A stretch of 64,000 bases of DNA, from the NCBI GenBank assembly GCA_003707115.1, contig PPNB01000004.1, forward strand, positions 124,001 through 188,000, written 5' to 3'. This stretch comes from Tortispora ganteri (Eukaryota). Positions 1 through 64,000 of the stretch are shown piece after piece. Position numbers and translations under genes: made by a program. Below the pieces are notes generated by a model that ran no database searches, had not been told where the DNA came from, and saw only the letters and a list, made by a program, of their open reading frames with translations. Numbering within the stretch: position 1 is the first letter of the stretch; each line of letters opens with the position of its first letter.

Positions 1-970
1 TTTCCAGCAGACGCGTTATGGTATTTTTCTCGGGTAGAGACAGTTTTCGACGAATATTGTCGCCGAGTTTACCGCCAAATCCACGTATATCTGTGAACTC
101 AAAATTATGTATGAGAAAGTCTTTCACAAAGGCTGGTAAAACTACTGTCTGACTGTTCGGTTTTTTGTAAGTACTAGCTAGCTTGGATATAGATTTGGTA
201 ACTGAGATTCCTGCAGAGCACGTATAAGACAACTCTTCATAGACCTTCCTGCGGATCTCACTAACAATCTTAGAAGTAACTAACACCAATATGTCATCCC
301 AGTCGAGAGACACTTCTTCGTCAAGGGATTCAATCCCATATACTTCAACGTTTTCTCTGATCCATTCAGGGTTGATCTTACGGGACGGAAGTGGCAAATG
401 TTTTGATAGTACGCTTTGATCCACAGGAGCAGAAAAAATTTCAGGAAACTGCGCAATGATAACCTCAACTGCTTTGCCAGAGACGTCTAGAAACGATTCG
501 TCAATGCTGGCTTTCTCAATAACATCGGTGAACTGTTTAAATATCGACATTATCTTACGAGATTCACGTCGATATGGGTCTAAACATGCCTTGTAATGGT
601 TACGATCTGGGTTGGCGTGATAAGCCCAAGATTCTTCGCCCTCTTTGAAGCATGCGACGTGAGCGAGAACAATACTAGGGCATATCTCTTTACACTGTTG
701 CGCACTCAAATGACGCGTGATCCCATAGTCGCGTGCCGGATAGTTGACAGCAATTACATTTGCCCATTGTTGGCACGCTAATGGTGCTGATGGCGGTAAT
801 TTTAAACGTACCGATTCACATTGGGCATAGAAAGCATCTAGATCAATGTGAACAACGGCTTGCAGAGTTTGTGATGAAGTTGATTTGACTGCATTCTTTG
901 CCTCATCAGAGTTTGAGCTTCTAAGGCGCAAGATATCCCCATATGTAAATTTTGAAAGTCCATAAGACAT
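1..970 (-). CDS. RAD30: DNA polymerase eta (Y-family), 5' part; gene runs off the left edge
   Basis: Absent from the ORF track. Manual translation from ATG 970 gives MSYGLSKFTYGDILRL...VVHIDLDAFYAQCE...LACQQWANVIAVNYPARDYGI...LDPYRRESRKI...IEKASIDESFLD...YTCSAGI...KKPNSQT...IRGFGGKLG, the pol eta catalytic motifs. The frame is open to position 1. Confidence 0.95.
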   Translation of the reverse strand, partial: MSYGLSKFTYGDILRLRSSNSDEAKNAVKSTSSQTLQAVVHIDLDAFYAQCESVRLKLPPSAPLACQQWANVIAVNYPARDYGITRHLSAQQCKEICPSIVLAHVACFKEGEESWAYHANPDRNHYKACLDPYRRESRKIMSIFKQFTDVIEKASIDESFLDVSGKAVEVIIAQFPEIFSAPVDQSVLSKHLPLPSRKINPEWIRENVEVYGIESLDEEVSLDWDDILVLVTSKIVSEIRRKVYEELSYTCSAGISVTKSISKLASTYKKPNSQTVVLPAFVKDFLIHNFEFTDIRGFGGKLGDNIRRKLSLPEKNTITRLLE

Positions 971-1159
971 GAAAATAAAATCTCGCTATAATAATCCGCG
1001 TGATATCTACAGTTAGATAACAGTGCCTTGTTTTCCAGCGTTCGTATACATATATTAAGATGTAATAAGATTTGTACCTCTATTGGTCCACATTTGTTAC
1101 CCTGCATCACCTCTTACTGTCAGTATATAACGCACACACAAGAATACCCCCTTCGTTAC

Positions 1160-1540
1160 AAGGATAAGTACGGTAGTCTCCAGGGCCGATAAAATTAGTC
1201 CGGGTTCTACTGAACCTTTTGGACCATCTAGTCAATAAGTTTATTATGGTCCAAGTGTGCCTGCGAACAAGCCCTGGGGCGCGCTGGCACCACTTTCTCC
1301 ACTCAACCAAGATTGGCGAGGTCCTTCAGAACGCCGACAGACACGAACATCGGCGTATAAACCGTACAGAAATACACAAGCCACATATATCTACATGAGA
1401 TTGTGTTTACGACCTAATACAGGTTTAGTTTCTTTGATTTTGATCCCGCCAAAGTCCAGTTCTTTTACACTTTGGTGATCCGCTGACCAACGACATGGAA
1501 GCCGACGTGAAAGCGTCTGATTTCGATACAGACTGCAAAA
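1160..1540 (+). ncRNA. Candidate structured non-coding RNA, family unidentified
   Basis: TATATAA at 1124-1130 followed by about eight nested or serial stems whose G-U pairs all favour the + strand (see findings). No convincing ORF. Boundaries are approximate. Confidence 0.45.
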
Positions 1541-3178
1541 TATATGTATAGAGGCAAGATATCTGTTATGATTCAGAACAATCTACTAATCAATGACGTT
1601 CGCGTAGTGGATACAGATACAAAGCTAGGCGCAACGAATGGACCTTAAAACACCGATCTCGCTCATTTTTTATATAACGAGAAGAGACACGGCCATAAGG
1701 TCGTTGACACGTTTTTAAGTAATTACTGCATATAGGTGGAAATCATTGATGTTATATTACTGTTAATTGGTCTGCACATTATATTTTCTATTTCTACGTA
1801 CGACATAGGATGCAAGTTACGCCACTTATAGCACTCAGAAAGATTTCAAAATAACTATACTGAAATCTGCATATATTTCTGCGATTAGTATTTATTTACT
1901 ATCCAATAGCGTACTTCAATATAGAAATAGATATGACATATGTCTGCATATGTATTAAGGTTTCGGATAATTTCGATAGATTAAAGCGAAAGCTTTCGCT
2001 TACGCAATAGGAACACCGTTCAAAAATAGCCAATGAATTACTATCGCTTAAACTTAACGAAATTTTCACTCCACATTATGAATTATTAAGGCCCCAATAA
2101 ATCGAGTTAGGGCTGCATCATTTTTTTAGGATACAAAATTTGTCTATATTGACTAATTCGAGGCTTTTAATGTAAAGACAAGGTGCATCACGTTACATTT
2201 TCAGCCAATAGGGGAAATTATACAGAAGCCTTATTCACGCTATGCGGGCTAGTCTTTCTGTTCAGAGACGGATTGAACAGTCTCCGAAGAGGTAGGAAAG
2301 GGTGAAGAGAGCGGAATGTTCTGTGGTATCTCCATTTTAATACTGTCAATCAGTTATCAAAGGATATCATCTCAATTATAAGGAAAATATTTATCGAACT
2401 GGATCCAAAAAGAAGCGTGCTTCATCCGTGGATAGGTAAATACACTGAGTTGGCATAACAACTTGCATTACTAGCGTTAGCACAAAATGTTTTAGGTGCT
2501 ATGACCTAACTAAGGCGGTGGGATGCAGACCAAAAACATATAAGACACTGGCATGCATGAAAAATGGTGGTGCATAGAGTGCGACTATAAAAATGAGAGG
2601 GGAAAATCAAAGGACGCAGAAATGAGCGAGATTGAAAGGTTGTATATGCAAACAAATAAAAGTTCTAGACGGTCTGGACTGTAAAGCCAACGATGGAACA
2701 AAAAACTGAGAGATTATGATTACCGTCACATGGCTTATTAGCTACTTTGTAGGCCAATTAAAAGCATTGAAAAAATATGCTATCTTATCTCTATATAGCA
2801 GCAGAAAGAAAAACCATGAGTGGGGTATATCTATATGAAATCAGGACAACAAAATGTCCACTAGCTTAGAAAATCACATGCGAACTTTAAATGATAAGGT
2901 TTGAGATGGATTCTTATATTATTTACCTTTCTTCCATCTTTGCCTGATATATAGGCACGCAATCGCGATACAACACTGACACTAGTCCAATACGAACGGA
3001 TACTTCTTCAAGGCTAGTGTAACCAACCTTACAGATTTAGAGGCGTAATAGTAGCTATACATTCAAGTTATAGGTCACTGCGCTCTGTGGCCAAGCCTTC
3101 TTTGCCTACCCTTCCCGAGATTTTACCCCGCGCTAGAACTGAACAGAGAACCAACCTAATACATCAGATTTTCCTTTA

Positions 3179-4597
3179 ATGTCTTCAATAACAGAGGCTA
3201 AATCGAGTTCTGGCAGGTCGGTAGGTTCTTCTTTAATGTCCAATGTGAGAAACCGAATTCACTATTCCGTGAAGGCGCCAAAAACTGATCATTCGAAACG
3301 ATCCTTGCAAGGTCATATTAGACCTGTACACCAGAATGTTAACGTCAGCATTTTATCTAAAGCTGCTTCTACAAATTCTCGCTTAGATTTACATGGATTC
3401 CGAAATCTAGCATATATTATGCTAATATGCAGCAATTTGCGCTTGCTAGTAGAGAACTATTTAAATCATGGCTTCTCTATTCCCATACAGTCCTTAGGCA
3501 TACCACCAGAAGACATAAGAATAGGGGTATATTGCACGCTACTAATTCCTTGTCATCTTTTACTTGCTAATATTATTGAAAGAATAGCAATAAAGACTCT
3601 AAAAGACAAAAAGAATACCTCTTCATATGATTTATGGACTCAATTTGCCGCTTTGCATGCTATCAATGAGTTTGCATGCTTGGCAATTACAACTTTAATC
3701 GTTCAATTTTACGTCTACCATCCGTTAGTCGGCACAATATTATTGGTTCATTCGGTCATTCTATGTCTTAAAGTAACCTCTTACGCGTTAGCAAACAGAG
3801 AACTGCGTACTGCTTATCTGAATAAGTTACCTGTCCCTGAACTCTACAAATCTCATCCTTACCCTAGCAATCTTGCTTTCTCTAATTTGGCCTACTTTTG
3901 GTGGGCACCCACACTGGTATATCAGCCTGTTTATCCGAGGTCTCCAAATATCAGAATGACGTTTGTTTTAAGATGCATGACAGAGATCTGTGTTTTAAGT
4001 TTTGGAATTTGGTTCTTGTCTGCGCAATATGCTACCCCGATTTTAAAAAGCAGCATTCCTTTATTGAATACCCGAGAGTATGCATTAGTATTTGAACGCT
4101 TGTTGAAACTTGCAACTGTAAGTATTATTATCTGGTTGATGGGATTTGTTGTCGTTTTTCAATCCATGCTCAATTTACTTGCTGAAATAATGCGGTTTGG
4201 TGATAGGGAGTTCTATAAAGACTGGTGGAACTCCGGCTCTGTTTCGACTTATTGGCGTCTATGGAATAGACCTATGAACACGTTCTTCCGGCGACATATC
4301 TATTTTCCTCTAATGAAAAGAGGATACGGAGCTACTTCGTCGTCTGTCATTGTTTTTACAGTTTCTGCTGTATTACACGAACTAGTGGTTGGAATTGCTA
4401 CACATAACTTAATAGGAGTGGCATTTATTTCTATGATGCTGCAAATACCGCTTTCTTTGGCTACTGCTCCGTTGGAACAGATGCGCGGCCCAGGAACAAC
4501 GATTGGAAATTGCATATTTTGGCTGAGCTTTTTCCTGGGACAACCTCTCAATATTCTTTTGTACTATTTCGCATGGAATGTTAGATATCAGAGGTAA
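3179..4597 (+). CDS. DGA2: DGAT1-type acyl-CoA:diacylglycerol acyltransferase (MBOAT family)
   Basis: 472-aa multi-TM protein with GFRNL, APTLVYQPVYPRS, FGDREFYKDWWNS, WNRP and catalytic HE motifs. Resembles DGAT1/Yarrowia Dga2 more than Are1/2. Confidence 0.85.
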   Translation: MSSITEAKSSSGRSVGSSLMSNVRNRIHYSVKAPKTDHSKRSLQGHIRPVHQNVNVSILSKAASTNSRLDLHGFRNLAYIMLICSNLRLLVENYLNHGFSIPIQSLGIPPEDIRIGVYCTLLIPCHLLLANIIERIAIKTLKDKKNTSSYDLWTQFAALHAINEFACLAITTLIVQFYVYHPLVGTILLVHSVILCLKVTSYALANRELRTAYLNKLPVPELYKSHPYPSNLAFSNLAYFWWAPTLVYQPVYPRSPNIRMTFVLRCMTEICVLSFGIWFLSAQYATPILKSSIPLLNTREYALVFERLLKLATVSIIIWLMGFVVVFQSMLNLLAEIMRFGDREFYKDWWNSGSVSTYWRLWNRPMNTFFRRHIYFPLMKRGYGATSSSVIVFTVSAVLHELVVGIATHNLIGVAFISMMLQIPLSLATAPLEQMRGPGTTIGNCIFWLSFFLGQPLNILLYYFAWNVRYQR

Positions 4598-4828
4598 TGC
4601 TTCTCTTGAAGGAAGTGAATATATCTGAAGTTTGAGTCCAGTTTGGGATGCATTTAATTTCTGGAAGCAGATAACGAAACACGTGCAAAGAAACCTTTTA
4701 AGGAAAGAGAAAAGAGAGAAGAGTCTATGCGATTAGGCAAGGAGGAAGTTTGATATAGTGTAATTTGGAATAGAGTAAGATGATTTGACTTTTTGCATTC
4801 CTCGAAACATGTTTTCGTAGCGCGTGAA

Positions 4829-5857
4829 TCAGTAGTACAAGGGAGGGACTGTGTTTCTCGACCTCTTCTTGTATGCCCTATAGAAAGTAAAAGCGAAGTA
4901 TAAAGTTGCGCCTATCAATGCAATAGCTGCGAGACGCTTAATACAAGTGAATAGAAAACTTATAATAGACACAAAGAGAAGATCTGAAGAATTTTTGTCA
5001 TGCATCTTCTGGCGAGATTTGGATTTAGAAGGACGCTGCTCGCTGTTTTGGTTTCGGTTGTGTGAAAGCGCTTCTACATCCACCAAATTTGGCACAGGGC
5101 CATTTTTCTCAGGGAATATTTGGACTTTAACCGAAAGTAGATCATGAGTTTCAGTTAATTGACCTGTAGAAGCAGAGAAACCGAGATACGGTTTCGGTGG
5201 TAACTTCACATTAGGTATGGTGAAGCAGTTAAAATAACCGTCAGAACCGTAGTGCTTTATATCTAAAGATAGGAATTGATCCTTGACATACACTATACGC
5301 GCATATGAAGATTCCCTTCCACTAATCAATCCTTTTACTGAACAAGAGGCGAGTTGGTTTGCGGCCCCATCATGGTCGTTATCGTAAGAAGTGTGGCCAT
5401 CGCCCAGCATTGCCATCACTAGCGGGAACTGAACACCAGGTCTATTGTTCTTGTAGGTATCGAAAAAAATGCCCAAGCCATTAAACTTGTCCGAAGATCC
5501 AAATACAGGGCCGCTGAAACCAGGCGATTCGGTGAGCCAAATAGCAAACCCGTCACCGTGAAGGATGCCATCACCAAAAATGGAGAATTCGACATCAATT
5601 ATGTAAGCGTCAGAGAATATAGGCACGCGCGAGAATATCCAACCCGATTGACCAGGTCGATTTGTAGTTAAGCGTATGTACTTATCCGCTCGAATGAGAG
5701 TGTTTCCGCCGAATTCGAACCATCGCGAAAGTAGTCTATCTTGAAACATTGAAGGGGATAAAGAGTGTGAAGATAGTGGGACGAAGCCCAAATCAGAAGG
5801 AATTTCTATTGCGTAAATTATAGTGGCATACAATAGAATAAATAGAGACAGCAACAT
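4829..5857 (-). CDS. L-type (legume-like) lectin cargo receptor, VIP36/ERGIC-53/Emp46-47 family
   Basis: Signal peptide, GDGFAIW, GPVFG, GLGIFFDTYKN, YLGFSASTG, C-terminal TM and a tail ending in YY. Confidence 0.88.
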   Translation of the reverse strand: MLLSLFILLYATIIYAIEIPSDLGFVPLSSHSLSPSMFQDRLLSRWFEFGGNTLIRADKYIRLTTNRPGQSGWIFSRVPIFSDAYIIDVEFSIFGDGILHGDGFAIWLTESPGFSGPVFGSSDKFNGLGIFFDTYKNNRPGVQFPLVMAMLGDGHTSYDNDHDGAANQLASCSVKGLISGRESSYARIVYVKDQFLSLDIKHYGSDGYFNCFTIPNVKLPPKPYLGFSASTGQLTETHDLLSVKVQIFPEKNGPVPNLVDVEALSHNRNQNSEQRPSKSKSRQKMHDKNSSDLLFVSIISFLFTCIKRLAAIALIGATLYFAFTFYRAYKKRSRNTVPPLYY

Positions 5858-6009
5858 TATAATTGCGGAAGAAAGCGTGAAACCTGAAGTAGGCTAATAG
5901 TATGAATAGGTTAAAAAGCGAAGAAGAGTAGGTGGGTGGTTTGGGAGAGTGTGTATACAATGGGTGTGGTGGTACTCTTTCTAATATATCATCATCATAT
6001 CACACTTAA

Positions 6010-6608
6010 TCAAAATTTAAAAGACCATAAAGGGTCGCCAAGGTAAGTTAACAGTTCGACGCCATGCCCTTTCTTTGAAGTTTTAATTTCATCGGTCGAC
6101 ATTAGAAGCTTACCAATTGCCAAGGCAGAATTCTTATTCTCAGCGTTCACAATAACAGTGTGTCCTTTTTCCATATTCTGTTCAGGTAAGTGGCCGCCCT
6201 TAGAATTTAACCCAGGGCACATTATATTAGCACCACCAAGCACGAACTTGATAGCGCCTCTATCAACTCTTACCGTCGGAAAACATTCTGGATACTTGTG
6301 TACTAGTTTCAAGCTCGGTATTAACCCGTCATTATAGTGTTCAAAAAATATAATCTCATCATTCAATGTATATAGCGTAATTTTGTCTTCGCATTTGACC
6401 AATTCAACTTGTGATTTCTTGGGTATAATAAAATCGATAACTGGCTCCAATTTAGGGAACAAGTCAACTGCCCTTGTTTTTAAGCCTCTCTGCACAGAGG
6501 ATTTCAATTTAGTTCTCCCATGAATATCAGCTTCTGTAAATCTATAAATACGTTAGTCTGCGATAGTTCCAGGAATTTTGCGGATTTCTTTACTCACTTT
6601 TTGAACAT
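6010..6608 (-). CDS. TMA20: Translation machinery-associated protein 20 (MCT-1, PUA domain); spliced join(6608..6598, 6541..6010), 180 aa
   Basis: Exon 1 ATGTTCAAAAA, then a 56-nt intron GTGAGT...GACTAAC...TATAG (6597-6542), restores MFKKFTEADIHGRTKLKSSVQR. PUA motif VDRGAIKFVLGGANIMCPGL. Confidence 0.93.
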
Positions 6609-6692
6609 TGTCGAAATCTAAGTTGCGACTTGCACACGCACACCTTTTACACCTTTCCTTTCACTCCACACATTAATTCCAATTTTTCGAAA

Positions 6693-8264
6693 ATGCAGGC
6701 CAGTCAACCACCAAAAAAACTACAGCCGAGAAGAGTGATCGATTACAAAAATTCTCTTCATAAATGGAGTGATCGCTTAAGGATTGGTAAACCCATGTCA
6801 TCTGGCTTGAATATCAGGCCCGATGCAGCTTACGTTATAGATTTACTGGCACCAGCAGCCTACAAAAGACACGACATTGTAAATACACCATCCAAGTTTG
6901 TTCATCTGAGTATGAATAAGGTTAAGCAAGCTGTTACTTCTTTAGCATGGACTCCAGATGGACGTCGCCTTGTGTCTGCTAACCAAGCTGGTGAATTCAC
7001 TTTATGGCACGGATTTGCTTTCAATTTCGAAACTATTATGCAAGCCCACGACTCAGCTATCCGTGCCACTGTCTATTCGCACAACCAAGACTGGCTGATA
7101 TCTGCAGATGTAGATGGTGTTATAAAGTATTGGCAGCCCAATTTTAATAATGTCAAGGTAATCTCAGACGGTCACACAGAAGCTATCAACCAGTTGGCTT
7201 TTTCTCCCCAGGATTCACGCTTTGTTTCATGTTCGGATGACCATAATATTAAAATTTGGAACTTCACTCAGGGAGTCGAAGAACAAGCATTGACCGGACA
7301 TGGATGGGATGTCAAATGTGCCGACTGGCATCCTTCAAAAGGCCTCATTGTTTCTGGTTCAAAAGACAACCTTGTAAAGCTCTGGGATCCACGAGCTCCT
7401 GCTTCTTGTATTGCTACTCTTCACTTACATAAAGGTACTGTTAATTGTGCACAGTTTCAACCTACTCGTGGCGACCTCCTTGCAACGGCTGGTCGTGACC
7501 ACTCAGCGAGAATTTTCGATATTAGAGCCATGAAAGAATTATACCATCTTCGTGGCAACGAAAAAGATATAATGTCTTTGACATGGCATCCAGTAAATAC
7601 GCAGGTATTGTCTACGGGTTCATATGAAGGTCGTATATGTCATTACAATCTGGATTCGTATCAGCCAATGGCGGAACAAGGTAACACATTGCTACCCTAC
7701 CATGTTGTTCCCTATGGGCACGATTCAGCAATTCTCTGCATGCAATATCACCCTATAGGCCATGTTTTCAGCACTGGATCGCATGATAGGTTTATTCGTT
7801 TCTGGATCCGCGGGAGACCTGCTGACCCAGTAGCATTCAAGGACAGATACTATCTTGGCCAAGAAGAAGCTGATCGTCTCGGATACCAAGGCAATGGGGT
7901 AAACACGCCATTAGTACCAACTAATAATGCCTCAAATATGATGGTAAACGGCGGTCAATATACAAATGATATGGATGATGACGAATATATGGCGGATGCA
8001 ATTGAAGACCAAGACGCAGAAGTTAATGGAACCGTCCCATCATTGAATTCGAATCAATCACAGAAAAATGATACATCGGCTGTTATGCAAAACCCGTTTT
8101 TTATTCCCGGGTTATCTACGTCCTTCAGTTCGGATGTCAGTGTTCCTGGGTTGTCGAGCTTTCCTAACGATACCTCTGCAGCTGCATTAGCCCAAGATCA
8201 ACTTGATCCTAATGCTTTCATGCAAATGTTCCAAATGTTGCAACAACAGCAAGCACAACAATAA
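6693..8264 (+). CDS. PFS2: Polyadenylation factor subunit, WD40 repeat (WDR33 homologue)
   Basis: WTPDGRRLV, GEFTLW, FNFETIMQAHD, GHGWDVKCADWHPSKGLIVSGSKDNLVKLWDPR. First ATG is 6693; the track start is TTG. Confidence 0.93.
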   Translation: MQASQPPKKLQPRRVIDYKNSLHKWSDRLRIGKPMSSGLNIRPDAAYVIDLLAPAAYKRHDIVNTPSKFVHLSMNKVKQAVTSLAWTPDGRRLVSANQAGEFTLWHGFAFNFETIMQAHDSAIRATVYSHNQDWLISADVDGVIKYWQPNFNNVKVISDGHTEAINQLAFSPQDSRFVSCSDDHNIKIWNFTQGVEEQALTGHGWDVKCADWHPSKGLIVSGSKDNLVKLWDPRAPASCIATLHLHKGTVNCAQFQPTRGDLLATAGRDHSARIFDIRAMKELYHLRGNEKDIMSLTWHPVNTQVLSTGSYEGRICHYNLDSYQPMAEQGNTLLPYHVVPYGHDSAILCMQYHPIGHVFSTGSHDRFIRFWIRGRPADPVAFKDRYYLGQEEADRLGYQGNGVNTPLVPTNNASNMMVNGGQYTNDMDDDEYMADAIEDQDAEVNGTVPSLNSNQSQKNDTSAVMQNPFFIPGLSTSFSSDVSVPGLSSFPNDTSAAALAQDQLDPNAFMQMFQMLQQQQAQQ

Positions 8265-8546
8265 TAGAGCTGATTTTTGATATTATATGACACCACTACA
8301 TTTTATGACTCCAGCTTTATCACATTGCACCAGACTATGTCCAAGTTGATTATTCTGATACTTTGTCATTCAAGACTGATTCAGAGCCTCCTTCCTTGTA
8401 ATTGTGATTATAAAGTAGTATATTATTCTGAATGTTGAGCGTTTATGAGTATAGAATGCAATTTGAACTTCCTTTCACAACACCCTTAAGCAATTGAGAA
8501 CCGATCGACGTTATAGCGTTATAAGAAACCTGTACATTAACCAATG

Positions 8547-8648
8547 GTCCCTCTTTTGGGACATATGGTCAATTTGAAACGATACAGAGAAGATTAGCAT
8601 GGCCCCTGCATAAGGATGACACGCTTTACAAAGAGATTTAACGTTTTT
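8547..8648 (+). ncRNA. SNR6: U6 spliceosomal snRNA (intronless)
   Basis: 5' hairpin GTCCC-tctttt-GGGAC, ACAGAGA box, AGC triad and ISL (GATACAGAGAAGATTAGCATGGCCCCTGCATAAGGATGACACGC), 3' TTTACAAAGAGATTTA, then a T-run. Confidence 0.97.
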
Positions 8649-8653
8649 TTTTT
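8644..8653 (+). terminator. Pol III terminator (T10) of U6
   Basis: Run of 10 T immediately after the U6 3' end. Confidence 0.85.
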
Positions 8654-8758
8654 ATTTTAAAGCGTAATAGATTAGTTTCCGATGAAGGCCAGCAGCAGAT
8701 AAATAAGTGAAATATCGGGCGTTGCTGCTACTAAATCACATATTAAAGCTCTGACGGA

Positions 8759-8768
8759 GGATTCGAAC
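8759..8768 (-). promoter_or_regulatory. Downstream extragenic Pol III B-box for U6
   Basis: GTTCGAATCC on the minus strand about 110 bp past the U6 terminator, with no tRNA cloverleaf around it. Intragenic A-box TGGTCAATTTG at 8566-8576 and TATA-like TTATAA at 8519-8524. Confidence 0.65.
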
Positions 8769-8962
8769 ACAGCGAAATTAGGACTGACCAATAAGGAACA
8801 ACGTATTTCGTTGCTAAGTAATCTGACCACTCAGAGGATCAAGATTGGGTACCAGAACACCGGACACAAAACCACCAGACTCTATACTTTTTTCAACTCA
8901 CCGTGAAAGGCTTTGTGCTAGTAAGAGTAGCTGTACATTCAATTCACGCTTAAAGATTCATA

Positions 8963-9978
8963 ATGCTCGGAAGAAGTGGAGCTTTTCGAGCCTATAAGCG
9001 CGGTTTGAACCAAATAGTAAGTAAAACCATTGTTCCCCGAAGATTTCTGTACTGCTTGTTCGAAATCCGCTATTCGCTGTATTGCTGGTTATACTAACAA
9101 CACTCCTTAAGAAACGCGGAATCTCTACCGTTTCAGAATCAAGTCGCCCGTCTACTTTATATGCAGTCGGAGTTTCTGCAGGAGCTTTAGGCCTTGCTGG
9201 ATGGTATTACCATATGTTTGTTAGCCCGGCACAAGCTATGACCATGGCCGAGCACGGCCTTCATCCGCCCAAATGGCCCTGGTATCATGATGGAATGCTA
9301 CACACTTTTGACCATGCTAGTCTTCGTCGTGGTTTTCAAGTATACAAGGAAGTTTGCTCACAATGCCATTCTCTTTCTAGAATCGCTTGGCGAAGCTTGG
9401 TCGGTGTAACCCATACTGCAAACGAAGCCCGCGAAATGGCTGAAGAATTCGAGTACGACGACGAGCCTAATGACGAAGGTATAATCGAAAAGCGTCCCGG
9501 TAAGCTTGCCGATTATATTCCTGCTCCTTACCCTAACGAAGAAGCCGCTCGAGCTGGTAATCAGGGTGCCTTCCCTCCTGATTTATCTTTGATTATCAAA
9601 GCTCGTCACGGCCACGCCGACTACATATTTTCCCTTCTTACCGGTTATCCCGATGAACCCCCTGCTGGTGTTTCTCTTGGAGCTGGTATGAACTATAACC
9701 CGTATTTTCCTGGCGGTGCCATCGGTATGGCTCGTGTACTGTTCGATGGTCTTGTAGAGTATGACGACGGAACTCCGGCTACTACTTCGCAAATGGCTAA
9801 GGATGTTACCACTTTCCTAAACTGGACTTCCGAACCTGAGCATGATGAGCGTAAGCGTGCAGGTTTACGTTACTTGATCATTGTCGCTTCTCTTTACGCT
9901 GTTTCCCTTTGGATCAAGCGCTTTAAGTGGACCCCTATGAAGACCAGAAAGATTGTCTATACTCCTCCTAAGAAATAA
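8963..9978 (+). CDS. CYT1: Cytochrome c1; spliced join(8963..9016, 9112..9978), 306 aa
   Basis: CSQCH heme motif, RRGFQVYKEVC, YNPYFPGGAIGM. A 95-nt intron GTAAGT...TACTAAC...TAAG adds the presequence MLGRSGAFRAYKRGLNQI. Confidence 0.95.
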
Positions 9979-10161
9979 AGGATAAGCAATCATATTCATA
10001 TTTTTTAGGTCCCTAAATGCCACCTCATTATTACCGACCTTAGGGTTCCTTTTTGGCATCTTTTACACACCCACCAGTATTAGATTAAAAGAGTCCTTCC
10101 TACAAATAAAACGCTATTCCTAAAGTCAAGTATATAACATTGCATTATATCAGTGTAGCTT

Positions 10162-11826
10162 TTATGCAATTCTTTCTCGTCCCACCACAGCTAAGCCCCT
10201 CAATTGTTCCAGATTTTCCGTGACATGATTGTTTCCGAAAACTTCCATGTATTCAAGACCGCTATTCTGCCTCAAAATCTTCTGAACCAAACTGTCATCA
10301 ACTGATCGCACAAAGGAAAGGTCTAAAGACTTTAAATTATGACAATTCTCATATAGCGGGGCTAAGTCTTGTTCAGTTAATTTATATAGCGAGTTCAAGC
10401 TCAAATGAACCAAGTGAGGAGCGCAGCTTTGAAACATCTCTCGAATGGTTAAAGGTCCTGCTTCTACCGTCCTTGATAAACTCAAATCACTTATATTTAT
10501 CGCTGCATCCCATTGGAAAAACAATTTTTGCAAATCTTCATCATTAAGCTGAGGACAATCCGTAATGTGTAATGTAGTCAGCTGAGGCGAACAGTAGTCC
10601 TTCATGGCCTGTAGTGTATCTGCACGGAGTTCTTCGCAAGCTTCAAGTTTGAGGGTTTTTAGGCTGGATCCATGCTTCATGATCATACTGATAAATCCAT
10701 TTGATGCTTCAATAGAATCTTCTTCGGTGATCACAACGGATTCATCGGTAGGGTGGTATAATTCCAGATGCAATAGTTGGTTGAGGTTCGTTAGTGCAGC
10801 CAAATTCTTTAGGCTGAAGGAATCACATTGTCTTAAGGTCAGCTTAGAAATATTAGGGCAGCTTTTAGCCATACAAAGGAATGCTTCATCGTTAAAATTC
10901 AGCGTGTCTGAGACGGCAAACTCTTCTAAGTTTTCACCTATACTCTCAAAGAAGACTTTCCAAGAGGATGTGCCGACAAGGAACGGACCGTGCAATTGGA
11001 CGCGCTTTAAGTGTCGCATCCTTGAAAACATGTACTCAAATGTTTCCGAAGAAAGTCTTCCGCACATGCCCAATACCAGAGACTCTAAGTTAGGGGCATA
11101 TATGGCGATTGATCGTAAGGCATCGTCGCTGAGTGTTGCACAGTCCCAGAATTCTATGTGTGTTGCTTCTGGGCGAGCAAACAGTCTTAGAGATTGAGCA
11201 GTCAATGCTCTATTGCGGCAAATTGCGTGTGATAATTCTATAGCGTGACCTTCGTCAATATACCCTAGTGCTTCGAGATCATCTATATTCTGTACACAGA
11301 GTTGCAGGCACAGTTTCCTCAGAGACGGAACTCTACTGGCGCTTCGTTCAAGCAGTGCTTTAGCAGTATCTTTGATAACTTTTCTTTGGCTAGCAGACCT
11401 CGATTTTTTCGCAGCTCGTATGTTCTCTGTAGGCTCAGGGACTACAGAGTCAGCACGCGAGTCTAATAAGCTTTTTGAAGCTGATTCCACGGAAAGTTCA
11501 TAGATCTGAAGTTTTTCCGCGATAGCTACATCTCTCAGCTCTGTAAAACGAGTCTGATACTGTTTTGCTATTATTTCGGCTTCTGCATCAGTTACAGCAG
11601 CTTGTCTTTCGTGAAACTCGCTATCTACTTGCTCCAAAATGGCCGCCTCTTCTTCGGGCGATAATTCAATTGGTTCATCACTTTGTGCTAGATACCTATC
11701 CCGGATTTCCTTAGCGCTGATATTCTGTGATCTTAGAAATTCAGTCAACGCAGAATTAGGTCCTTTAACTTGAGAGCCGGTTGAATCGCCTAATTTTGAT
11801 CGCTTATACCATCTTGTACTGCTCAT
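10162..11826 (-). CDS. RAD7: Nucleotide excision repair LRR protein Rad7
   Basis: N-terminal VKGPNSALTEFL motif, VPSLRKLC and leucine-rich repeats ending LDLSFVRSVDD...VFGN. Confidence 0.88.
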   Translation of the reverse strand: MSSTRWYKRSKLGDSTGSQVKGPNSALTEFLRSQNISAKEIRDRYLAQSDEPIELSPEEEAAILEQVDSEFHERQAAVTDAEAEIIAKQYQTRFTELRDVAIAEKLQIYELSVESASKSLLDSRADSVVPEPTENIRAAKKSRSASQRKVIKDTAKALLERSASRVPSLRKLCLQLCVQNIDDLEALGYIDEGHAIELSHAICRNRALTAQSLRLFARPEATHIEFWDCATLSDDALRSIAIYAPNLESLVLGMCGRLSSETFEYMFSRMRHLKRVQLHGPFLVGTSSWKVFFESIGENLEEFAVSDTLNFNDEAFLCMAKSCPNISKLTLRQCDSFSLKNLAALTNLNQLLHLELYHPTDESVVITEEDSIEASNGFISMIMKHGSSLKTLKLEACEELRADTLQAMKDYCSPQLTTLHITDCPQLNDEDLQKLFFQWDAAINISDLSLSRTVEAGPLTIREMFQSCAPHLVHLSLNSLYKLTEQDLAPLYENCHNLKSLDLSFVRSVDDSLVQKILRQNSGLEYMEVFGNNHVTENLEQLRGLAVVGRERIA

Positions 11827-11945
11827 GACTTTTAATAGTTTAAAATTTCAATTCACGCCTCTGGGACCATAAACAGTTAAAGATTAAATATTTTTATTGG
11901 TTGAATTTACAAGACTTCTTTACATCATACGAATTGTTCAACTAA

Positions 11946-13301
11946 ATGTCTGATGATGAACCCGTCACTAAAAGACAACGTGTAAAGGACGGATTGACAG
12001 ATTCAGAGCTTTATCTAGATACAATTGATAGGAGTGTACTTAATTTTGACTTTGAAACGGTATGTTCAATCACGCTTACGAATCAGAATATCTACGTCTG
12101 CTTGACTTGTAATGCGTACCTCAAGGGAAGGGGTCAAGGTTCCCCTGCGTTTGCTCATTCTATTGATGAAAATCATCGTGTGTTCATGAAGTTTTCGAAT
12201 CAACAGATTTATATCTTACCCGATGGCTACTGTGTTTCTTCTCGTTTACTGGAAGACATCCGCCAATACGCTAACCCTGTATATACGAAACCACAGCTTT
12301 CGCAATTTACCGATGAGAAGAAGATTGATGCATCAGGTAACACGTTCATTCCCGGACTAATAGGACTATATCCTGTTGCGCGTACTAACTACATTTGTGT
12401 AGTCATACAGCTGCTGTCTCGTGTGATCCCTTTACGTAACTTGCTGCTACTAGAATCCGAGTCATATTCTGAAACCTTAGCTTATGAAGTAGGTCTTACC
12501 ATACGCAAAATGTGGAATCCTAGCTCTCTAAGGAGTACAGTATCCATACATAGACTTCTATCTGCTATTTCTCAGTTGGCTGGTGATCGGTTTAGCACTA
12601 TCAACTACTCAGATCCTGCTGACTTCTTAGCATGGCTTTTAAACCAATTGAAAAAAGGTTTATCCTCATCAATGGTTCACAAAGTTTTTCAAGGCAAACT
12701 GATTCTTTCTGAGTCGCTCGTACAAGCTGCTATTGGTGAGAGAGATAAACTAAAGTTTGATGAAGTATCAGTGACAACCAAGTCTATTAATTTCCTTCTT
12801 TTGACTTTGGATTTGCCGCCGAAACCGATATTCGCCGAAGCCAATGATAACTATATAGTGGCTCAGGTTACTTTGGAGTCTCTTTTAAAAAAATACGATG
12901 GAAATACAATACAGGAGCTACCAAAACAAAGGCGGCGGTATAAGCTGGTCTCATTACCTCTGTATCTTGTTTTGAATATAAAACGCAGTCAGCAAAGTCA
13001 TTATCTAAAGGATCGAAATAATACGACTGTTATATTTCCTCAAAAACTCGATTTATCATCCTATCTAAACCAAGCCACAGGTTCGCAAATATACCATATA
13101 GTTGCTAACATTGTGTTTGAATCAGACGAGCAGAATGAATCCGAAATCAACTACAAAATACAAGTTAAGAGTCCTCATACAAATTTGTGGTATGAGATCT
13201 GGGATACGCACGTTAGGGTTATAGAACCAGAGTACCTTTTCTTGTCTGAGACATGCATTCAATTATGGGAGAAAGAGAAAAGAGCCAAAAGTTCAGTTTA
13301 G
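11946..13301 (+). CDS. SAD1: U4/U6.U5 tri-snRNP factor Sad1 (USP39, inactive UBP with ZnF-UBP)
   Basis: LYLDTIDRSVLNFDFETVCSITL, YVCLTC...GRG, YILPDGY, LTLDLPPKPIF. Confidence 0.92.
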   Translation: MSDDEPVTKRQRVKDGLTDSELYLDTIDRSVLNFDFETVCSITLTNQNIYVCLTCNAYLKGRGQGSPAFAHSIDENHRVFMKFSNQQIYILPDGYCVSSRLLEDIRQYANPVYTKPQLSQFTDEKKIDASGNTFIPGLIGLYPVARTNYICVVIQLLSRVIPLRNLLLLESESYSETLAYEVGLTIRKMWNPSSLRSTVSIHRLLSAISQLAGDRFSTINYSDPADFLAWLLNQLKKGLSSSMVHKVFQGKLILSESLVQAAIGERDKLKFDEVSVTTKSINFLLLTLDLPPKPIFAEANDNYIVAQVTLESLLKKYDGNTIQELPKQRRRYKLVSLPLYLVLNIKRSQQSHYLKDRNNTTVIFPQKLDLSSYLNQATGSQIYHIVANIVFESDEQNESEINYKIQVKSPHTNLWYEIWDTHVRVIEPEYLFLSETCIQLWEKEKRAKSSV

Positions 13302-13556
13302 TTGAACATTAATGTCGCTAAAGCTGGTGACAATAGATCATGACAATAAGCTACTATCGTCAAACGGCTTTAGCTCAAACTGGAAACTACGTGTAGATTC
13401 TAGTTTTTGGTTGTTCTAGCCCGACAATATGACACAGGTATGTGGAGAGCGAATACCAATGCATCGAATCGGGCTGTTATTTAATACAGTTAGTTCTGAT
13501 GATCACGACAATCCGAAGGACATAGAAAAAAACATAATAAAAAGTTCTCATGTCAT

Positions 13557-15212
13557 CTAAATAATTGGTGCACCAGCTCCGTTCAGTTCAGCTTCAAAAC
13601 GTCGAAATTCTGTAGATATCTTGCTTGAAGTGCTTCTGGAAATAATTCGATAGAGATCGCGAACAACATTTTTGTCGCGTTTGCCGATAAATGTAATAGC
13701 AGTACCGCGTTGACCAGCTCGACCAGTTCTGCCAATTCTATGGGTGTAGTTTTCTATATTATGTGGCATCTCAAAGTTAACAACAAGACTGACGTTAGGG
13801 ACATCAATACCGCGTCCTACAATGTCAGTGGCCACGAGTATGTTTGTTTTACCAGAGCGCAAATCGTCTAGTGCTTTTTCACGTTGAATTTGTGACTTAT
13901 CTCCATGCATTGTGGAGATTTTAAAATTGGCCGCTTTCAGGAAGTCAGCTATAGAGTCACAGTATGGCTTAGTATTAACAAATACTATTACCGGTGGTCT
14001 GTATTTCGGTTGACGAAGAATACGCAGTAATCGGTCTTTGCGGTCACTTTCGCTTTCCACTATTTCAACTCGCTGTTCCACAGTGTCTACAGCGTTTGAA
14101 GTGGCGCCAATAGTTATGATAGCAGGACTAGTAAGATATTTTGCTGTTAAAGCTTCGATAGCAGGTGGCATTGTAGCTGAAAACATCATGGCTTGTCTTC
14201 GCTTACTAAAGGGAGGCTTTTTTGGAAGATGACTGATAACTGTCTGCACCTGAACATCAAAACCCATAGAAATCATCCGATCGGCTTCATCTAAGACGGT
14301 AAAGCAGCATTGATTTAACACTATCAGCCTGTTATCTAGTAAATCATTCAGTCTGCCAGGAGTCGCTATTACGACTTCAATTCCTCGTCTGAGTTTGGCA
14401 ACCTGGTCCTCCATGCTGTGTCCACCGACGATGCTTAAACATCTGAAATCTAAAAAAGATGAGAATCTTGCGGCTTCTTCTTCGATTTGTAATGCAAGTT
14501 CACGAGTTGGACTGAGTATGACTGCATAAGGACCATCTTGCGCAGTCGCCGTTGAAATCCTAGGAAGGTCTAATATTTGGGCAAGCAACGGTAGAACAAA
14601 TGCCAGTGTTTTTCCACTTCCTGTCTCGGCTAATCCTAGAACGTCGCGGCCAGTCATTGCTATTGGAATGGCTGCTCTCTGAATAGCAGTAGGCTCTTTG
14701 AATGAGGAAGTGTTGATGCAATCCAACAATTGTGACGGCAAACCAGTTTCCTGCCATGTCCTTGCAGGATGGGGTAAATTTTCACCTTTGATGGATATAT
14801 TATAAGTATCGTTTAGTATACGCCAATCTCTTTTGGTCATGAGTTCTATGGGCTTTGTAGCCCATGAAGAGTCATCTTCCGCGTTGCGTTTCGATCGTCT
14901 GGAGACTGAAAGGGAGTCGCATTGCTGAATATTGCGCTTTAAAGAAATTCTATAAAGTTCATCATTGCTTGTTGTGTCTGAATCTGGGTTCCAATCAAAA
15001 CAAAGACCTTTGTCGGGTTTAGCGGGTTTGGATAAAGATTGAGAAACAACAGTCTGCGTGGCTGCCCTTTTCGTTATAGTAGCAGATTTTGTAGGAGCAT
15101 TTTGCTGCTTATTAATAGTTCTTTTATCCTTGGAAATAAATGCAGGTTTATTGAATGTTTTAGTGTTTGATTTACTGCGTAAAATCTCTTCTAAAGACGG
15201 GGGCCGTGACAT
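13557..15212 (-). CDS. PRP28: Pre-mRNA splicing DEAD-box helicase Prp28
   Basis: MSRPPSLEE start, F-DW--DSDT, MTKRDWRI, AETGSGKT, DEAD, SAT, HRIGRTGRAG. First ATG is 15212. Confidence 0.92.
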   Translation of the reverse strand: MSRPPSLEEILRSKSNTKTFNKPAFISKDKRTINKQQNAPTKSATITKRAATQTVVSQSLSKPAKPDKGLCFDWNPDSDTTSNDELYRISLKRNIQQCDSLSVSRRSKRNAEDDSSWATKPIELMTKRDWRILNDTYNISIKGENLPHPARTWQETGLPSQLLDCINTSSFKEPTAIQRAAIPIAMTGRDVLGLAETGSGKTLAFVLPLLAQILDLPRISTATAQDGPYAVILSPTRELALQIEEEAARFSSFLDFRCLSIVGGHSMEDQVAKLRRGIEVVIATPGRLNDLLDNRLIVLNQCCFTVLDEADRMISMGFDVQVQTVISHLPKKPPFSKRRQAMMFSATMPPAIEALTAKYLTSPAIITIGATSNAVDTVEQRVEIVESESDRKDRLLRILRQPKYRPPVIVFVNTKPYCDSIADFLKAANFKISTMHGDKSQIQREKALDDLRSGKTNILVATDIVGRGIDVPNVSLVVNFEMPHNIENYTHRIGRTGRAGQRGTAITFIGKRDKNVVRDLYRIISRSTSSKISTEFRRFEAELNGAGAPII

Positions 15213-15475
15213 GCAAGTAAAACGGAAAGTTAAGCCCAATTTCAGAGAATCATAATCATATGCAAGTGATCGAAAGATACAACTACAATCTCAAATAAAA
15301 ACTTAAAATATCATTAATTATATATTAGAAAAAATAAAGTTGTTAAAACAGCGAAGTAGATTGAATAGCTATGTATAAAACGAGGCAGATAATTGTATGA
15401 ATGGTGCAAAATCTATATATATAGCACCTGCTCCTTTTCGCTCTATTGTATATTGACCAGAGATATGAGTGAGAT

Positions 15476-16591
15476 TTAAATACGTTTCATGCGAGGACTT
15501 GTATCAACAAGTTCAGTACCAAATATACGGTCCCAGAATTTTGAAGTGACACCAAAACCAAGATCATAATTCATGTAATGGTGCCTCAAGTGGTAGGATT
15601 TCAGTTCCTGAAAAAAGGTAGGGAGGTTGACATGATGGAGGAAATAATGAGTGCAATCATAACAAATGTATCCCAATATTCCTCCGGTAAAAACAGCCAT
15701 CGCAGGGTAGTAAGGGAACAAGGTGTGGGCTAATTTAAAGAAAGGCGTAGCAAGCACAATAAAGAGTGCAGGGGGCATTACGAGTCGCAACTTGTCCATA
15801 GGGAGGTAATGGTGTACGCCATGTAACGTGAAGTGTAAAGTAAATGCAAGCGGATGATCAGGTAGGTAATAGTCGAGATGAAAGAGGAAGCGATGTAAGA
15901 TGTACTCAACAAGAGTCCAGATAAATAAGCCTAATGAAAAGAAGAAGATAAACACTGGCAAATTCAGTCCTCGCAACGCAATTGATATTCCATAAAAATC
16001 AGCTGGTAGCCATATCATTGGAACTACCCACCAAGGAGTTTGAGAGAATGGTTCTAAAAAGTTGCCAAAAAAGGGAGCACTGCCCTGACCGTAATGACGC
16101 GGTTTGTGCACTTGCTCCAAATAAAATTCTTTAGTGAATTTACCGAACAACACCTGAGTGAAAAGTGGCTTATTTAAATCAAGAAACCTGGATGACTTAT
16201 AGTCATTCTCAAAGTCAGTTTGAATAGATAAGTCCTCAGCTGAGTAGAGTCCAGTCGAAGAATAATAACCCCGGTCTTCGATATTCAGACCAGGTTCATT
16301 TATTAGCTGATCTTCTTCTTCAGCAGTAGCTTGGAAAGCAACTAAATAGTCCTCGAGCATTTCATATGCAGATTCACTGTGTTCGTGAATAGTTCCGTTC
16401 TTCAATACCTCGGTTATGTCCTTCCCGGCATATTCCATGATAAATTCCGGACCACCAGGATGATCCTCGAGAAAAGACGTCACATCATACACAAAGCGGT
16501 TATGTAAAGTTACATACACCGATTCATCCGTATTATGAGATGCAACTTCCCCTTTCGTAAGAAGCGGTAGTTTCTTAGCTTCAGGCAACAT
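15476..16591 (-). CDS. SCS7: Sphingolipid fatty-acid alpha-hydroxylase (cytochrome b5 + FA hydroxylase)
   Basis: HPGG b5 motif and histidine boxes HRFLFH, HGVHH, HYFLHH, HLRHH. First ATG is 16591. Confidence 0.94.
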   Translation of the reverse strand: MLPEAKKLPLLTKGEVASHNTDESVYVTLHNRFVYDVTSFLEDHPGGPEFIMEYAGKDITEVLKNGTIHEHSESAYEMLEDYLVAFQATAEEEDQLINEPGLNIEDRGYYSSTGLYSAEDLSIQTDFENDYKSSRFLDLNKPLFTQVLFGKFTKEFYLEQVHKPRHYGQGSAPFFGNFLEPFSQTPWWVVPMIWLPADFYGISIALRGLNLPVFIFFFSLGLFIWTLVEYILHRFLFHLDYYLPDHPLAFTLHFTLHGVHHYLPMDKLRLVMPPALFIVLATPFFKLAHTLFPYYPAMAVFTGGILGYICYDCTHYFLHHVNLPTFFQELKSYHLRHHYMNYDLGFGVTSKFWDRIFGTELVDTSPRMKRI

Positions 16592-16800
16592 CTGTGGTGT
16601 TGTTTCTTGATGACGAAAAAGAAGAGGGAAAGGTGGCAGATATTTACCGGAACTTATGCCCAAGAACAACGTGATTTTGCTTGCCAAGTTACGGTCTCAT
16701 CACGGTCAGGTTGCTATGCGCACTGTATCTCACACTGTATCGCACGGGTTTATATTGCTTTTCGTGTTTACTTCAGCTCCATCTTAGGAGCTGTTCTTAC

Positions 16801-18234
16801 ATGATATCGGAAAATTCCATCCTTGATAGCGAATTGGGATCTGCCCAAGTAGCTTTGCCTGGAACTCAAGAAACTGTAACTAATTCTCAGACTTATAGCC
16901 ACACGGTAGATCATGGTGGATATCTGGTTGGTGATATGGGGTCTGTCCCTATCTTATTCAAAAATTCCACCTACTCTATCGGGAGGCACAAATCATGCGA
17001 TTTTGTGGTTAAAAGCCCCTCTGTTTCAAATATGCATTGCTGTTTAGAACCGGTCTCAACGTCGGATGGTAATTTCTTTGTAGTGCTAAAAGATCACAGT
17101 GCCAATGGAACCATAGTCGACGGACATAAGGTACTTAGAGACAGCTTGATTAGATTATTTTCGGGATCCTGTATTAGAATCTCTAAGTCTGATGAGTATA
17201 TATTCAATTACCCACGGTCGGATACTAATGGCTCGTTTAATGCCAATTTTGCACTTGCAGGTACATTAGGATCTGGTACTCACGCCGAAGTAAGAACAGC
17301 AGTCTGTCGAACAACGCTGCAATCATACGCCGTAAAAGTATTTCACAGGAAGCCTACGAATCAGTTTAAGGCAAGATTGTCTATTGATGTCATGAACGAA
17401 GTACATGACCTTGCCATTGTCAGACATCGTAACATTCTGCGTATTTTCTCTTACTTTGAAGAGCCGGAAGGTAGGTTTTTGCTATTGGAGCTAGCTGCTG
17501 GAGGTGACCTGTTTGAATATATTACTGCCAAAAAAAATCTATCGGAAAAGGAAACCCGTGCTGTCTTGTTTCAAATTGCAGCAGGTCTGCAATGCCTTCA
17601 TAGTCACAAGATCATACATAGAGATGTAAAGCCAGAGAACATATTGCTCATGAAACCTGGATCGGTAGCGCATGTAAAACTCGCAGATTTTGAGATGGCA
17701 AAGATAATTGGAGAGACATCCTTTACAACAACTTTATGCGGAACGCCATCCTATGTGGCTCCAGAAATTATCGTTCCGGGAGACCGTAAATATTCTTATC
17801 AGGTGGACATATGGAGCACAGGTGTGGTAACGTATCTTTGCTTGTTTGGCCGTTTACCTTTCAGCGAGAATAATAATAAGGCACCACTAGCGCATCAAAT
17901 TAGGGACGGTTTGGTTGTCTTTCCTGAGACGGCAAACAGTGTCCTTTGTTCTCTGATATCGAACATGCTGAAAGTTGATCCAAAATCAAGGATTACATTG
18001 GAAACAATTATGCAACACGTATGGCTCACTTCTGAATCTAGAGACGAAGATCTAGCAACGGAATACAAAACGGTCGTAGAGCCGCAGAAAGATGTGAATA
18101 AGAGGTCTTATACGATGCACAATGAAGCAAATGTCGACGAGTTTATGAGATTTGGTATGGGGTTTGATCCTAATGAACCCATTTATTCTGAATCTTCCAA
18201 CGTTAATGAAGAGTATCTGGAAAAAGCATTCTGA
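16801..18234 (+). CDS. FHA-domain checkpoint kinase, Chk2/Cds1/Dun1 family
   Basis: N-terminal TQ/SQ sites, FHA (IGR...VSNMHC...DHSANGT), kinase HRDVKPEN and KIIGETSFTTTLCGTPSYVAPE. DFG reads DFE. First ATG is 16801. Confidence 0.85.
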   Translation: MISENSILDSELGSAQVALPGTQETVTNSQTYSHTVDHGGYLVGDMGSVPILFKNSTYSIGRHKSCDFVVKSPSVSNMHCCLEPVSTSDGNFFVVLKDHSANGTIVDGHKVLRDSLIRLFSGSCIRISKSDEYIFNYPRSDTNGSFNANFALAGTLGSGTHAEVRTAVCRTTLQSYAVKVFHRKPTNQFKARLSIDVMNEVHDLAIVRHRNILRIFSYFEEPEGRFLLLELAAGGDLFEYITAKKNLSEKETRAVLFQIAAGLQCLHSHKIIHRDVKPENILLMKPGSVAHVKLADFEMAKIIGETSFTTTLCGTPSYVAPEIIVPGDRKYSYQVDIWSTGVVTYLCLFGRLPFSENNNKAPLAHQIRDGLVVFPETANSVLCSLISNMLKVDPKSRITLETIMQHVWLTSESRDEDLATEYKTVVEPQKDVNKRSYTMHNEANVDEFMRFGMGFDPNEPIYSESSNVNEEYLEKAF

Positions 18235-18242
18235 GCAAAAGA

Positions 18243-19823
18243 TTATGTATGATAATCATCGGGGAGTAAATATGTCCCATTAAGGAAGATTGTAGCTGCA
18301 GGTGTATAATCTTGCGCCAGTTGATGTTTGTTAGTGTATGCAACTCTAACATACCAAGGGGTGGTGTCTTCATATGGTCCAAACAGTTCTGTGCTCTCTA
18401 GGAAAATTGGTAATTGAAAAGAAGGCTCAGGTCCTCTATAAACCTCGACGTCATTCAGCAGCAAACTGAAACCGGTTAAAGAATTTTCGCCATCTATTGG
18501 TTTGAGATGTATAGTCATGTCATTAACGTCAATCGATTCAATGGTAGGAATCATAGACTGAGCAGGTCCATCCCTACGAATCAATGCTGCCGTCTCTAGA
18601 AGAGATGCAAAACCCCATTTGGCTATTCCGTTGATGCACATGCCTAATAAAATGCCTTGGTATACCAGAGTGATGCGAGAGTGAACCATTGTAGATGGTA
18701 GAAGATACAATGCGATTATATAATGATGAAATCTCAAAATGAGATGAGGGTATGCTATGATAGCCACTAAAACCAATAATGGCAGCGAAATGCTGTAAAA
18801 CATCACCAGAAAACGAAAGTGTTTAGATTCCAGAGCAGCCCTTAGCTGTATTACAATACAGACCACTAACACAATAATGATGACAGAAACCGTAAATAAA
18901 GACTCTGGGCGCGAAATTATATCAGATAGAAGGAATCTGTCAATTGGTAGCTTATCGAAAGTGAAGTTGAACATCGCACCTATCCAAACGGGCGTAATCC
19001 ATTCAACAAGGAGCTCGAACTTCGAAGTGTGCTTATTGATAGCGAGCGACAAAATATATTTATAAAGTATAAAAAGAACTGCTATAAGAGGTAGCAGTCT
19101 CTTGATAGAAATAGATATAAGAGTGGCGATGGGAGCCTCAGAATGTAGTGTCTCCGGAGGATCAGAAACTAAGGACACCGTGAAGTAGACAACTATCATT
19201 GTTAGCCAACACACAATTTCTGCGGATTCAATGAAAAATGCCAGTATATATAGAGTGACTATATTGGCTAATATAATAAAAAACCTGAAATCTGTACAAC
19301 TGCTTTGGCAGGGTTGTAAAGTGAAGGAGAAAGGAAATGGAGAATCAAACGAGTAAGATGAGATATGATTCGAGGTTGAACCTATGAAACTGGACTTGGA
19401 GCCTTCAAATTTGAGGGATACACACCCGCCAAATGTGTTTGATATAACTTTATTATGAATAGCTGCTGGGCAAATGAACGAGTCTAATCTATATGTTCCC
19501 GTTCCTATCACTAGATGATCGTAAAGTATAGACTGCGCTCCGACTATTCTAGGTGTGTACACTTTTGAGGAGTCAATGCATCCTGCACCACATTTGAAAT
19601 TGCGTGTTTCACCAATTTCAGGCAGTGAACAAAGGGATCCGGCTATTCCGCAGCCGCTGTTCTTCTTCCATAAAGAATCGTGGCATTGGATCCATTCAGA
19701 ATCGGGTTCGGTACACCCAGATGAGAAATGGAGAGCTACCATAAAGGCAGTCCAACAAAATAACGTTAATGCTATAAGTCTATGATTCGGTTTCACATAG
19801 CCAAGAATACTATTTAATTGCAT
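18243..19823 (-). CDS. LCCL-domain multi-pass membrane protein
   Basis: Cys-rich ectodomain with GTGTYRLDSFICPAAIH and GGC, many TMs, LRFHHY motif. Confidence 0.8.
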   Translation of the reverse strand: MQLNSILGYVKPNHRLIALTLFCWTAFMVALHFSSGCTEPDSEWIQCHDSLWKKNSGCGIAGSLCSLPEIGETRNFKCGAGCIDSSKVYTPRIVGAQSILYDHLVIGTGTYRLDSFICPAAIHNKVISNTFGGCVSLKFEGSKSSFIGSTSNHISSYSFDSPFPFSFTLQPCQSSCTDFRFFIILANIVTLYILAFFIESAEIVCWLTMIVVYFTVSLVSDPPETLHSEAPIATLISISIKRLLPLIAVLFILYKYILSLAINKHTSKFELLVEWITPVWIGAMFNFTFDKLPIDRFLLSDIISRPESLFTVSVIIIVLVVCIVIQLRAALESKHFRFLVMFYSISLPLLVLVAIIAYPHLILRFHHYIIALYLLPSTMVHSRITLVYQGILLGMCINGIAKWGFASLLETAALIRRDGPAQSMIPTIESIDVNDMTIHLKPIDGENSLTGFSLLLNDVEVYRGPEPSFQLPIFLESTELFGPYEDTTPWYVRVAYTNKHQLAQDYTPAATIFLNGTYLLPDDYHT

Positions 19824-19970
19824 AATGGCATTATGAATTTCACAATATGGAGTGCGGTATGAAGTGTTCGATTAGTTGGGTGGAGGAAAGGATGGTGTAG
19901 TGAACTGACTAGATTGTATGTAATCTAACTTCACCAAAGACAATCCCAACAAACTGATGACATTAACCTT

Positions 19971-20429
19971 ATGAAAACATACTATGAGATCCTAGGATTC
20001 TCTAGTGAGGATCACAAGACAGTTACGCTAGACGAAATCAAAAAGGCATATAGAGCTGCTTTATTGAGTAATCACCCCGACAAAAGTCGCGACGGAAGAC
20101 TCTCTATAGATGATATACAAGCGGCCTATGCGATCCTTTCGAACGATCACAAAAGATCAGCGTACAATCAAGCTTTGCAAGAATCCTACTATCAGATACA
20201 CAGTAAACAAGAATACAGCGAAGTATATGATTTAGATGATTTGGAATACAACGAGAAACTTAATGAATGGTTTATGGGCTGCAGATGCGGGAATAAAAAA
20301 GGATTTATTGTCAACGAGTCAATACTTGAAGACAACATAGATATAGGCGAGATTCTCATACAATGTTTGGATTGCAGTAATTGGATTAAAGTCCAGTTCC
20401 AAGAAAATGATAATACTCATCTAGAGTAA
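19971..20429 (+). CDS. DPH4: Diphthamide biosynthesis J-protein (J domain + CSL zinc finger)
   Basis: YYEILG, HPDK, DLDDL, CRCG...CLDCS. Confidence 0.92.
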   Translation: MKTYYEILGFSSEDHKTVTLDEIKKAYRAALLSNHPDKSRDGRLSIDDIQAAYAILSNDHKRSAYNQALQESYYQIHSKQEYSEVYDLDDLEYNEKLNEWFMGCRCGNKKGFIVNESILEDNIDIGEILIQCLDCSNWIKVQFQENDNTHLE

Positions 20430-21874
20430 GCACTTAGTCTATTGAATGCATCAGGACTATCTCTTCCTGATGCTGTTGATCCATTTAGCTGTGCAAAAGG
20501 ATTGTTACTGCCAGCCTGGCTCTCAGAAGCGTATTGATTTTGAGTATTTTGAGACACCATGCTAACATTATTTGCAGGCTGGTTTGCAGGTTGGAAGTTT
20601 GTCTGGTAGTTATACATAGACATAACTTGGGCTTTAGCTTGCGGAGTAACGCCCGTAGCCTGAGGAATTAGTTGACCTGCGTATCCTGTCTGATTAGGTT
20701 GTAGATACATTGAAGTATATTGTGGTTGCAAATTCGGCGTTTGAAATACAGGTTGCTGCTGTAGCACCTGATTCGTTTGATTGGTTTGGTACATTTGAGG
20801 TACCTGTTGTATCTGCGACATTTGTTGAAATTGATTTGCACTCTGCATGGGTTGTTGAACTTGAGGAATATAAATCTGTTGAGGGTTATACATAGACTGT
20901 TGAGGAACTTGCAGAGACATCTGTGGGTGTAAGTGCTGCGGAATCTGCTGCTGATTAGCGGCATACATAGATTGAGGCTGTGCCTGTTGCATTTGCTGCA
21001 TTTCATGAGGCTGTGATATTGCAGCAGCAGCAGCAGTAGGCTCGGGACCAAAATCGGGAATCAGAGACTGTCGGGATTGCTGATTATTTTGATTCGCATG
21101 AATAACTTGTCCTGTAAATGCATTAGATATAGGTTTGAATGAATCATCACTAGGTCTGGGAGGCAAACTTGGAGGTGGAGAATCCTCTTTATTTGGCGTA
21201 GTACCCTGATTAGTGAGAATGTCTATAGCGCGATTGAAGTTGTTTCCAGCAGCTTTCAAGGCCTCTACATTCATATCCATATCTTCAAAACCCATATCCT
21301 CCAAACGGGAAAGTTCTCGCCTATATGCAAATCTCTCTTTTGGATCCGAAGGCCGGCCAGTAAGCACCGGATATTTAGATCTCGGAGGTACCGGAGACGA
21401 TGTATGGCTAGTCGATGATGTTCTGAGGGAGACAGATTCATAATAATGATTTCTGCGCGAATCACCGTTTCTGCGTCTAGAGTCGCGTTCAACGTAGTCA
21501 CCACGGAAAAGTCGTTTCTCGTATTTATCGCGAAGGTACCGCTCAACTGTCAGGTTGTCGTCCTCAGTGATAGGAGGGGGATTATCGCGAGGGTTTGGAT
21601 TCCAGTATCGGTTAGCCCTTTTGTTACCCCATTCCTTCATATGTTCAACCTGGCTTTCAGTCCAATCGTCTAGTGTCAGACTCTTTACTTTTGAGATATG
21701 ACTGCCGAGTTTTCGATGAATCGAAGCGCATCTTCCACACAGAAACACTCCGATGTTCGCAGATGCCCATGAAACGCCATCTTCGCCGCATTCGGCACAT
21801 TGCGAGTTGCTTCTTTCCTGGAGCAAACGGTCCAGAGCTTCTCTGTTTCTCGCTGCTCTTCGCTTTCCTAGCAT
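20417..21874 (-). CDS. GTS1: ArfGAP + UBA protein with Gln-rich tail (Gts1/Ucp3-like)
   Basis: CAEC-x16-CGRC ArfGAP zinc finger with HRKLGSHISKVKSLTLDDW, UBA (LEDMGF...AIDIL), Q-rich region and NPF. Confidence 0.8.
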   Translation of the reverse strand: MLGKRRAARNREALDRLLQERSNSQCAECGEDGVSWASANIGVFLCGRCASIHRKLGSHISKVKSLTLDDWTESQVEHMKEWGNKRANRYWNPNPRDNPPPITEDDNLTVERYLRDKYEKRLFRGDYVERDSRRRNGDSRRNHYYESVSLRTSSTSHTSSPVPPRSKYPVLTGRPSDPKERFAYRRELSRLEDMGFEDMDMNVEALKAAGNNFNRAIDILTNQGTTPNKEDSPPPSLPPRPSDDSFKPISNAFTGQVIHANQNNQQSRQSLIPDFGPEPTAAAAAISQPHEMQQMQQAQPQSMYAANQQQIPQHLHPQMSLQVPQQSMYNPQQIYIPQVQQPMQSANQFQQMSQIQQVPQMYQTNQTNQVLQQQPVFQTPNLQPQYTSMYLQPNQTGYAGQLIPQATGVTPQAKAQVMSMYNYQTNFQPANQPANNVSMVSQNTQNQYASESQAGSNNPFAQLNGSTASGRDSPDAFNRLSAYSR

Positions 21875-22087
21875 TATAGAGGTACAATTGTAAGGGAATT
21901 CTTCTTTTATTTAGCCAAAAGTGGGGTGTCGGTCTCTACACGCGCAAATGCTGCTGGCTGGTCCGGGGGGAGGGCCTGCCTCCGGAAATGGGAGTTGAGC
22001 CGCACGTTAACCACTGCTTTCGAGGACTGTCACCTATTTTTCTCTTTGCAATCTCGAGAAGCCGAGACTAAATAAGATATCGCGAAT

Positions 22088-23725
22088 ATGAGCTACGATC
22101 ATCGTCGCGGAGGAAGAAAAAATTACAACCGCAAGGGAAGAGAAAATGACAATGATGATAGATCTAGAAAAGTGCCTAACTTGGTCTCCATTCAAATCAG
22201 GCATCCTAACTTACCTTCCATACCTCAAGCGGATCTTGCTAAGTTTTTGGAACAGCGATGTAACATCCAGCTCTATGAGTCATGGATAATAGACGATAGT
22301 ATGTATGTAAATCTTTCTCCTGAAAGTGCCTCGGCTCTACTAAAATGGAACGGAATCCAGTTTGCGGGTCAGTCTCTTTATATTCAGCAAATCAACAATC
22401 CGCCAAAACCACGGTTTGGCAACCAACAAGAGTTTAACCAATCAAATCAGAACTCTCAAGGAACCCAAACAACAATTGAAATGCTTGTAGCGTTTCTTAA
22501 TCAAAGGTATGATCCTGCACAGAAGTTCCTCAACCTCTCCGGTCTAGCGCAGGATCCTTACCTTATTCAAAATGGTCTTTTCTCAACGACTTCTACACAG
22601 TCAAAAATGTTTCCAGCCATGATGAAAATTGCACAAGACCGTATCAAAAACGTCGAAAGTGTATCACTTGAATCAAACAATCTTGCAGACGTGTCATTAG
22701 TCACTACCCTCTCACAGACGTATCCTAATATTCTCAATCTTTCCCTTGCTAACAACGCGATTGCAAATATTGACGGCCTATCGCTTTGGAAGCACAAATT
22801 TCGCAACTTGAAGCAACTTATATTGCTCGGAAATCCAATTGTCTCTACGTCCGACTACCAGTCTCAGATAGCAGCCATGTTCCCGAAGCTAATGGTCCTT
22901 GATAACCAACAAGTGCGCACAGAAGCTGATCTGTTAGCCCAAATTCCAAAAGTTCCGTTGGCCCCTAAACGATTATTTTTTGAGGACCAAAGTATTGCAG
23001 ATGTAGTTGGGCCATTTTTAACACATTTCTTCCAGCTTTATGATACTGATAGAAAGCAGTTAACTACTCTTTACGATGATCAGTCCACTTTTTCTGTTAG
23101 CGTTTACAAAGACGGTCCAGGTTCAAACTTCATTACACATTGGCACTCCTATGCTTCGCGAAATCTGATGTACGTCTCAAATCCTCGACGGCGTGAGGAT
23201 TTATTGCAGAAAGGAGCTCAAAATATAATCAAGGCATTTGGTAAACTTCCTGGCACCAAGCACAGCATCAGTGATCCGTCGAAAGTTGCCGTGGACGCTT
23301 ACAAAGTGTCCGGAATACGGCAAACAGGCGACCAATGTATTAATATCACACTTCACGGAGAATTCAATGAACCATCATCTAAAGGAAGCCGTTCTTTTGA
23401 TAGAGTATTTGTTTTAGCTCCTGGAGGAGTTGCAGGTATGATAATTGTCTCGGACATGTTAACAGTGAGGCCTAGAACACATCCCGGAGTTTATGAAATC
23501 GCCCTTAATGAGGCGGCAAATGGATCAATTAACAACTCCAACGAGACCATAACTGAAGCTCAACTGCAATTGGTTGCTAAATTAAGTGAATTGAGTGGCC
23601 TTACAGCTGAATATTCCCGTATGTGCCTTGAACAAGCCAACTTTGACCTAGAACAAGGAATGATATTGTTCCAACAAGCACAGTCCTCGGGAACACTCCC
23701 CCCGGAAGCATTTAACCGGAAGTAA
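22088..23725 (+). CDS. MEX67: mRNA export receptor (RRM-LRR-NTF2-UBA)
   Basis: FLNQRYD...LNLS, KMFPAMMK, LRR, NTF2-like RSFDRVFVL, TAP-C tail LPPEAF. Confidence 0.93.
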   Translation: MSYDHRRGGRKNYNRKGRENDNDDRSRKVPNLVSIQIRHPNLPSIPQADLAKFLEQRCNIQLYESWIIDDSMYVNLSPESASALLKWNGIQFAGQSLYIQQINNPPKPRFGNQQEFNQSNQNSQGTQTTIEMLVAFLNQRYDPAQKFLNLSGLAQDPYLIQNGLFSTTSTQSKMFPAMMKIAQDRIKNVESVSLESNNLADVSLVTTLSQTYPNILNLSLANNAIANIDGLSLWKHKFRNLKQLILLGNPIVSTSDYQSQIAAMFPKLMVLDNQQVRTEADLLAQIPKVPLAPKRLFFEDQSIADVVGPFLTHFFQLYDTDRKQLTTLYDDQSTFSVSVYKDGPGSNFITHWHSYASRNLMYVSNPRRREDLLQKGAQNIIKAFGKLPGTKHSISDPSKVAVDAYKVSGIRQTGDQCINITLHGEFNEPSSKGSRSFDRVFVLAPGGVAGMIIVSDMLTVRPRTHPGVYEIALNEAANGSINNSNETITEAQLQLVAKLSELSGLTAEYSRMCLEQANFDLEQGMILFQQAQSSGTLPPEAFNRK

Positions 23726-23862
23726 TGGCTTGTTTTCATTTTATTTTTTGTGTACTATAGTGTCATACTCGACATGAAAGTAAGTACTTTTCTACTATTG
23801 CTACACATCAAGAGGTAACATTACTAAATCATTTCTATTTACACAAGTGAAGTCACTGTGTC

Positions 23863-24324
23863 TTAAAACCACGTAGGCTTTGATCTTTCTCGGCGCTTAT
23901 TGCGGCCAACACTCTTTTCAAAAATCTCCTCAGTTCTTTGGAGACCTTCTTCAATTTTCTTCTGACGATCTTCATGTGCCCGTTCTGCCTTATTTCCTTT
24001 GAATCTGAGCAAACCTTTCATGGGACGGTTAACACGTTCGGTCGGGATTACAGGTATACCGTCTTTTCGCAATGGCAGAAGGTCAGCCATGTTGAACTTT
24101 TCCGCTAGTCTGTATAATTGTACTTGCCTTCTTCGAGAATAAACAGGAGCTCTCCAGTGTCCTGATTCGGGATGCTTCGAAGGCAAGAACGGGTTCATTT
24201 CTTCAGAAAAGCATGAAGCACCGGGTTTAACCGAGTACGGAGGATTCTTTATAGTCCGCGGAGGGTATTTTACAAAGAAATTATACAGCTGCTTAGGCAG
24301 CCGCTGCAGTAAATTTTCATTCAT
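23863..24324 (-). CDS. MRPL25: Mitochondrial large ribosomal protein mL59
   Basis: LPKQLYNFFVKYPP, NPFLPSKHPESGHWRAPVYSRRRQ, FKGNKAER. Confidence 0.88.
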   Translation of the reverse strand: MNENLLQRLPKQLYNFFVKYPPRTIKNPPYSVKPGASCFSEEMNPFLPSKHPESGHWRAPVYSRRRQVQLYRLAEKFNMADLLPLRKDGIPVIPTERVNRPMKGLLRFKGNKAERAHEDRQKKIEEGLQRTEEIFEKSVGRNKRRERSKPTWF

Positions 24325-24480
24325 GGTTGCTAGTAGGAGTGGATCTGTGGAAGAGAATTGCGAGGTGGGTTAGCTAACACATAGTCACGTGCGGCTGAGG
24401 ATAAAAAGTATACTACAGCAAAGCATCCACATACAAAAATATAAGAAAAATAAAGACTGTCAATTATTATATAACAAGCA

Positions 24481-25566
24481 TTAAGCCCATCGTCCAAGCA
24501 ATGCCATCAAACCACATCCAACTAGTAAGAATAAGAAGCAGATGTAGAACTCACGGATTGGAGCTTTTCTGAAGTAATCAGTGAACAGGAAATCGTGGGC
24601 TAAAAGCTCAATCAGTCCTGTGTAAATTAAGATACCAGCAGAAATAGAGTCGAATACTCCATTAGTGATAGTTGCAGTCCTTCCTCCAGGAGGATAACTA
24701 TCGCGAACGCCTAAACCGATAGCAATTGCAATAGGTGTAGTTATGGAATAACCCAATGCCATGAGATACGGCGTCCAAGGTCTACCCTTCCAATCGATTT
24801 CTGCAAGTCTAGAGCCAAGACCAAGACCCTCAAAGCCTTGGTGGAAAACTAGAACAATATACAGAGTAATGAATTCTTCTCCAGAGACAGCGAGAGTTAA
24901 ACCAATAAAGACTGAATGGAAAATAACACCAAACTCAAGAATAAACACCTCACCAACTCTGGCAGCATACTCTATAACGGAAGCATCGTCTGTAGCCTCA
25001 TTAACAAATGCTTCCTTCACAATGGGCGTTGAAGATTCATCCCGTTCCGTTCCCTCAATCTGTGAATGGGCAACACCCTCATTGGGATGGTTGTGACCAA
25101 ATGTGAGAACTTCATTAACATCGGCTTCATTAGTGAAGCGATCGAATGAAGCATATCGCAGTAACATGAATTCCATATAGAACATACACATGATACTAAG
25201 CAGACAAATAGCCTGCGCCCATGGGTATTCTGTCCACGTGCCCGTCAAGCAAGGAGAGTATTCTAGAGCTTCAATAGCTGGATCAAGAAGATGGATAAAA
25301 GCCGTAGCAATAATCACACCTGAGCCGAAATACTTAAATAACAGAAGAACGTATTTGTTGGGAGTGAATCCTAATCGCCATTTTTTAAGAACGATAGGAG
25401 TCATAGTACCTAAAAATGAAGCCACCAAAATGACAAAGATAGATGAAATCCTGAGTCCCAGACGTCCATCGTACTCGTTGTCGTCGGAGCATACTTCTTC
25501 GTCATCATCTCTGCGGTAGTATCTGGCTAAGGCAGCAGTGGAAAAGAAAAGTAAATAGTTCAACAT
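24481..25566 (-). CDS. ZIP-family zinc transporter, copy A (Zrt1/Zrt2-like), 361 aa
   Basis: LRISSIFVI, KYFGSGVIIATAFIHLL, LEFGVIFHS, FHQGFEGLGLGSRL. First ATG is 25566. Confidence 0.93.
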   Translation of the reverse strand: MLNYLLFFSTAALARYYRRDDDEEVCSDDNEYDGRLGLRISSIFVILVASFLGTMTPIVLKKWRLGFTPNKYVLLLFKYFGSGVIIATAFIHLLDPAIEALEYSPCLTGTWTEYPWAQAICLLSIMCMFYMEFMLLRYASFDRFTNEADVNEVLTFGHNHPNEGVAHSQIEGTERDESSTPIVKEAFVNEATDDASVIEYAARVGEVFILEFGVIFHSVFIGLTLAVSGEEFITLYIVLVFHQGFEGLGLGSRLAEIDWKGRPWTPYLMALGYSITTPIAIAIGLGVRDSYPPGGRTATITNGVFDSISAGILIYTGLIELLAHDFLFTDYFRKAPIREFYICFLFLLVGCGLMALLGRWA

Positions 25567-25821
25567 TGCCGCAGATAGTGACACTAGTAAGAGATCAACA
25601 GTATTCGATGAGCAACTATCAACTCGGGATGATGCCGCTAATGTTGATTTCTGTTCCTTGAATCTCTAAGAGGGATAAAGGAAAGTATGCTCAATTTCGC
25701 CAACTTATATAATGCAAGAGTGGGTTAGTAAAAATTCAAAAGCCAAAAAAGATTGAAGAAAATTAACTCTGCAATCATGTTAACATGGGATTTTGTGTAT
25801 TCTATTTATTATATATCCTTA

Positions 25822-25831
25822 ACCTTGGCGG
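25822..25831 (-). promoter_or_regulatory. Putative zinc-response element CCGCCAAGGT (proximal, copy A)
   Basis: The same 10-mer occurs twice upstream of ZIP copy A and contains the CAAGGT core of Zap1/ZafA-type elements. Confidence 0.5.
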
Positions 25832-26435
25832 GAAAAAATAAGTTTTACGGTCCAGAAAGCTAATTTTATTTCGGTAAAGAAATAAAGACTTTAATATACA
25901 GCGGATCAAACAAACATTCATGCAAAAGTGAGAATACAAGAAAGAGCAGCTTTATTGAACAACAACACTTCACTGAGAATAATTAGAATAAACTTATGTG
26001 ATCAAGAAGTATCCTAAACTATCCTCAAGATGGGGAAAGCCTCATAGCCCCACACAAGTTAAGCCTCGAAAATATTACAGAGTTGGTACCAATTGTGAGA
26101 TACAAGCGCAAGCACATGCGAAAGTAATATTTTTTTAACAAAAATAGAATAACAAAGCTTAAATAAAGCCTCACAATATAATGTCATTCAATACCGCTGG
26201 CCATTGTATACGATTCCGTATCTCAGGCAACATTGTATCTTGAGTCGCGTGAAAATCTATTGTGCCAGCGAAACTTGTGTTCAGATTCATATCAAAAGTC
26301 ATGTACTATCATTCTGAAAGAAGTTACGTCTTGGCATCTGTTAAATAGGAAGTAATTTAGAAGCCAAAAATATCTAAGCAAAATAGAAAAAAATATAATG
26401 TTCCAGCAGAGAAGAGAGTGCCGGCCGGCGTTCAA

Positions 26436-26445
26436 CCGCCAAGGT
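26436..26445 (+). promoter_or_regulatory. Putative zinc-response element CCGCCAAGGT (distal, copy A)
   Basis: Second exact copy, in the opposite orientation. Confidence 0.5.
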
Positions 26446-27222
26446 GTTACTTAACCTTATCCGAAAAGTCTAATAAGGGTTTGAGTAAAGCAAATCGCGC
26501 AGGGTCGAAAATACGACTTTTCCGCTGACGAATCGGAGATTTTACAAATGGTTCCAAAAAAGCTTTGTTCGTCACAGCTTATTCGATTATATCTAATTAT
26601 TCAGTGGAGCTAATAGTCATGCCGTACGAAGATCTCATGAAAAGTTTACTTTACGACTACAGCATACAATTGCCAAAAAACGAAAAGAAGAAAGGTGTTG
26701 CTAAATATTTAACTCTAAGTTGTTATTTAGGCGGGTAAGTCATTGACTCAGTAAAAGTAGGGAGGACCACAGGTTCTTCATACAACCTGAAGTAAAGATA
26801 AATTATACGATGGGAGGATTGTTACCCACTAATCCTTCTTCTAGTTCTAATTGTAATACCAAGATGTTGTTACATAAAACTCATCTAACTATGACAGATA
26901 CTGATGTTGTATCAGTACATGTCCAATTCGGGGTGAGACGAGAGGAAGTCATACGGATGCTACGCATCCATATGGAGCCCGAGCAGGGCCTCTAATAAGG
27001 GAATCCCGGTAGTTTCACATAACCTAGGATTCACCTCACGTATGCGATACTAGAGTGATCCAACACTTGTAAGCGGTAAGCTTACAATTGTTTAAGGTTC
27101 AAGGTAGGTTGGGTGCTTCCTTTTATATGATTGGAATCAGGGTTAAAGGACATAGCCAGATAGATTCTCAATTGCTAAGATAATATCAACAAAAGGCTAT
27201 CCCAATATTGCCATAAGAAGCA

Positions 27223-28305
27223 CTAAGTGTAATGTCCAAGTGACGCCATTAAAGCACATCCCAGTAATAAGAAAAAGAAGCAAATGTAAAACTCACGGAT
27301 TGGAGCTAATCTGAAATAATCAGAGAACAGGAAATCGTGGGCTAAAAGCTCAATCAATCCTGTGTAAATTAAGATTCCAGCTGAAACAGAATCGAAGACA
27401 CCATTGGTGATAGTTGCGGTCATTCCTTCTGGAGAATAGCTATCACGGACACCTAAACCGATCGCTATAGTTATAGGTGAAGTTATAGCATATCCTAGGG
27501 CCATGAGATACGGCGTCCAAGGCCTACCCTTCCAGTCTATTTCAGCCAGCCTAGAGCCAAGACCTAGACCCTCAAAGCCTTGGTGGAAAACTAGAACAAC
27601 ATAGAGAGTAACGAATTCCTCTCCAGAGACGGCGAGAGTTAAACCTACAAAGGCTGAATGGAAAATAACACCGAACTCAAGAATGAATACTTCACTAACT
27701 TTGGCAGTATACTCGATTACAGAAGATCTATCAGCAGCCTCATTATCAAATGATTCTTTTACAATGGGCTCTGAAATCTTATCCTGTTTGATTTCCTGGA
27801 TCTGTGAAACGGGAATATCTTCATTGGGATGGTCATGACCAACTGTAAGAACATCAATAGCATCATCTTCGTCAGTTGAGTGTTTGAATGAAGCATATCG
27901 CAGTAACATGAATTCCATATAGAACATACACATGATACTAAGCAGACAAATAGCCTGCGCCCATGGGTATTCTGTCCACGTGCCCGTCAAGCAAGGAGAG
28001 TATTCTAGAGCTTCAATAGCTGGATCAAGAAGATGGATAAAAGCCGTAGCAATAATCACACCTGAGCCGAAATATTTAAATAACAGAAGAACGTATTTGT
28101 TGGGAGTGAATCCTAATCGCCATTTTCTAAGGGCAATAGGCGTTATGGTACCTAAAAATGAAGACACGAAAATGACAAATATAGAAGAAATTCTGAGTCC
28201 TATACGTCCGTCGAAGTCGTTATCATTGGAACAAACATCATCATCATCTCTGCGGTAGTATCTAGCAAAAACTACAGTCGCAAAAACAAGAAGGTAGTTT
28301 AGCAT
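27223..28305 (-). CDS. ZIP-family zinc transporter, copy B, 360 aa
   Basis: Paralogue of 24481-25566 with the same motifs. First ATG is 28305. Confidence 0.93.
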   Translation of the reverse strand: MLNYLLVFATVVFARYYRRDDDDVCSNDNDFDGRIGLRISSIFVIFVSSFLGTITPIALRKWRLGFTPNKYVLLLFKYFGSGVIIATAFIHLLDPAIEALEYSPCLTGTWTEYPWAQAICLLSIMCMFYMEFMLLRYASFKHSTDEDDAIDVLTVGHDHPNEDIPVSQIQEIKQDKISEPIVKESFDNEAADRSSVIEYTAKVSEVFILEFGVIFHSAFVGLTLAVSGEEFVTLYVVLVFHQGFEGLGLGSRLAEIDWKGRPWTPYLMALGYAITSPITIAIGLGVRDSYSPEGMTATITNGVFDSVSAGILIYTGLIELLAHDFLFSDYFRLAPIREFYICFFFLLLGCALMASLGHYT

Positions 28306-29648
28306 TATAGCTGATAGTGATACTAGTAAGAGATGAACAGTCTTCGATGAACGACTACTCACCGAGAGACGATGGTGTTTATGTTATTTTCTATTCCTCG
28401 AATTTGTAAGAAGGATAAAAGGAATTATCTTTATTTTTCGCCTGCTTATATAGTGCAAAGTTAGAATTGCAAAGATCCAGAAACCAAAAAAGATGGAAGA
28501 AAATAAACTCTGTAATTATGTAGCATAGATTTTCGCGTATAGGATCTATCATTATATATCTACATAATCTTGGCGGGGAAATATTAGTTTCCAGTCCTCG
28601 CAAAGCTTATTTCGTAGAGGGAAAAGGACACGAATAGATTTAGTTGTTCAAACAATATACAAAGGAAACGTTGAGTTCCAAGAAGCAGAAAAATTATAAA
28701 GGAGCAACAACAAACACCCCATTGAGAGTAAGTGGAACAAACTCCTGTCATTTAGAAGCATAATTGACAATAATAGAAACGGAGAAGCAGGGAAACCTCT
28801 TATCGCTAAACAAGTAAAGCTTAAAAAAAAGTAAAACAGTTTCTACTAATTATAGATGCATGCGCGAATCCACACGTGAAAACACGCAGATTAACTTAAT
28901 TGGTACATTTTATTTTGTCTATTTTACGAACTTATCATAGTAGATGGCGAGAAGGCTTTCTTGCAATCTAACTTTAAACAAGTCGTAATAGTCAAATTAT
29001 TAAGTTTACTATCCTATTGGTACCTCAACACTCTTATAAATCTGTTTAGATCAGTTTTTGTTAATATATTATCCTAGGACGGGTTGCAATATTCGTTCAT
29101 TAAAATGTAATGTAAACTCTGAGCTTTAGAAAATAGATTAACAAAGCTCAGATAAAGCTTCACAATGTAATGCTATTTAGAATGGCTGACGATCGTATTC
29201 GCCGCGCTATTTCTTGCGACATATGTGTCCTAAATAGAGTGAAACTCTATTTGTGCAAGCGAACCTTGAGCTCAAGATGATAGTGAAAGTCTTGCGCAGT
29301 TGTTCTAAAAGGACAGAACCGGTAAGCAGAGTCAGCTACGTCTAGATATCTATCAAATAACAGGTATTGAGAAGCCGACAATATTTGTCCCGAATAGAAG
29401 CACATATTGATTAAGTAGGGTAGCACGTGTTAACCGGCGTTCAATCGCCAAAGTCATACTAGTCTAATCTAAAGTTCAGTAAGGTTTCGAGTAAACTCAG
29501 ACGTGCAGGATGGAAAGATTATAACACTACGCTAACGAATCAGAGATTCTATAAAGCCACATACGAAAAGCTTAATTCATCACGGCTTGTTCGACTATAT
29601 CAAACTATCCAATGGAGGTAACCGTAATGTCCTATCAAAGCCTCATGA
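27223..29648. repeat. Tandem duplication unit B (ZIP gene + ~1.35 kb upstream)
   Basis: Homologous to 24481-26640 and ends just before the CTK1 stop codon. Confidence 0.85.
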
Positions 29649-29671
29649 GGACTTTATAAGAGATTAGTCTG

Positions 29672-30970
29672 TCACTCTTTCCGTTTCTTCTTAGCCTCAT
29701 ATTCGTGCCACTCACCGGTGACAGAAGACATATCACATGTTTTTGGGAGTGGCTCTTCCTTAAACCAAGGATGCTGCAATGCAGTTTTAGCAGTTATTCT
29801 TGCAAGAGGGTTCTGGTTCCATAACCTCAAAACTAGATCCTGTTCTGTGAGATCTAAAATACCTCCAAAGGTTTCATTAAACTTGGAAGGCATTAGCTGC
29901 TTTGGCTTTAGCATTTCATACCACGGGTAAATGGCAAAGCTAGTGCAGTTTAGCTCCGTGACCCCTAAAGTATTCCATATGACATCTAACTGGCTGATTT
30001 CATCGGTGCCTTGAAAGACAGCTTTTCGTAGATGCAACTCCAGTAGAATACAGCCTGCGCCCCACATATCAACAGCAGTGTTGTACCGAGTGGCGCCTAG
30101 AAGAAGTTCCGGGGGTCTGTACCACAATGTTATGACTCTATTTGAGTAATCCAACAATTTTTCATTGCTGAGTGTGAATCGTGCAAGGCCAAAATCAGTA
30201 ACTTTCAGAGCACCATTTTTGTTAACAAGAATATTCGACGCCTTGATATCTCTATGCATAACTCCCTTCGCGTGTAAGTACCTCAGTGCTTCTAGAAGTT
30301 GACCAAACAAAAATTTAATGCGAGGCACGTCTAAAATAAAATCAGGGCGACTCAATAGTCCTGTTAAGTCATGGTCCATATATTCTGAAACCATATACAC
30401 ATTTGAGTCCTCAGTCATCATTTCCATTAAACAGACCACATTTTTGTGTCTGATATACTGAAGAATTCTCGTTTCTCTGAGAGCAGTAAGAGGAAATCCT
30501 TCTCTATCAGGCTCTATACGGATCCACTTGAGAGCAACAAGCTTACCACTAACCGTATTTCTAGCCTTATAGACTTTGCCATAAGTTCCTTCACCAACTT
30601 GTTGTATTTTCTCGTACGCTTCTGAAACAGATTGCTTGGATATTAGTGATGTAATACTTTGTTGCCACTGATTAGGAATACCCTTTGTCTCTGATTTCGG
30701 CCTTTGTAATTTTCTGTGTGTACCATTATTCGATGGGCCACCTATCCGTGCAGCTAAGGAATTAGCACTATAATTGTTTGAATACGGTTTCTTCCCGTTC
30801 TTTATTTGGTTTAATCGCTTACCCCCGGGACTTTCAGGGGGCGATCGTGATCTTGGACGTTTGTTCGGATTATGCAATGAGTGTCCTTGTCGGCGGCCAT
30901 TAAAAGCACCTAAAGATTTGCTTTCGCCATTCGGGCGTTGGTTCTTATTCCATTTATAATTTTTAACCAT
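29672..30970 (-). CDS. CTK1: RNA Pol II CTD kinase catalytic subunit (CDK12-like)
   Basis: GEGTYGKVYKA, EGFPLTALRE, EYMDHDL, HRDIKASNIL, DFGLAR, NRVITLWYRPPELLLG, WHEYE. First ATG is 30970. Confidence 0.88.
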   Translation of the reverse strand: MVKNYKWNKNQRPNGESKSLGAFNGRRQGHSLHNPNKRPRSRSPPESPGGKRLNQIKNGKKPYSNNYSANSLAARIGGPSNNGTHRKLQRPKSETKGIPNQWQQSITSLISKQSVSEAYEKIQQVGEGTYGKVYKARNTVSGKLVALKWIRIEPDREGFPLTALRETRILQYIRHKNVVCLMEMMTEDSNVYMVSEYMDHDLTGLLSRPDFILDVPRIKFLFGQLLEALRYLHAKGVMHRDIKASNILVNKNGALKVTDFGLARFTLSNEKLLDYSNRVITLWYRPPELLLGATRYNTAVDMWGAGCILLELHLRKAVFQGTDEISQLDVIWNTLGVTELNCTSFAIYPWYEMLKPKQLMPSKFNETFGGILDLTEQDLVLRLWNQNPLARITAKTALQHPWFKEEPLPKTCDMSSVTGEWHEYEAKKKRKE

Positions 30971-31683
30971 TAATACTATAATATAGAGAAACACGTTAGT
31001 TTCAAAATGTGTCGTCTGCGAGGATGTGAAGAGAGGCAATAACAGTGACCAAACGAGTAGATACAAATAGGTTCCCTGATTTTAAGGAGAGTAAGCAATG
31101 TGTAGAGGAACCAAAGACAAGAACTATTTGAAATTGTTACCTAATATACCCAAAACGCAAAGATCGGCTTAACTAAGTAAAGAACCAACTAAAGATTATT
31201 GGAAACGGTATGATGATTAAAATATTAGATATACCACGGTTCCATGTGGTAAAACAGCTATTAAAGCAGTAATTCAAAGAATTGCTTGTTGATCTCAAAT
31301 GAACTGGTAATTAAGCTACTATCCAAATGAAAAATATATTCCACGAAATCAAAGCAAATTTTGTGTTAAGATACCGTTAGAGATCGTTATTCACTTAAGA
31401 GAATATTGAATTTTCTTAAGTATTGACTTGTGAGGTAGAGACACAAAGTCAAATATAGTAGCTAAGGCTAACAAGTCTGTAAACAGACCTCTGACGCACA
31501 AAGAGCCTTCTTTCATGTAGTAAAATAACGATGATCAAACATTGACAGAGATTTGAATATTATAAATACTATTACTTGACATTTGTAACTAGATGTTGCT
31601 CATTTTTTCATCAAAAGATGTATTTATCAGCATGTTTAAAATTCGGATTATGTATAATTGGCGAATAAACTTTACTGTTTCCT

Positions 31684-31764
31684 GGGAAGATGGCCGAGTG
31701 GTTATGGCGCTAGGTTCAGGTCCTAGTCACGCAAGTGTCGTGGGTTCGAATCCCACTCTTCTCA
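31684..31764 (+). tRNA. tRNA-Leu(CAG), intronless
   Basis: Acceptor GGGAAGA/TCTTCTC with discriminator A, D-arm TGGCCGAGTGG, anticodon arm CTAGG-TTCAGGT-CCTAG with G37, variable arm CAC-GCAA-GTG, T-arm GTGGG-TTCGAAT-CCCAC, T-run at 31770. Confidence 0.95.
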
Positions 31765-31988
31765 AGATATTTTTGTTGATTTTGTCAGTAGAAACGTTAT
31801 TTACTTTTTGTCTCGGATTATCTGATAAATATTTGTTTCTGTATATTCTACCTATATTGCCCGCTTTTTCCTTGTCAGGTTTGTGAAATCGAGATCTTGT
31901 TGACTTCGATCCGTCTAGTGTTACCTCAAGAACAGCGCACGCGAACTAAGCACTTTTCAATTCACACAACACTTTTGCATACATCTTT

Positions 31989-33002
31989 ATGGATACAGTA
32001 CCATTAGGATCTCAAAATGATGACTTAAGTAATGGATTTAATTTATTTGGTTTTCCAATACAGCCATTAGTTACGCTAGTCCTCGCATTTTCTCCTATCA
32101 TGTCTTGGGGTGACACAATATACGCGATTCATAGAAGAAAATCGTCCGCAGGCTTGTCCTTGGACCTTTGTGGAATAATGTTGTTTTCATCTGTTCTTCG
32201 GATATTCTTCTGGTTTGGAAACCCATTTAATGATGCATTATTAATTCAGGCAGTTACCACTGCTTTGACGCATACAGCTTTCCTTTATCTTGCCCTGAAA
32301 TATCGGCCGATAGAGGAGCCAATGATCCAAAACAAAACTGAATTAAGCACCATTGAGCCGAGTGTTTCTTTTGACGATAACAAATTAGTATCAGATCGAA
32401 TTGATCTTTTCAACAATAAGTCTGCAAGTGCGAATTCTTCTTCACGAATCCGACACCAGAATCTTAACGGTGCGCCGAGCAACATTAGTACTCCTCATTT
32501 GTGGAAACCTGTTGGTGCCTCAGCTTCCTTATTCAATCCAAATGAACCTGCTAAAGTTTTGTCTATTTCAATGCTTAAATCACCATTAGATATTCTTGCT
32601 TCGTTGAAGCGGCCCTACTCGATTTGGTTATGGAATGAACCTGTAATATACTGGAAGTTTCTCACAGGATTTATTGCTACGTTACTCATGTTACAACTAA
32701 TTTTCGGCTGGTCATCCACATATATTGATACAGTCGGCTTTCTATCAACATTAATGGAAGCTTTTCTTCCGGTTCCTCAAATGATCAAAATTCACACATC
32801 TCAGAATTCAGAAGGTATTAGGTTCTCGTTAATAGGCAGTTGGCTATTAGGTGACCTTATGAAAATCATCTTCTATTATAATGGTTCGAACATTTCTCTT
32901 CAGTTCAAACTCTGCGCCTTGCTGCAAGCATTCTTTGATATATGTATAACGTATCAAACTTTGCAATATAGAAAAAGCTCAAGGTCGTTGTTGCCAATTT
33001 GA
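31989..33002 (+). CDS. ANY1: PQ-loop membrane protein (Any1/Cfs1-like)
   Basis: SSAGLSLDLCGIMLFSSVLRIFFWFG, EAFLPVPQ, SWLLGDLMK. Confidence 0.8.
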   Translation: MDTVPLGSQNDDLSNGFNLFGFPIQPLVTLVLAFSPIMSWGDTIYAIHRRKSSAGLSLDLCGIMLFSSVLRIFFWFGNPFNDALLIQAVTTALTHTAFLYLALKYRPIEEPMIQNKTELSTIEPSVSFDDNKLVSDRIDLFNNKSASANSSSRIRHQNLNGAPSNISTPHLWKPVGASASLFNPNEPAKVLSISMLKSPLDILASLKRPYSIWLWNEPVIYWKFLTGFIATLLMLQLIFGWSSTYIDTVGFLSTLMEAFLPVPQMIKIHTSQNSEGIRFSLIGSWLLGDLMKIIFYYNGSNISLQFKLCALLQAFFDICITYQTLQYRKSSRSLLPI

Positions 33003-35222
33003 ACTATCATATGACACAACGTTACCAATACTAGAGATTACTCTAGTAGCCATAGCATCCATAACACCTTGCGGATGTATTATGCTAGGAGGTGCGGGAG
33101 GGTTTTCTTGGACTTTGAATAAACTAACGGCAGTACCAGCAAATAAACTTGGCGCTATCCCTTTAGATAACTCAGTCTCAGCTTCAAATACACATGCCCA
33201 CATGAGCCCTAAATTCCAAGCTACTAAATCGGGGTTCCATTCGAAAGGCTCAATCGGTACAGGTTCAATTTCGACTGATAATGGCAATCTCATATTTGAT
33301 TTTAAAAACAATGCAAATTCATATATATCCATAGCGTTCAGCATGTTCACAGGATCTTTAGGATCTTTAACCATACTCGTAGCCTTAGGATATTCCTGCT
33401 GCTTCACTGTCGATTTTCCCATCGAGGTATGTTTGTTGGCGACAAAAATGGCAGCCTGATAATCCACCACTTCAATGATACTACGAATAGTATCCAAAGG
33501 GAGATTATTCAAAGTTTCACAAGCATGTGTCCATTCATCATCTACCTCTTGAGCTGATCTGCTGTTAGTTGGTGTCAGATTCTCAGACCCACTTCGCGTT
33601 GTTATATAGTTGTCCTGCACTTTCCTATATTGTGTAACTTGATCTCCAAGTTTGTCTAAATTCTTGAACAAATAAGCATTTTTAGCCAAAGAAATAGCCA
33701 AATACGGATTCAGTTCAAGCTTGTACTGAAGAATTGTGTTGATGGATCGCAGTAAATGAAGCAATGTCATCGAAATCGAGATATTTAGAGCAGTATTCGT
33801 CGGGATAGACAGTAATTTAACTATGCGGCACATTTTCATCGATGCAAGATAAGAGATGTTTTCTAAATGAGGCGAAATACTTTGCCAAGCAGTAAAGAAG
33901 AAGCTGACGGAATGTGGACTTGTCTGTATAGCATTTTCTATAATGCTAGATAACATTACTATCATATATGAAGCGAATGAGCCTTGAAAAGAAGACTGCT
34001 TCATTTTAGGAGGGTATGGATACTCCCAAGATATGTTTTCATTAAGAGACTGCGCGAATTCATCATAACAAGAAAACATCTGTAGTATGTAAGCGATTAA
34101 GCGAACGAATCCTGGTTTCGGATTAACAGAAATTAAAGACCTTGCATGATTAATTAATAGCACAGTTATATGTAGTGCATCGCCAGTTTTGACAAGGTGG
34201 TGCAAGTACTTTTGATTGCAAGTGATTGTTTCCCAAAGTAGAACAGTACAAGTCAGAAGAGAAAAATGAGTGTATGAAGAGTGAGAGAAGTATGACTGCT
34301 CCAAGGATGAGGATAAGAACGACAAGAAAGTTTTCGTGAGCAAATCAAAATCGCCATCGCGATGTAGTTTGCCAAAATAACGACGATAGTTGTTTCGTGC
34401 AATAGTAGACGGATCGCGATATTGCAATTGAACAGGTTCTTGAGTGTACTGAATCAATATTAACAGAGTGGCTAGAGAATAGAATGTCAGATAAGAGGTC
34501 ATTTTATCACCGGTGTAGGCAGATATCCACGAAGCTTGGAATAAAGTACAAGTATTGATCAAAGAACACAACAATGTGTATACTTGTCGTTTGTTCGGGT
34601 CAGAAACTAGATAAGAAGTTGCGGGGCAAGAAAAGGATTTTGCAGAAGAGTACATGGGGCTTGAGAGTAAAGCTAGCAGTAAGCGAAGGATTTCCACTCT
34701 ATTGAAAATGCAATATGCTGGGGGATGTTGTATGTGCACACTGGCGTCAGAACCAATTCCAGGCTGCCAGAGCGAAAACCTCTGAGCTGAGTCAGGGAGA
34801 GTAAATCCAGGATAAAATAGCAAAACCAGGACTGAGTCTACTAACTTGGGACCATTAGAAGAGGGCGACACCCAATAATATTCGTTAAACCAAGATCGCA
34901 TCAGGGTTGATTCGTATAATGAAGGTAAAATCCGTGTTATTAGTCTAGCACAATTGAGAACATGGTTTGATTGAAACTTAGACTGATTTGTTAAGGAAAT
35001 TAACTTTGATATCAACACATTAATGAGAGTTTTAAAGTTGTCGGGGTGAGAGTCTCTTACGCGTCTTAAATCTGATACAGAAATAAAAGAGAACACTTCA
35101 GAAGAAGATTCAGGAACATTTAGTAGATTAGACCAAAACGGTTGATCATTCTCAATATCAGCTGCATCGTACAGTTTAAAAATAGTTTTTCTGAAAGTCA
35201 GTTTTGATTCATCTGCGCCCAT
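32979..35222 (-). CDS. HID1/Ecm30 (dymeclin-like) family protein
   Basis: Myristoylation-type start MGADESKLTFRK, LNCARLITRILP, NRVEILRLLL, LLCSLINT, LFKVQ. Confidence 0.85.
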   Translation of the reverse strand: MGADESKLTFRKTIFKLYDAADIENDQPFWSNLLNVPESSSEVFSFISVSDLRRVRDSHPDNFKTLINVLISKLISLTNQSKFQSNHVLNCARLITRILPSLYESTLMRSWFNEYYWVSPSSNGPKLVDSVLVLLFYPGFTLPDSAQRFSLWQPGIGSDASVHIQHPPAYCIFNRVEILRLLLALLSSPMYSSAKSFSCPATSYLVSDPNKRQVYTLLCSLINTCTLFQASWISAYTGDKMTSYLTFYSLATLLILIQYTQEPVQLQYRDPSTIARNNYRRYFGKLHRDGDFDLLTKTFLSFLSSSLEQSYFSHSSYTHFSLLTCTVLLWETITCNQKYLHHLVKTGDALHITVLLINHARSLISVNPKPGFVRLIAYILQMFSCYDEFAQSLNENISWEYPYPPKMKQSSFQGSFASYMIVMLSSIIENAIQTSPHSVSFFFTAWQSISPHLENISYLASMKMCRIVKLLSIPTNTALNISISMTLLHLLRSINTILQYKLELNPYLAISLAKNAYLFKNLDKLGDQVTQYRKVQDNYITTRSGSENLTPTNSRSAQEVDDEWTHACETLNNLPLDTIRSIIEVVDYQAAIFVANKHTSMGKSTVKQQEYPKATSMVKDPKDPVNMLNAMDIYEFALFLKSNMRLPLSVEIEPVPIEPFEWNPDLVAWNLGLMWACVFEAETELSKGIAPSLFAGTAVSLFKVQENPPAPPSIIHPQGVMDAMATRVISSIGNVVSYDSSNWQQRP

Positions 35223-35371
35223 TTACTATAACAATTTCGATCTTCGTAGTATAAACGTATTGATGATAAGTATCAGTTTTTGGTGGTGTTTAAAGGTTGG
35301 GCCTATTGGAATGTCAGTAAACTATTGGGAATTGCCTTAATAAGGGAAATGGATAATCTGTAACTGTCTCC

Positions 35372-35639
35372 GACGTCATTGTATTGTGGCTTGTATAAAT
35401 GTAATCTCTTGTTACTGTCAACTATACTCATATAGCCATAAGTTATAAACAGTATCTAATATCTACTCAAATGTGCGGTAGTGTGAAGTTATAGCATTAT
35501 GTCTCCATTTAGCAGGCCTGGATTAAGCAAGCCGGTTACGAAATACACATACCACATGGCGTCCTTAATAAGGTTTGGCGGGGACCCCTCCTTCAGAATT
35601 CTCCTAAGCTTTTTCTAGCCTTGCATATTCATTTAGGGG
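35372..35639. promoter_or_regulatory. CRE-like (GACGTCA) and two STRE (CCCCT/AGGGG) motifs upstream of the MAPKAP kinase
   Basis: GACGTCA 35372-35378, CCCCT 35585-35589, AGGGG 35635-35639. Short motifs, plausible mainly because of context. Confidence 0.3.
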
Positions 35640-35961
35640 AACCATTAGCTGTACTTGAAGGAAGGTCTGCAGCGAAAGCTGTTGTAATTATATATCAAAG
35701 TGTATAATTGCATATATTTATTATTTATATTTATATTTTTAGGGTTTAATATATTAATAGTTTGCTTTTCCTTTGCAAGCTTCCTTGTCAGCCCTGACTT
35801 ATCTATACCGTTATCGCGCGCACTGCCGTCCGATTTAAATTTTAGGTGAATCTTTATAATTGCTACACGGTTCTTTTTTCAGCCCAGATATTTTATCATA
35901 GGTGAGAGCATTACATTGTAAACTTTTTACAAACTTTGTGTCATAGCTAAGTGCAATTTCG

Positions 35962-37611
35962 ATGCAGAAATTTAAGAAATTATTGAAGCATAAGAAGGAA
36001 GAATCGATAATGGTAGACGGACGGGATCCGTTGAATGTTGAGGCGGTTTCCTTAACTCAAGAGAAAGCTGCGCTTAATGAAAATATTGTTATGGAGAATC
36101 CGCAACGAATAGACGGTAAATCTATAGCTTATTGGAATACCGATGCTGCTTCCGAGATGCCGATTTCACCTAGAACCGTCGACGAGATAAAGACTACGCG
36201 AAATTCTAAATCATCTCGCAGCTCTAAGACTTATGAGTATGCTGTATCACAGCTAATGTCTCCCTCTATCAAGAAATCGCATCCAGATATATACCCTGGG
36301 ATTGAGGAATGGCAGATCATGAACAAAATGGGCGAAGGCGCGTTTAGCACTGTATATAGAGCACGTCATCTTGTAACCAAAGAAGAGATAGCCATCAAAG
36401 TTGTGCAAAAGAAGAAGCTTACGAGAGCTCAACGACAAGCGATACTTAAAGAAGTAACCATTATGAGGCATATAGATAGCCCAAACGTTATAAAACTGAA
36501 AGGTTTTAAGGAATCAGTTGACTATTACTATGTTCTCTTGGAACTTGCGCCTGGAGGTGAGCTATTTCATCAGATTGTTCGATTGACCTATTTCTCTGAA
36601 GACCTAGCCCGCCATGTGATCATCCAAGTAGCTCACGCTATTCGACATTTGCACGAAGAGTGTGGAGTTGTTCACCGTGATATCAAACCAGAAAACATTT
36701 TGTTTTACCCGATTGACATGATCCCACACTCGGGTGACACGCCTAAAGTGGAATTAGCATACGATGATCCTGGAAAGGCAGATGAAGGAGGGTTCAGGCA
36801 AGGCATTGGAGGGGGCACTATTGGCGTCGTCAAAGTGGCAGATTTTGGATTATCTAAAGTCATATGGGACCTGCAAACCATGACACCTTGTGGAACTGTA
36901 GGATATACTGCGCCAGAGATTGTGCGAGATGAGAAATATTCTAAAGCAGTTGATATGTGGGCGCTGGGATGTGTTTTGTACACGATGTTGTGCGGATTTC
37001 CGCCCTTTTATGATGAATCTATAGAAGAATTAACTAGAAAAGTTGCTACGGGACAGTATACGTTTTTGTCGCCATGGTGGGATCATATATCGAAATCAGC
37101 GAAGGATCTCGTCTCTCACCTTCTCACGGTTGACCCGGAAAAGAGATATACTGTGAATGAGTTTTTGGCGCATCCTTGGATAACTAAATCGCAGGAGCCT
37201 ACAAAACCTGCCGTTGACGCGCCTCTGCAGAGCAGAGATGAAATTATAGAGATCAGGGATGAGACTCTTTCTAGAGTGCCAACACTGTTTGAAGAAGAAC
37301 GCGAAAAGCGGCAAAGGATTGATTGGACACCAGGTTCTGCGTCTTTACGAGATGGGTTTGACATTTCATATGCAGTTCATAGAATTGAAGAAGAGAAAAG
37401 ACGCAAAGCTAAATACGGATCTCAGCCAGGTATATTTGATCTAGAAGGGCTAAATGAGGAAGAAGAGGATCATGAAATGGTGACGGACACGAATAAAATG
37501 GGTCCACCAAATTCCAAGAAGAAAGGTCAATTTGATTTAAATATCAACCAATCAACAATTCTTGAGAGACGTCGTCAACTTCGAACAAAAGAAATGCCGG
37601 TCCAGGCATAA
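35962..37611 (+). CDS. RCK2: Stress MAPK-activated protein kinase (Rck2/Srk1 family)
   Basis: GEGAFSTV, GGELFHQIVRLTYFSEDLARHVI, Gly-rich insert DEGGFRQGIGGGTIG before DFG, TPCGTVGYTAPE. Confidence 0.9.
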   Translation: MQKFKKLLKHKKEESIMVDGRDPLNVEAVSLTQEKAALNENIVMENPQRIDGKSIAYWNTDAASEMPISPRTVDEIKTTRNSKSSRSSKTYEYAVSQLMSPSIKKSHPDIYPGIEEWQIMNKMGEGAFSTVYRARHLVTKEEIAIKVVQKKKLTRAQRQAILKEVTIMRHIDSPNVIKLKGFKESVDYYYVLLELAPGGELFHQIVRLTYFSEDLARHVIIQVAHAIRHLHEECGVVHRDIKPENILFYPIDMIPHSGDTPKVELAYDDPGKADEGGFRQGIGGGTIGVVKVADFGLSKVIWDLQTMTPCGTVGYTAPEIVRDEKYSKAVDMWALGCVLYTMLCGFPPFYDESIEELTRKVATGQYTFLSPWWDHISKSAKDLVSHLLTVDPEKRYTVNEFLAHPWITKSQEPTKPAVDAPLQSRDEIIEIRDETLSRVPTLFEEEREKRQRIDWTPGSASLRDGFDISYAVHRIEEEKRRKAKYGSQPGIFDLEGLNEEEEDHEMVTDTNKMGPPNSKKKGQFDLNINQSTILERRRQLRTKEMPVQA

Positions 37612-37810
37612 GTTTTAGTCGTTATATCATCTTTATAATTGGGAGAGAGTTGTGATTTGGATGGGAGGGTTGTGTCATTTTACTCTATTTTTCGATTATA
37701 CAGGAAAATTTCGCGGTGGAAGATTTTATACAGATCATAGTGTTTTAACGGAATATCATCTTAATTTATTTTGTAATACAAAGCGAATAATTATCATAAA
37801 TTTATTGAAT

Positions 37811-38059
37811 ATGCCACAGGGAAATTTTAAGATCAAGAAACCTGGCAAATCGCAGTCTAAAAAGATCGTGCCAAAAAAAGCGGCACCTAGACAGATTCAA
37901 CCCAAGAAAAAAGCTGCAGCTGAAGAAGTCAAATACAAAAGAAAATTGGATGCTATGTTGTTACAACAAACTGAAGAGCAATTATCAGCAAAAGCTAAAC
38001 ACTTGTCTATTATCAAGCAACGCAAATCTCAAAAAGAGACCAAATCAAAAAGGAAATAA
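37811..38059 (+). CDS. Small basic protein, UPF0390/DUF2462 (C19orf53-like), 82 aa
   Basis: MPQGNFKIKK...PRQIQPKK...TEEQLSAKAKHL pattern; ATG at 37811. Confidence 0.7.
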   Translation: MPQGNFKIKKPGKSQSKKIVPKKAAPRQIQPKKKAAAEEVKYKRKLDAMLLQQTEEQLSAKAKHLSIIKQRKSQKETKSKRK

Positions 38060-38213
38060 ATAGTATGGACAGGAGTCATCGATATCGCCATTTAATTCCT
38101 CATTTCTCCCAAAAGGTAGACCAGACGCAGCAACCCATTGTCTTTCTTCCTTTATACTGTTTCTCAGATTTGCGTGACATCTAACATTAACCGAATTTGG
38201 TACCTGATTTCTT

Positions 38214-39128
38214 ATGGCTCGTAGAAGATATACGACTACAGTCAAAGACTTTTCATCCAGTATAAACTCGTCTCAACCTTGGAGAAAGTTACTATGGGTA
38301 AAGCAACCGTATCCTGACAACTATGTTGATTGGAGCTTTTTGTCACGACTAGAACGCAATTCTCATGTAAAACGCTACAATTTCAGTACATTAAGCATCG
38401 CTGCAACCGCATTAATAGTTCATTGCAGTACAGTTCTCACGTTTATAGGTGCTTTCTGGTGTATTTATAACAATATATTAACTGCCTCTTCCGTAGCCGC
38501 AGTCTCTTCAATATCGATACTGGCATGTTTAATGCTAGTTTCTGATGTCAACGAAGTATTATCACTCAGATCTGCTATGACAATGGTAATTACAATCCTT
38601 GCACTATCACCTATTCTAAAATCACTCAGTCAGTCTACATCTTCGGATTCTATATGGTCAATTACTGGTTGGTTACTCCTTGCTAATATATGTCTTAACG
38701 ATTACGGTGCTCCCTCCAATATAAGAAGTTCTTTAGCTACTAATATCGCGTTTTCCGCAGCCATAGTATTGGCATCTCGATTGGGCTCTTCTCTTTCTGT
38801 ATTTTGTTTTATCTTATTTTCATTAGAACTGTTTGGCTTGATTCCGCTGATTTCTAAAACATTTTCTAAAACGAGCTATTGGATTGAGTACGTGCTAATT
38901 TTTTGGCTCATATCTACTGCCTTTGCATATACCATGGGTGGACAGTTACTTGTATTTTTTTGGATACTCATATCTTTTACGGCTACTGTGGTTGCCCCTC
39001 TGTGGTTAATACGTCTACAGAAATACAAAAATCAAATAAATGGGCCATGGGATCCTGCAAAACCCATAATTTCATCATCTAATAATTCTTCAGTTTCAAC
39101 AACAAATCTACCATCAAAAAATGCATGA
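38214..39128 (+). CDS. GPI2: GPI-GlcNAc transferase subunit PIG-C
   Basis: PWRKLLWVKQPYPDNYVD, LSPILKSLSQSTSSDSIW, VLASRL, LQKYKNQINGPWD. Confidence 0.94.
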   Translation: MARRRYTTTVKDFSSSINSSQPWRKLLWVKQPYPDNYVDWSFLSRLERNSHVKRYNFSTLSIAATALIVHCSTVLTFIGAFWCIYNNILTASSVAAVSSISILACLMLVSDVNEVLSLRSAMTMVITILALSPILKSLSQSTSSDSIWSITGWLLLANICLNDYGAPSNIRSSLATNIAFSAAIVLASRLGSSLSVFCFILFSLELFGLIPLISKTFSKTSYWIEYVLIFWLISTAFAYTMGGQLLVFFWILISFTATVVAPLWLIRLQKYKNQINGPWDPAKPIISSSNNSSVSTTNLPSKNA

Positions 39129-40052
39129 TCATGGGGATACTGAAGCAACAATCTTCGCCGAAGTATTTCCTAGCATGTACATGTCTCCAGAAACACTATT
39201 ACCGTCTTCGTTTTTCACATTAACATCATCGTCATCGCTAGACACATTCACAACTGCCAAAGACTCCACAAATGATGGATTCATGCCGGAATTAATCTCT
39301 AATATTTTCCCATCATTTAATTCCATTGTTACATTCCCTGATTTGTGCACGCGAAGTTTTCCGACCATCTTCTGCCCATAACCAGAAGATTCTTCTACTT
39401 TAACGGTATCACTTACCTCTTTTTCATCTAACATAGCAGCCAACACCGGTTTAGGTAGTTGAAATGAAAACAATTGTCTATCCAACGCGATCTTATTATT
39501 GGCATCTGGCATGAATTGATCTGCAACGGATTGAGTGGAATCGGCATCATATTTACCTGGGAGTGTAGGAAATAATGTTTGCGATGTAATATCCTTGTTT
39601 CCCTTGATAATCAAGCCCTTTTTATCACTTTCTTCATCGCTATCGTCTATATCCCGTTCAACCTTTATGCGGTTTCTGACGGGCTTGACATCTTCCATTA
39701 TCACATCGTCATCTTCTGTTTTTATCCGGGCTTCAAACGACGCTTTCGATCTCGCCTGGTATGATCTCGATATGTGGGATGGAGCTATCTCTTTCGGTGC
39801 TCCACCAAAGGGTCCCGACACCGGATTGATTCTGGTTCCAACTTGCTTTCTAACTTTATTGTTTTTATCGTTTTTACTGAAATTTTGGACTGTTTGCGCT
39901 CTGACTGGTTCCACTGAAGGCGGTGGAGCAGATGCATCTCTCTCCGATTTAAGTCTGCGCGGGATGATCTTAGGTTTGAACTTCAGCCCTGCACCGCCAG
40001 CACTTTTTGAGTCTACTTTGTCTAACGAATCTAATCGAGACGAGTTGTCCAT
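39129..40052 (-). CDS. RPC53: RNA polymerase III subunit C53 (RPC4)
   Basis: RLDSL, LKFKPK..RR, FQLP, VGKLRVHKSGNVTM, C-terminal KIVASVSP. Confidence 0.88.
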   Translation of the reverse strand: MDNSSRLDSLDKVDSKSAGGAGLKFKPKIIPRRLKSERDASAPPPSVEPVRAQTVQNFSKNDKNNKVRKQVGTRINPVSGPFGGAPKEIAPSHISRSYQARSKASFEARIKTEDDDVIMEDVKPVRNRIKVERDIDDSDEESDKKGLIIKGNKDITSQTLFPTLPGKYDADSTQSVADQFMPDANNKIALDRQLFSFQLPKPVLAAMLDEKEVSDTVKVEESSGYGQKMVGKLRVHKSGNVTMELNDGKILEINSGMNPSFVESLAVVNVSSDDDDVNVKNEDGNSVSGDMYMLGNTSAKIVASVSP

Positions 40053-40338
40053 GTGCCGTAAATTTTTTGTCGGTTTGTTGATCCCGTGGTAGCACTCTTG
40101 ATCGTTTCAGGAGAAAAAGACCTGCGCTGTGTAGGCCAGAAATGTGTATGAGTTGGTCACGTGTGAGGTTAGGGCTGTGCCAGGATTGAGCTTAAATGAC
40201 AAGACCTATCTATTAAAGCCTTCTCCGTAATTTTGCAATTCGCTCTCTGTCTGTGTCGCGCATTTCGCACTTAAATCACTATTTGGTTATTATCATTGTT
40301 TGTATTATTGTGGGGATAACGGTTTATTGTGGGGATCA

Positions 40339-41241
40339 ATGAAACTTACTACTCCTTCTTCGTCGGTGTCGAGCCAACCTCACTCCATCGCTGGTGCTCA
40401 TCGGGGATCGCCGAACGGCACAATTGAAAACTCGTTCCTTGCCATTAGCGAAGCTCTGAACAGTGGTGCTAAACTGCTCGAGGTTGATGTTCATGAATCT
40501 AAAGACAATGTGGTAGTTTTGTCACACGATCGAGACTGTAAGCGGTTGTTTGATTATGCGATGCCGATAATCGACTGCTACTACTACGGTGAACTCGACA
40601 AACTTAGATCAGTCGCATACCCTCACACACCTCTTGCTACTCTGCATGAAATTCTAGATCTGCTAGAAGAGGACGAGTATAGTGATGTGAAAATCATCTT
40701 GGACGTGAAATCGACCAATGGTATCGGTATATTCAAAGCAATGGCTGATACATTTGCTGAATATAAAGAAGAACGGTTTATCGGGAGAGTTATGATAGGT
40801 ATTAGTAATGTGAATTATCTTCCTTACTTTGATGAACACATGCCTTCATTTCAATTGCAGCATATTGGCGCTTCGGTGACCTATGCTATGAAATTCCTCG
40901 ATCATCCTCGCTTAACTAGCTTCAGCATGCTTAAATATTTCTATCTGTCAGCGAAAGGTAGACGTTTTACTCAAGATTGTTTAGAATCTAGTATTAAAAT
41001 GTATGCCTGGACTGTGAATGATGCCCCTATGGTTCACTTCCTTTGCCGAAACAATGTAACTGGAATTATTTCTGATAACTATGCCAAAACGGCCAACTAC
41101 ATAGAAGATTATTACAACGGACACTGCGTGACATGGACTTACGGCCAAAAAATTCGGTTAAGTATGCTAAGCGTCATATTTTCTTACGTGCTGGTTCCTG
41201 TGTACCAATGGTACAAAGCTGGTGGGTTTCACAAAGTATGA
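40339..41241 (+). CDS. PGC1: Glycerophosphodiester phosphodiesterase / phosphatidylglycerol phospholipase C-like
   Basis: AHRG, ENS, EVDVH.SKD.VVVLSHD, LDVK, AWTVN, GIISD, C-terminal TM. First ATG is 40339. Confidence 0.78.
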   Translation: MKLTTPSSSVSSQPHSIAGAHRGSPNGTIENSFLAISEALNSGAKLLEVDVHESKDNVVVLSHDRDCKRLFDYAMPIIDCYYYGELDKLRSVAYPHTPLATLHEILDLLEEDEYSDVKIILDVKSTNGIGIFKAMADTFAEYKEERFIGRVMIGISNVNYLPYFDEHMPSFQLQHIGASVTYAMKFLDHPRLTSFSMLKYFYLSAKGRRFTQDCLESSIKMYAWTVNDAPMVHFLCRNNVTGIISDNYAKTANYIEDYYNGHCVTWTYGQKIRLSMLSVIFSYVLVPVYQWYKAGGFHKV

Positions 41242-41288
41242 CAAAAGAGTTATTCAAGCATTTAATCACACACAATTCGTTATATTAT

Positions 41289-42623
41289 TTAGTCAGTAGA
41301 TTCAACATTCTCTTGGTCATTTTCACTAGATGAACTTTCATGTACACCTAATCCCATCCTAGTAGAAACATATGATTGAGCAGTGACGCCGAGCACCAGT
41401 CCAAGAGCTTCTTCAATCCACTCCGAGAACCATTGTTCCGCGTCCACTCCTTCAATGATTGGTGTAGACGATTCAAGCCAACGAGCCCATTGCAAAGGCA
41501 ACGGCTGAGAAATAAAACTGGTCTCAATCTCATTAGCAGGATCATATAGATAAGTGATGAAGCAGAAAGATTCTTCGTAAGGAGGATCCATGACAGTTGG
41601 TTGTATGCTTAAGTAGATATTAGACTTGTGCACAGGAATATTGTAAGCAGTAGTAGAATCTAGCTTATTCTCCACTTCAGACTTATCAGAGTTAATTAAG
41701 GCATCAATGCTGGCGCGAGCTAGTTTCTTTCCTGCTTCAATACCTTGCTCACAAAGGTTGAGTTGTCGGGGGCCTATTGAAGAATTTCTTCGTCCAGAAG
41801 TCAGACCTTTCTGTATGACCAGTTCGCCTCCTTCCACTTGCTCCATGACGCGGTCAAAGACTGCGTATACAACAGATTCAATGTTACCATAGCCAGAGAG
41901 GTCATTCAGTAAATGAACTCTAAGCTGTTCATGACCAGGTATAGGAGGAGCTATAGTTGAGAGGACCTTAGTGAAACCTTCGGCCAGCGATTTAGAGATT
42001 TCCGTGGATTTCGCATTTAAATTTAAATGCTTGAACTGAGAACCAACAAGGTCTACGTTGGAGCGGACATTCTGTTCGATCTGGCTGATAATCTGATCAG
42101 GATGCTTTCCTACGGCCGCTTCAGCTGATTTCACAACGCTCATAGCGGAGCTCCAGAGCGAAGATCCAAGCCATCCAGATTGAGAATTAGGTTCAGGTTC
42201 CTTTGATTTGGACTCTTCAGGAGCAGAAGCAGTGTCGGACCTAGTAGGGGCAACTGCTGGGGAAGGTGAAGCTGGAGCCACAGACGCTGGGGGCGTTTGA
42301 GACGGCGTGACACGGACAACAGGTGGAGTGGCTGGCGCAGCAGAAACAGAAGCTTGTGAATTCTTAAGAGATTCAACAGAGGCTAATTGTGCAGATTGTG
42401 CAGATTGTGCAGAACTTTCTGCTGCAGCGGCTGCCTGAGGTGATCGCGTTCCGGAATCGGTGGAAGGTCTACCAGAAGCAAGAGAATCAAAAAAACCAAG
42501 CAGCTCCTTCTCATCAGGTTTCCTAGCTGGATCTCTTCGTATCCGATATCTATTCGATCCTCTTGGAGGCTTTTTAGCTGCGTCAATAGAATCTAACATT
42601 TGCATCACATCATCGTCCGCCAT
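41289..42623 (-). CDS. MTC1: Maintenance of telomere capping protein 1 family
   Basis: DDVMQMLDS, GW.GSSLWSSA, TIAPPI..HEQL, FDRVMEQVEGG, SQPLPLQWARW, AQSYVSTRMG. Confidence 0.82.
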   Translation of the reverse strand: MADDDVMQMLDSIDAAKKPPRGSNRYRIRRDPARKPDEKELLGFFDSLASGRPSTDSGTRSPQAAAAAESSAQSAQSAQLASVESLKNSQASVSAAPATPPVVRVTPSQTPPASVAPASPSPAVAPTRSDTASAPEESKSKEPEPNSQSGWLGSSLWSSAMSVVKSAEAAVGKHPDQIISQIEQNVRSNVDLVGSQFKHLNLNAKSTEISKSLAEGFTKVLSTIAPPIPGHEQLRVHLLNDLSGYGNIESVVYAVFDRVMEQVEGGELVIQKGLTSGRRNSSIGPRQLNLCEQGIEAGKKLARASIDALINSDKSEVENKLDSTTAYNIPVHKSNIYLSIQPTVMDPPYEESFCFITYLYDPANEIETSFISQPLPLQWARWLESSTPIIEGVDAEQWFSEWIEEALGLVLGVTAQSYVSTRMGLGVHESSSSENDQENVESTD

Positions 42624-42797
42624 TATGAATAACTGCTGATTATGTGTTGGGTAGAGGAAGAAGGTATGTGGTCAAGACTGTTGGGAGGGTAGAGTGAGCT
42701 ACACGTTATGCTTATGAAGAGGGAAGGAAGCACCAAGGGAGCGGGCATAACTATTAGAACGACATAGTGCAATGTATAGCAACATAAAGAGACGTAT

Positions 42798-43730
42798 TCA
42801 TTTCAAAGAAACATTAGTTAGCATTGTAGCAAGTAAACTGCAAATGCTATTATCAACAAGCTGTCTAGATATTTCTTCTAGATGTTTCTTAGGATCCTGT
42901 TTACCGACATATCTGACCTTGAGTTGATCATCGTCGAGATCCTTTTCTTCTTTGACTCTAGTAGTATACTGCTCAGATAACGAGGCTAATTTCTGAATTG
43001 CCTCCAAATCTAATTTCTTGGTTGACTTGAAATTGCCAAGATCAAGGCCGTTGGTCCAGTTTTGTTTATGAAGGTTCAAAAGCATGTGTTCTTCTAATGC
43101 CGTTTTCCTAAAATCAATATTAATCGAATAATAGTGTCTGTTTAAGCCATGAATCAATGTCTGAATGCTCGGTTTATTCAGATGGCCGATGTTCGAAGTG
43201 GTTTGTCGCGGTTCAGCGCCCATCATGAATGAACGGGTGTTAATAAGCCTGAAAGCGTCTATGACTACCTTTCCCTTCACACTCTGAATAGGGTCAACAA
43301 CTACAGCAACTGCCCTTGGGTTGAGTTGTTCAAATGATTGTTGTGTATTTATGTCGACGGAAGAGAGCCAGCAGCCAAAACCAGGATGAGAATGATACCA
43401 TCCGACTACAACTTCGTCACGTCCAGTTTGCTTCAACATGTCCATCATCTTCGTCTGGAATACAGGATCAACAGCCTCAACGCTGACACCCGTACCACTT
43501 TGAGGCATAGCGAACACGTCAACAACATGTATACCGTAATCGTCAATGAATTCGCCCAACATAAGACCCATGACCTCCATCGGCACTCCTGCGCGTCCAT
43601 GCTTGAGCATCTTAAGTAGAGCTAAGGAAGAAATATAAACAGTTTCAGAATTATCCACAGTAGGACCAGTTGTAGCGGGTCCTCCTAATCCGGGACCACC
43701 AAGTCCCATCAATGATTGAAATTGGTCCAT
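42798..43730 (-). CDS. RPN11: 26S proteasome lid deubiquitinase (JAMM)
   Basis: [31 protein letters not shown] and [16 protein letters not shown]. Homology favours ATG 43730; an in-frame ATG also exists at 43802. Confidence 0.96.
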
Positions 43731-43919
43731 ATTGTGGCGGTAATGCGTAAGTTTAAGTATTGGTTGGTTGGTTTGGCTTTGGGATAGACAGACGCTTCCC
43801 ATGGTCGCGGGAGGGGAGTGGGGGGTAAAACCGGGGATATGGGCCTATAGGTAACTGACCTACAAGGAGAGTTCATAGAATTGAATAAATACATTAGAAT
43901 AAATACTTGCAAAATACTA

Positions 43920-44567
43920 TCAAGCAGTTTTGGACTTCTTGGACTTCTTGGACTTTTTCTTCGGGTCTTTAAAAATGAAGTTTACAAGGTAAAACAGGCC
44001 AATGATACTACCAATACTCAACACATAGGCTAGAAGCACCAGCGGATGGTATATAGGAGGGGGAGAATCGTCGACAAATACAGCGCCCTGGTATTCAGAC
44101 TCTTTAACGACAATATCCCCAATTCTGAAATGGGCTGCCATATCTAGTATATAGCGGCCTACAGGAAGATCTGTCAAAACGCGGTGGTTATATTTAAGTG
44201 ACCCATTCACCTCGATGATTAGATCTTGGAACTCACCTTCAGTGAGATTGAAAACAGGAATTGGATATCCAAGTTCGTTTACGGTATAGAAAGTCCCAGT
44301 GACAAGCCTTAAAAATGCAGGTTCTTCCCCCTTGTTGGTGACTTCATATGCCACATCGAGTCTCCTGTTTCTATATACCAAATTGCTATCGAGTTCTCGA
44401 TCGAATAAGGGCCATCGACCTCGAATTTTGAGACCTGTATCTATTTCAAACTGCTGCGCAGATGTGTCCACCCATTGCATATCAGGTTCATTTTTATCGA
44501 TGATTTCAGCATTGACGCCTAATTTAGCAAGCGCAGCCACAGTTGCGAAAATTGTAAACAATTTCAT
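43920..44567 (-). CDS. Type I ER membrane protein, TRAP-alpha/Irc22-like
   Basis: Signal peptide, beta-rich lumenal domain with NLT sequon, single TM, Lys-rich tail encoded by a 9-bp repeat. Confidence 0.6.
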   Translation of the reverse strand: MKLFTIFATVAALAKLGVNAEIIDKNEPDMQWVDTSAQQFEIDTGLKIRGRWPLFDRELDSNLVYRNRRLDVAYEVTNKGEEPAFLRLVTGTFYTVNELGYPIPVFNLTEGEFQDLIIEVNGSLKYNHRVLTDLPVGRYILDMAAHFRIGDIVVKESEYQGAVFVDDSPPPIYHPLVLLAYVLSIGSIIGLFYLVNFIFKDPKKKSKKSKKSKTA

Positions 44568-44685
44568 TTTGTTGTGTGGCCTTATACTTTACGTGTCTGT
44601 TTCGTCGTTTGTGAGATTAACAGCAGTTTCGCTGTAAGTGTGAACTTTAAATCAACTAATGAGGTCTTTTGCTCAGATTAATGAC

Positions 44686-45366
44686 TTATAGGAAAACAAT
44701 ATGACATCCTAAACGACCTTTACCACCCCAATTACTCTCTGGTCGGAGTACAGTATAAAATGTAACTTCGCTGCTCTCCTGTTGCTGCCTCACTGTTATG
44801 GGGATCTCATCTTGTTTGCTGAAATCTACAACTGCTTCGCGAATGTTCCTCCGACCAGTTCTAACTGGTCCAAATGCTAAGATCTTGTCTCCAACACGCA
44901 ATTTAGCCTTTTCTGCAGGACCTTTATCCTCAATCTCATCTATTATAGCAAAGGGGATCAGGTCTTCGGTCTTTTCGTCGCCGCGATTACCTGGCTCTTC
45001 TTTATGTTTGACCACATCGATAGACTTCAGGTTATCACCTTTGTTGCTATTTCTCGTCCGAATCTCGTCAAAGTGTTCTAGAAGTAAAGCACCAATTTTA
45101 CTTGTTACACCATTTACATCATTCCTTGTCCTTATTATCTGCGTTCTAATACGTCTGATTTCAGCGACATTGATGTCTGCCCGCGGGAACCCATCATCGG
45201 TTAACACTGGCGTATCGAAGTTAACACCTTGAGCTGTTAACTGTTCCAAAAGTCCATCAAGAAGTGTTTCATATTCAATTCTGAGCATATCAAGTCGCTG
45301 TAATTCCTGTAAAGTCTCCGTCCTGTCATTTTCCGCCACCGGAAACGCTTCTGTGACTTCCTCCAT
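44686..45366 (-). CDS. NAS2: Proteasome base assembly chaperone (PSMD9/p27, PDZ)
   Basis: LTDDGFPRADINVAEIR, RND, PFA, GPAEKAKLRVGDKILAFG, WGGKGRLGCHI. First ATG is 45366. Confidence 0.92.
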   Translation of the reverse strand: MEEVTEAFPVAENDRTETLQELQRLDMLRIEYETLLDGLLEQLTAQGVNFDTPVLTDDGFPRADINVAEIRRIRTQIIRTRNDVNGVTSKIGALLLEHFDEIRTRNSNKGDNLKSIDVVKHKEEPGNRGDEKTEDLIPFAIIDEIEDKGPAEKAKLRVGDKILAFGPVRTGRRNIREAVVDFSKQDEIPITVRQQQESSEVTFYTVLRPESNWGGKGRLGCHIVFL

Positions 45367-45479
45367 ATTCTCCGTGCTTTCGAAATCACCGTTTCGCGCC
45401 CTTGTCAAAACTCCCAAAGAATACACACATCATGAACATCGACATAATACCAAATTCTCACATTTCGAGAAATTGATTT

Positions 45480-48400
45480 ATGGCTAAAAAGAAGCAAACT
45501 GCATCCTCAATAGAAGATTTGGCTACTAAGCCAACTGCTAGAGAATTGGTAGCCTCTTCTCATTCGTGGACTGGCAAGTTGCCTGCAACCCTATTGCACG
45601 AACATTGTCAAAAATTACATTGGGAAAAGGTGACCTACGACGTAAAACACAATAAAGATGGGTTCAGAGTTATTGTTGATCTGGCAAAGAAAGACCCTAA
45701 ATCTCATGAAATAGTTCATATAAAATATTCACCACCTGCTGAACTGGTGCCTCCGCAACCTACAGCACTAGAAGCTCGTCATTTGGCTGCCACATTCGCT
45801 CTTCACAAAATTGCTTCTCACAAAAATATTCATACCGTGCTGCCTGCTGATCATAAATCTCTTTGGCTGAAACTGGAATCCGTCAGAAAACAGCACATCA
45901 AAGAAGGTCGTGCGGATGACTATGTTCCTGATCCGTTTGCTTTGAAAGCCCAGAAAGAAATTCAAGCTAACCAAGCGAAGAAAGTAACCGAAGCGAAAGC
46001 ATTGAAAATACGCATCGGCGTTGAAAAGCCTGCAACTAAAGCTTCTAGCTATTTTGCTAACGCCCACTCTATAGACCTCCCTCATACAATCAGAGCAAGT
46101 CTGGAGTCCTTGCTAAAGCGGTATATAAATGATCTCTTTCCAAAGCATAAAGCACATTGTCCCATAGATACTGATCTGCAGAACTCAATCGTGTCTAATA
46201 TGACTAAAGCCGGTTTCAGAAAGTCACATGTTCTTGAAGCATTTCAATATTCATCTTCACAAGAGCAAGTCCTCGAATGGCTCCTTATACATGTTCCTGA
46301 AGACGACTTACCGGGCCAGTATCTTCCTCCGAACTACAGATCTGGAGTCACTATACAAGCACTATCACTAAAGGATCAATATGCTGTTCGTCGCCTATGC
46401 TCTTACGGATATCCTTCGGCTCTTGTCGAAGATGTGTATAAAAAACTAAAATCAGAATCTGCTACTAGAACATATCTATTTGACAGGTTAGCTGCAGTTT
46501 CTTTATCTGATACCGTCCCTGCTGAGTCCGATATTGAGATGCTTTCTGAGGACTGGAGAATCGAATATGAAAGTTTGAGTAGCGTTTTTGGTTCAGAATT
46601 TGTTTCTATTTCCGATGATGAAGATTTGATTACAGTGAATATCCAATTAAAACAGGAGTCGACTTTGAAGGTGTTGTTTTTTAAGCGTTCTCGCTACCCT
46701 GATCTGCCAGTTTGTTTCGCCATTCCTAAAGATTCTTCTGACCCCGCGTCATCAAAGCTTCCAGCTTATATTCGTCTCCAAATTGTACGATCAGCCGCTA
46801 GGTACGCTTGCGACAATCTCCTAGGTACACCCATGCTGTACATGCTCTGTGAACATATCAAGGATTCAATTGACAAGATCATTGAGAACCCTGGTCCTCT
46901 TGTTTCACTTACTCAGGCCACTATTGGTGTTTCTGAAGGAGATTCGATTAAACTCCCGACAAGAAAAGAAGACGTTTCCAGAGGAAGAATTTCCTCACAG
47001 GATATCAAATCTGATTATGTGAAGAGATCTCTCACGGCTGAATTCAAAAAAATGATAGCTGCAAGGAAAGCACTTCCGGCCTGGAATATGTCTAAAGATA
47101 TTGTTGATGTAATTAGTTCCCATCGAGTTACTCTGGTCACTGGTGAGACGGGATCGGGAAAATCAACTCAGACTGCTCAGTTCATTTTGGACCAATTCAT
47201 TCTGGCCGGAAAGGGCAGTGAAATTTCGATAATATGTACGCAGCCCCGAAGAGTATCAGCTTTGGGTCTAGCTGACAGAGTATCAGCAGAAAGATGTTCT
47301 AAAGTCGGGTCAGAGGTAGGATATGCTATACGGGGTGAGTCGAAGTCTTCCCGTTCTACGAGGCTAATGTTTGTCACTACGGGTGTAATGCTCAGAATGA
47401 TGCAGTCTGGTATTGATCCTAGCATCACTCATATAATAATTGATGAAGTGCACGAAAGATCGGTGGATAGTGATTTGTTAATCGCCTCCTTAAGACGTAT
47501 AATAATGGCAAACAACAACATTAAAATTATCCTTATGAGTGCTACTGTGGATACAGAACTATTTGTGTCATACTTTGAGCAGAAGAGGTTTCCTGTTGGA
47601 AGAATACATATACCTGGTCGAACCTTCCCTGTAAAATCGTTTTACCTCGAAGACGTGCTGTCTTTGACTGGAATTGACGGTTACGGCGACCAAGGGAAAT
47701 CTGATGGTGATGACGATTCTAGAAGCAAACTTATGTTTTCTTTGGAATCTCAAATAAACTACAAATTATTGACTAGCTTGGTCGGCTCTATACATGAAAG
47801 CCTAGGTTCTGACAATGGGTCTATCTTAATATTTCTCCCTGGCATGGCTGAGATCAATCGAACCATTTCACTCATCGAAAAGTCGTTTCCAAAAACATTT
47901 TATCTATTGCCTCTTCATGCCTCTTTAGCACCATCCAGTCAAAGAAAAGCATTTCAACCTCCGCCTCGAGGGCTGCGAAAAGTTATAGCGTCAACTAACA
48001 TTGCTGAAACGTCCATCACAATACCTGATGTTGTTGCTGTGATTGATTCTGGCAAAGCTAAGGAAATTCGCTACGATGCAATCACGGATATCGTTCGTTT
48101 AAGTGAAGTATGGATTTCAAAAGCAGCAGCTAAACAGAGACAAGGTCGTGCAGGTCGCGTTCGAAGTGGATATTGCTACAAATTGTATTCTAAACACCTT
48201 GAATCCTCAAAGATGGCTGAAAATACTATCCCTGAAATTCGTCGTACTCCAATTGCTCAACTGTGTCTTGATATTAAAGGTATGAATATTATGGACCTCC
48301 ATGAGTTTCTATCTGAGTTAATTGAGCCGCCAGAAGACCAGGCAATAAACAATGCCGTTAAGTATCTGATTAATGCAGGTGCTTTGAACGATGACAAAGA

Positions 48401-49331
48401 GCTTTCGCTTACAACTCTAGGCAAGTACATGGCCATCATTCCAACTGATCTGAAGGCTAGTAAATTGCTAGTATATGGTGCTGTTTTCAATTGCATAGAG
48501 CAATGTGCAACAGTTGCAGCCCTTCTCACTACACGGTCGCCATTTACATCCTCTGTAGAGAAACGCGCTAAAGTTAAAGAGACTCGGACATCTTTTGCAC
48601 CAGGGCAAGGTGATTTATTATGTGATATGCACGCGGTGGAAAAATGGCTAGAGATGAAAAATTCTCGTCCTTACTACGAGGTAAATGAATGGTGCTTAGA
48701 TCAAGGACTCTCTCCAACAAATCTTTTGGACATTGAGTCTGCAAGATTGACCTATATTTCATTTATAGATGAGTTAGGTATTTCTTCTAAATCATTTGGG
48801 CCTAACTTCAAGGTATCAGATCAGCTAATAAAGTCTTTGATTTCAGCTGCTCTTTACCCCAATACTTGTCGTATTGTAAAGCCTGATCCAAAGTATCGCA
48901 ATATGGCACACGGTACACTTGAAGTTGATTCGGATGCTAAATCGATCAAGTTTTTCTCAATGGCAAATAATCGTGTCTTTATTCATCCGTCTTCTACTCT
49001 ATTTGATTATCAATCATACGCTAGCAACTTATGTTTTATGAACTATGCTTCTAACATAAATAGCAGCAAGTCTTTTATTCAAGAATTGACGCCATGCTCG
49101 GTTTACCCTATTCTTCTTTTGAACAATGTTGAAATAACAATTGACGGATCTGGATATGGTCTTCTCCTTGGTGGATGGGCAAGATTTAAATGCTGGGCAC
49201 GGATCGGCGTACTGTTGCGCTCTTTACAAAGGCTCTTTGATTTGGTTCTTGAACGAAAATTGATAGATGCTACATATGACTTAAGTTCCAGTGATGTTCT
49301 GAAGACTATATATACTTTAATAACCGCTTAA
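45480..49331 (+). CDS. DEAH-box RNA helicase with UBA/RWD domains (DHX57/YLR419W/Ucp12-like)
   Basis: SWTGKLPATLLHEHCQK, LEWLLIHVPEDDLP, GETGSGKSTQ, DEVH, SAT, QRQGRAGRV. Confidence 0.9.
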   Translation: MAKKKQTASSIEDLATKPTARELVASSHSWTGKLPATLLHEHCQKLHWEKVTYDVKHNKDGFRVIVDLAKKDPKSHEIVHIKYSPPAELVPPQPTALEARHLAATFALHKIASHKNIHTVLPADHKSLWLKLESVRKQHIKEGRADDYVPDPFALKAQKEIQANQAKKVTEAKALKIRIGVEKPATKASSYFANAHSIDLPHTIRASLESLLKRYINDLFPKHKAHCPIDTDLQNSIVSNMTKAGFRKSHVLEAFQYSSSQEQVLEWLLIHVPEDDLPGQYLPPNYRSGVTIQALSLKDQYAVRRLCSYGYPSALVEDVYKKLKSESATRTYLFDRLAAVSLSDTVPAESDIEMLSEDWRIEYESLSSVFGSEFVSISDDEDLITVNIQLKQESTLKVLFFKRSRYPDLPVCFAIPKDSSDPASSKLPAYIRLQIVRSAARYACDNLLGTPMLYMLCEHIKDSIDKIIENPGPLVSLTQATIGVSEGDSIKLPTRKEDVSRGRISSQDIKSDYVKRSLTAEFKKMIAARKALPAWNMSKDIVDVISSHRVTLVTGETGSGKSTQTAQFILDQFILAGKGSEISIICTQPRRVSALGLADRVSAERCSKVGSEVGYAIRGESKSSRSTRLMFVTTGVMLRMMQSGIDPSITHIIIDEVHERSVDSDLLIASLRRIIMANNNIKIILMSATVDTELFVSYFEQKRFPVGRIHIPGRTFPVKSFYLEDVLSLTGIDGYGDQGKSDGDDDSRSKLMFSLESQINYKLLTSLVGSIHESLGSDNGSILIFLPGMAEINRTISLIEKSFPKTFYLLPLHASLAPSSQRKAFQPPPRGLRKVIASTNIAETSITIPDVVAVIDSGKAKEIRYDAITDIVRLSEVWISKAAAKQRQGRAGRVRSGYCYKLYSKHLESSKMAENTIPEIRRTPIAQLCLDIKGMNIMDLHEFLSELIEPPEDQAINNAVKYLINAGALNDDKELSLTTLGKYMAIIPTDLKASKLLVYGAVFNCIEQCATVAALLTTRSPFTSSVEKRAKVKETRTSFAPGQGDLLCDMHAVEKWLEMKNSRPYYEVNEWCLDQGLSPTNLLDIESARLTYISFIDELGISSKSFGPNFKVSDQLIKSLISAALYPNTCRIVKPDPKYRNMAHGTLEVDSDAKSIKFFSMANNRVFIHPSSTLFDYQSYASNLCFMNYASNINSSKSFIQELTPCSVYPILLLNNVEITIDGSGYGLLLGGWARFKCWARIGVLLRSLQRLFDLVLERKLIDATYDLSSSDVLKTIYTLITA

Positions 49332-49373
49332 TTGCGGAGTTTCTTTGATAATACGCGTGCTTAATCTTGACTT

Positions 49374-50900
49374 TCAGCTCACATGATGCATATGAACTTG
49401 TGTCTTGCATTCAGGTCTTCTTGTGAACGCGACAAGGTTCTTGCGCACTTCACTTGAAAGAATAGTTGATCCAGATGTGACTACAATCAGTTGCTCTTTG
49501 CACGGGGCCGCCAAATTCTCAAATTCTCGGCTCCAGTGCGGCTTACCGTACCAAGTTCGCGATTGAAGATGCGTTACAGGATCATGTAACATTGAATCTG
49601 CATCCAGAGTCATTAATTTTTCCACATCTTGAAGCTCAAATTCACTCGATATGAACATTTTCATCTTAAACATCATAGTTCCTAAGTTGCTCTCGAACTT
49701 CTGCAAGTGGGGTATTGCCCACTCAGCTGCTTCGAACGATGAACAAATCCAATAGAGATGGACTTTATTTAGTTTGATTTTTAGCTTTTTTTGCTGATTC
49801 ATCTTTAGCAAATAATTAAATAGAGAAATGAATGGAGTAAGTCCAACACCATTAGCGATGAGCAAACACGTGTCATATTCTGTACATAATGTCAATGATG
49901 GGCCATAAGGACCGGATAATAGAAATGTCGGAAAGCTGCTTTGTTTTGGCCCAGCTTTTTCAAATTCACAACTTGTCTGGCACAGTTTCTGACAGAGATC
50001 GTTCGTGAACCCACCTACTGACTTTATATAAAATTGCGCTCCTGATTCATCACTGGATAATGTGCAGGAAAAAGGATGATCTTGAGTGAGTGATATTTGA
50101 GGGCAACGTATTTGTGCATATTGTCCAGGACTTGCTCTGAATCCTGCCTTGTTTAATGACAGTTCTATGACTCCAGTAGGATGATATGCTGCAGCAAGGA
50201 TTTTAGCCGGATACCAGATCTGATGCAGGTTATATAGCTTTTCAGCAAAATATGCAAGTCCAAAGGGTAGCCACACAAGCCATCCCCATCCATGAGAATA
50301 AATAGCACCATCGTTGATACGAATCACATGTATAGACGCGTGTGCTGTCCATATAACCAGCAAGGGGATATATAGAATATGAGTGTATCTGAAAAGACTG
50401 TATATTATTTTGCGAATCCGCGCTAGAGCAGCAACTGATATGAATAGCAAAAGACATATTGCTATGTATCCGGTTATGGCTACATTTGAAGTGAAAAGTA
50501 ACTGTTTTAAATGCTTTCCGTCCGGCGCATGGCTACCAGCAGTAGTAAAGCCTGCAACATGGCCAATGATGTGTATAAGTGTAAAAAAGACCATCGAAAA
50601 TGCACATAATCTGTGTGCTCTTATTCTATCAAATTCCAAGTAGCCGTAAACTAACTTGCGAAGCTTTGGAATATCACTGAGACCATCGAGACTTGTACAA
50701 GCAAATGCAAATACTAAGGCTATGTCTAATTGCAAAACTGTACCAGCAGCTTTAGCTAGCGTCAAACCACCACCAAATAAAGATCGAGAATACGACAATT
50801 GCTCAGTTGCTAAATACACAATTAAAGCAGCCAAAAACACTACTAGTCTTATCAATATTTGCAGATAGTCAAACAAGCGGAAATTACTGAAGAGATGCAT
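49374..50900 (-). CDS. NADPH oxidase (gp91phox/NoxB-like) homologue with divergent C-terminal motifs, 508 aa
   Basis: About 6 TMs, heme His pairs H-x13-H and H-x12-H, PGQY, HPFS, GGFT, GPYG, GVGLTPF, HLYWIC, DPVTHLQSRTWYGKPHW. First ATG is 50900. Confidence 0.78.
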   Translation of the reverse strand: MHLFSNFRLFDYLQILIRLVVFLAALIVYLATEQLSYSRSLFGGGLTLAKAAGTVLQLDIALVFAFACTSLDGLSDIPKLRKLVYGYLEFDRIRAHRLCAFSMVFFTLIHIIGHVAGFTTAGSHAPDGKHLKQLLFTSNVAITGYIAICLLLFISVAALARIRKIIYSLFRYTHILYIPLLVIWTAHASIHVIRINDGAIYSHGWGWLVWLPFGLAYFAEKLYNLHQIWYPAKILAAAYHPTGVIELSLNKAGFRASPGQYAQIRCPQISLTQDHPFSCTLSSDESGAQFYIKSVGGFTNDLCQKLCQTSCEFEKAGPKQSSFPTFLLSGPYGPSLTLCTEYDTCLLIANGVGLTPFISLFNYLLKMNQQKKLKIKLNKVHLYWICSSFEAAEWAIPHLQKFESNLGTMMFKMKMFISSEFELQDVEKLMTLDADSMLHDPVTHLQSRTWYGKPHWSREFENLAAPCKEQLIVVTSGSTILSSEVRKNLVAFTRRPECKTQVHMHHVS

Positions 50901-51261
50901 GATACCTCTGACCAATTTGCCGTAGAAAATGGCACTGTCTAACCAAATATATTCATTTCGCCGCTCCTTTACATACCTGAAACGTAACGGCTCCTTTGTA
51001 TGAATAGCGTAGGATCTAAATCAGATGCTAGAATCGAGTTCTGGAACAGTATTACAATTAAACCATCTACAATTTAAGCTTCGCATTTATAGTACAAGAT
51101 AAGGCTTATTATTGGTCAGACCTATTCAAAGAGGACTAAGAATCAGATTAGGCATATATTAAGTTTCCTATGTAGATTCGTAATTGGCTAAATAATGTAT
51201 TATAGCGTTCAAAGGATTCTAATCGGTTTTAAAGTCATTAGTCCTCGGAGGTCAAAGAATT

Positions 51262-51307
51262 CAACAATGACACCTACAGGGTCATTGTTGCCTTCCTACA
51301 TGGGTAA
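51262..51307. promoter_or_regulatory. Inverted pair of CATTGT (alpha1/HMG-type) sites next to an Mcm1 box
   Basis: CAACAATGAC (51262-51271) / GTCATTGTTG (51281-51290) perfect inverted repeat, then TT-CC-TACATG-GG-TAA (51293-51307), upstream of STE3. Confidence 0.55.
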
Positions 51308-51722
51308 TCCCACTTTCAAGACTACACCAATGAACCTTCAGATTGATTCATGTACGTTCGCTTAAGTTCTAGAATGATTCCAGGTTGTTGCGGATGTCTG
51401 CAATATTCCAGTGATATATCGTGGCTAAGGCCGTTGGAGTAGAGCGGTGCCCGGGATTGACATATCTGAACTTTCCTTGTCATGCAATACCGATAAAGAG
51501 GTACATTCTTTCCCGATTCAGCGAAGTATAGAAGCTACATTGAGATTAGGAGCACTATATGCTCATATGATTGGCGCATTAGTGCTAATTATGGTCTGCA
51601 GACTTGTTTAAATGAGAATTAAGATTTTCTCTTTGAAAATAGCAGATCTGAAGTTATATAAGAGAATATGAAATCCGGGGATTTACAAGGATACTAATCT
51701 CGCGGGAAATCTTCAGAATATC

Positions 51723-52889
51723 ATGATATTCTTACCACTGACTATTCTATCCGGTATAGCAATAGTTCTTCCTATATTGCCTACTTTTGTGCACATACAG
51801 AACCGTAACTGGCCCGCTTTTATACTAGCTCTATGGCTAATATTGCTTAACATTTTCACATTTGTGAACTCCATAGTCTGGAGCGGCGAAGATGTAACAA
51901 AATGGTGGGATGGATATGGATTTTGCGACTTAGAAATCAGATTTTTTATCAGTGCTACAGTCGGAATTATGTCTTGCGTCATTGCTATCACCCGAAACTT
52001 GTCGATTATTGTTTCCAGAGAAGGCCCGAGGGTGTACTTTGCCGATACTAAAGTTCAGCGACGAAAGAGGCTTGCTATAGACCTCTCTATCTGTATTGTC
52101 CCTTTTGTACTTCTTAACGCACTATACTACATTATCCAACCGTCTAGATTTTATCTGGTTCAAAATGCTGGATGCACCGCACCAAATCTTACGACCTGGC
52201 TAGGACTAGTGCTGAATGTACTTTGGGGACCTATAGCTGCTTTAATCGCTTCTGGCTACGCAATCTTGACACTCTGCCGATACTTGAAACGTCGTCGAGA
52301 CTTTGAAGAAGTTATGCTTTCCAGTTCTTCTACCTCATCACACTTTTTCCGGTTATTATTATTTTCAAGCCTCATTGTTCTCATTATGTTTCCCCTCAGT
52401 CTGTATGTGCTGTATTTGAACACTTCCATGGGTGTGACTGGATACAGCTGGTCTGAAGTACACAGTCCTTTATGGGGTATGGTACCACGTTTTTTAGCTG
52501 ATGGCGCGCCAGTTAGTTCCTGGTTTACAGTTGTTGGGTCATACCTCTTCTTCATATTCTTTGGGTTTGGCAATGATGCTGTTATTCTATACAAGGGAAT
52601 ACTGAAGCGAGTATCTGTCGTGAGAAGTTCATTCTCCAGTTCTCACAGCAGTTCTGTCTCCTCAAAGCTAAGCGAATCAACTTTTGGCAAATCTGAAGCT
52701 GGAGACTGGGATCTAGAGTCTCAAAACGGACGTCGTCGATCTACTTTCGGGTGGACTAAATATAAGGAGACTACAACAGGCAGTGAAGATGATTTTATGG
52801 ATAACTGTACTTCACACAGTCTGGGTAATGAACTCAGAGTGAGAGAAGAAGTGACATTATCGCTTCAGGCTAAAGATACAGAATTGTAG
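51723..52889 (+). CDS. STE3: a-factor pheromone receptor (7-TM GPCR)
   Basis: NSIVWSG...WWDGYGFCD, YYIIQPSRF....AGC, HFFRLL, YSWSEVH, FFGFGNDA, Ser-rich tail. Confidence 0.93.
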   Translation: MIFLPLTILSGIAIVLPILPTFVHIQNRNWPAFILALWLILLNIFTFVNSIVWSGEDVTKWWDGYGFCDLEIRFFISATVGIMSCVIAITRNLSIIVSREGPRVYFADTKVQRRKRLAIDLSICIVPFVLLNALYYIIQPSRFYLVQNAGCTAPNLTTWLGLVLNVLWGPIAALIASGYAILTLCRYLKRRRDFEEVMLSSSSTSSHFFRLLLFSSLIVLIMFPLSLYVLYLNTSMGVTGYSWSEVHSPLWGMVPRFLADGAPVSSWFTVVGSYLFFIFFGFGNDAVILYKGILKRVSVVRSSFSSSHSSSVSSKLSESTFGKSEAGDWDLESQNGRRRSTFGWTKYKETTTGSEDDFMDNCTSHSLGNELRVREEVTLSLQAKDTEL

Positions 52890-53017
52890 CAACTTTTTTT
52901 TTTCTTTCTTAGTTGAGAATATAGCTTCTATAAATGTAATGAGAAACTTCTAGCTTAGAGTAATAAGACTTTGGGGAATTTGGGACTATCCTTCAACTTT
53001 GATTTCAGGTTTTAAAG

Positions 53018-53698
53018 ATGGCAATTTGTATACTAGGCATTAGCAATGAAGAAGAAGCCCTGTTGAATGACATAAAAAGATGTTTACTCAATAAACAAAT
53101 GGATACGCGAGTTTTGAAAATTGGTGATATATGGATACGGCGTGTGACAGAGGTAACTTTGGACGACGAAATGTTGACAATTGTACGACTGGATGGATCA
53201 TTATCTGGAGGGAAAGGTGGGTTCGGTGTACAGTTAAAAGCTGAAGGTAAGCGAATGAGACATAAGTTAGAGAAGATCCAAAGACAATCAGGAAGAGATC
53301 TAGAGGGTAGGTCACTGAGATCGATCAAAAGAGCAGAGCAACTAATCGAGCAATTACAGTCTGATTCAAGTTCTAGAGAATCTCTGCAGCAAAGAATAAA
53401 TGCTTTAAAGGATACATTAGATCAAACAGGAATTGATAATGTACGTGCAACAGATGATAAGTGGGTGAATGAACATGATCGAATAATACAGGAGATTATA
53501 CAAGTGACAGAAACCGCGCTGGACCGCGATTCAGAAAAGCCAAATGTGAACTCAGATGATGCAAACGATACTGAGTCATCAACTGATGTACAGATAGACG
53601 CAAAGAGTCCTCGCCCCTCTAAAGGGTCACAATCTTTACCTGGACCGAAGTTCTCTAGTTTTCTGGAGATTTCTGATTCGGACTCTGAGAGCTCTTAA
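53018..53698 (+). CDS. SDE2: Ubiquitin-fold splicing regulator Sde2
   Basis: LSGG/KGGFG processing site (53207-53221) followed by QLKAEG.RM and RDLEGRSLR. Confidence 0.8.
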   Translation: MAICILGISNEEEALLNDIKRCLLNKQMDTRVLKIGDIWIRRVTEVTLDDEMLTIVRLDGSLSGGKGGFGVQLKAEGKRMRHKLEKIQRQSGRDLEGRSLRSIKRAEQLIEQLQSDSSSRESLQQRINALKDTLDQTGIDNVRATDDKWVNEHDRIIQEIIQVTETALDRDSEKPNVNSDDANDTESSTDVQIDAKSPRPSKGSQSLPGPKFSSFLEISDSDSESS

Positions 53699-53963
53699 CT
53701 ATAGATACATGGAAACAGAGTTCGAAGTAGCTCTTTTATGCCAATTTATTGAAGTAAAACATTGTACTATGTCTAATTATTTACGATATTAACTATTCTC
53801 TCAACGGTATTGCCACCCTGAGTAGCTCACAGATCCTATGTTCGTGCGCTCTCTCAGTGTTCTAGCGCCTATCCCAAATATGATGACCAATCACAAGCAC
53901 GCTCTTCCCAGATTTATATCGCTAATCCATCGTGGCAATCTAAATTTCTTACTATTACAGATC

Positions 53964-54746
53964 ATGAGTTTCAGGATATTTTATCGTGCAATACAGCCGC
54001 TAAGCGGATTTAGAATATATCGAACAGTACCGAATAGAGGGTTTAAAAGTCTATACCGACCTACTGCTTCGAGGCCTTCATTGAAGATACTTGATCGTAG
54101 ATCTATGTATATTCAAACAGCTAGCACTCCTAATGAGAATGCACTGAAGTTTCAACCATCTCAGAGAATACTTCCAGAAGACTCAAACGGTGTTTTTGAA
54201 TATTTGAATGGAAGAGAGGCACATTCTAGCCCTTTGGCCAAAAAGTTATTCGGAATAGATGGCGTTAAAACGGTTATGTTTGGTCCTGATTTTATCACTG
54301 TGGAGAAAGAGCCGGAAATTGGATGGACTGTACTGAAACCTGAGATATTCTCTATAATCACTGAACATCTAACGGCAGGAATACCTATCGTACTTGAAGG
54401 TACTAAAGCCAGCGAGGATACAGCACCGAGCGATGATGATACCGAAGTTGTATCTATGATTAAAGAGCTAATTGACACCAGAATCAGACCAGCGATCCAG
54501 GAAGACGGCGGTGACATCGAATTTAGGGGATTGGATCCTGATGGAACTGTTTTATTGAAACTGAAGGGAGCGTGTAGATCTTGTGACTCTTCTACGGTGA
54601 CATTAAAGAATGGAATCGAAAGCATGCTAATGCATTATGTTGAGGAAGTAACCGGTGTACGTCAAGTCCTAGATCCGGAAGAAGAAATTTCTTTACAAGA
54701 GTTTGAGAAGTTTGAACAAAAGCTTCATAGTCAAAAATCTATTTAA
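53964..54746 (+). CDS. NFU1: Mitochondrial Fe-S carrier Nfu1
   Basis: IQTASTPNENALKF, IDTRIRPAIQEDGGDI, GACRSC. The Arg-rich presequence starts at ATG 53964; in-frame ATGs exist upstream. Confidence 0.93.
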   Translation: MSFRIFYRAIQPLSGFRIYRTVPNRGFKSLYRPTASRPSLKILDRRSMYIQTASTPNENALKFQPSQRILPEDSNGVFEYLNGREAHSSPLAKKLFGIDGVKTVMFGPDFITVEKEPEIGWTVLKPEIFSIITEHLTAGIPIVLEGTKASEDTAPSDDDTEVVSMIKELIDTRIRPAIQEDGGDIEFRGLDPDGTVLLKLKGACRSCDSSTVTLKNGIESMLMHYVEEVTGVRQVLDPEEEISLQEFEKFEQKLHSQKSI

Positions 54747-54842
54747 ATGCGTCTCGGCAAAATCAAATGTACGTTACAGTCATTTTTGTACATCCAGTTT
54801 GATATTCGCTATGTCTTGTTGTATAAAATATATATTGCATGT

Positions 54843-56153
54843 CTAAACCACACTTAGAGCTTCATCCAAAATTTCTAACCCTTCCTTGATAAGAGATTTT
54901 TCAATATTTAACGGCGGTAAGAATCTCAACGTGTTAGTACCGGCAGTAATAATCAATAGACCACGTTCTCTCGCCGCGGTGATGATATCATTAGGATCAC
55001 GGTTCAATTGCAGCCCTAGGAAAAGACCACGTCCACGAATTTCAGTAATCATGTTGCTGTACTTCGATTTTAATCGCTCAAACTCCTCAACAAACATCCA
55101 AGAGCGTTCATTGACACCTTCCAAAAAGTTTTCAGTAGTAACTCTATCAAGTACATGATCCGCTACCGCACATGCCAGAGGATTGCCTCCAAAAGTAGTT
55201 CCGTGATCCCCAACTTTGATTGCATCTGATACCTTGTTGTTGACAAGAACACCGCCAATAGGAAATCCATTACCTAACGCCTTTGCCATAGTGATAATGT
55301 CCGGTTGTGCATCAACCCCAAAAGCTTGATGGGCCCAGAATGTACCTGTTCTACTGATACCTGATTGGATTTCATCGTAGATAAGAACCGTACCAGTCTC
55401 GTTGCATCTTTTTCTCAAAGCTTCAAAGAAAGCCGAATGTCCAACATTTACACCTCCTTCTCCTTGTACTGGTTCAACAATGACACCACAAGTCTTGTCA
55501 GTTATCAACTCCGCGAGTTGGTCGACATTGTTGTAGTCACCGTACTTTACCGCTCCAACCATTGGAAAAAACGGCGCTTGATATTTCAGATTGGGCGTTA
55601 CAGAGAGAGCCCCCATTGTTCTGCCATGAAATGAATTTTTGAAGGACACTAATTCGACCTTATCCTCAGACGTCAATTTGCCAACTTTCCGTGCAAACTT
55701 CAAAGCAGCTTCATTTGCCTCAGTTCCAGAGTTGCAAATAAAGGCATGCGACATATCTGTGCCTGATAGCTGGGTGACTTCAACAAGTTTCTTGCATAAT
55801 GGGCCGGTCTTGTTATTATGATACAAATTGGAGGCATGCACCAAAGTGCTGGCTTGTTTTGCGATTACCTTCGATATTTCAGGATCGCAATGACCTAAAG
55901 AATTAACAGCAATGCCCGCAGTAAAATCTATATATTTTCTGCCTTCAATATCGATAAGAATGCTTCCTTCACCCTTTTGAAATACAGGGAGTGGCCGAGA
56001 GTAAGTCGCTAGCATATATGGAAGGTATTCATCTACGAACTTTGCAGATTTCGAAGCAGCATCTGGATCTTTGTGCGTTACACTTTTTACAATAGTAGAA
56101 CTACTAAAAGATCTTCTGATCGCAAGAGAGCGATTTTTTAAAGAAGTCAACAT
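54843..56153 (-). CDS. ARG8: Acetylornithine aminotransferase, mitochondrial
   Basis: DFTAGIAVNSLGH, NSGTEANEAALKFAR, FHGRT, EPVQGEGG, DEIQ, AKALGNG, HGTTFGGNP. Confidence 0.95.
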   Translation of the reverse strand: MLTSLKNRSLAIRRSFSSSTIVKSVTHKDPDAASKSAKFVDEYLPYMLATYSRPLPVFQKGEGSILIDIEGRKYIDFTAGIAVNSLGHCDPEISKVIAKQASTLVHASNLYHNNKTGPLCKKLVEVTQLSGTDMSHAFICNSGTEANEAALKFARKVGKLTSEDKVELVSFKNSFHGRTMGALSVTPNLKYQAPFFPMVGAVKYGDYNNVDQLAELITDKTCGVIVEPVQGEGGVNVGHSAFFEALRKRCNETGTVLIYDEIQSGISRTGTFWAHQAFGVDAQPDIITMAKALGNGFPIGGVLVNNKVSDAIKVGDHGTTFGGNPLACAVADHVLDRVTTENFLEGVNERSWMFVEEFERLKSKYSNMITEIRGRGLFLGLQLNRDPNDIITAARERGLLIITAGTNTLRFLPPLNIEKSLIKEGLEILDEALSVV

Positions 56154-56240
56154 GACTCACGCTCTATTTAGATATTGGAAAGTGGAGAAAATACTTAAAA
56201 AAGAAGTATCACAATAAAGTTTGGGATGTGTCAAAATCTC

Positions 56241-58541
56241 TTAGCCGGTCCACATAATAGACGCCCGGGGATATTCTCGTTTATAGAGAGACATGGCGAC
56301 AGTGTCTTGGGCATTTAATTTTCCATCGAAGCTTGCTTTGAAATATCCATGAGTTCCTAGAGACTCTCTGATAAATCCTGATCTGCCCCACTTCGTGAAC
56401 AAAGGCAGATCTTTGAAATATGCCACATCTTCCGAATTGAAGAACATATAACGAACAGTTACTCCTCGTTTGTGCATCTTATAGGGAGTTCCTGTAAGAA
56501 TAGCTCTCTTAACGATAATCCTATGATAGTCCAAGTCTTCTAGTGATCCTGTTCCGAGTAGGCTAATGCCGTTACTTGTTTGCTTAAAAAAGAGTGCCGG
56601 TGTGTTGTTTCCAAACATTGCAGGACCAATAACAGTTGCAATGCTTGCTCGATCTTTCGGTAAGAATCTTTCATACCTGAAAATCATATTGGAATTTCGC
56701 TTTCCTGTTTCAGAGAACAGAGGTCTAATTACCAACCGGCGAGGTCCGCATTGCACTATCATAGTTTCCTTGGCCTTGACGGGTTCCTCATAATCAGGTG
56801 AAGGAAGAAGAGAAAAGTTCAGCACAGCTTGCTGATGCTCATATCTATGAAGGCCAAACATGATCGCCGGCCTGCCATTTTGTATCATCTGTAACAAGTT
56901 GGTTGCAAAAAACTCTGACATTTTTAATGTCACATAAACCTTTTTACCCACATCCACTTTTTTATCAGATATTTCCAATGTTTCCTTAACAATTTTGTTC
57001 CTAGTAGCCCGATAGTTCTTAACTCTGAAAAGACGAAACCATTCATCAGGAGTTTTTTCGGTTCTTTCGTCGGCATCCCACCTTGCAGTTGCAAGACTCC
57101 GTAAGCCTCTATACCGTTTAAATCGTTCCCGAGCAATCTCCTCGGGTTCAAGTTCAACTTCATCTGGAAATTCCATATTTTCACGTTCTCTTCGTCGATA
57201 AGCCTCGTAATTTCTTCTCTCCTCAGCCTCATCTAAGTCAACGTGCATAGCTGTTTCGGTATCATCATATTCTGTGACAGAACTGGAAAAGTGAACAGTT
57301 TTTCCATTGTTCATATTATCGTTATCAGTCTTAGAAGCATAATCACTGTCATCTAATTCCATGCTATCGTCACTTTCATCTTCGCTAGATGGTTCTTCTC
57401 GTAGTTCTTCCAATTCATCATCAGAATTGAACTCATCATCCAACAGCCAACGAGCTTGGTACTCTGATGTGCCTTTTGGTACCATTCTAGGAGCTTTTTC
57501 ATCTTCTTCATTCATCTCATTAAATATACGGTCATCCATACGCACCGTTTTTCTCGGTTCGTCGAAATCGACAGTCATGGGAACGTCTCTTTCTGGCGCT
57601 AGTTCTTCCAGATCATCAGCATTTTCAGACGGAATATAAACCTGTTCATCTGTATCCATTTCTCCATGTTTCTCCTCAATAACTCTGACACTGTGTAACT
57701 GAAAATCACCACATGATGGAATGTGGACAAGGCGATCAGTGTCCAGAGGCGCACCGCGAACTGTACCGGAAACTGTCACTAAGTTTTCATCAATGTTTAC
57801 ATTCTCTAACATCATGTAAGACCTAGAGTCGCGCCAAGATACACCTTTAGGTATTTGTTGACAAAGTAGCCTAGTGACAGTGCTGCAATCATTAGGTGAT
57901 GAGGTCAGATAGAGCCTTCTTTCAGAAGGAAAGAAATGCGTGATATATGACGTCAAAGAGGAAACAGTAGATTTGATCTTCTGCTTATCAGTTCCAATAT
58001 TATGAATTATAGGAATGACATTAGAAATACCCTGACTTGTCAGGCATCGTAGACATTGTTCGGCATAAGAGTCCACTTCGACATTGCCAGACAGTGCTAA
58101 AATGACAAAATCAGCGATCTGACAGCTATCGAGGATGGATAAAAATGATCGATTAGGCATTATAAACTGCAAAGACTGCTTAAATCTGTTAATATTTATA
58201 ATAGGCATTGCGTTTATGATTATGGGATCAGTGCCCACACTGTCGCAGAGAGATCTGATAATTTCAGCTGAATCTATGTCAGTACACAATGGCACTACAG
58301 CAACAATCTTAGATATTTTGCTGTACATTCTTTTAATAGCATCAAGTTCAGAATCTTTTAAACTTCTTAATTGCTTTGCTGCATTCTTTCGTTCACTTTT
58401 CGCAAGAACATGATGATTTTTCTTATTCGAAGCTTTCGATACTTTATTCTGGTACCGTCGCTTAAGTTCTCCCTTAGTTGCATGTTTACTTTTAAACCTC
58501 TTATGTTCCTTCTTTGTAGAAGGTCTATGAGATGTGACCAT
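56241..58541 (-). CDS. TSR1: 40S ribosome biogenesis factor Tsr1
   Basis: HKRFKSKHATKG, PKGTSEYQARW, EFPDEVE, RFKRYRGLRSL, VRYMFFN, ESLGTHGYFKA. Confidence 0.95.
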   Translation of the reverse strand: MVTSHRPSTKKEHKRFKSKHATKGELKRRYQNKVSKASNKKNHHVLAKSERKNAAKQLRSLKDSELDAIKRMYSKISKIVAVVPLCTDIDSAEIIRSLCDSVGTDPIIINAMPIININRFKQSLQFIMPNRSFLSILDSCQIADFVILALSGNVEVDSYAEQCLRCLTSQGISNVIPIIHNIGTDKQKIKSTVSSLTSYITHFFPSERRLYLTSSPNDCSTVTRLLCQQIPKGVSWRDSRSYMMLENVNIDENLVTVSGTVRGAPLDTDRLVHIPSCGDFQLHSVRVIEEKHGEMDTDEQVYIPSENADDLEELAPERDVPMTVDFDEPRKTVRMDDRIFNEMNEEDEKAPRMVPKGTSEYQARWLLDDEFNSDDELEELREEPSSEDESDDSMELDDSDYASKTDNDNMNNGKTVHFSSSVTEYDDTETAMHVDLDEAEERRNYEAYRRRERENMEFPDEVELEPEEIARERFKRYRGLRSLATARWDADERTEKTPDEWFRLFRVKNYRATRNKIVKETLEISDKKVDVGKKVYVTLKMSEFFATNLLQMIQNGRPAIMFGLHRYEHQQAVLNFSLLPSPDYEEPVKAKETMIVQCGPRRLVIRPLFSETGKRNSNMIFRYERFLPKDRASIATVIGPAMFGNNTPALFFKQTSNGISLLGTGSLEDLDYHRIIVKRAILTGTPYKMHKRGVTVRYMFFNSEDVAYFKDLPLFTKWGRSGFIRESLGTHGYFKASFDGKLNAQDTVAMSLYKREYPRASIMWTG

Positions 58542-58771
58542 GACTTTTAGTTTAATTAGTTGGTCTGAAGAGATGAAAGAAGTAAATAATAAAAATAGCA
58601 GAAAATTGCTGAGTTCTGATTTTCTTTTCTACCTGAAAGTAGTTGGGAGGTTAACTAATGTATATTATTGGCTAGAATTTTCCAATAAGGTTATTGACGA
58701 TACAGGCATGTATTTTTTTGTGAAAATTATTAAATCCTCGACAAGACAACATTTATTAATAAACGATCACA

Positions 58772-60292
58772 ATGGGTAGGACTAGCTCACAGAGAAAAAC
58801 AAAGAATAGTAGAGTCAGGAACAAACTCAAGTTATTAGATGATCGGTATAAAGAAGCTGTTGAACTTGTGGATGATTCAAAACTGCTATTGGCTGAACAG
58901 CAAGGATTTCTCGAAGCTGAAGAAGGAGAGAAAACTTTCAAGTTTAAACAAGAAGATATTGTCAAAGAACTGGATGAAGTGACTCAGCGTAAGAAATTTA
59001 AACTTGTCCTTGATTTTGGCCCTTATTCTATTGATTACACTAGAAATGGTAGGGATCTGCTGATTGCGGGTCGCAAAGGTCACATAGCTTCCTTTGACTG
59101 GCGGAATGGTATACTGAAGTCAGAGATCCATGTTAACGAAACTGTTAGAGACATAAAGTGGCTACACAATGACCAGTTTTATGCTGCTGCGCAAAAAAAA
59201 TATGTGTATATTTATGACAGTCAAGGAGTTGAAGTTCATAAACTAAAAAGTCACATCGAAGTCAATTGCATGGACTTTTTACCGTACCATTTTCTTTTGG
59301 CCACTGCTGGTAATACAGGTTGGCTAAAGTATCAAGACACATCTACTGGCGAGCTTGTATCTGAATTAAGGACAAAATTAGGTGCTTCTCAATGCATGGC
59401 TCAGAATCCTTACAATGCGATTATTAATCTCGGGCATAGCAATGGAACTGTAACACTATGGTCTCCTACTGTTTCTACACCACTGGTCAAGATTCTTTCA
59501 CACAGGGGGCCTGTTCGGTCGATTGCTTGCGATAGAGAAGGCAGATATATGACTACTGCTGGTGCTGACTCTCGAATCAAAGTCTGGGATATACGGATGT
59601 TCAAAGAAATGCATTCCTATTACGTGCCTAAGCCAGCTTCAAGCCTACACATTTCTGACACAGGACTGCTAGCTGTTGGTTGGGGCCCTCATGTACATGT
59701 ATGGAAAGATGCTCTCAAACAAAAAGAGAAATCTCCTTATATGACACATCTTAATCCTGGATCAGCTATTTCTGATGTGAGATTTTGTCCATTTGAGGAC
59801 GTACTAGGTTTTGGTAGCGATTCTGGGTTTGAGAGTCTAATTGTGCCAGGAGCCGGTGAAGCCAATTTTGATACATACGAGGCTAATCCTTACGAGACAG
59901 CAGAACAGCGTCGTGAACGAGAAGTGAAGATGTTGCTGGACAAACTACAGCCTGATATGATCAGCTTAGATCCTGAAGCTATTGGTAAAGTAGATCCTCG
60001 CGCACCCAGTGTCAGAGATCGAGCCCTTGCAGAGCAGGAGCAGGCAGCTGCTGAAGCTAAAGTAAAGACTGCAGAGAATCTGAAAATCAAAGCAAAAGCT
60101 CGTGGGAAAAATTCAGCTTTAAGAAGGTATTTGCGTAAACGAACTAAAAACGTTATCGATGAACGCAAACAAAAGATCGAACAAATGCTCAAGGACGAGA
60201 AATCACAACGACAACAATTATTACGTGCAGAAAGAGGTGAAATAGAACAGAAAGATTTTATTCCTGCTGCACTGTCACGATTTACGAATTAA
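58772..60292 (+). CDS. UTP7: SSU processome WD40 protein Utp7 (WDR46/BING4)
   Basis: FGPYSIDYTRNGR, FLPYHFLLAT, QNPYNAII, CPFEDVLG, VPGAGEANFD. Confidence 0.94.
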   Translation: MGRTSSQRKTKNSRVRNKLKLLDDRYKEAVELVDDSKLLLAEQQGFLEAEEGEKTFKFKQEDIVKELDEVTQRKKFKLVLDFGPYSIDYTRNGRDLLIAGRKGHIASFDWRNGILKSEIHVNETVRDIKWLHNDQFYAAAQKKYVYIYDSQGVEVHKLKSHIEVNCMDFLPYHFLLATAGNTGWLKYQDTSTGELVSELRTKLGASQCMAQNPYNAIINLGHSNGTVTLWSPTVSTPLVKILSHRGPVRSIACDREGRYMTTAGADSRIKVWDIRMFKEMHSYYVPKPASSLHISDTGLLAVGWGPHVHVWKDALKQKEKSPYMTHLNPGSAISDVRFCPFEDVLGFGSDSGFESLIVPGAGEANFDTYEANPYETAEQRREREVKMLLDKLQPDMISLDPEAIGKVDPRAPSVRDRALAEQEQAAAEAKVKTAENLKIKAKARGKNSALRRYLRKRTKNVIDERKQKIEQMLKDEKSQRQQLLRAERGEIEQKDFIPAALSRFTN

Positions 60293-60681
60293 TGACATCA
60301 AATTTATTTAGTTATATACGAGACTAACATATCCAATTATTGACTAATGCAAACCTTAATTCATTTATACATTTAGTTTGATTGGTTGACTATTTTCGCC
60401 GAAGTTGGCCCAAAATAAAACATATTTGCCATTATATCTTGTGGCCACATTCAAAACCACCAACCTGACAAAATTAAATAATATAAAAATATACAATAAT
60501 TCCTTAGTGAATGCAATATAATATTCACAAAAGGTTCCGCGCCAGGCTTGTAAAACTGTAATTTGAACTCTAACGCACTGTGTCATAAAAAGAAATACAC
60601 AAACCTTATTGCGAAATTACACTTCAATCACATGAACAGTTCTACCCCGAATCGAACGTCACTTAACTTCTTATTCATTTC

Positions 60682-62805
60682 ATGATTGATCAAATTCTCG
60701 GGCGTCCAAGTGAGAAGTTAAAGCGCCTGCAAGTTCTACTTGTTTCCATTTCATGGATAGCAGTGCTAATTCTTGGCCCACGTACACCTCCTGGTGGGAA
60801 ACGTCTAAGTGCAATTCTGAAGAGGCTTTCTCCATGGCAGATATACATATTTTCAATGACAAGTATGTATATTATCAAGAATATCGATAGAATTTTTGGT
60901 GCCGTACCGCCAGAACCACTAAAGAACTTATACACTAGATCATTTTATAGAGCAATATGGATATCAACAGCGCTTGATGCCGGTTTTTGGACTGCAATGA
61001 ACATTCGGTCGACGCGTGTTAGAAACATAGCCTCACTTATCTTCTCCGGCTACTATCTCATATTTGCAGACCAGGCAGAGCGAACTGTAGCGAGATACAG
61101 AGCTAATATTAACATTGATATGCTTCGAGTATCGTGGTCGAAGAGCCAAAATCCTTACCTGTCTACCGTACAATGGTTCTTATCCCCTAGACTGCGCCTT
61201 TATACGCCTTTGAAAGTCAAACGTCCTTCCGGATCGTCTTATAAAAGTTCCATAAAAGGAATGCTTTATTTTGAAGGCTCAGCCGAACAGCTTCGTAAAG
61301 CTTCGAAAGTGCTTCTGCATTTCCCTGGTGGCGGATTTGTCACAATGGACCCCATCGACCACAATATCTGTCTCAAATACTGGGCTAAGAAACTCCGTAT
61401 ACCCATATTCAGTGTGAACTATCGCAAAGCTCCAGAGTATCCCTATCCTGCAGGCTTGAATGACTGCTATGAATCTTATTTGGCAATTGTACAAACTAAA
61501 GGCCAGTGTATCGGGCTTTCAGGTAACAGGACACCTGAAATAGTTCTTTTTGGTGATTCTGCTGGTGGTAATTTCGTCGCAACTACTGTTATAAAAATAT
61601 TGGAGGAGAAGAATAAGCAGATGTTGCCATTACCATCAGGTATTGTTCTCGTATACCCTTGCTTAGACCTGAACTACACCTCTTGGCTCACACCAGAGCA
61701 AGCACGGTATATATTGGGGTCCAGAAGCGAATCTGAGAAGGAGATGCCCAAGAAAGCCGCACCATCTACGTTGAATCTACTGCGATCTAAATATAACACT
61801 ATGAGTGGATCATCATGGCACCCGAAGAACTTGCCAAGGTTCTCTTTTGACAAGATAGAACCAGCAGATGTCCTGAAGGACGAAGATTTAAATCAGCAAG
61901 GTCAGAGAACACCAGCAATAAAGGAACCTGCTTTATCCAGTAATGGATCTTCCCAACTTCAAGTAACATCCAGAGTCGCTTATGTGTGCGATCCGATAAT
62001 CACACCGGGAATGTTAAGGGCAATGGCTATCCTCTATCTTGGCCCAAAAAGCTCGCCTGACTTTGAAAATGACTATTTGTTATCACCTGTTAAAGCACCG
62101 CTAGAACTTTTGGCGCAATTTCCAAGAACTTATATAATGTGCGGTGAAGTTGATCCACTTGTTGACGATTCAGTACTATTTGCCGGCCGTTTAAAGGAAG
62201 CAAAGCTGAGATATCCCGAGCTATCGCCATATAATGCAAAGGATAGCTCTCAAGCCTCAGATATTGAAGATATTGTTAAAGTCATGTTGATTAGAGGGTT
62301 TAGTCATGGATTTTTACAACTCTTGCCTTTTCTTCCTGAAGCCAAAATTGCACGAGAAAGATGTCGTGTATGGATCAAAGCGCTATTCGATTTTGCTTCA
62401 TCTTATGAATCTGATGACGAGATGGAAGCCTCTGACGATGATTCAATAGACAGTGAAGAATTTGCTCAATTCAAAGAATACACTATGTCGGATATCCAGA
62501 GTGAAACTGAAGCTTCCGCTGCGCATTTGAGCACGGCTGAGTCAGATAGAAGTGATGAAGGAAACGAACAGCTTGAATTTTCCAGCAGCAGAAGCCTACT
62601 TTCTAAGACCAATACTCCTGAAAGAAGTGATTCACGGAAGGCCGTGAGAATCAGAAAGAATCAGCTTAAGCTGAACCGACATTCCACATGGGAAAAATCG
62701 AATATGTTGACAGAAGCCTCGCTATTAGAGAGACGTCTTGCGAATATATCGCAAGATTTAGGGAGCTCTGAAGCTGAATTAAATAGGACAGACAGTCACG
62801 ACTAG
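60682..62805 (+). CDS. Hormone-sensitive-lipase family alpha/beta hydrolase
   Basis: MIDQILGRPS start, TALDAGFWTAM, PGGGF oxyanion loop, YRKAPEYPYP, GDSAG, DPLVDD, HGF. Confidence 0.88.
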   Translation: MIDQILGRPSEKLKRLQVLLVSISWIAVLILGPRTPPGGKRLSAILKRLSPWQIYIFSMTSMYIIKNIDRIFGAVPPEPLKNLYTRSFYRAIWISTALDAGFWTAMNIRSTRVRNIASLIFSGYYLIFADQAERTVARYRANINIDMLRVSWSKSQNPYLSTVQWFLSPRLRLYTPLKVKRPSGSSYKSSIKGMLYFEGSAEQLRKASKVLLHFPGGGFVTMDPIDHNICLKYWAKKLRIPIFSVNYRKAPEYPYPAGLNDCYESYLAIVQTKGQCIGLSGNRTPEIVLFGDSAGGNFVATTVIKILEEKNKQMLPLPSGIVLVYPCLDLNYTSWLTPEQARYILGSRSESEKEMPKKAAPSTLNLLRSKYNTMSGSSWHPKNLPRFSFDKIEPADVLKDEDLNQQGQRTPAIKEPALSSNGSSQLQVTSRVAYVCDPIITPGMLRAMAILYLGPKSSPDFENDYLLSPVKAPLELLAQFPRTYIMCGEVDPLVDDSVLFAGRLKEAKLRYPELSPYNAKDSSQASDIEDIVKVMLIRGFSHGFLQLLPFLPEAKIARERCRVWIKALFDFASSYESDDEMEASDDDSIDSEEFAQFKEYTMSDIQSETEASAAHLSTAESDRSDEGNEQLEFSSSRSLLSKTNTPERSDSRKAVRIRKNQLKLNRHSTWEKSNMLTEASLLERRLANISQDLGSSEAELNRTDSHD

Positions 62806-62996
62806 GCAAGCCACACTGGCACAAAGATCACAGGGAATTTTATTAGTTACATAGCATCCTAATATTAGCGTAAAGAGATTAAACACTCCCATATTTTAGT
62901 AGTAAATGATTGAAAAGTTAAGGATGAAATAACAATGCATATATGAGAGAACTATGTTATGATTCAACAACAAAAAATATGAAGTTAAATAGTTTT

Positions 62997-64000
62997 TTAA
63001 TCTCTAGAGCTTTCCTCATGAAGTTCAAACTCACGCCAGAGGTTACCAGCTGCTATTATGATATTTTCCATGTCGGGGATTGCCGGTACTGCACTTAGAA
63101 ATTCTCGTATTTCAGATTGTTCAAGATTTTCCAGAGTGTCCATAAACGACTTTAGAATAGCCAAACACACAAAGGTCCATTGTTCGTGCAATGCGGGTGG
63201 AGGGCCCAATGAATCAGGCTTATATGACGCAGACCCGTGAACACCATCTGTGATCGGATTAGGATTCCAAAAAGGCTCAGAGAAACCAAACGAATCCAGA
63301 GTAACGGCAAGTGAAGTGTCAAATTCGTCAATATTGTGTGATGAAGGGAAACTATCACGGTGGTTGAAGGCATGGTTATAAGTAGCGGATCCAGAATGAT
63401 CAAAATATTCACGAAGGCCAAAGACCAAATCCCAGCATCGTGCTCTTTCATACGAACGCCAGGCTTTGGCTCCAAACCACTTAATCCACCACAGCAGCCA
63501 TTCATCACCGGAGTTAGCTCTATTGGTGAGGACTTCTTCTTCAGAAAATGAGTCTGACAAATCCCTACATAGAGTTCTGAAGGCCGCAAGGAAAGACGCA
63601 ATGCGCTCAGCTATGGGCGAGTCAAGCGGTCCCTGCGGAGCTGTCACGCCGTGAGTTGGTACGTGAAAAAATACCAGAAGAACTCTCTCAAACACGACAG
63701 GGAATGAGAACAAATCATCAGGAACATTGGTACCAGGTAAGTATGTCATTTCAATAAGGTGTTCAGTATCTTCAGAACGCCGTACGATAAGCCAGTCGGC
63801 GAGAGATAAAGCGACATATACCATTCCACGTTCGTAAGGGATATCTCTACCCCTAACTTCAAGAAACCGCACGACAGCTTCTTCCACTTGTGTATATACG
63901 TATTCGTCATTTGCAGATTCCCAAGGGTCTGTAGGGCTTGATCCACTGGAAGAAGCAGAGCTTTCATTAGTTGACGTTCTCGGAGTGTTTTCACGTTTTA
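62997..64000 (-). CDS. TBC/Rab-GAP-like protein, probably Oca5 family; 3' part, gene continues beyond the right edge
   Basis: Frame is open from position 64000 to the stop at 62997. YERGM, WLLWWIKWFG, RCWDLVFG and LEQSEIREFL motifs. Family assignment is from memory. Confidence 0.6.
   Translation of the reverse strand, partial: KRENTPRTSTNESSASSSGSSPTDPWESANDEYVYTQVEEAVVRFLEVRGRDIPYERGMVYVALSLADWLIVRRSEDTEHLIEMTYLPGTNVPDDLFSFPVVFERVLLVFFHVPTHGVTAPQGPLDSPIAERIASFLAAFRTLCRDLSDSFSEEEVLTNRANSGDEWLLWWIKWFGAKAWRSYERARCWDLVFGLREYFDHSGSATYNHAFNHRDSFPSSHNIDEFDTSLAVTLDSFGFSEPFWNPNPITDGVHGSASYKPDSLGPPPALHEQWTFVCLAILKSFMDTLENLEQSEIREFLSAVPAIPDMENIIIAAGNLWREFELHEESSRD

Follow-up and report, generated by a model that had tools for sequence, protein, structure and literature searches.

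The 64-kb stretch of Tortispora ganteri DNA analysed here (64,000 nt, hereafter the window) harbours a gene for a NOX-family flavocytochrome (positions 49374-50900, minus strand), which encodes a very divergent protein of 508 aa recognized by its Pfam domains, and, in divergent orientation, the gene for STE3, a lipopeptide (a-factor type) pheromone receptor of 388 aa recognized by its Pfam profile (51723-52889, plus strand). The divergent intergenic region between the two genes (50901-51722) measures 822 bp, i.e. around four times the median intergenic size, and ranks seventh in length among the gaps that separate ORFs of at least 150 aa (median 191 bp). The genome is compact and mostly without introns, with a G+C content of around 40 %. 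Both the divergent arrangement of NOX and STE3 and the length of their spacer relative to this genome had been put forward in an earlier interpretation of the bare letters (hereafter the sequence-only reading), and both are confirmed.

A scan of the spacer found no tRNA and no Rfam match inside it, and its longest ATG-initiated ORF comprises 56 aa with a CaaX ending. Since a long upstream region is expected of a regulated gene, and since the spacer is explained neither by a small gene nor by a tRNA or Rfam RNA, we count both its length and its lack of other features in favour of an upstream activating element of STE3. No other mating genes were found among the 37 window ORFs scanned.

Identity and conservation of the two genes

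The assignment of STE3 holds, i.e. the ORF matches PF02076 end to end (profile positions 1-292 of 292, E 5e-78), and the protein is 94 % identical to ODV90776.1 of Tortispora caseinolytica over the 286 aa of that partial model. Across budding yeasts, MATalpha1 and Mcm1 are reported to switch on alpha-specific genes, including STE3 (PMC2253631 and bioRxiv 10.1101/565234), and Tortispora species are described as heterothallic, with MATalpha genes carried by T. caseinolytica (PMC6692504). By analogy, we assume that STE3 is alpha-specific in the present species as well.

The NOX assignment likewise stands. The ORF contains the Ferric_reduct, FAD_binding_8 and NAD_binding_6 domains (Pfam), and its best match among solved structures (PDB) is NOX2 (E 8e-36), followed by a cyanobacterial NOX5, DUOX1 and NOX5. 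Four heme histidines (H96-x13-H110 and H174-x12-H187), all of them invariant in an alignment with named NOX proteins, are accompanied by the FAD motif HPFS at residue 275 and the NADPH motif GVGLTPF at residue 351. A 13/12 spacing of the heme histidines is given as the NOX/FRO type, in contrast to 13/13 in FRE, in PMC4206789. A HMMER search with the NOX protein returned 3163 matches at E <= 0.001; beyond the T. caseinolytica orthologue (ODV90775.1, 508 aa, 85 % identity), the best of them show 23-31 % identity. Informative names among the 20 matches looked up were NADPH oxidase B (Pisolithus), NADPH oxidase (Gigaspora, Paraphelidium and one metagenome protein) and NOX3, several of the 20 carried no name, and none was named FRE, generic 'ferric reductase' domain labels excepted. 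Word-index protein searches with both genes yielded nothing beyond the two T. caseinolytica orthologues and weak matches to plant FRO.

In a FastTree phylogeny of 72 rows, the Tortispora NOX pair is found on a branch of length 1.69 beside two unnamed proteins, and with such a branch the tree appears to give it no subfamily placement. For the nearest tree neighbour with DNA, P0069, there are two metagenome contigs, both without STE3, which carry DNA polymerase B, the RNR small subunit, ankyrin and OTU. Since these contigs look like giant-virus DNA, the grouping of P0069 with the Tortispora NOX is probably due to long-branch attraction. Moreover, the CGP motif, present in five of the six other aligned proteins, is replaced by SGS in the window protein and in T. 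caseinolytica (P0069 has CGS at this position), and the terminal aromatic residue is missing as well, i.e. the C-terminus reads HMHHVS, compared with (E/K)(N/S)F in the named NOX proteins. Because of its very long branch and of these two missing features, the predicted NOX activity is uncertain. NoxR/NoxD-type domains were not found among the window ORFs scanned. As far as can be judged from its sequence, the protein is a NOX-family member by most defining features, yet an aberrant one.

The two T. caseinolytica orthologues have consecutive accessions (ODV90775.1 and ODV90776.1) on one 3.11-Mb scaffold (3,113,199 bp) and, going by accession order alone, NOX and STE3 appear to be neighbours in that species too. 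The adjacency is thus kept, which says little, since the two species are closely related, their proteins being 85-94 % identical. Contigs of the runs X1 and X2 differ from the window at 18 positions in 10 kb, too few to reveal constraint, and the two may represent one data set, given their identical contig sizes and depths. Within the spacer, a single difference was found (position 51638, X2 only), with none in the element discussed below and four in the NOX and STE3 genes, all of which are synonymous. Run X5 matches just two short pieces of an aminotransferase gene, and run X6 gave no match to the locus.

The inverted repeat and neighbouring motifs

The spacer contains an inverted repeat of 39 bp (51257-51295). 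Its perfect 10-nt arms, CAACAATGAC (51262-51271) and GTCATTGTTG (51281-51290), are separated by 9 nt, and its extended 15-nt arms (51257-51271 and 51281-51295) are complementary at 13 of 15 positions. As single-stranded DNA, the repeat has a folding energy of -13.5 kcal/mol (z = -4.2). Both arms carry AACAATG, i.e. GTCATTGT on the opposite strand. ACAATGAC, which forms the core of the alpha1 'Q' site in S. cerevisiae, is present twice, once per arm. The CATTGT of the STE3-side arm is followed, at a distance of 6 nt, by a MADS/Mcm1-like box, TTCC-TACATG-GGTAA (TTCCTACATGGGTAA, 51293-51307, plus strand), with a CC-N6-GG core at 51295-51304 (CC at 51295-96, GG at 51303-04). No CC-N6-GG is present left of the NOX-side arm, and the MADS-like box is therefore found on the STE3 side only.

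The coordinates of the palindrome, the CC-N6-GG box and the PRE-like heptamer TGAAACG were exact in the sequence-only reading, as was its description of the motif content, with an HMG/alpha-box core and a MADS-like box both located ahead of a presumed alpha-specific gene. As to its designation of this box as an Mcm1 box, CC-N6-GG with TTCC/GGTAA flanks is present, while the strict MADS patterns CCWWWWWWGG and CCYWWWNNRG have no match in the spacer, the box centre TACATG having two positions other than A/T. When compared with a P-box consensus, the 16-mer at 51292-51307 agrees at 11 of 16 positions (five mismatches) and is within the best 29 of around 64,000 positions.

When inverted repeats were counted whose 10-nt arms match perfectly around a loop of up to 20 nt, the window gave two, compared with a mean of 2.13 in Markov simulations, and 56 % of 200 simulated windows contained at least two. 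The palindrome is therefore not above chance by itself; it is as perfect over 10 bp as had been described, but no rarer in the window than expected. What does exceed chance is its content and its location upstream of STE3, the one gene at which a composite of this kind is to be expected. The probability of one perfect repeat falling within the 822-bp spacer is 0.03 (simulation), that of a random 10-mer arm carrying ACAATG/CATTGT is around 0.003, and the joint P for a perfect repeat, the core and the STE3 spacer is around 1e-4, before correction for alternative stories. GTCATTGT occurs six times in the window (both strands), two of these occurrences being in the palindrome. CATTGT followed by CC-N6-GG within 12 nt is found once in the window, in the NOX-STE3 spacer, against a rough estimate of around 1.4 per window for such a loose composite.

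These numbers bear on one rival explanation, i.e. that the palindrome and the box are chance sequence, and that STE3 and NOX are mere neighbours with independent promoters. The match between observed and expected repeats, a loose composite roughly expected once per window, the failure of the box to fit the strict MADS patterns and the post hoc assignment of meaning to the motifs all favour it, but it sits less well with the joint P, uncorrected as this is, and with a P-box-like 16-mer from the top 0.05 % of positions only 2 nt from the repeat. We regard it as unlikely, albeit by no means negligible.

Two matches to TATAWAWR, the TATA-box pattern, are present in the spacer (0.53 expected), one toward each gene. 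The box facing NOX, TATAAATG (51084-51091, minus strand), lies 183 nt before the NOX ATG, and that facing STE3, TATATAAG (51655-51662, plus strand), 60 nt before the STE3 ATG. The palindrome is located between the two, at 170 nt from the TATA box of NOX and at 364 nt from that of STE3, so that the element, 432 nt upstream of the STE3 ATG, is upstream of both.

The PRE-like TGAAACG (50978-50984, plus strand) is judged to be a chance occurrence, with 10 copies in the window, i.e. chance level, and a single one in the spacer. The Ste12 PRE has the consensus TGAAACA and is found upstream of the core promoter, usually in several copies; the spacer contains none. Since TGAAACG follows the TATA box of NOX and precedes its ATG, it does not have the position of an upstream element and probably belongs to, or borders on, the transcribed NOX leader. 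Being non-consensus, at chance frequency and downstream of the NOX TATA box, the site does not support the sequence-only reading. Patterns for stress, iron, copper, Yap1, Gcn4, Ume6, Ndt80 and a1-alpha2 control had no match in the spacer either.

Possible functions of the element

The best explanation, which we advance tentatively and just short of calling it probable, is that the element is an alpha-specific upstream activating element of STE3 of the alpha1-Mcm1 type. The spacer would then contain two divergent core promoters, each gene having a TATA box of its own, and a composite cis-element made up of two inverted HMG/alpha-box cores, AACAATG, and a degenerate MADS (Mcm1-type) box on the STE3 side. 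MATalpha1, an alpha-box protein, would bind at ACAATGAC in cooperation with a dimer of Mcm1 seated on the weak CC-N6-GG box, and STE3 would thereby become alpha-specific, as are the alpha-specific genes of S. cerevisiae. The other core, in inverse orientation, would either bring in one more HMG-type molecule or raise the occupancy of the site. What the sequence shows are the features themselves, the nature and arrangement of the two genes and their adjacency in one close relative; which proteins bind, in which cell type the element acts and whether NOX is affected are inferences.

Several lines of evidence support such an activating element, i.e. the improbability of the repeat in the spacer (P around 0.03) and of the hexamer in its arm (around 0.003), the uniqueness of the composite in the window, the identity of STE3 in combination with the activation of alpha-specific genes by MATalpha1/Mcm1 elsewhere, the succession of MADS box and ACAATGAC on the same strand, as in the S. 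cerevisiae site, the TTCC/GGTAA flanks together with the high P-box rank, the MATalpha genes of T. caseinolytica, and the position of the element ahead of both TATA boxes. It is weakened by the two palindromes per window, seen as well as expected by chance, by a TACATG centre that fails both strict MADS patterns, and by a core-to-box gap of 6 nt, compared with 3 nt in S. cerevisiae. In addition, alpha1 motifs reportedly differ from one yeast species or lineage to another (PMC2253631), and in Aspergillus the alpha-box core established by experiment reads ATTGA (PMC8022922), where the Tortispora element has ATTGT. The S. cerevisiae alpha1 site is therefore not simply transferable, and this weakens the direct equation with the S. 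cerevisiae TCATTGT/Mcm1 site made by the sequence-only reading. On this reading, the likeliest one, the element would be of an ordinary kind, a mating-type activating site of STE3, doubled in an unusual way and found in a lineage that has received little study.

The core would suit more than one binding protein, since ACAATG is recognized by MATA_HMG proteins as well, Mat1-Mc of S. pombe among them (PMC1693924). The cores might be sites of another sequence-specific HMG-box protein (MATa2/Mat1-Mc type, Ste11-like or Rox1-like) controlling NOX or both genes for a purpose other than alpha1-Mcm1 activation, for example a-specific or oxygen/stress control, which we consider improbable. AACAATG is a core of the generic HMG/SOX type, it recurs in the M-boxes of S. 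pombe as (C)AACAATG (PMC1693924), and the element is nearer to the TATA box of NOX. Furthermore, HMG-type cores are modestly enriched in the spacer, with eight WCAAWG (3.0 expected, P 0.013), six WWCAAWG (2.0 expected) and five [AT]CAAAG[AG] (0.86 expected, P 0.002), the latter comprising three TCAAAG(A/G) cores on the plus strand (51126, 51209 and 51252; range 51126-51258) and two more on the minus strand (50993 and 51630). However, the WWCAAWG count is matched in 15 of 1264 sliding windows from five regions, four of them besides the spacer. Neither a Ste11 box (AACAAAG) nor a Rox1-type YYYATTGTT is present in the spacer, which has TCAAAG-type cores and one TACAAAG in place of the former, and if an activator of the a2 type were to bind ahead of an alpha-specific receptor gene, STE3 would be switched on in the wrong cell type.

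Instead of serving STE3 only, as the favoured activating element would, a bidirectional mating-type or pheromone element may drive STE3 and NOX together and make ROS part of the mating programme. We hold this to be improbable as well. The position between the two TATA boxes, nearer to that of NOX, would allow it, the symmetry of the repeat suits two-way action, and the adjacency of the genes is kept in T. caseinolytica. A precedent exists in S. pombe, where mam2 and its divergent neighbour SPAC11H11.03c, both M-specific, have one M-box/Ste11-box motif in common (PMC1693924), and functional links have been published for Yno1 (PMC7926930) and for Nox1/A and Nox2/B (PMC11491335). On the other hand, the NOX side of the repeat lacks a MADS-like box, the only one being that next to the STE3-side arm, the adjacency is known from a close relative of 85-94 % protein identity, the PRE-like site is at chance level, and the activity of a very long-branched NOX lacking CGP and the terminal aromatic residue is uncertain. 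Besides, every gene has neighbours, and the story was picked after the pair had been seen. As for the mating-coupled ROS module proposed from the letters, its gene identities, geometry and motif content are retained, while the PRE site, the fit of the box to strict MADS patterns and the rarity of the palindrome are unsupported or weakened.

A cell-type toggle at this one locus is conceivable as well, since alpha1 and a2 both belong to the HMG type and act together with Mcm1. In alpha cells, alpha1 might use the cores to turn on STE3, and in a cells a2 might use the same cores to turn on NOX or the small ORF with the CaaX ending. That the symmetric HMG/MADS element is such a bidirectional mating-type switch, tying a relic, fast-evolving NOX to STE3, is very doubtful.

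Relation to known mating and NADPH oxidase systems

The alpha-specific site of S. cerevisiae is composed of a MADS box followed by a ACAATGAC-type core on the same strand after a 3-nt gap, and its MADS half-site is itself degenerate. The Tortispora element resembles this upstream activating site in being located upstream of STE3, with a ACAATGAC-type core beside a degenerate MADS box, and the order and orientation of box and core are equal to those of the S. cerevisiae site. In contrast, the Tortispora core is doubled as an inverted repeat, the gap is 6 nt and not 3 nt, and the box centre is less A/T-rich.

With the M-specific promoters of S. pombe, the element shares an ACAATG-type HMG site in a mating-related promoter. 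There, however, the partner site is a Ste11 box (AACAAAGAAA) located 14-26 bp away and not a MADS box (PMC1693924), and the receptor is the STE2-type Mam2; as noted, the Tortispora spacer contains no Ste11 box.

On the oxidase side, Yno1/Aim14, the ER NADPH oxidase of S. cerevisiae, reportedly generates a burst of ROS in response to alpha-factor, and its promoter is a predicted site of Ste12 (PMC7926930). Like Yno1, the Tortispora NOX is a NOX-superfamily enzyme in a budding yeast, the tie to pheromone being a feature of Yno1. Yno1 is described as nearer to FRE than to NOX in sequence (PMC4206789), in contrast to the Tortispora protein, the best named matches of which are NOX2/3 and fungal NoxB, and in these sources Yno1 is not described as linked to STE3. 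According to PMC11491335, Nox1/A is required for sexual development and fusion, and Nox2/B acts upstream of Ste2/Ste3 in peroxidase chemotropism in Fusarium and Colletotrichum. The four heme histidines and the FAD and NADPH motifs are common to the Tortispora NOX and fungal NoxA/NoxB. The former differs by its identity of only around 25 %, its very long branch and the missing CGP motif and terminal aromatic residue, and fungal NoxA/NoxB and Ste2/Ste3 are not described as gene neighbours, unlike the Tortispora pair.

Judged by titles and abstracts, none of the papers listed in a literature search describes a divergent NOX-STE3 gene pair, and a text search for the motif in connection with Mcm1 brought up nothing but primer sequences. 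The view that no such pairing had been described is thus maintained for the gene arrangement, but not for a functional NOX-pheromone coupling, which has been published (PMC7926930 and PMC11491335). A mating-type element common to a divergent receptor gene pair has also been published, i.e. that of S. pombe. The present finding amounts to a reasonable, predicted promoter annotation plus a neighbour relationship.

Within these bounds, the locus is of interest in three respects. Ascomycete yeasts are reported to be without NOX genes, Yno1 and Fre8 excepted (PMC4206789 and PMC5728582), and a literature search on NADPH oxidases of Saccharomycotina listed no paper combining NADPH oxidase with Lipomyces or Trigonopsis. 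A gene with NOX-type heme spacing and NOX proteins as best matches, persisting in Tortispora, is therefore notable by itself. If NOX were co-regulated with STE3, the pair would provide a simple unicellular model of the link between NOX and mating or fusion in filamentous fungi. Finally, the STE3 activating element, if real, would represent an alpha-specific cis-code for one of the earliest-branching budding-yeast lineages, and would bear on the rewiring of a/alpha circuits, a much-studied question.

The NOX-family gene and a homologue on metagenome contigs

A NOX-family gene is present here in a budding yeast lineage (49374-50900, - strand), although ascomycete yeasts are reported to be without NOX (PMC4206789, PMC5728582). 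In the alignment, the window NOX shows SGS instead of the CGP motif and lacks the terminal aromatic residue, and the Tortispora NOX sits on a very long tree branch. Compared with T. caseinolytica, NOX is 85 % identical and the adjoining pheromone receptor gene STE3 94 %, i.e. with this relative as the reference, and judged by sequence identity, NOX is evolving faster than its neighbour.

A NOX homologue of 479-487 aa, 26 % identical to the window protein, is encoded on two metagenome contigs (L001, 1558-2997; L002, 9702-11165), next to genes for DNA polymerase B, the ribonucleotide reductase small subunit, ankyrin and OTU proteins. The gene arrays there are tight, AT-rich and intron-free, and L001 and L002 look like giant-virus contigs harbouring a NOX-like gene.

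Sequence variation and other features of the window

Between window positions 46000-56000 and the public contigs of two locus-bearing runs, we found 17-18 single-base differences in 10 kb and no indels; all four differences lying within NOX and STE3 are synonymous. Since the contigs of the two runs match exactly in length and depth, they may represent one data set filed twice.

Elsewhere in the window, no Pfam family was assigned at E up to 1e-5 to the ORFs at 10162-11826 (-, 554 aa) and 62997-63824 (-, 275 aa). Large ORF-free gaps are located at 971-3178 and 30971-31988, the latter containing a tRNA-Leu(CAG) (31683-31765).

Inverted repeats

Besides the palindrome of the NOX-STE3 spacer (arms 51262-51271 and 51281-51290), the window holds a single perfect inverted repeat with 10-nt arms and a loop of at most 20 nt, TCTGAGCTTT-n15-AAAGCTCAGA (29118-29152). 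It is located in the upstream gap of the second of two tandem ZIP-family metal transporter genes (24481-25566 and 27223-28305, both -), whose upstream gaps are unusually long, i.e. 1656 and 1366 bp. The spacer contains a further inverted repeat, ATACCTCTGACCAAT / ATTGGTCAGACCTAT (50902-50916 / 51111-51125), whose 15-nt arms are complementary at 13 of 15 positions, lie 194 nt apart and bracket the NOX TATA box and leader; this repeat may be due to chance.

A CaaX-ending ORF beside STE3

The spacer also contains a 56-aa ORF (51195-51365, +), which overlaps the palindrome and ends in C-T-F-A-stop, a CaaX-like terminus as in lipopeptide a-factor precursors. Translation from the inner ATGs (51267, 51300, 51327) would yield products of 32, 21 and 11 aa, respectively. 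A C-x-x-x end occurs in 14 of the 395 short ORFs of the window (20-70 aa, all frames), and this ORF alone passes a CaaX filter that was post hoc, having been set up after the ORF had been noticed. The part corresponding to the mature peptide lacks hydrophobic character, and the ORF is probably a chance occurrence. The ORF lies beside STE3, the a-factor receptor gene, which makes its position one of interest for comparison with relatives.
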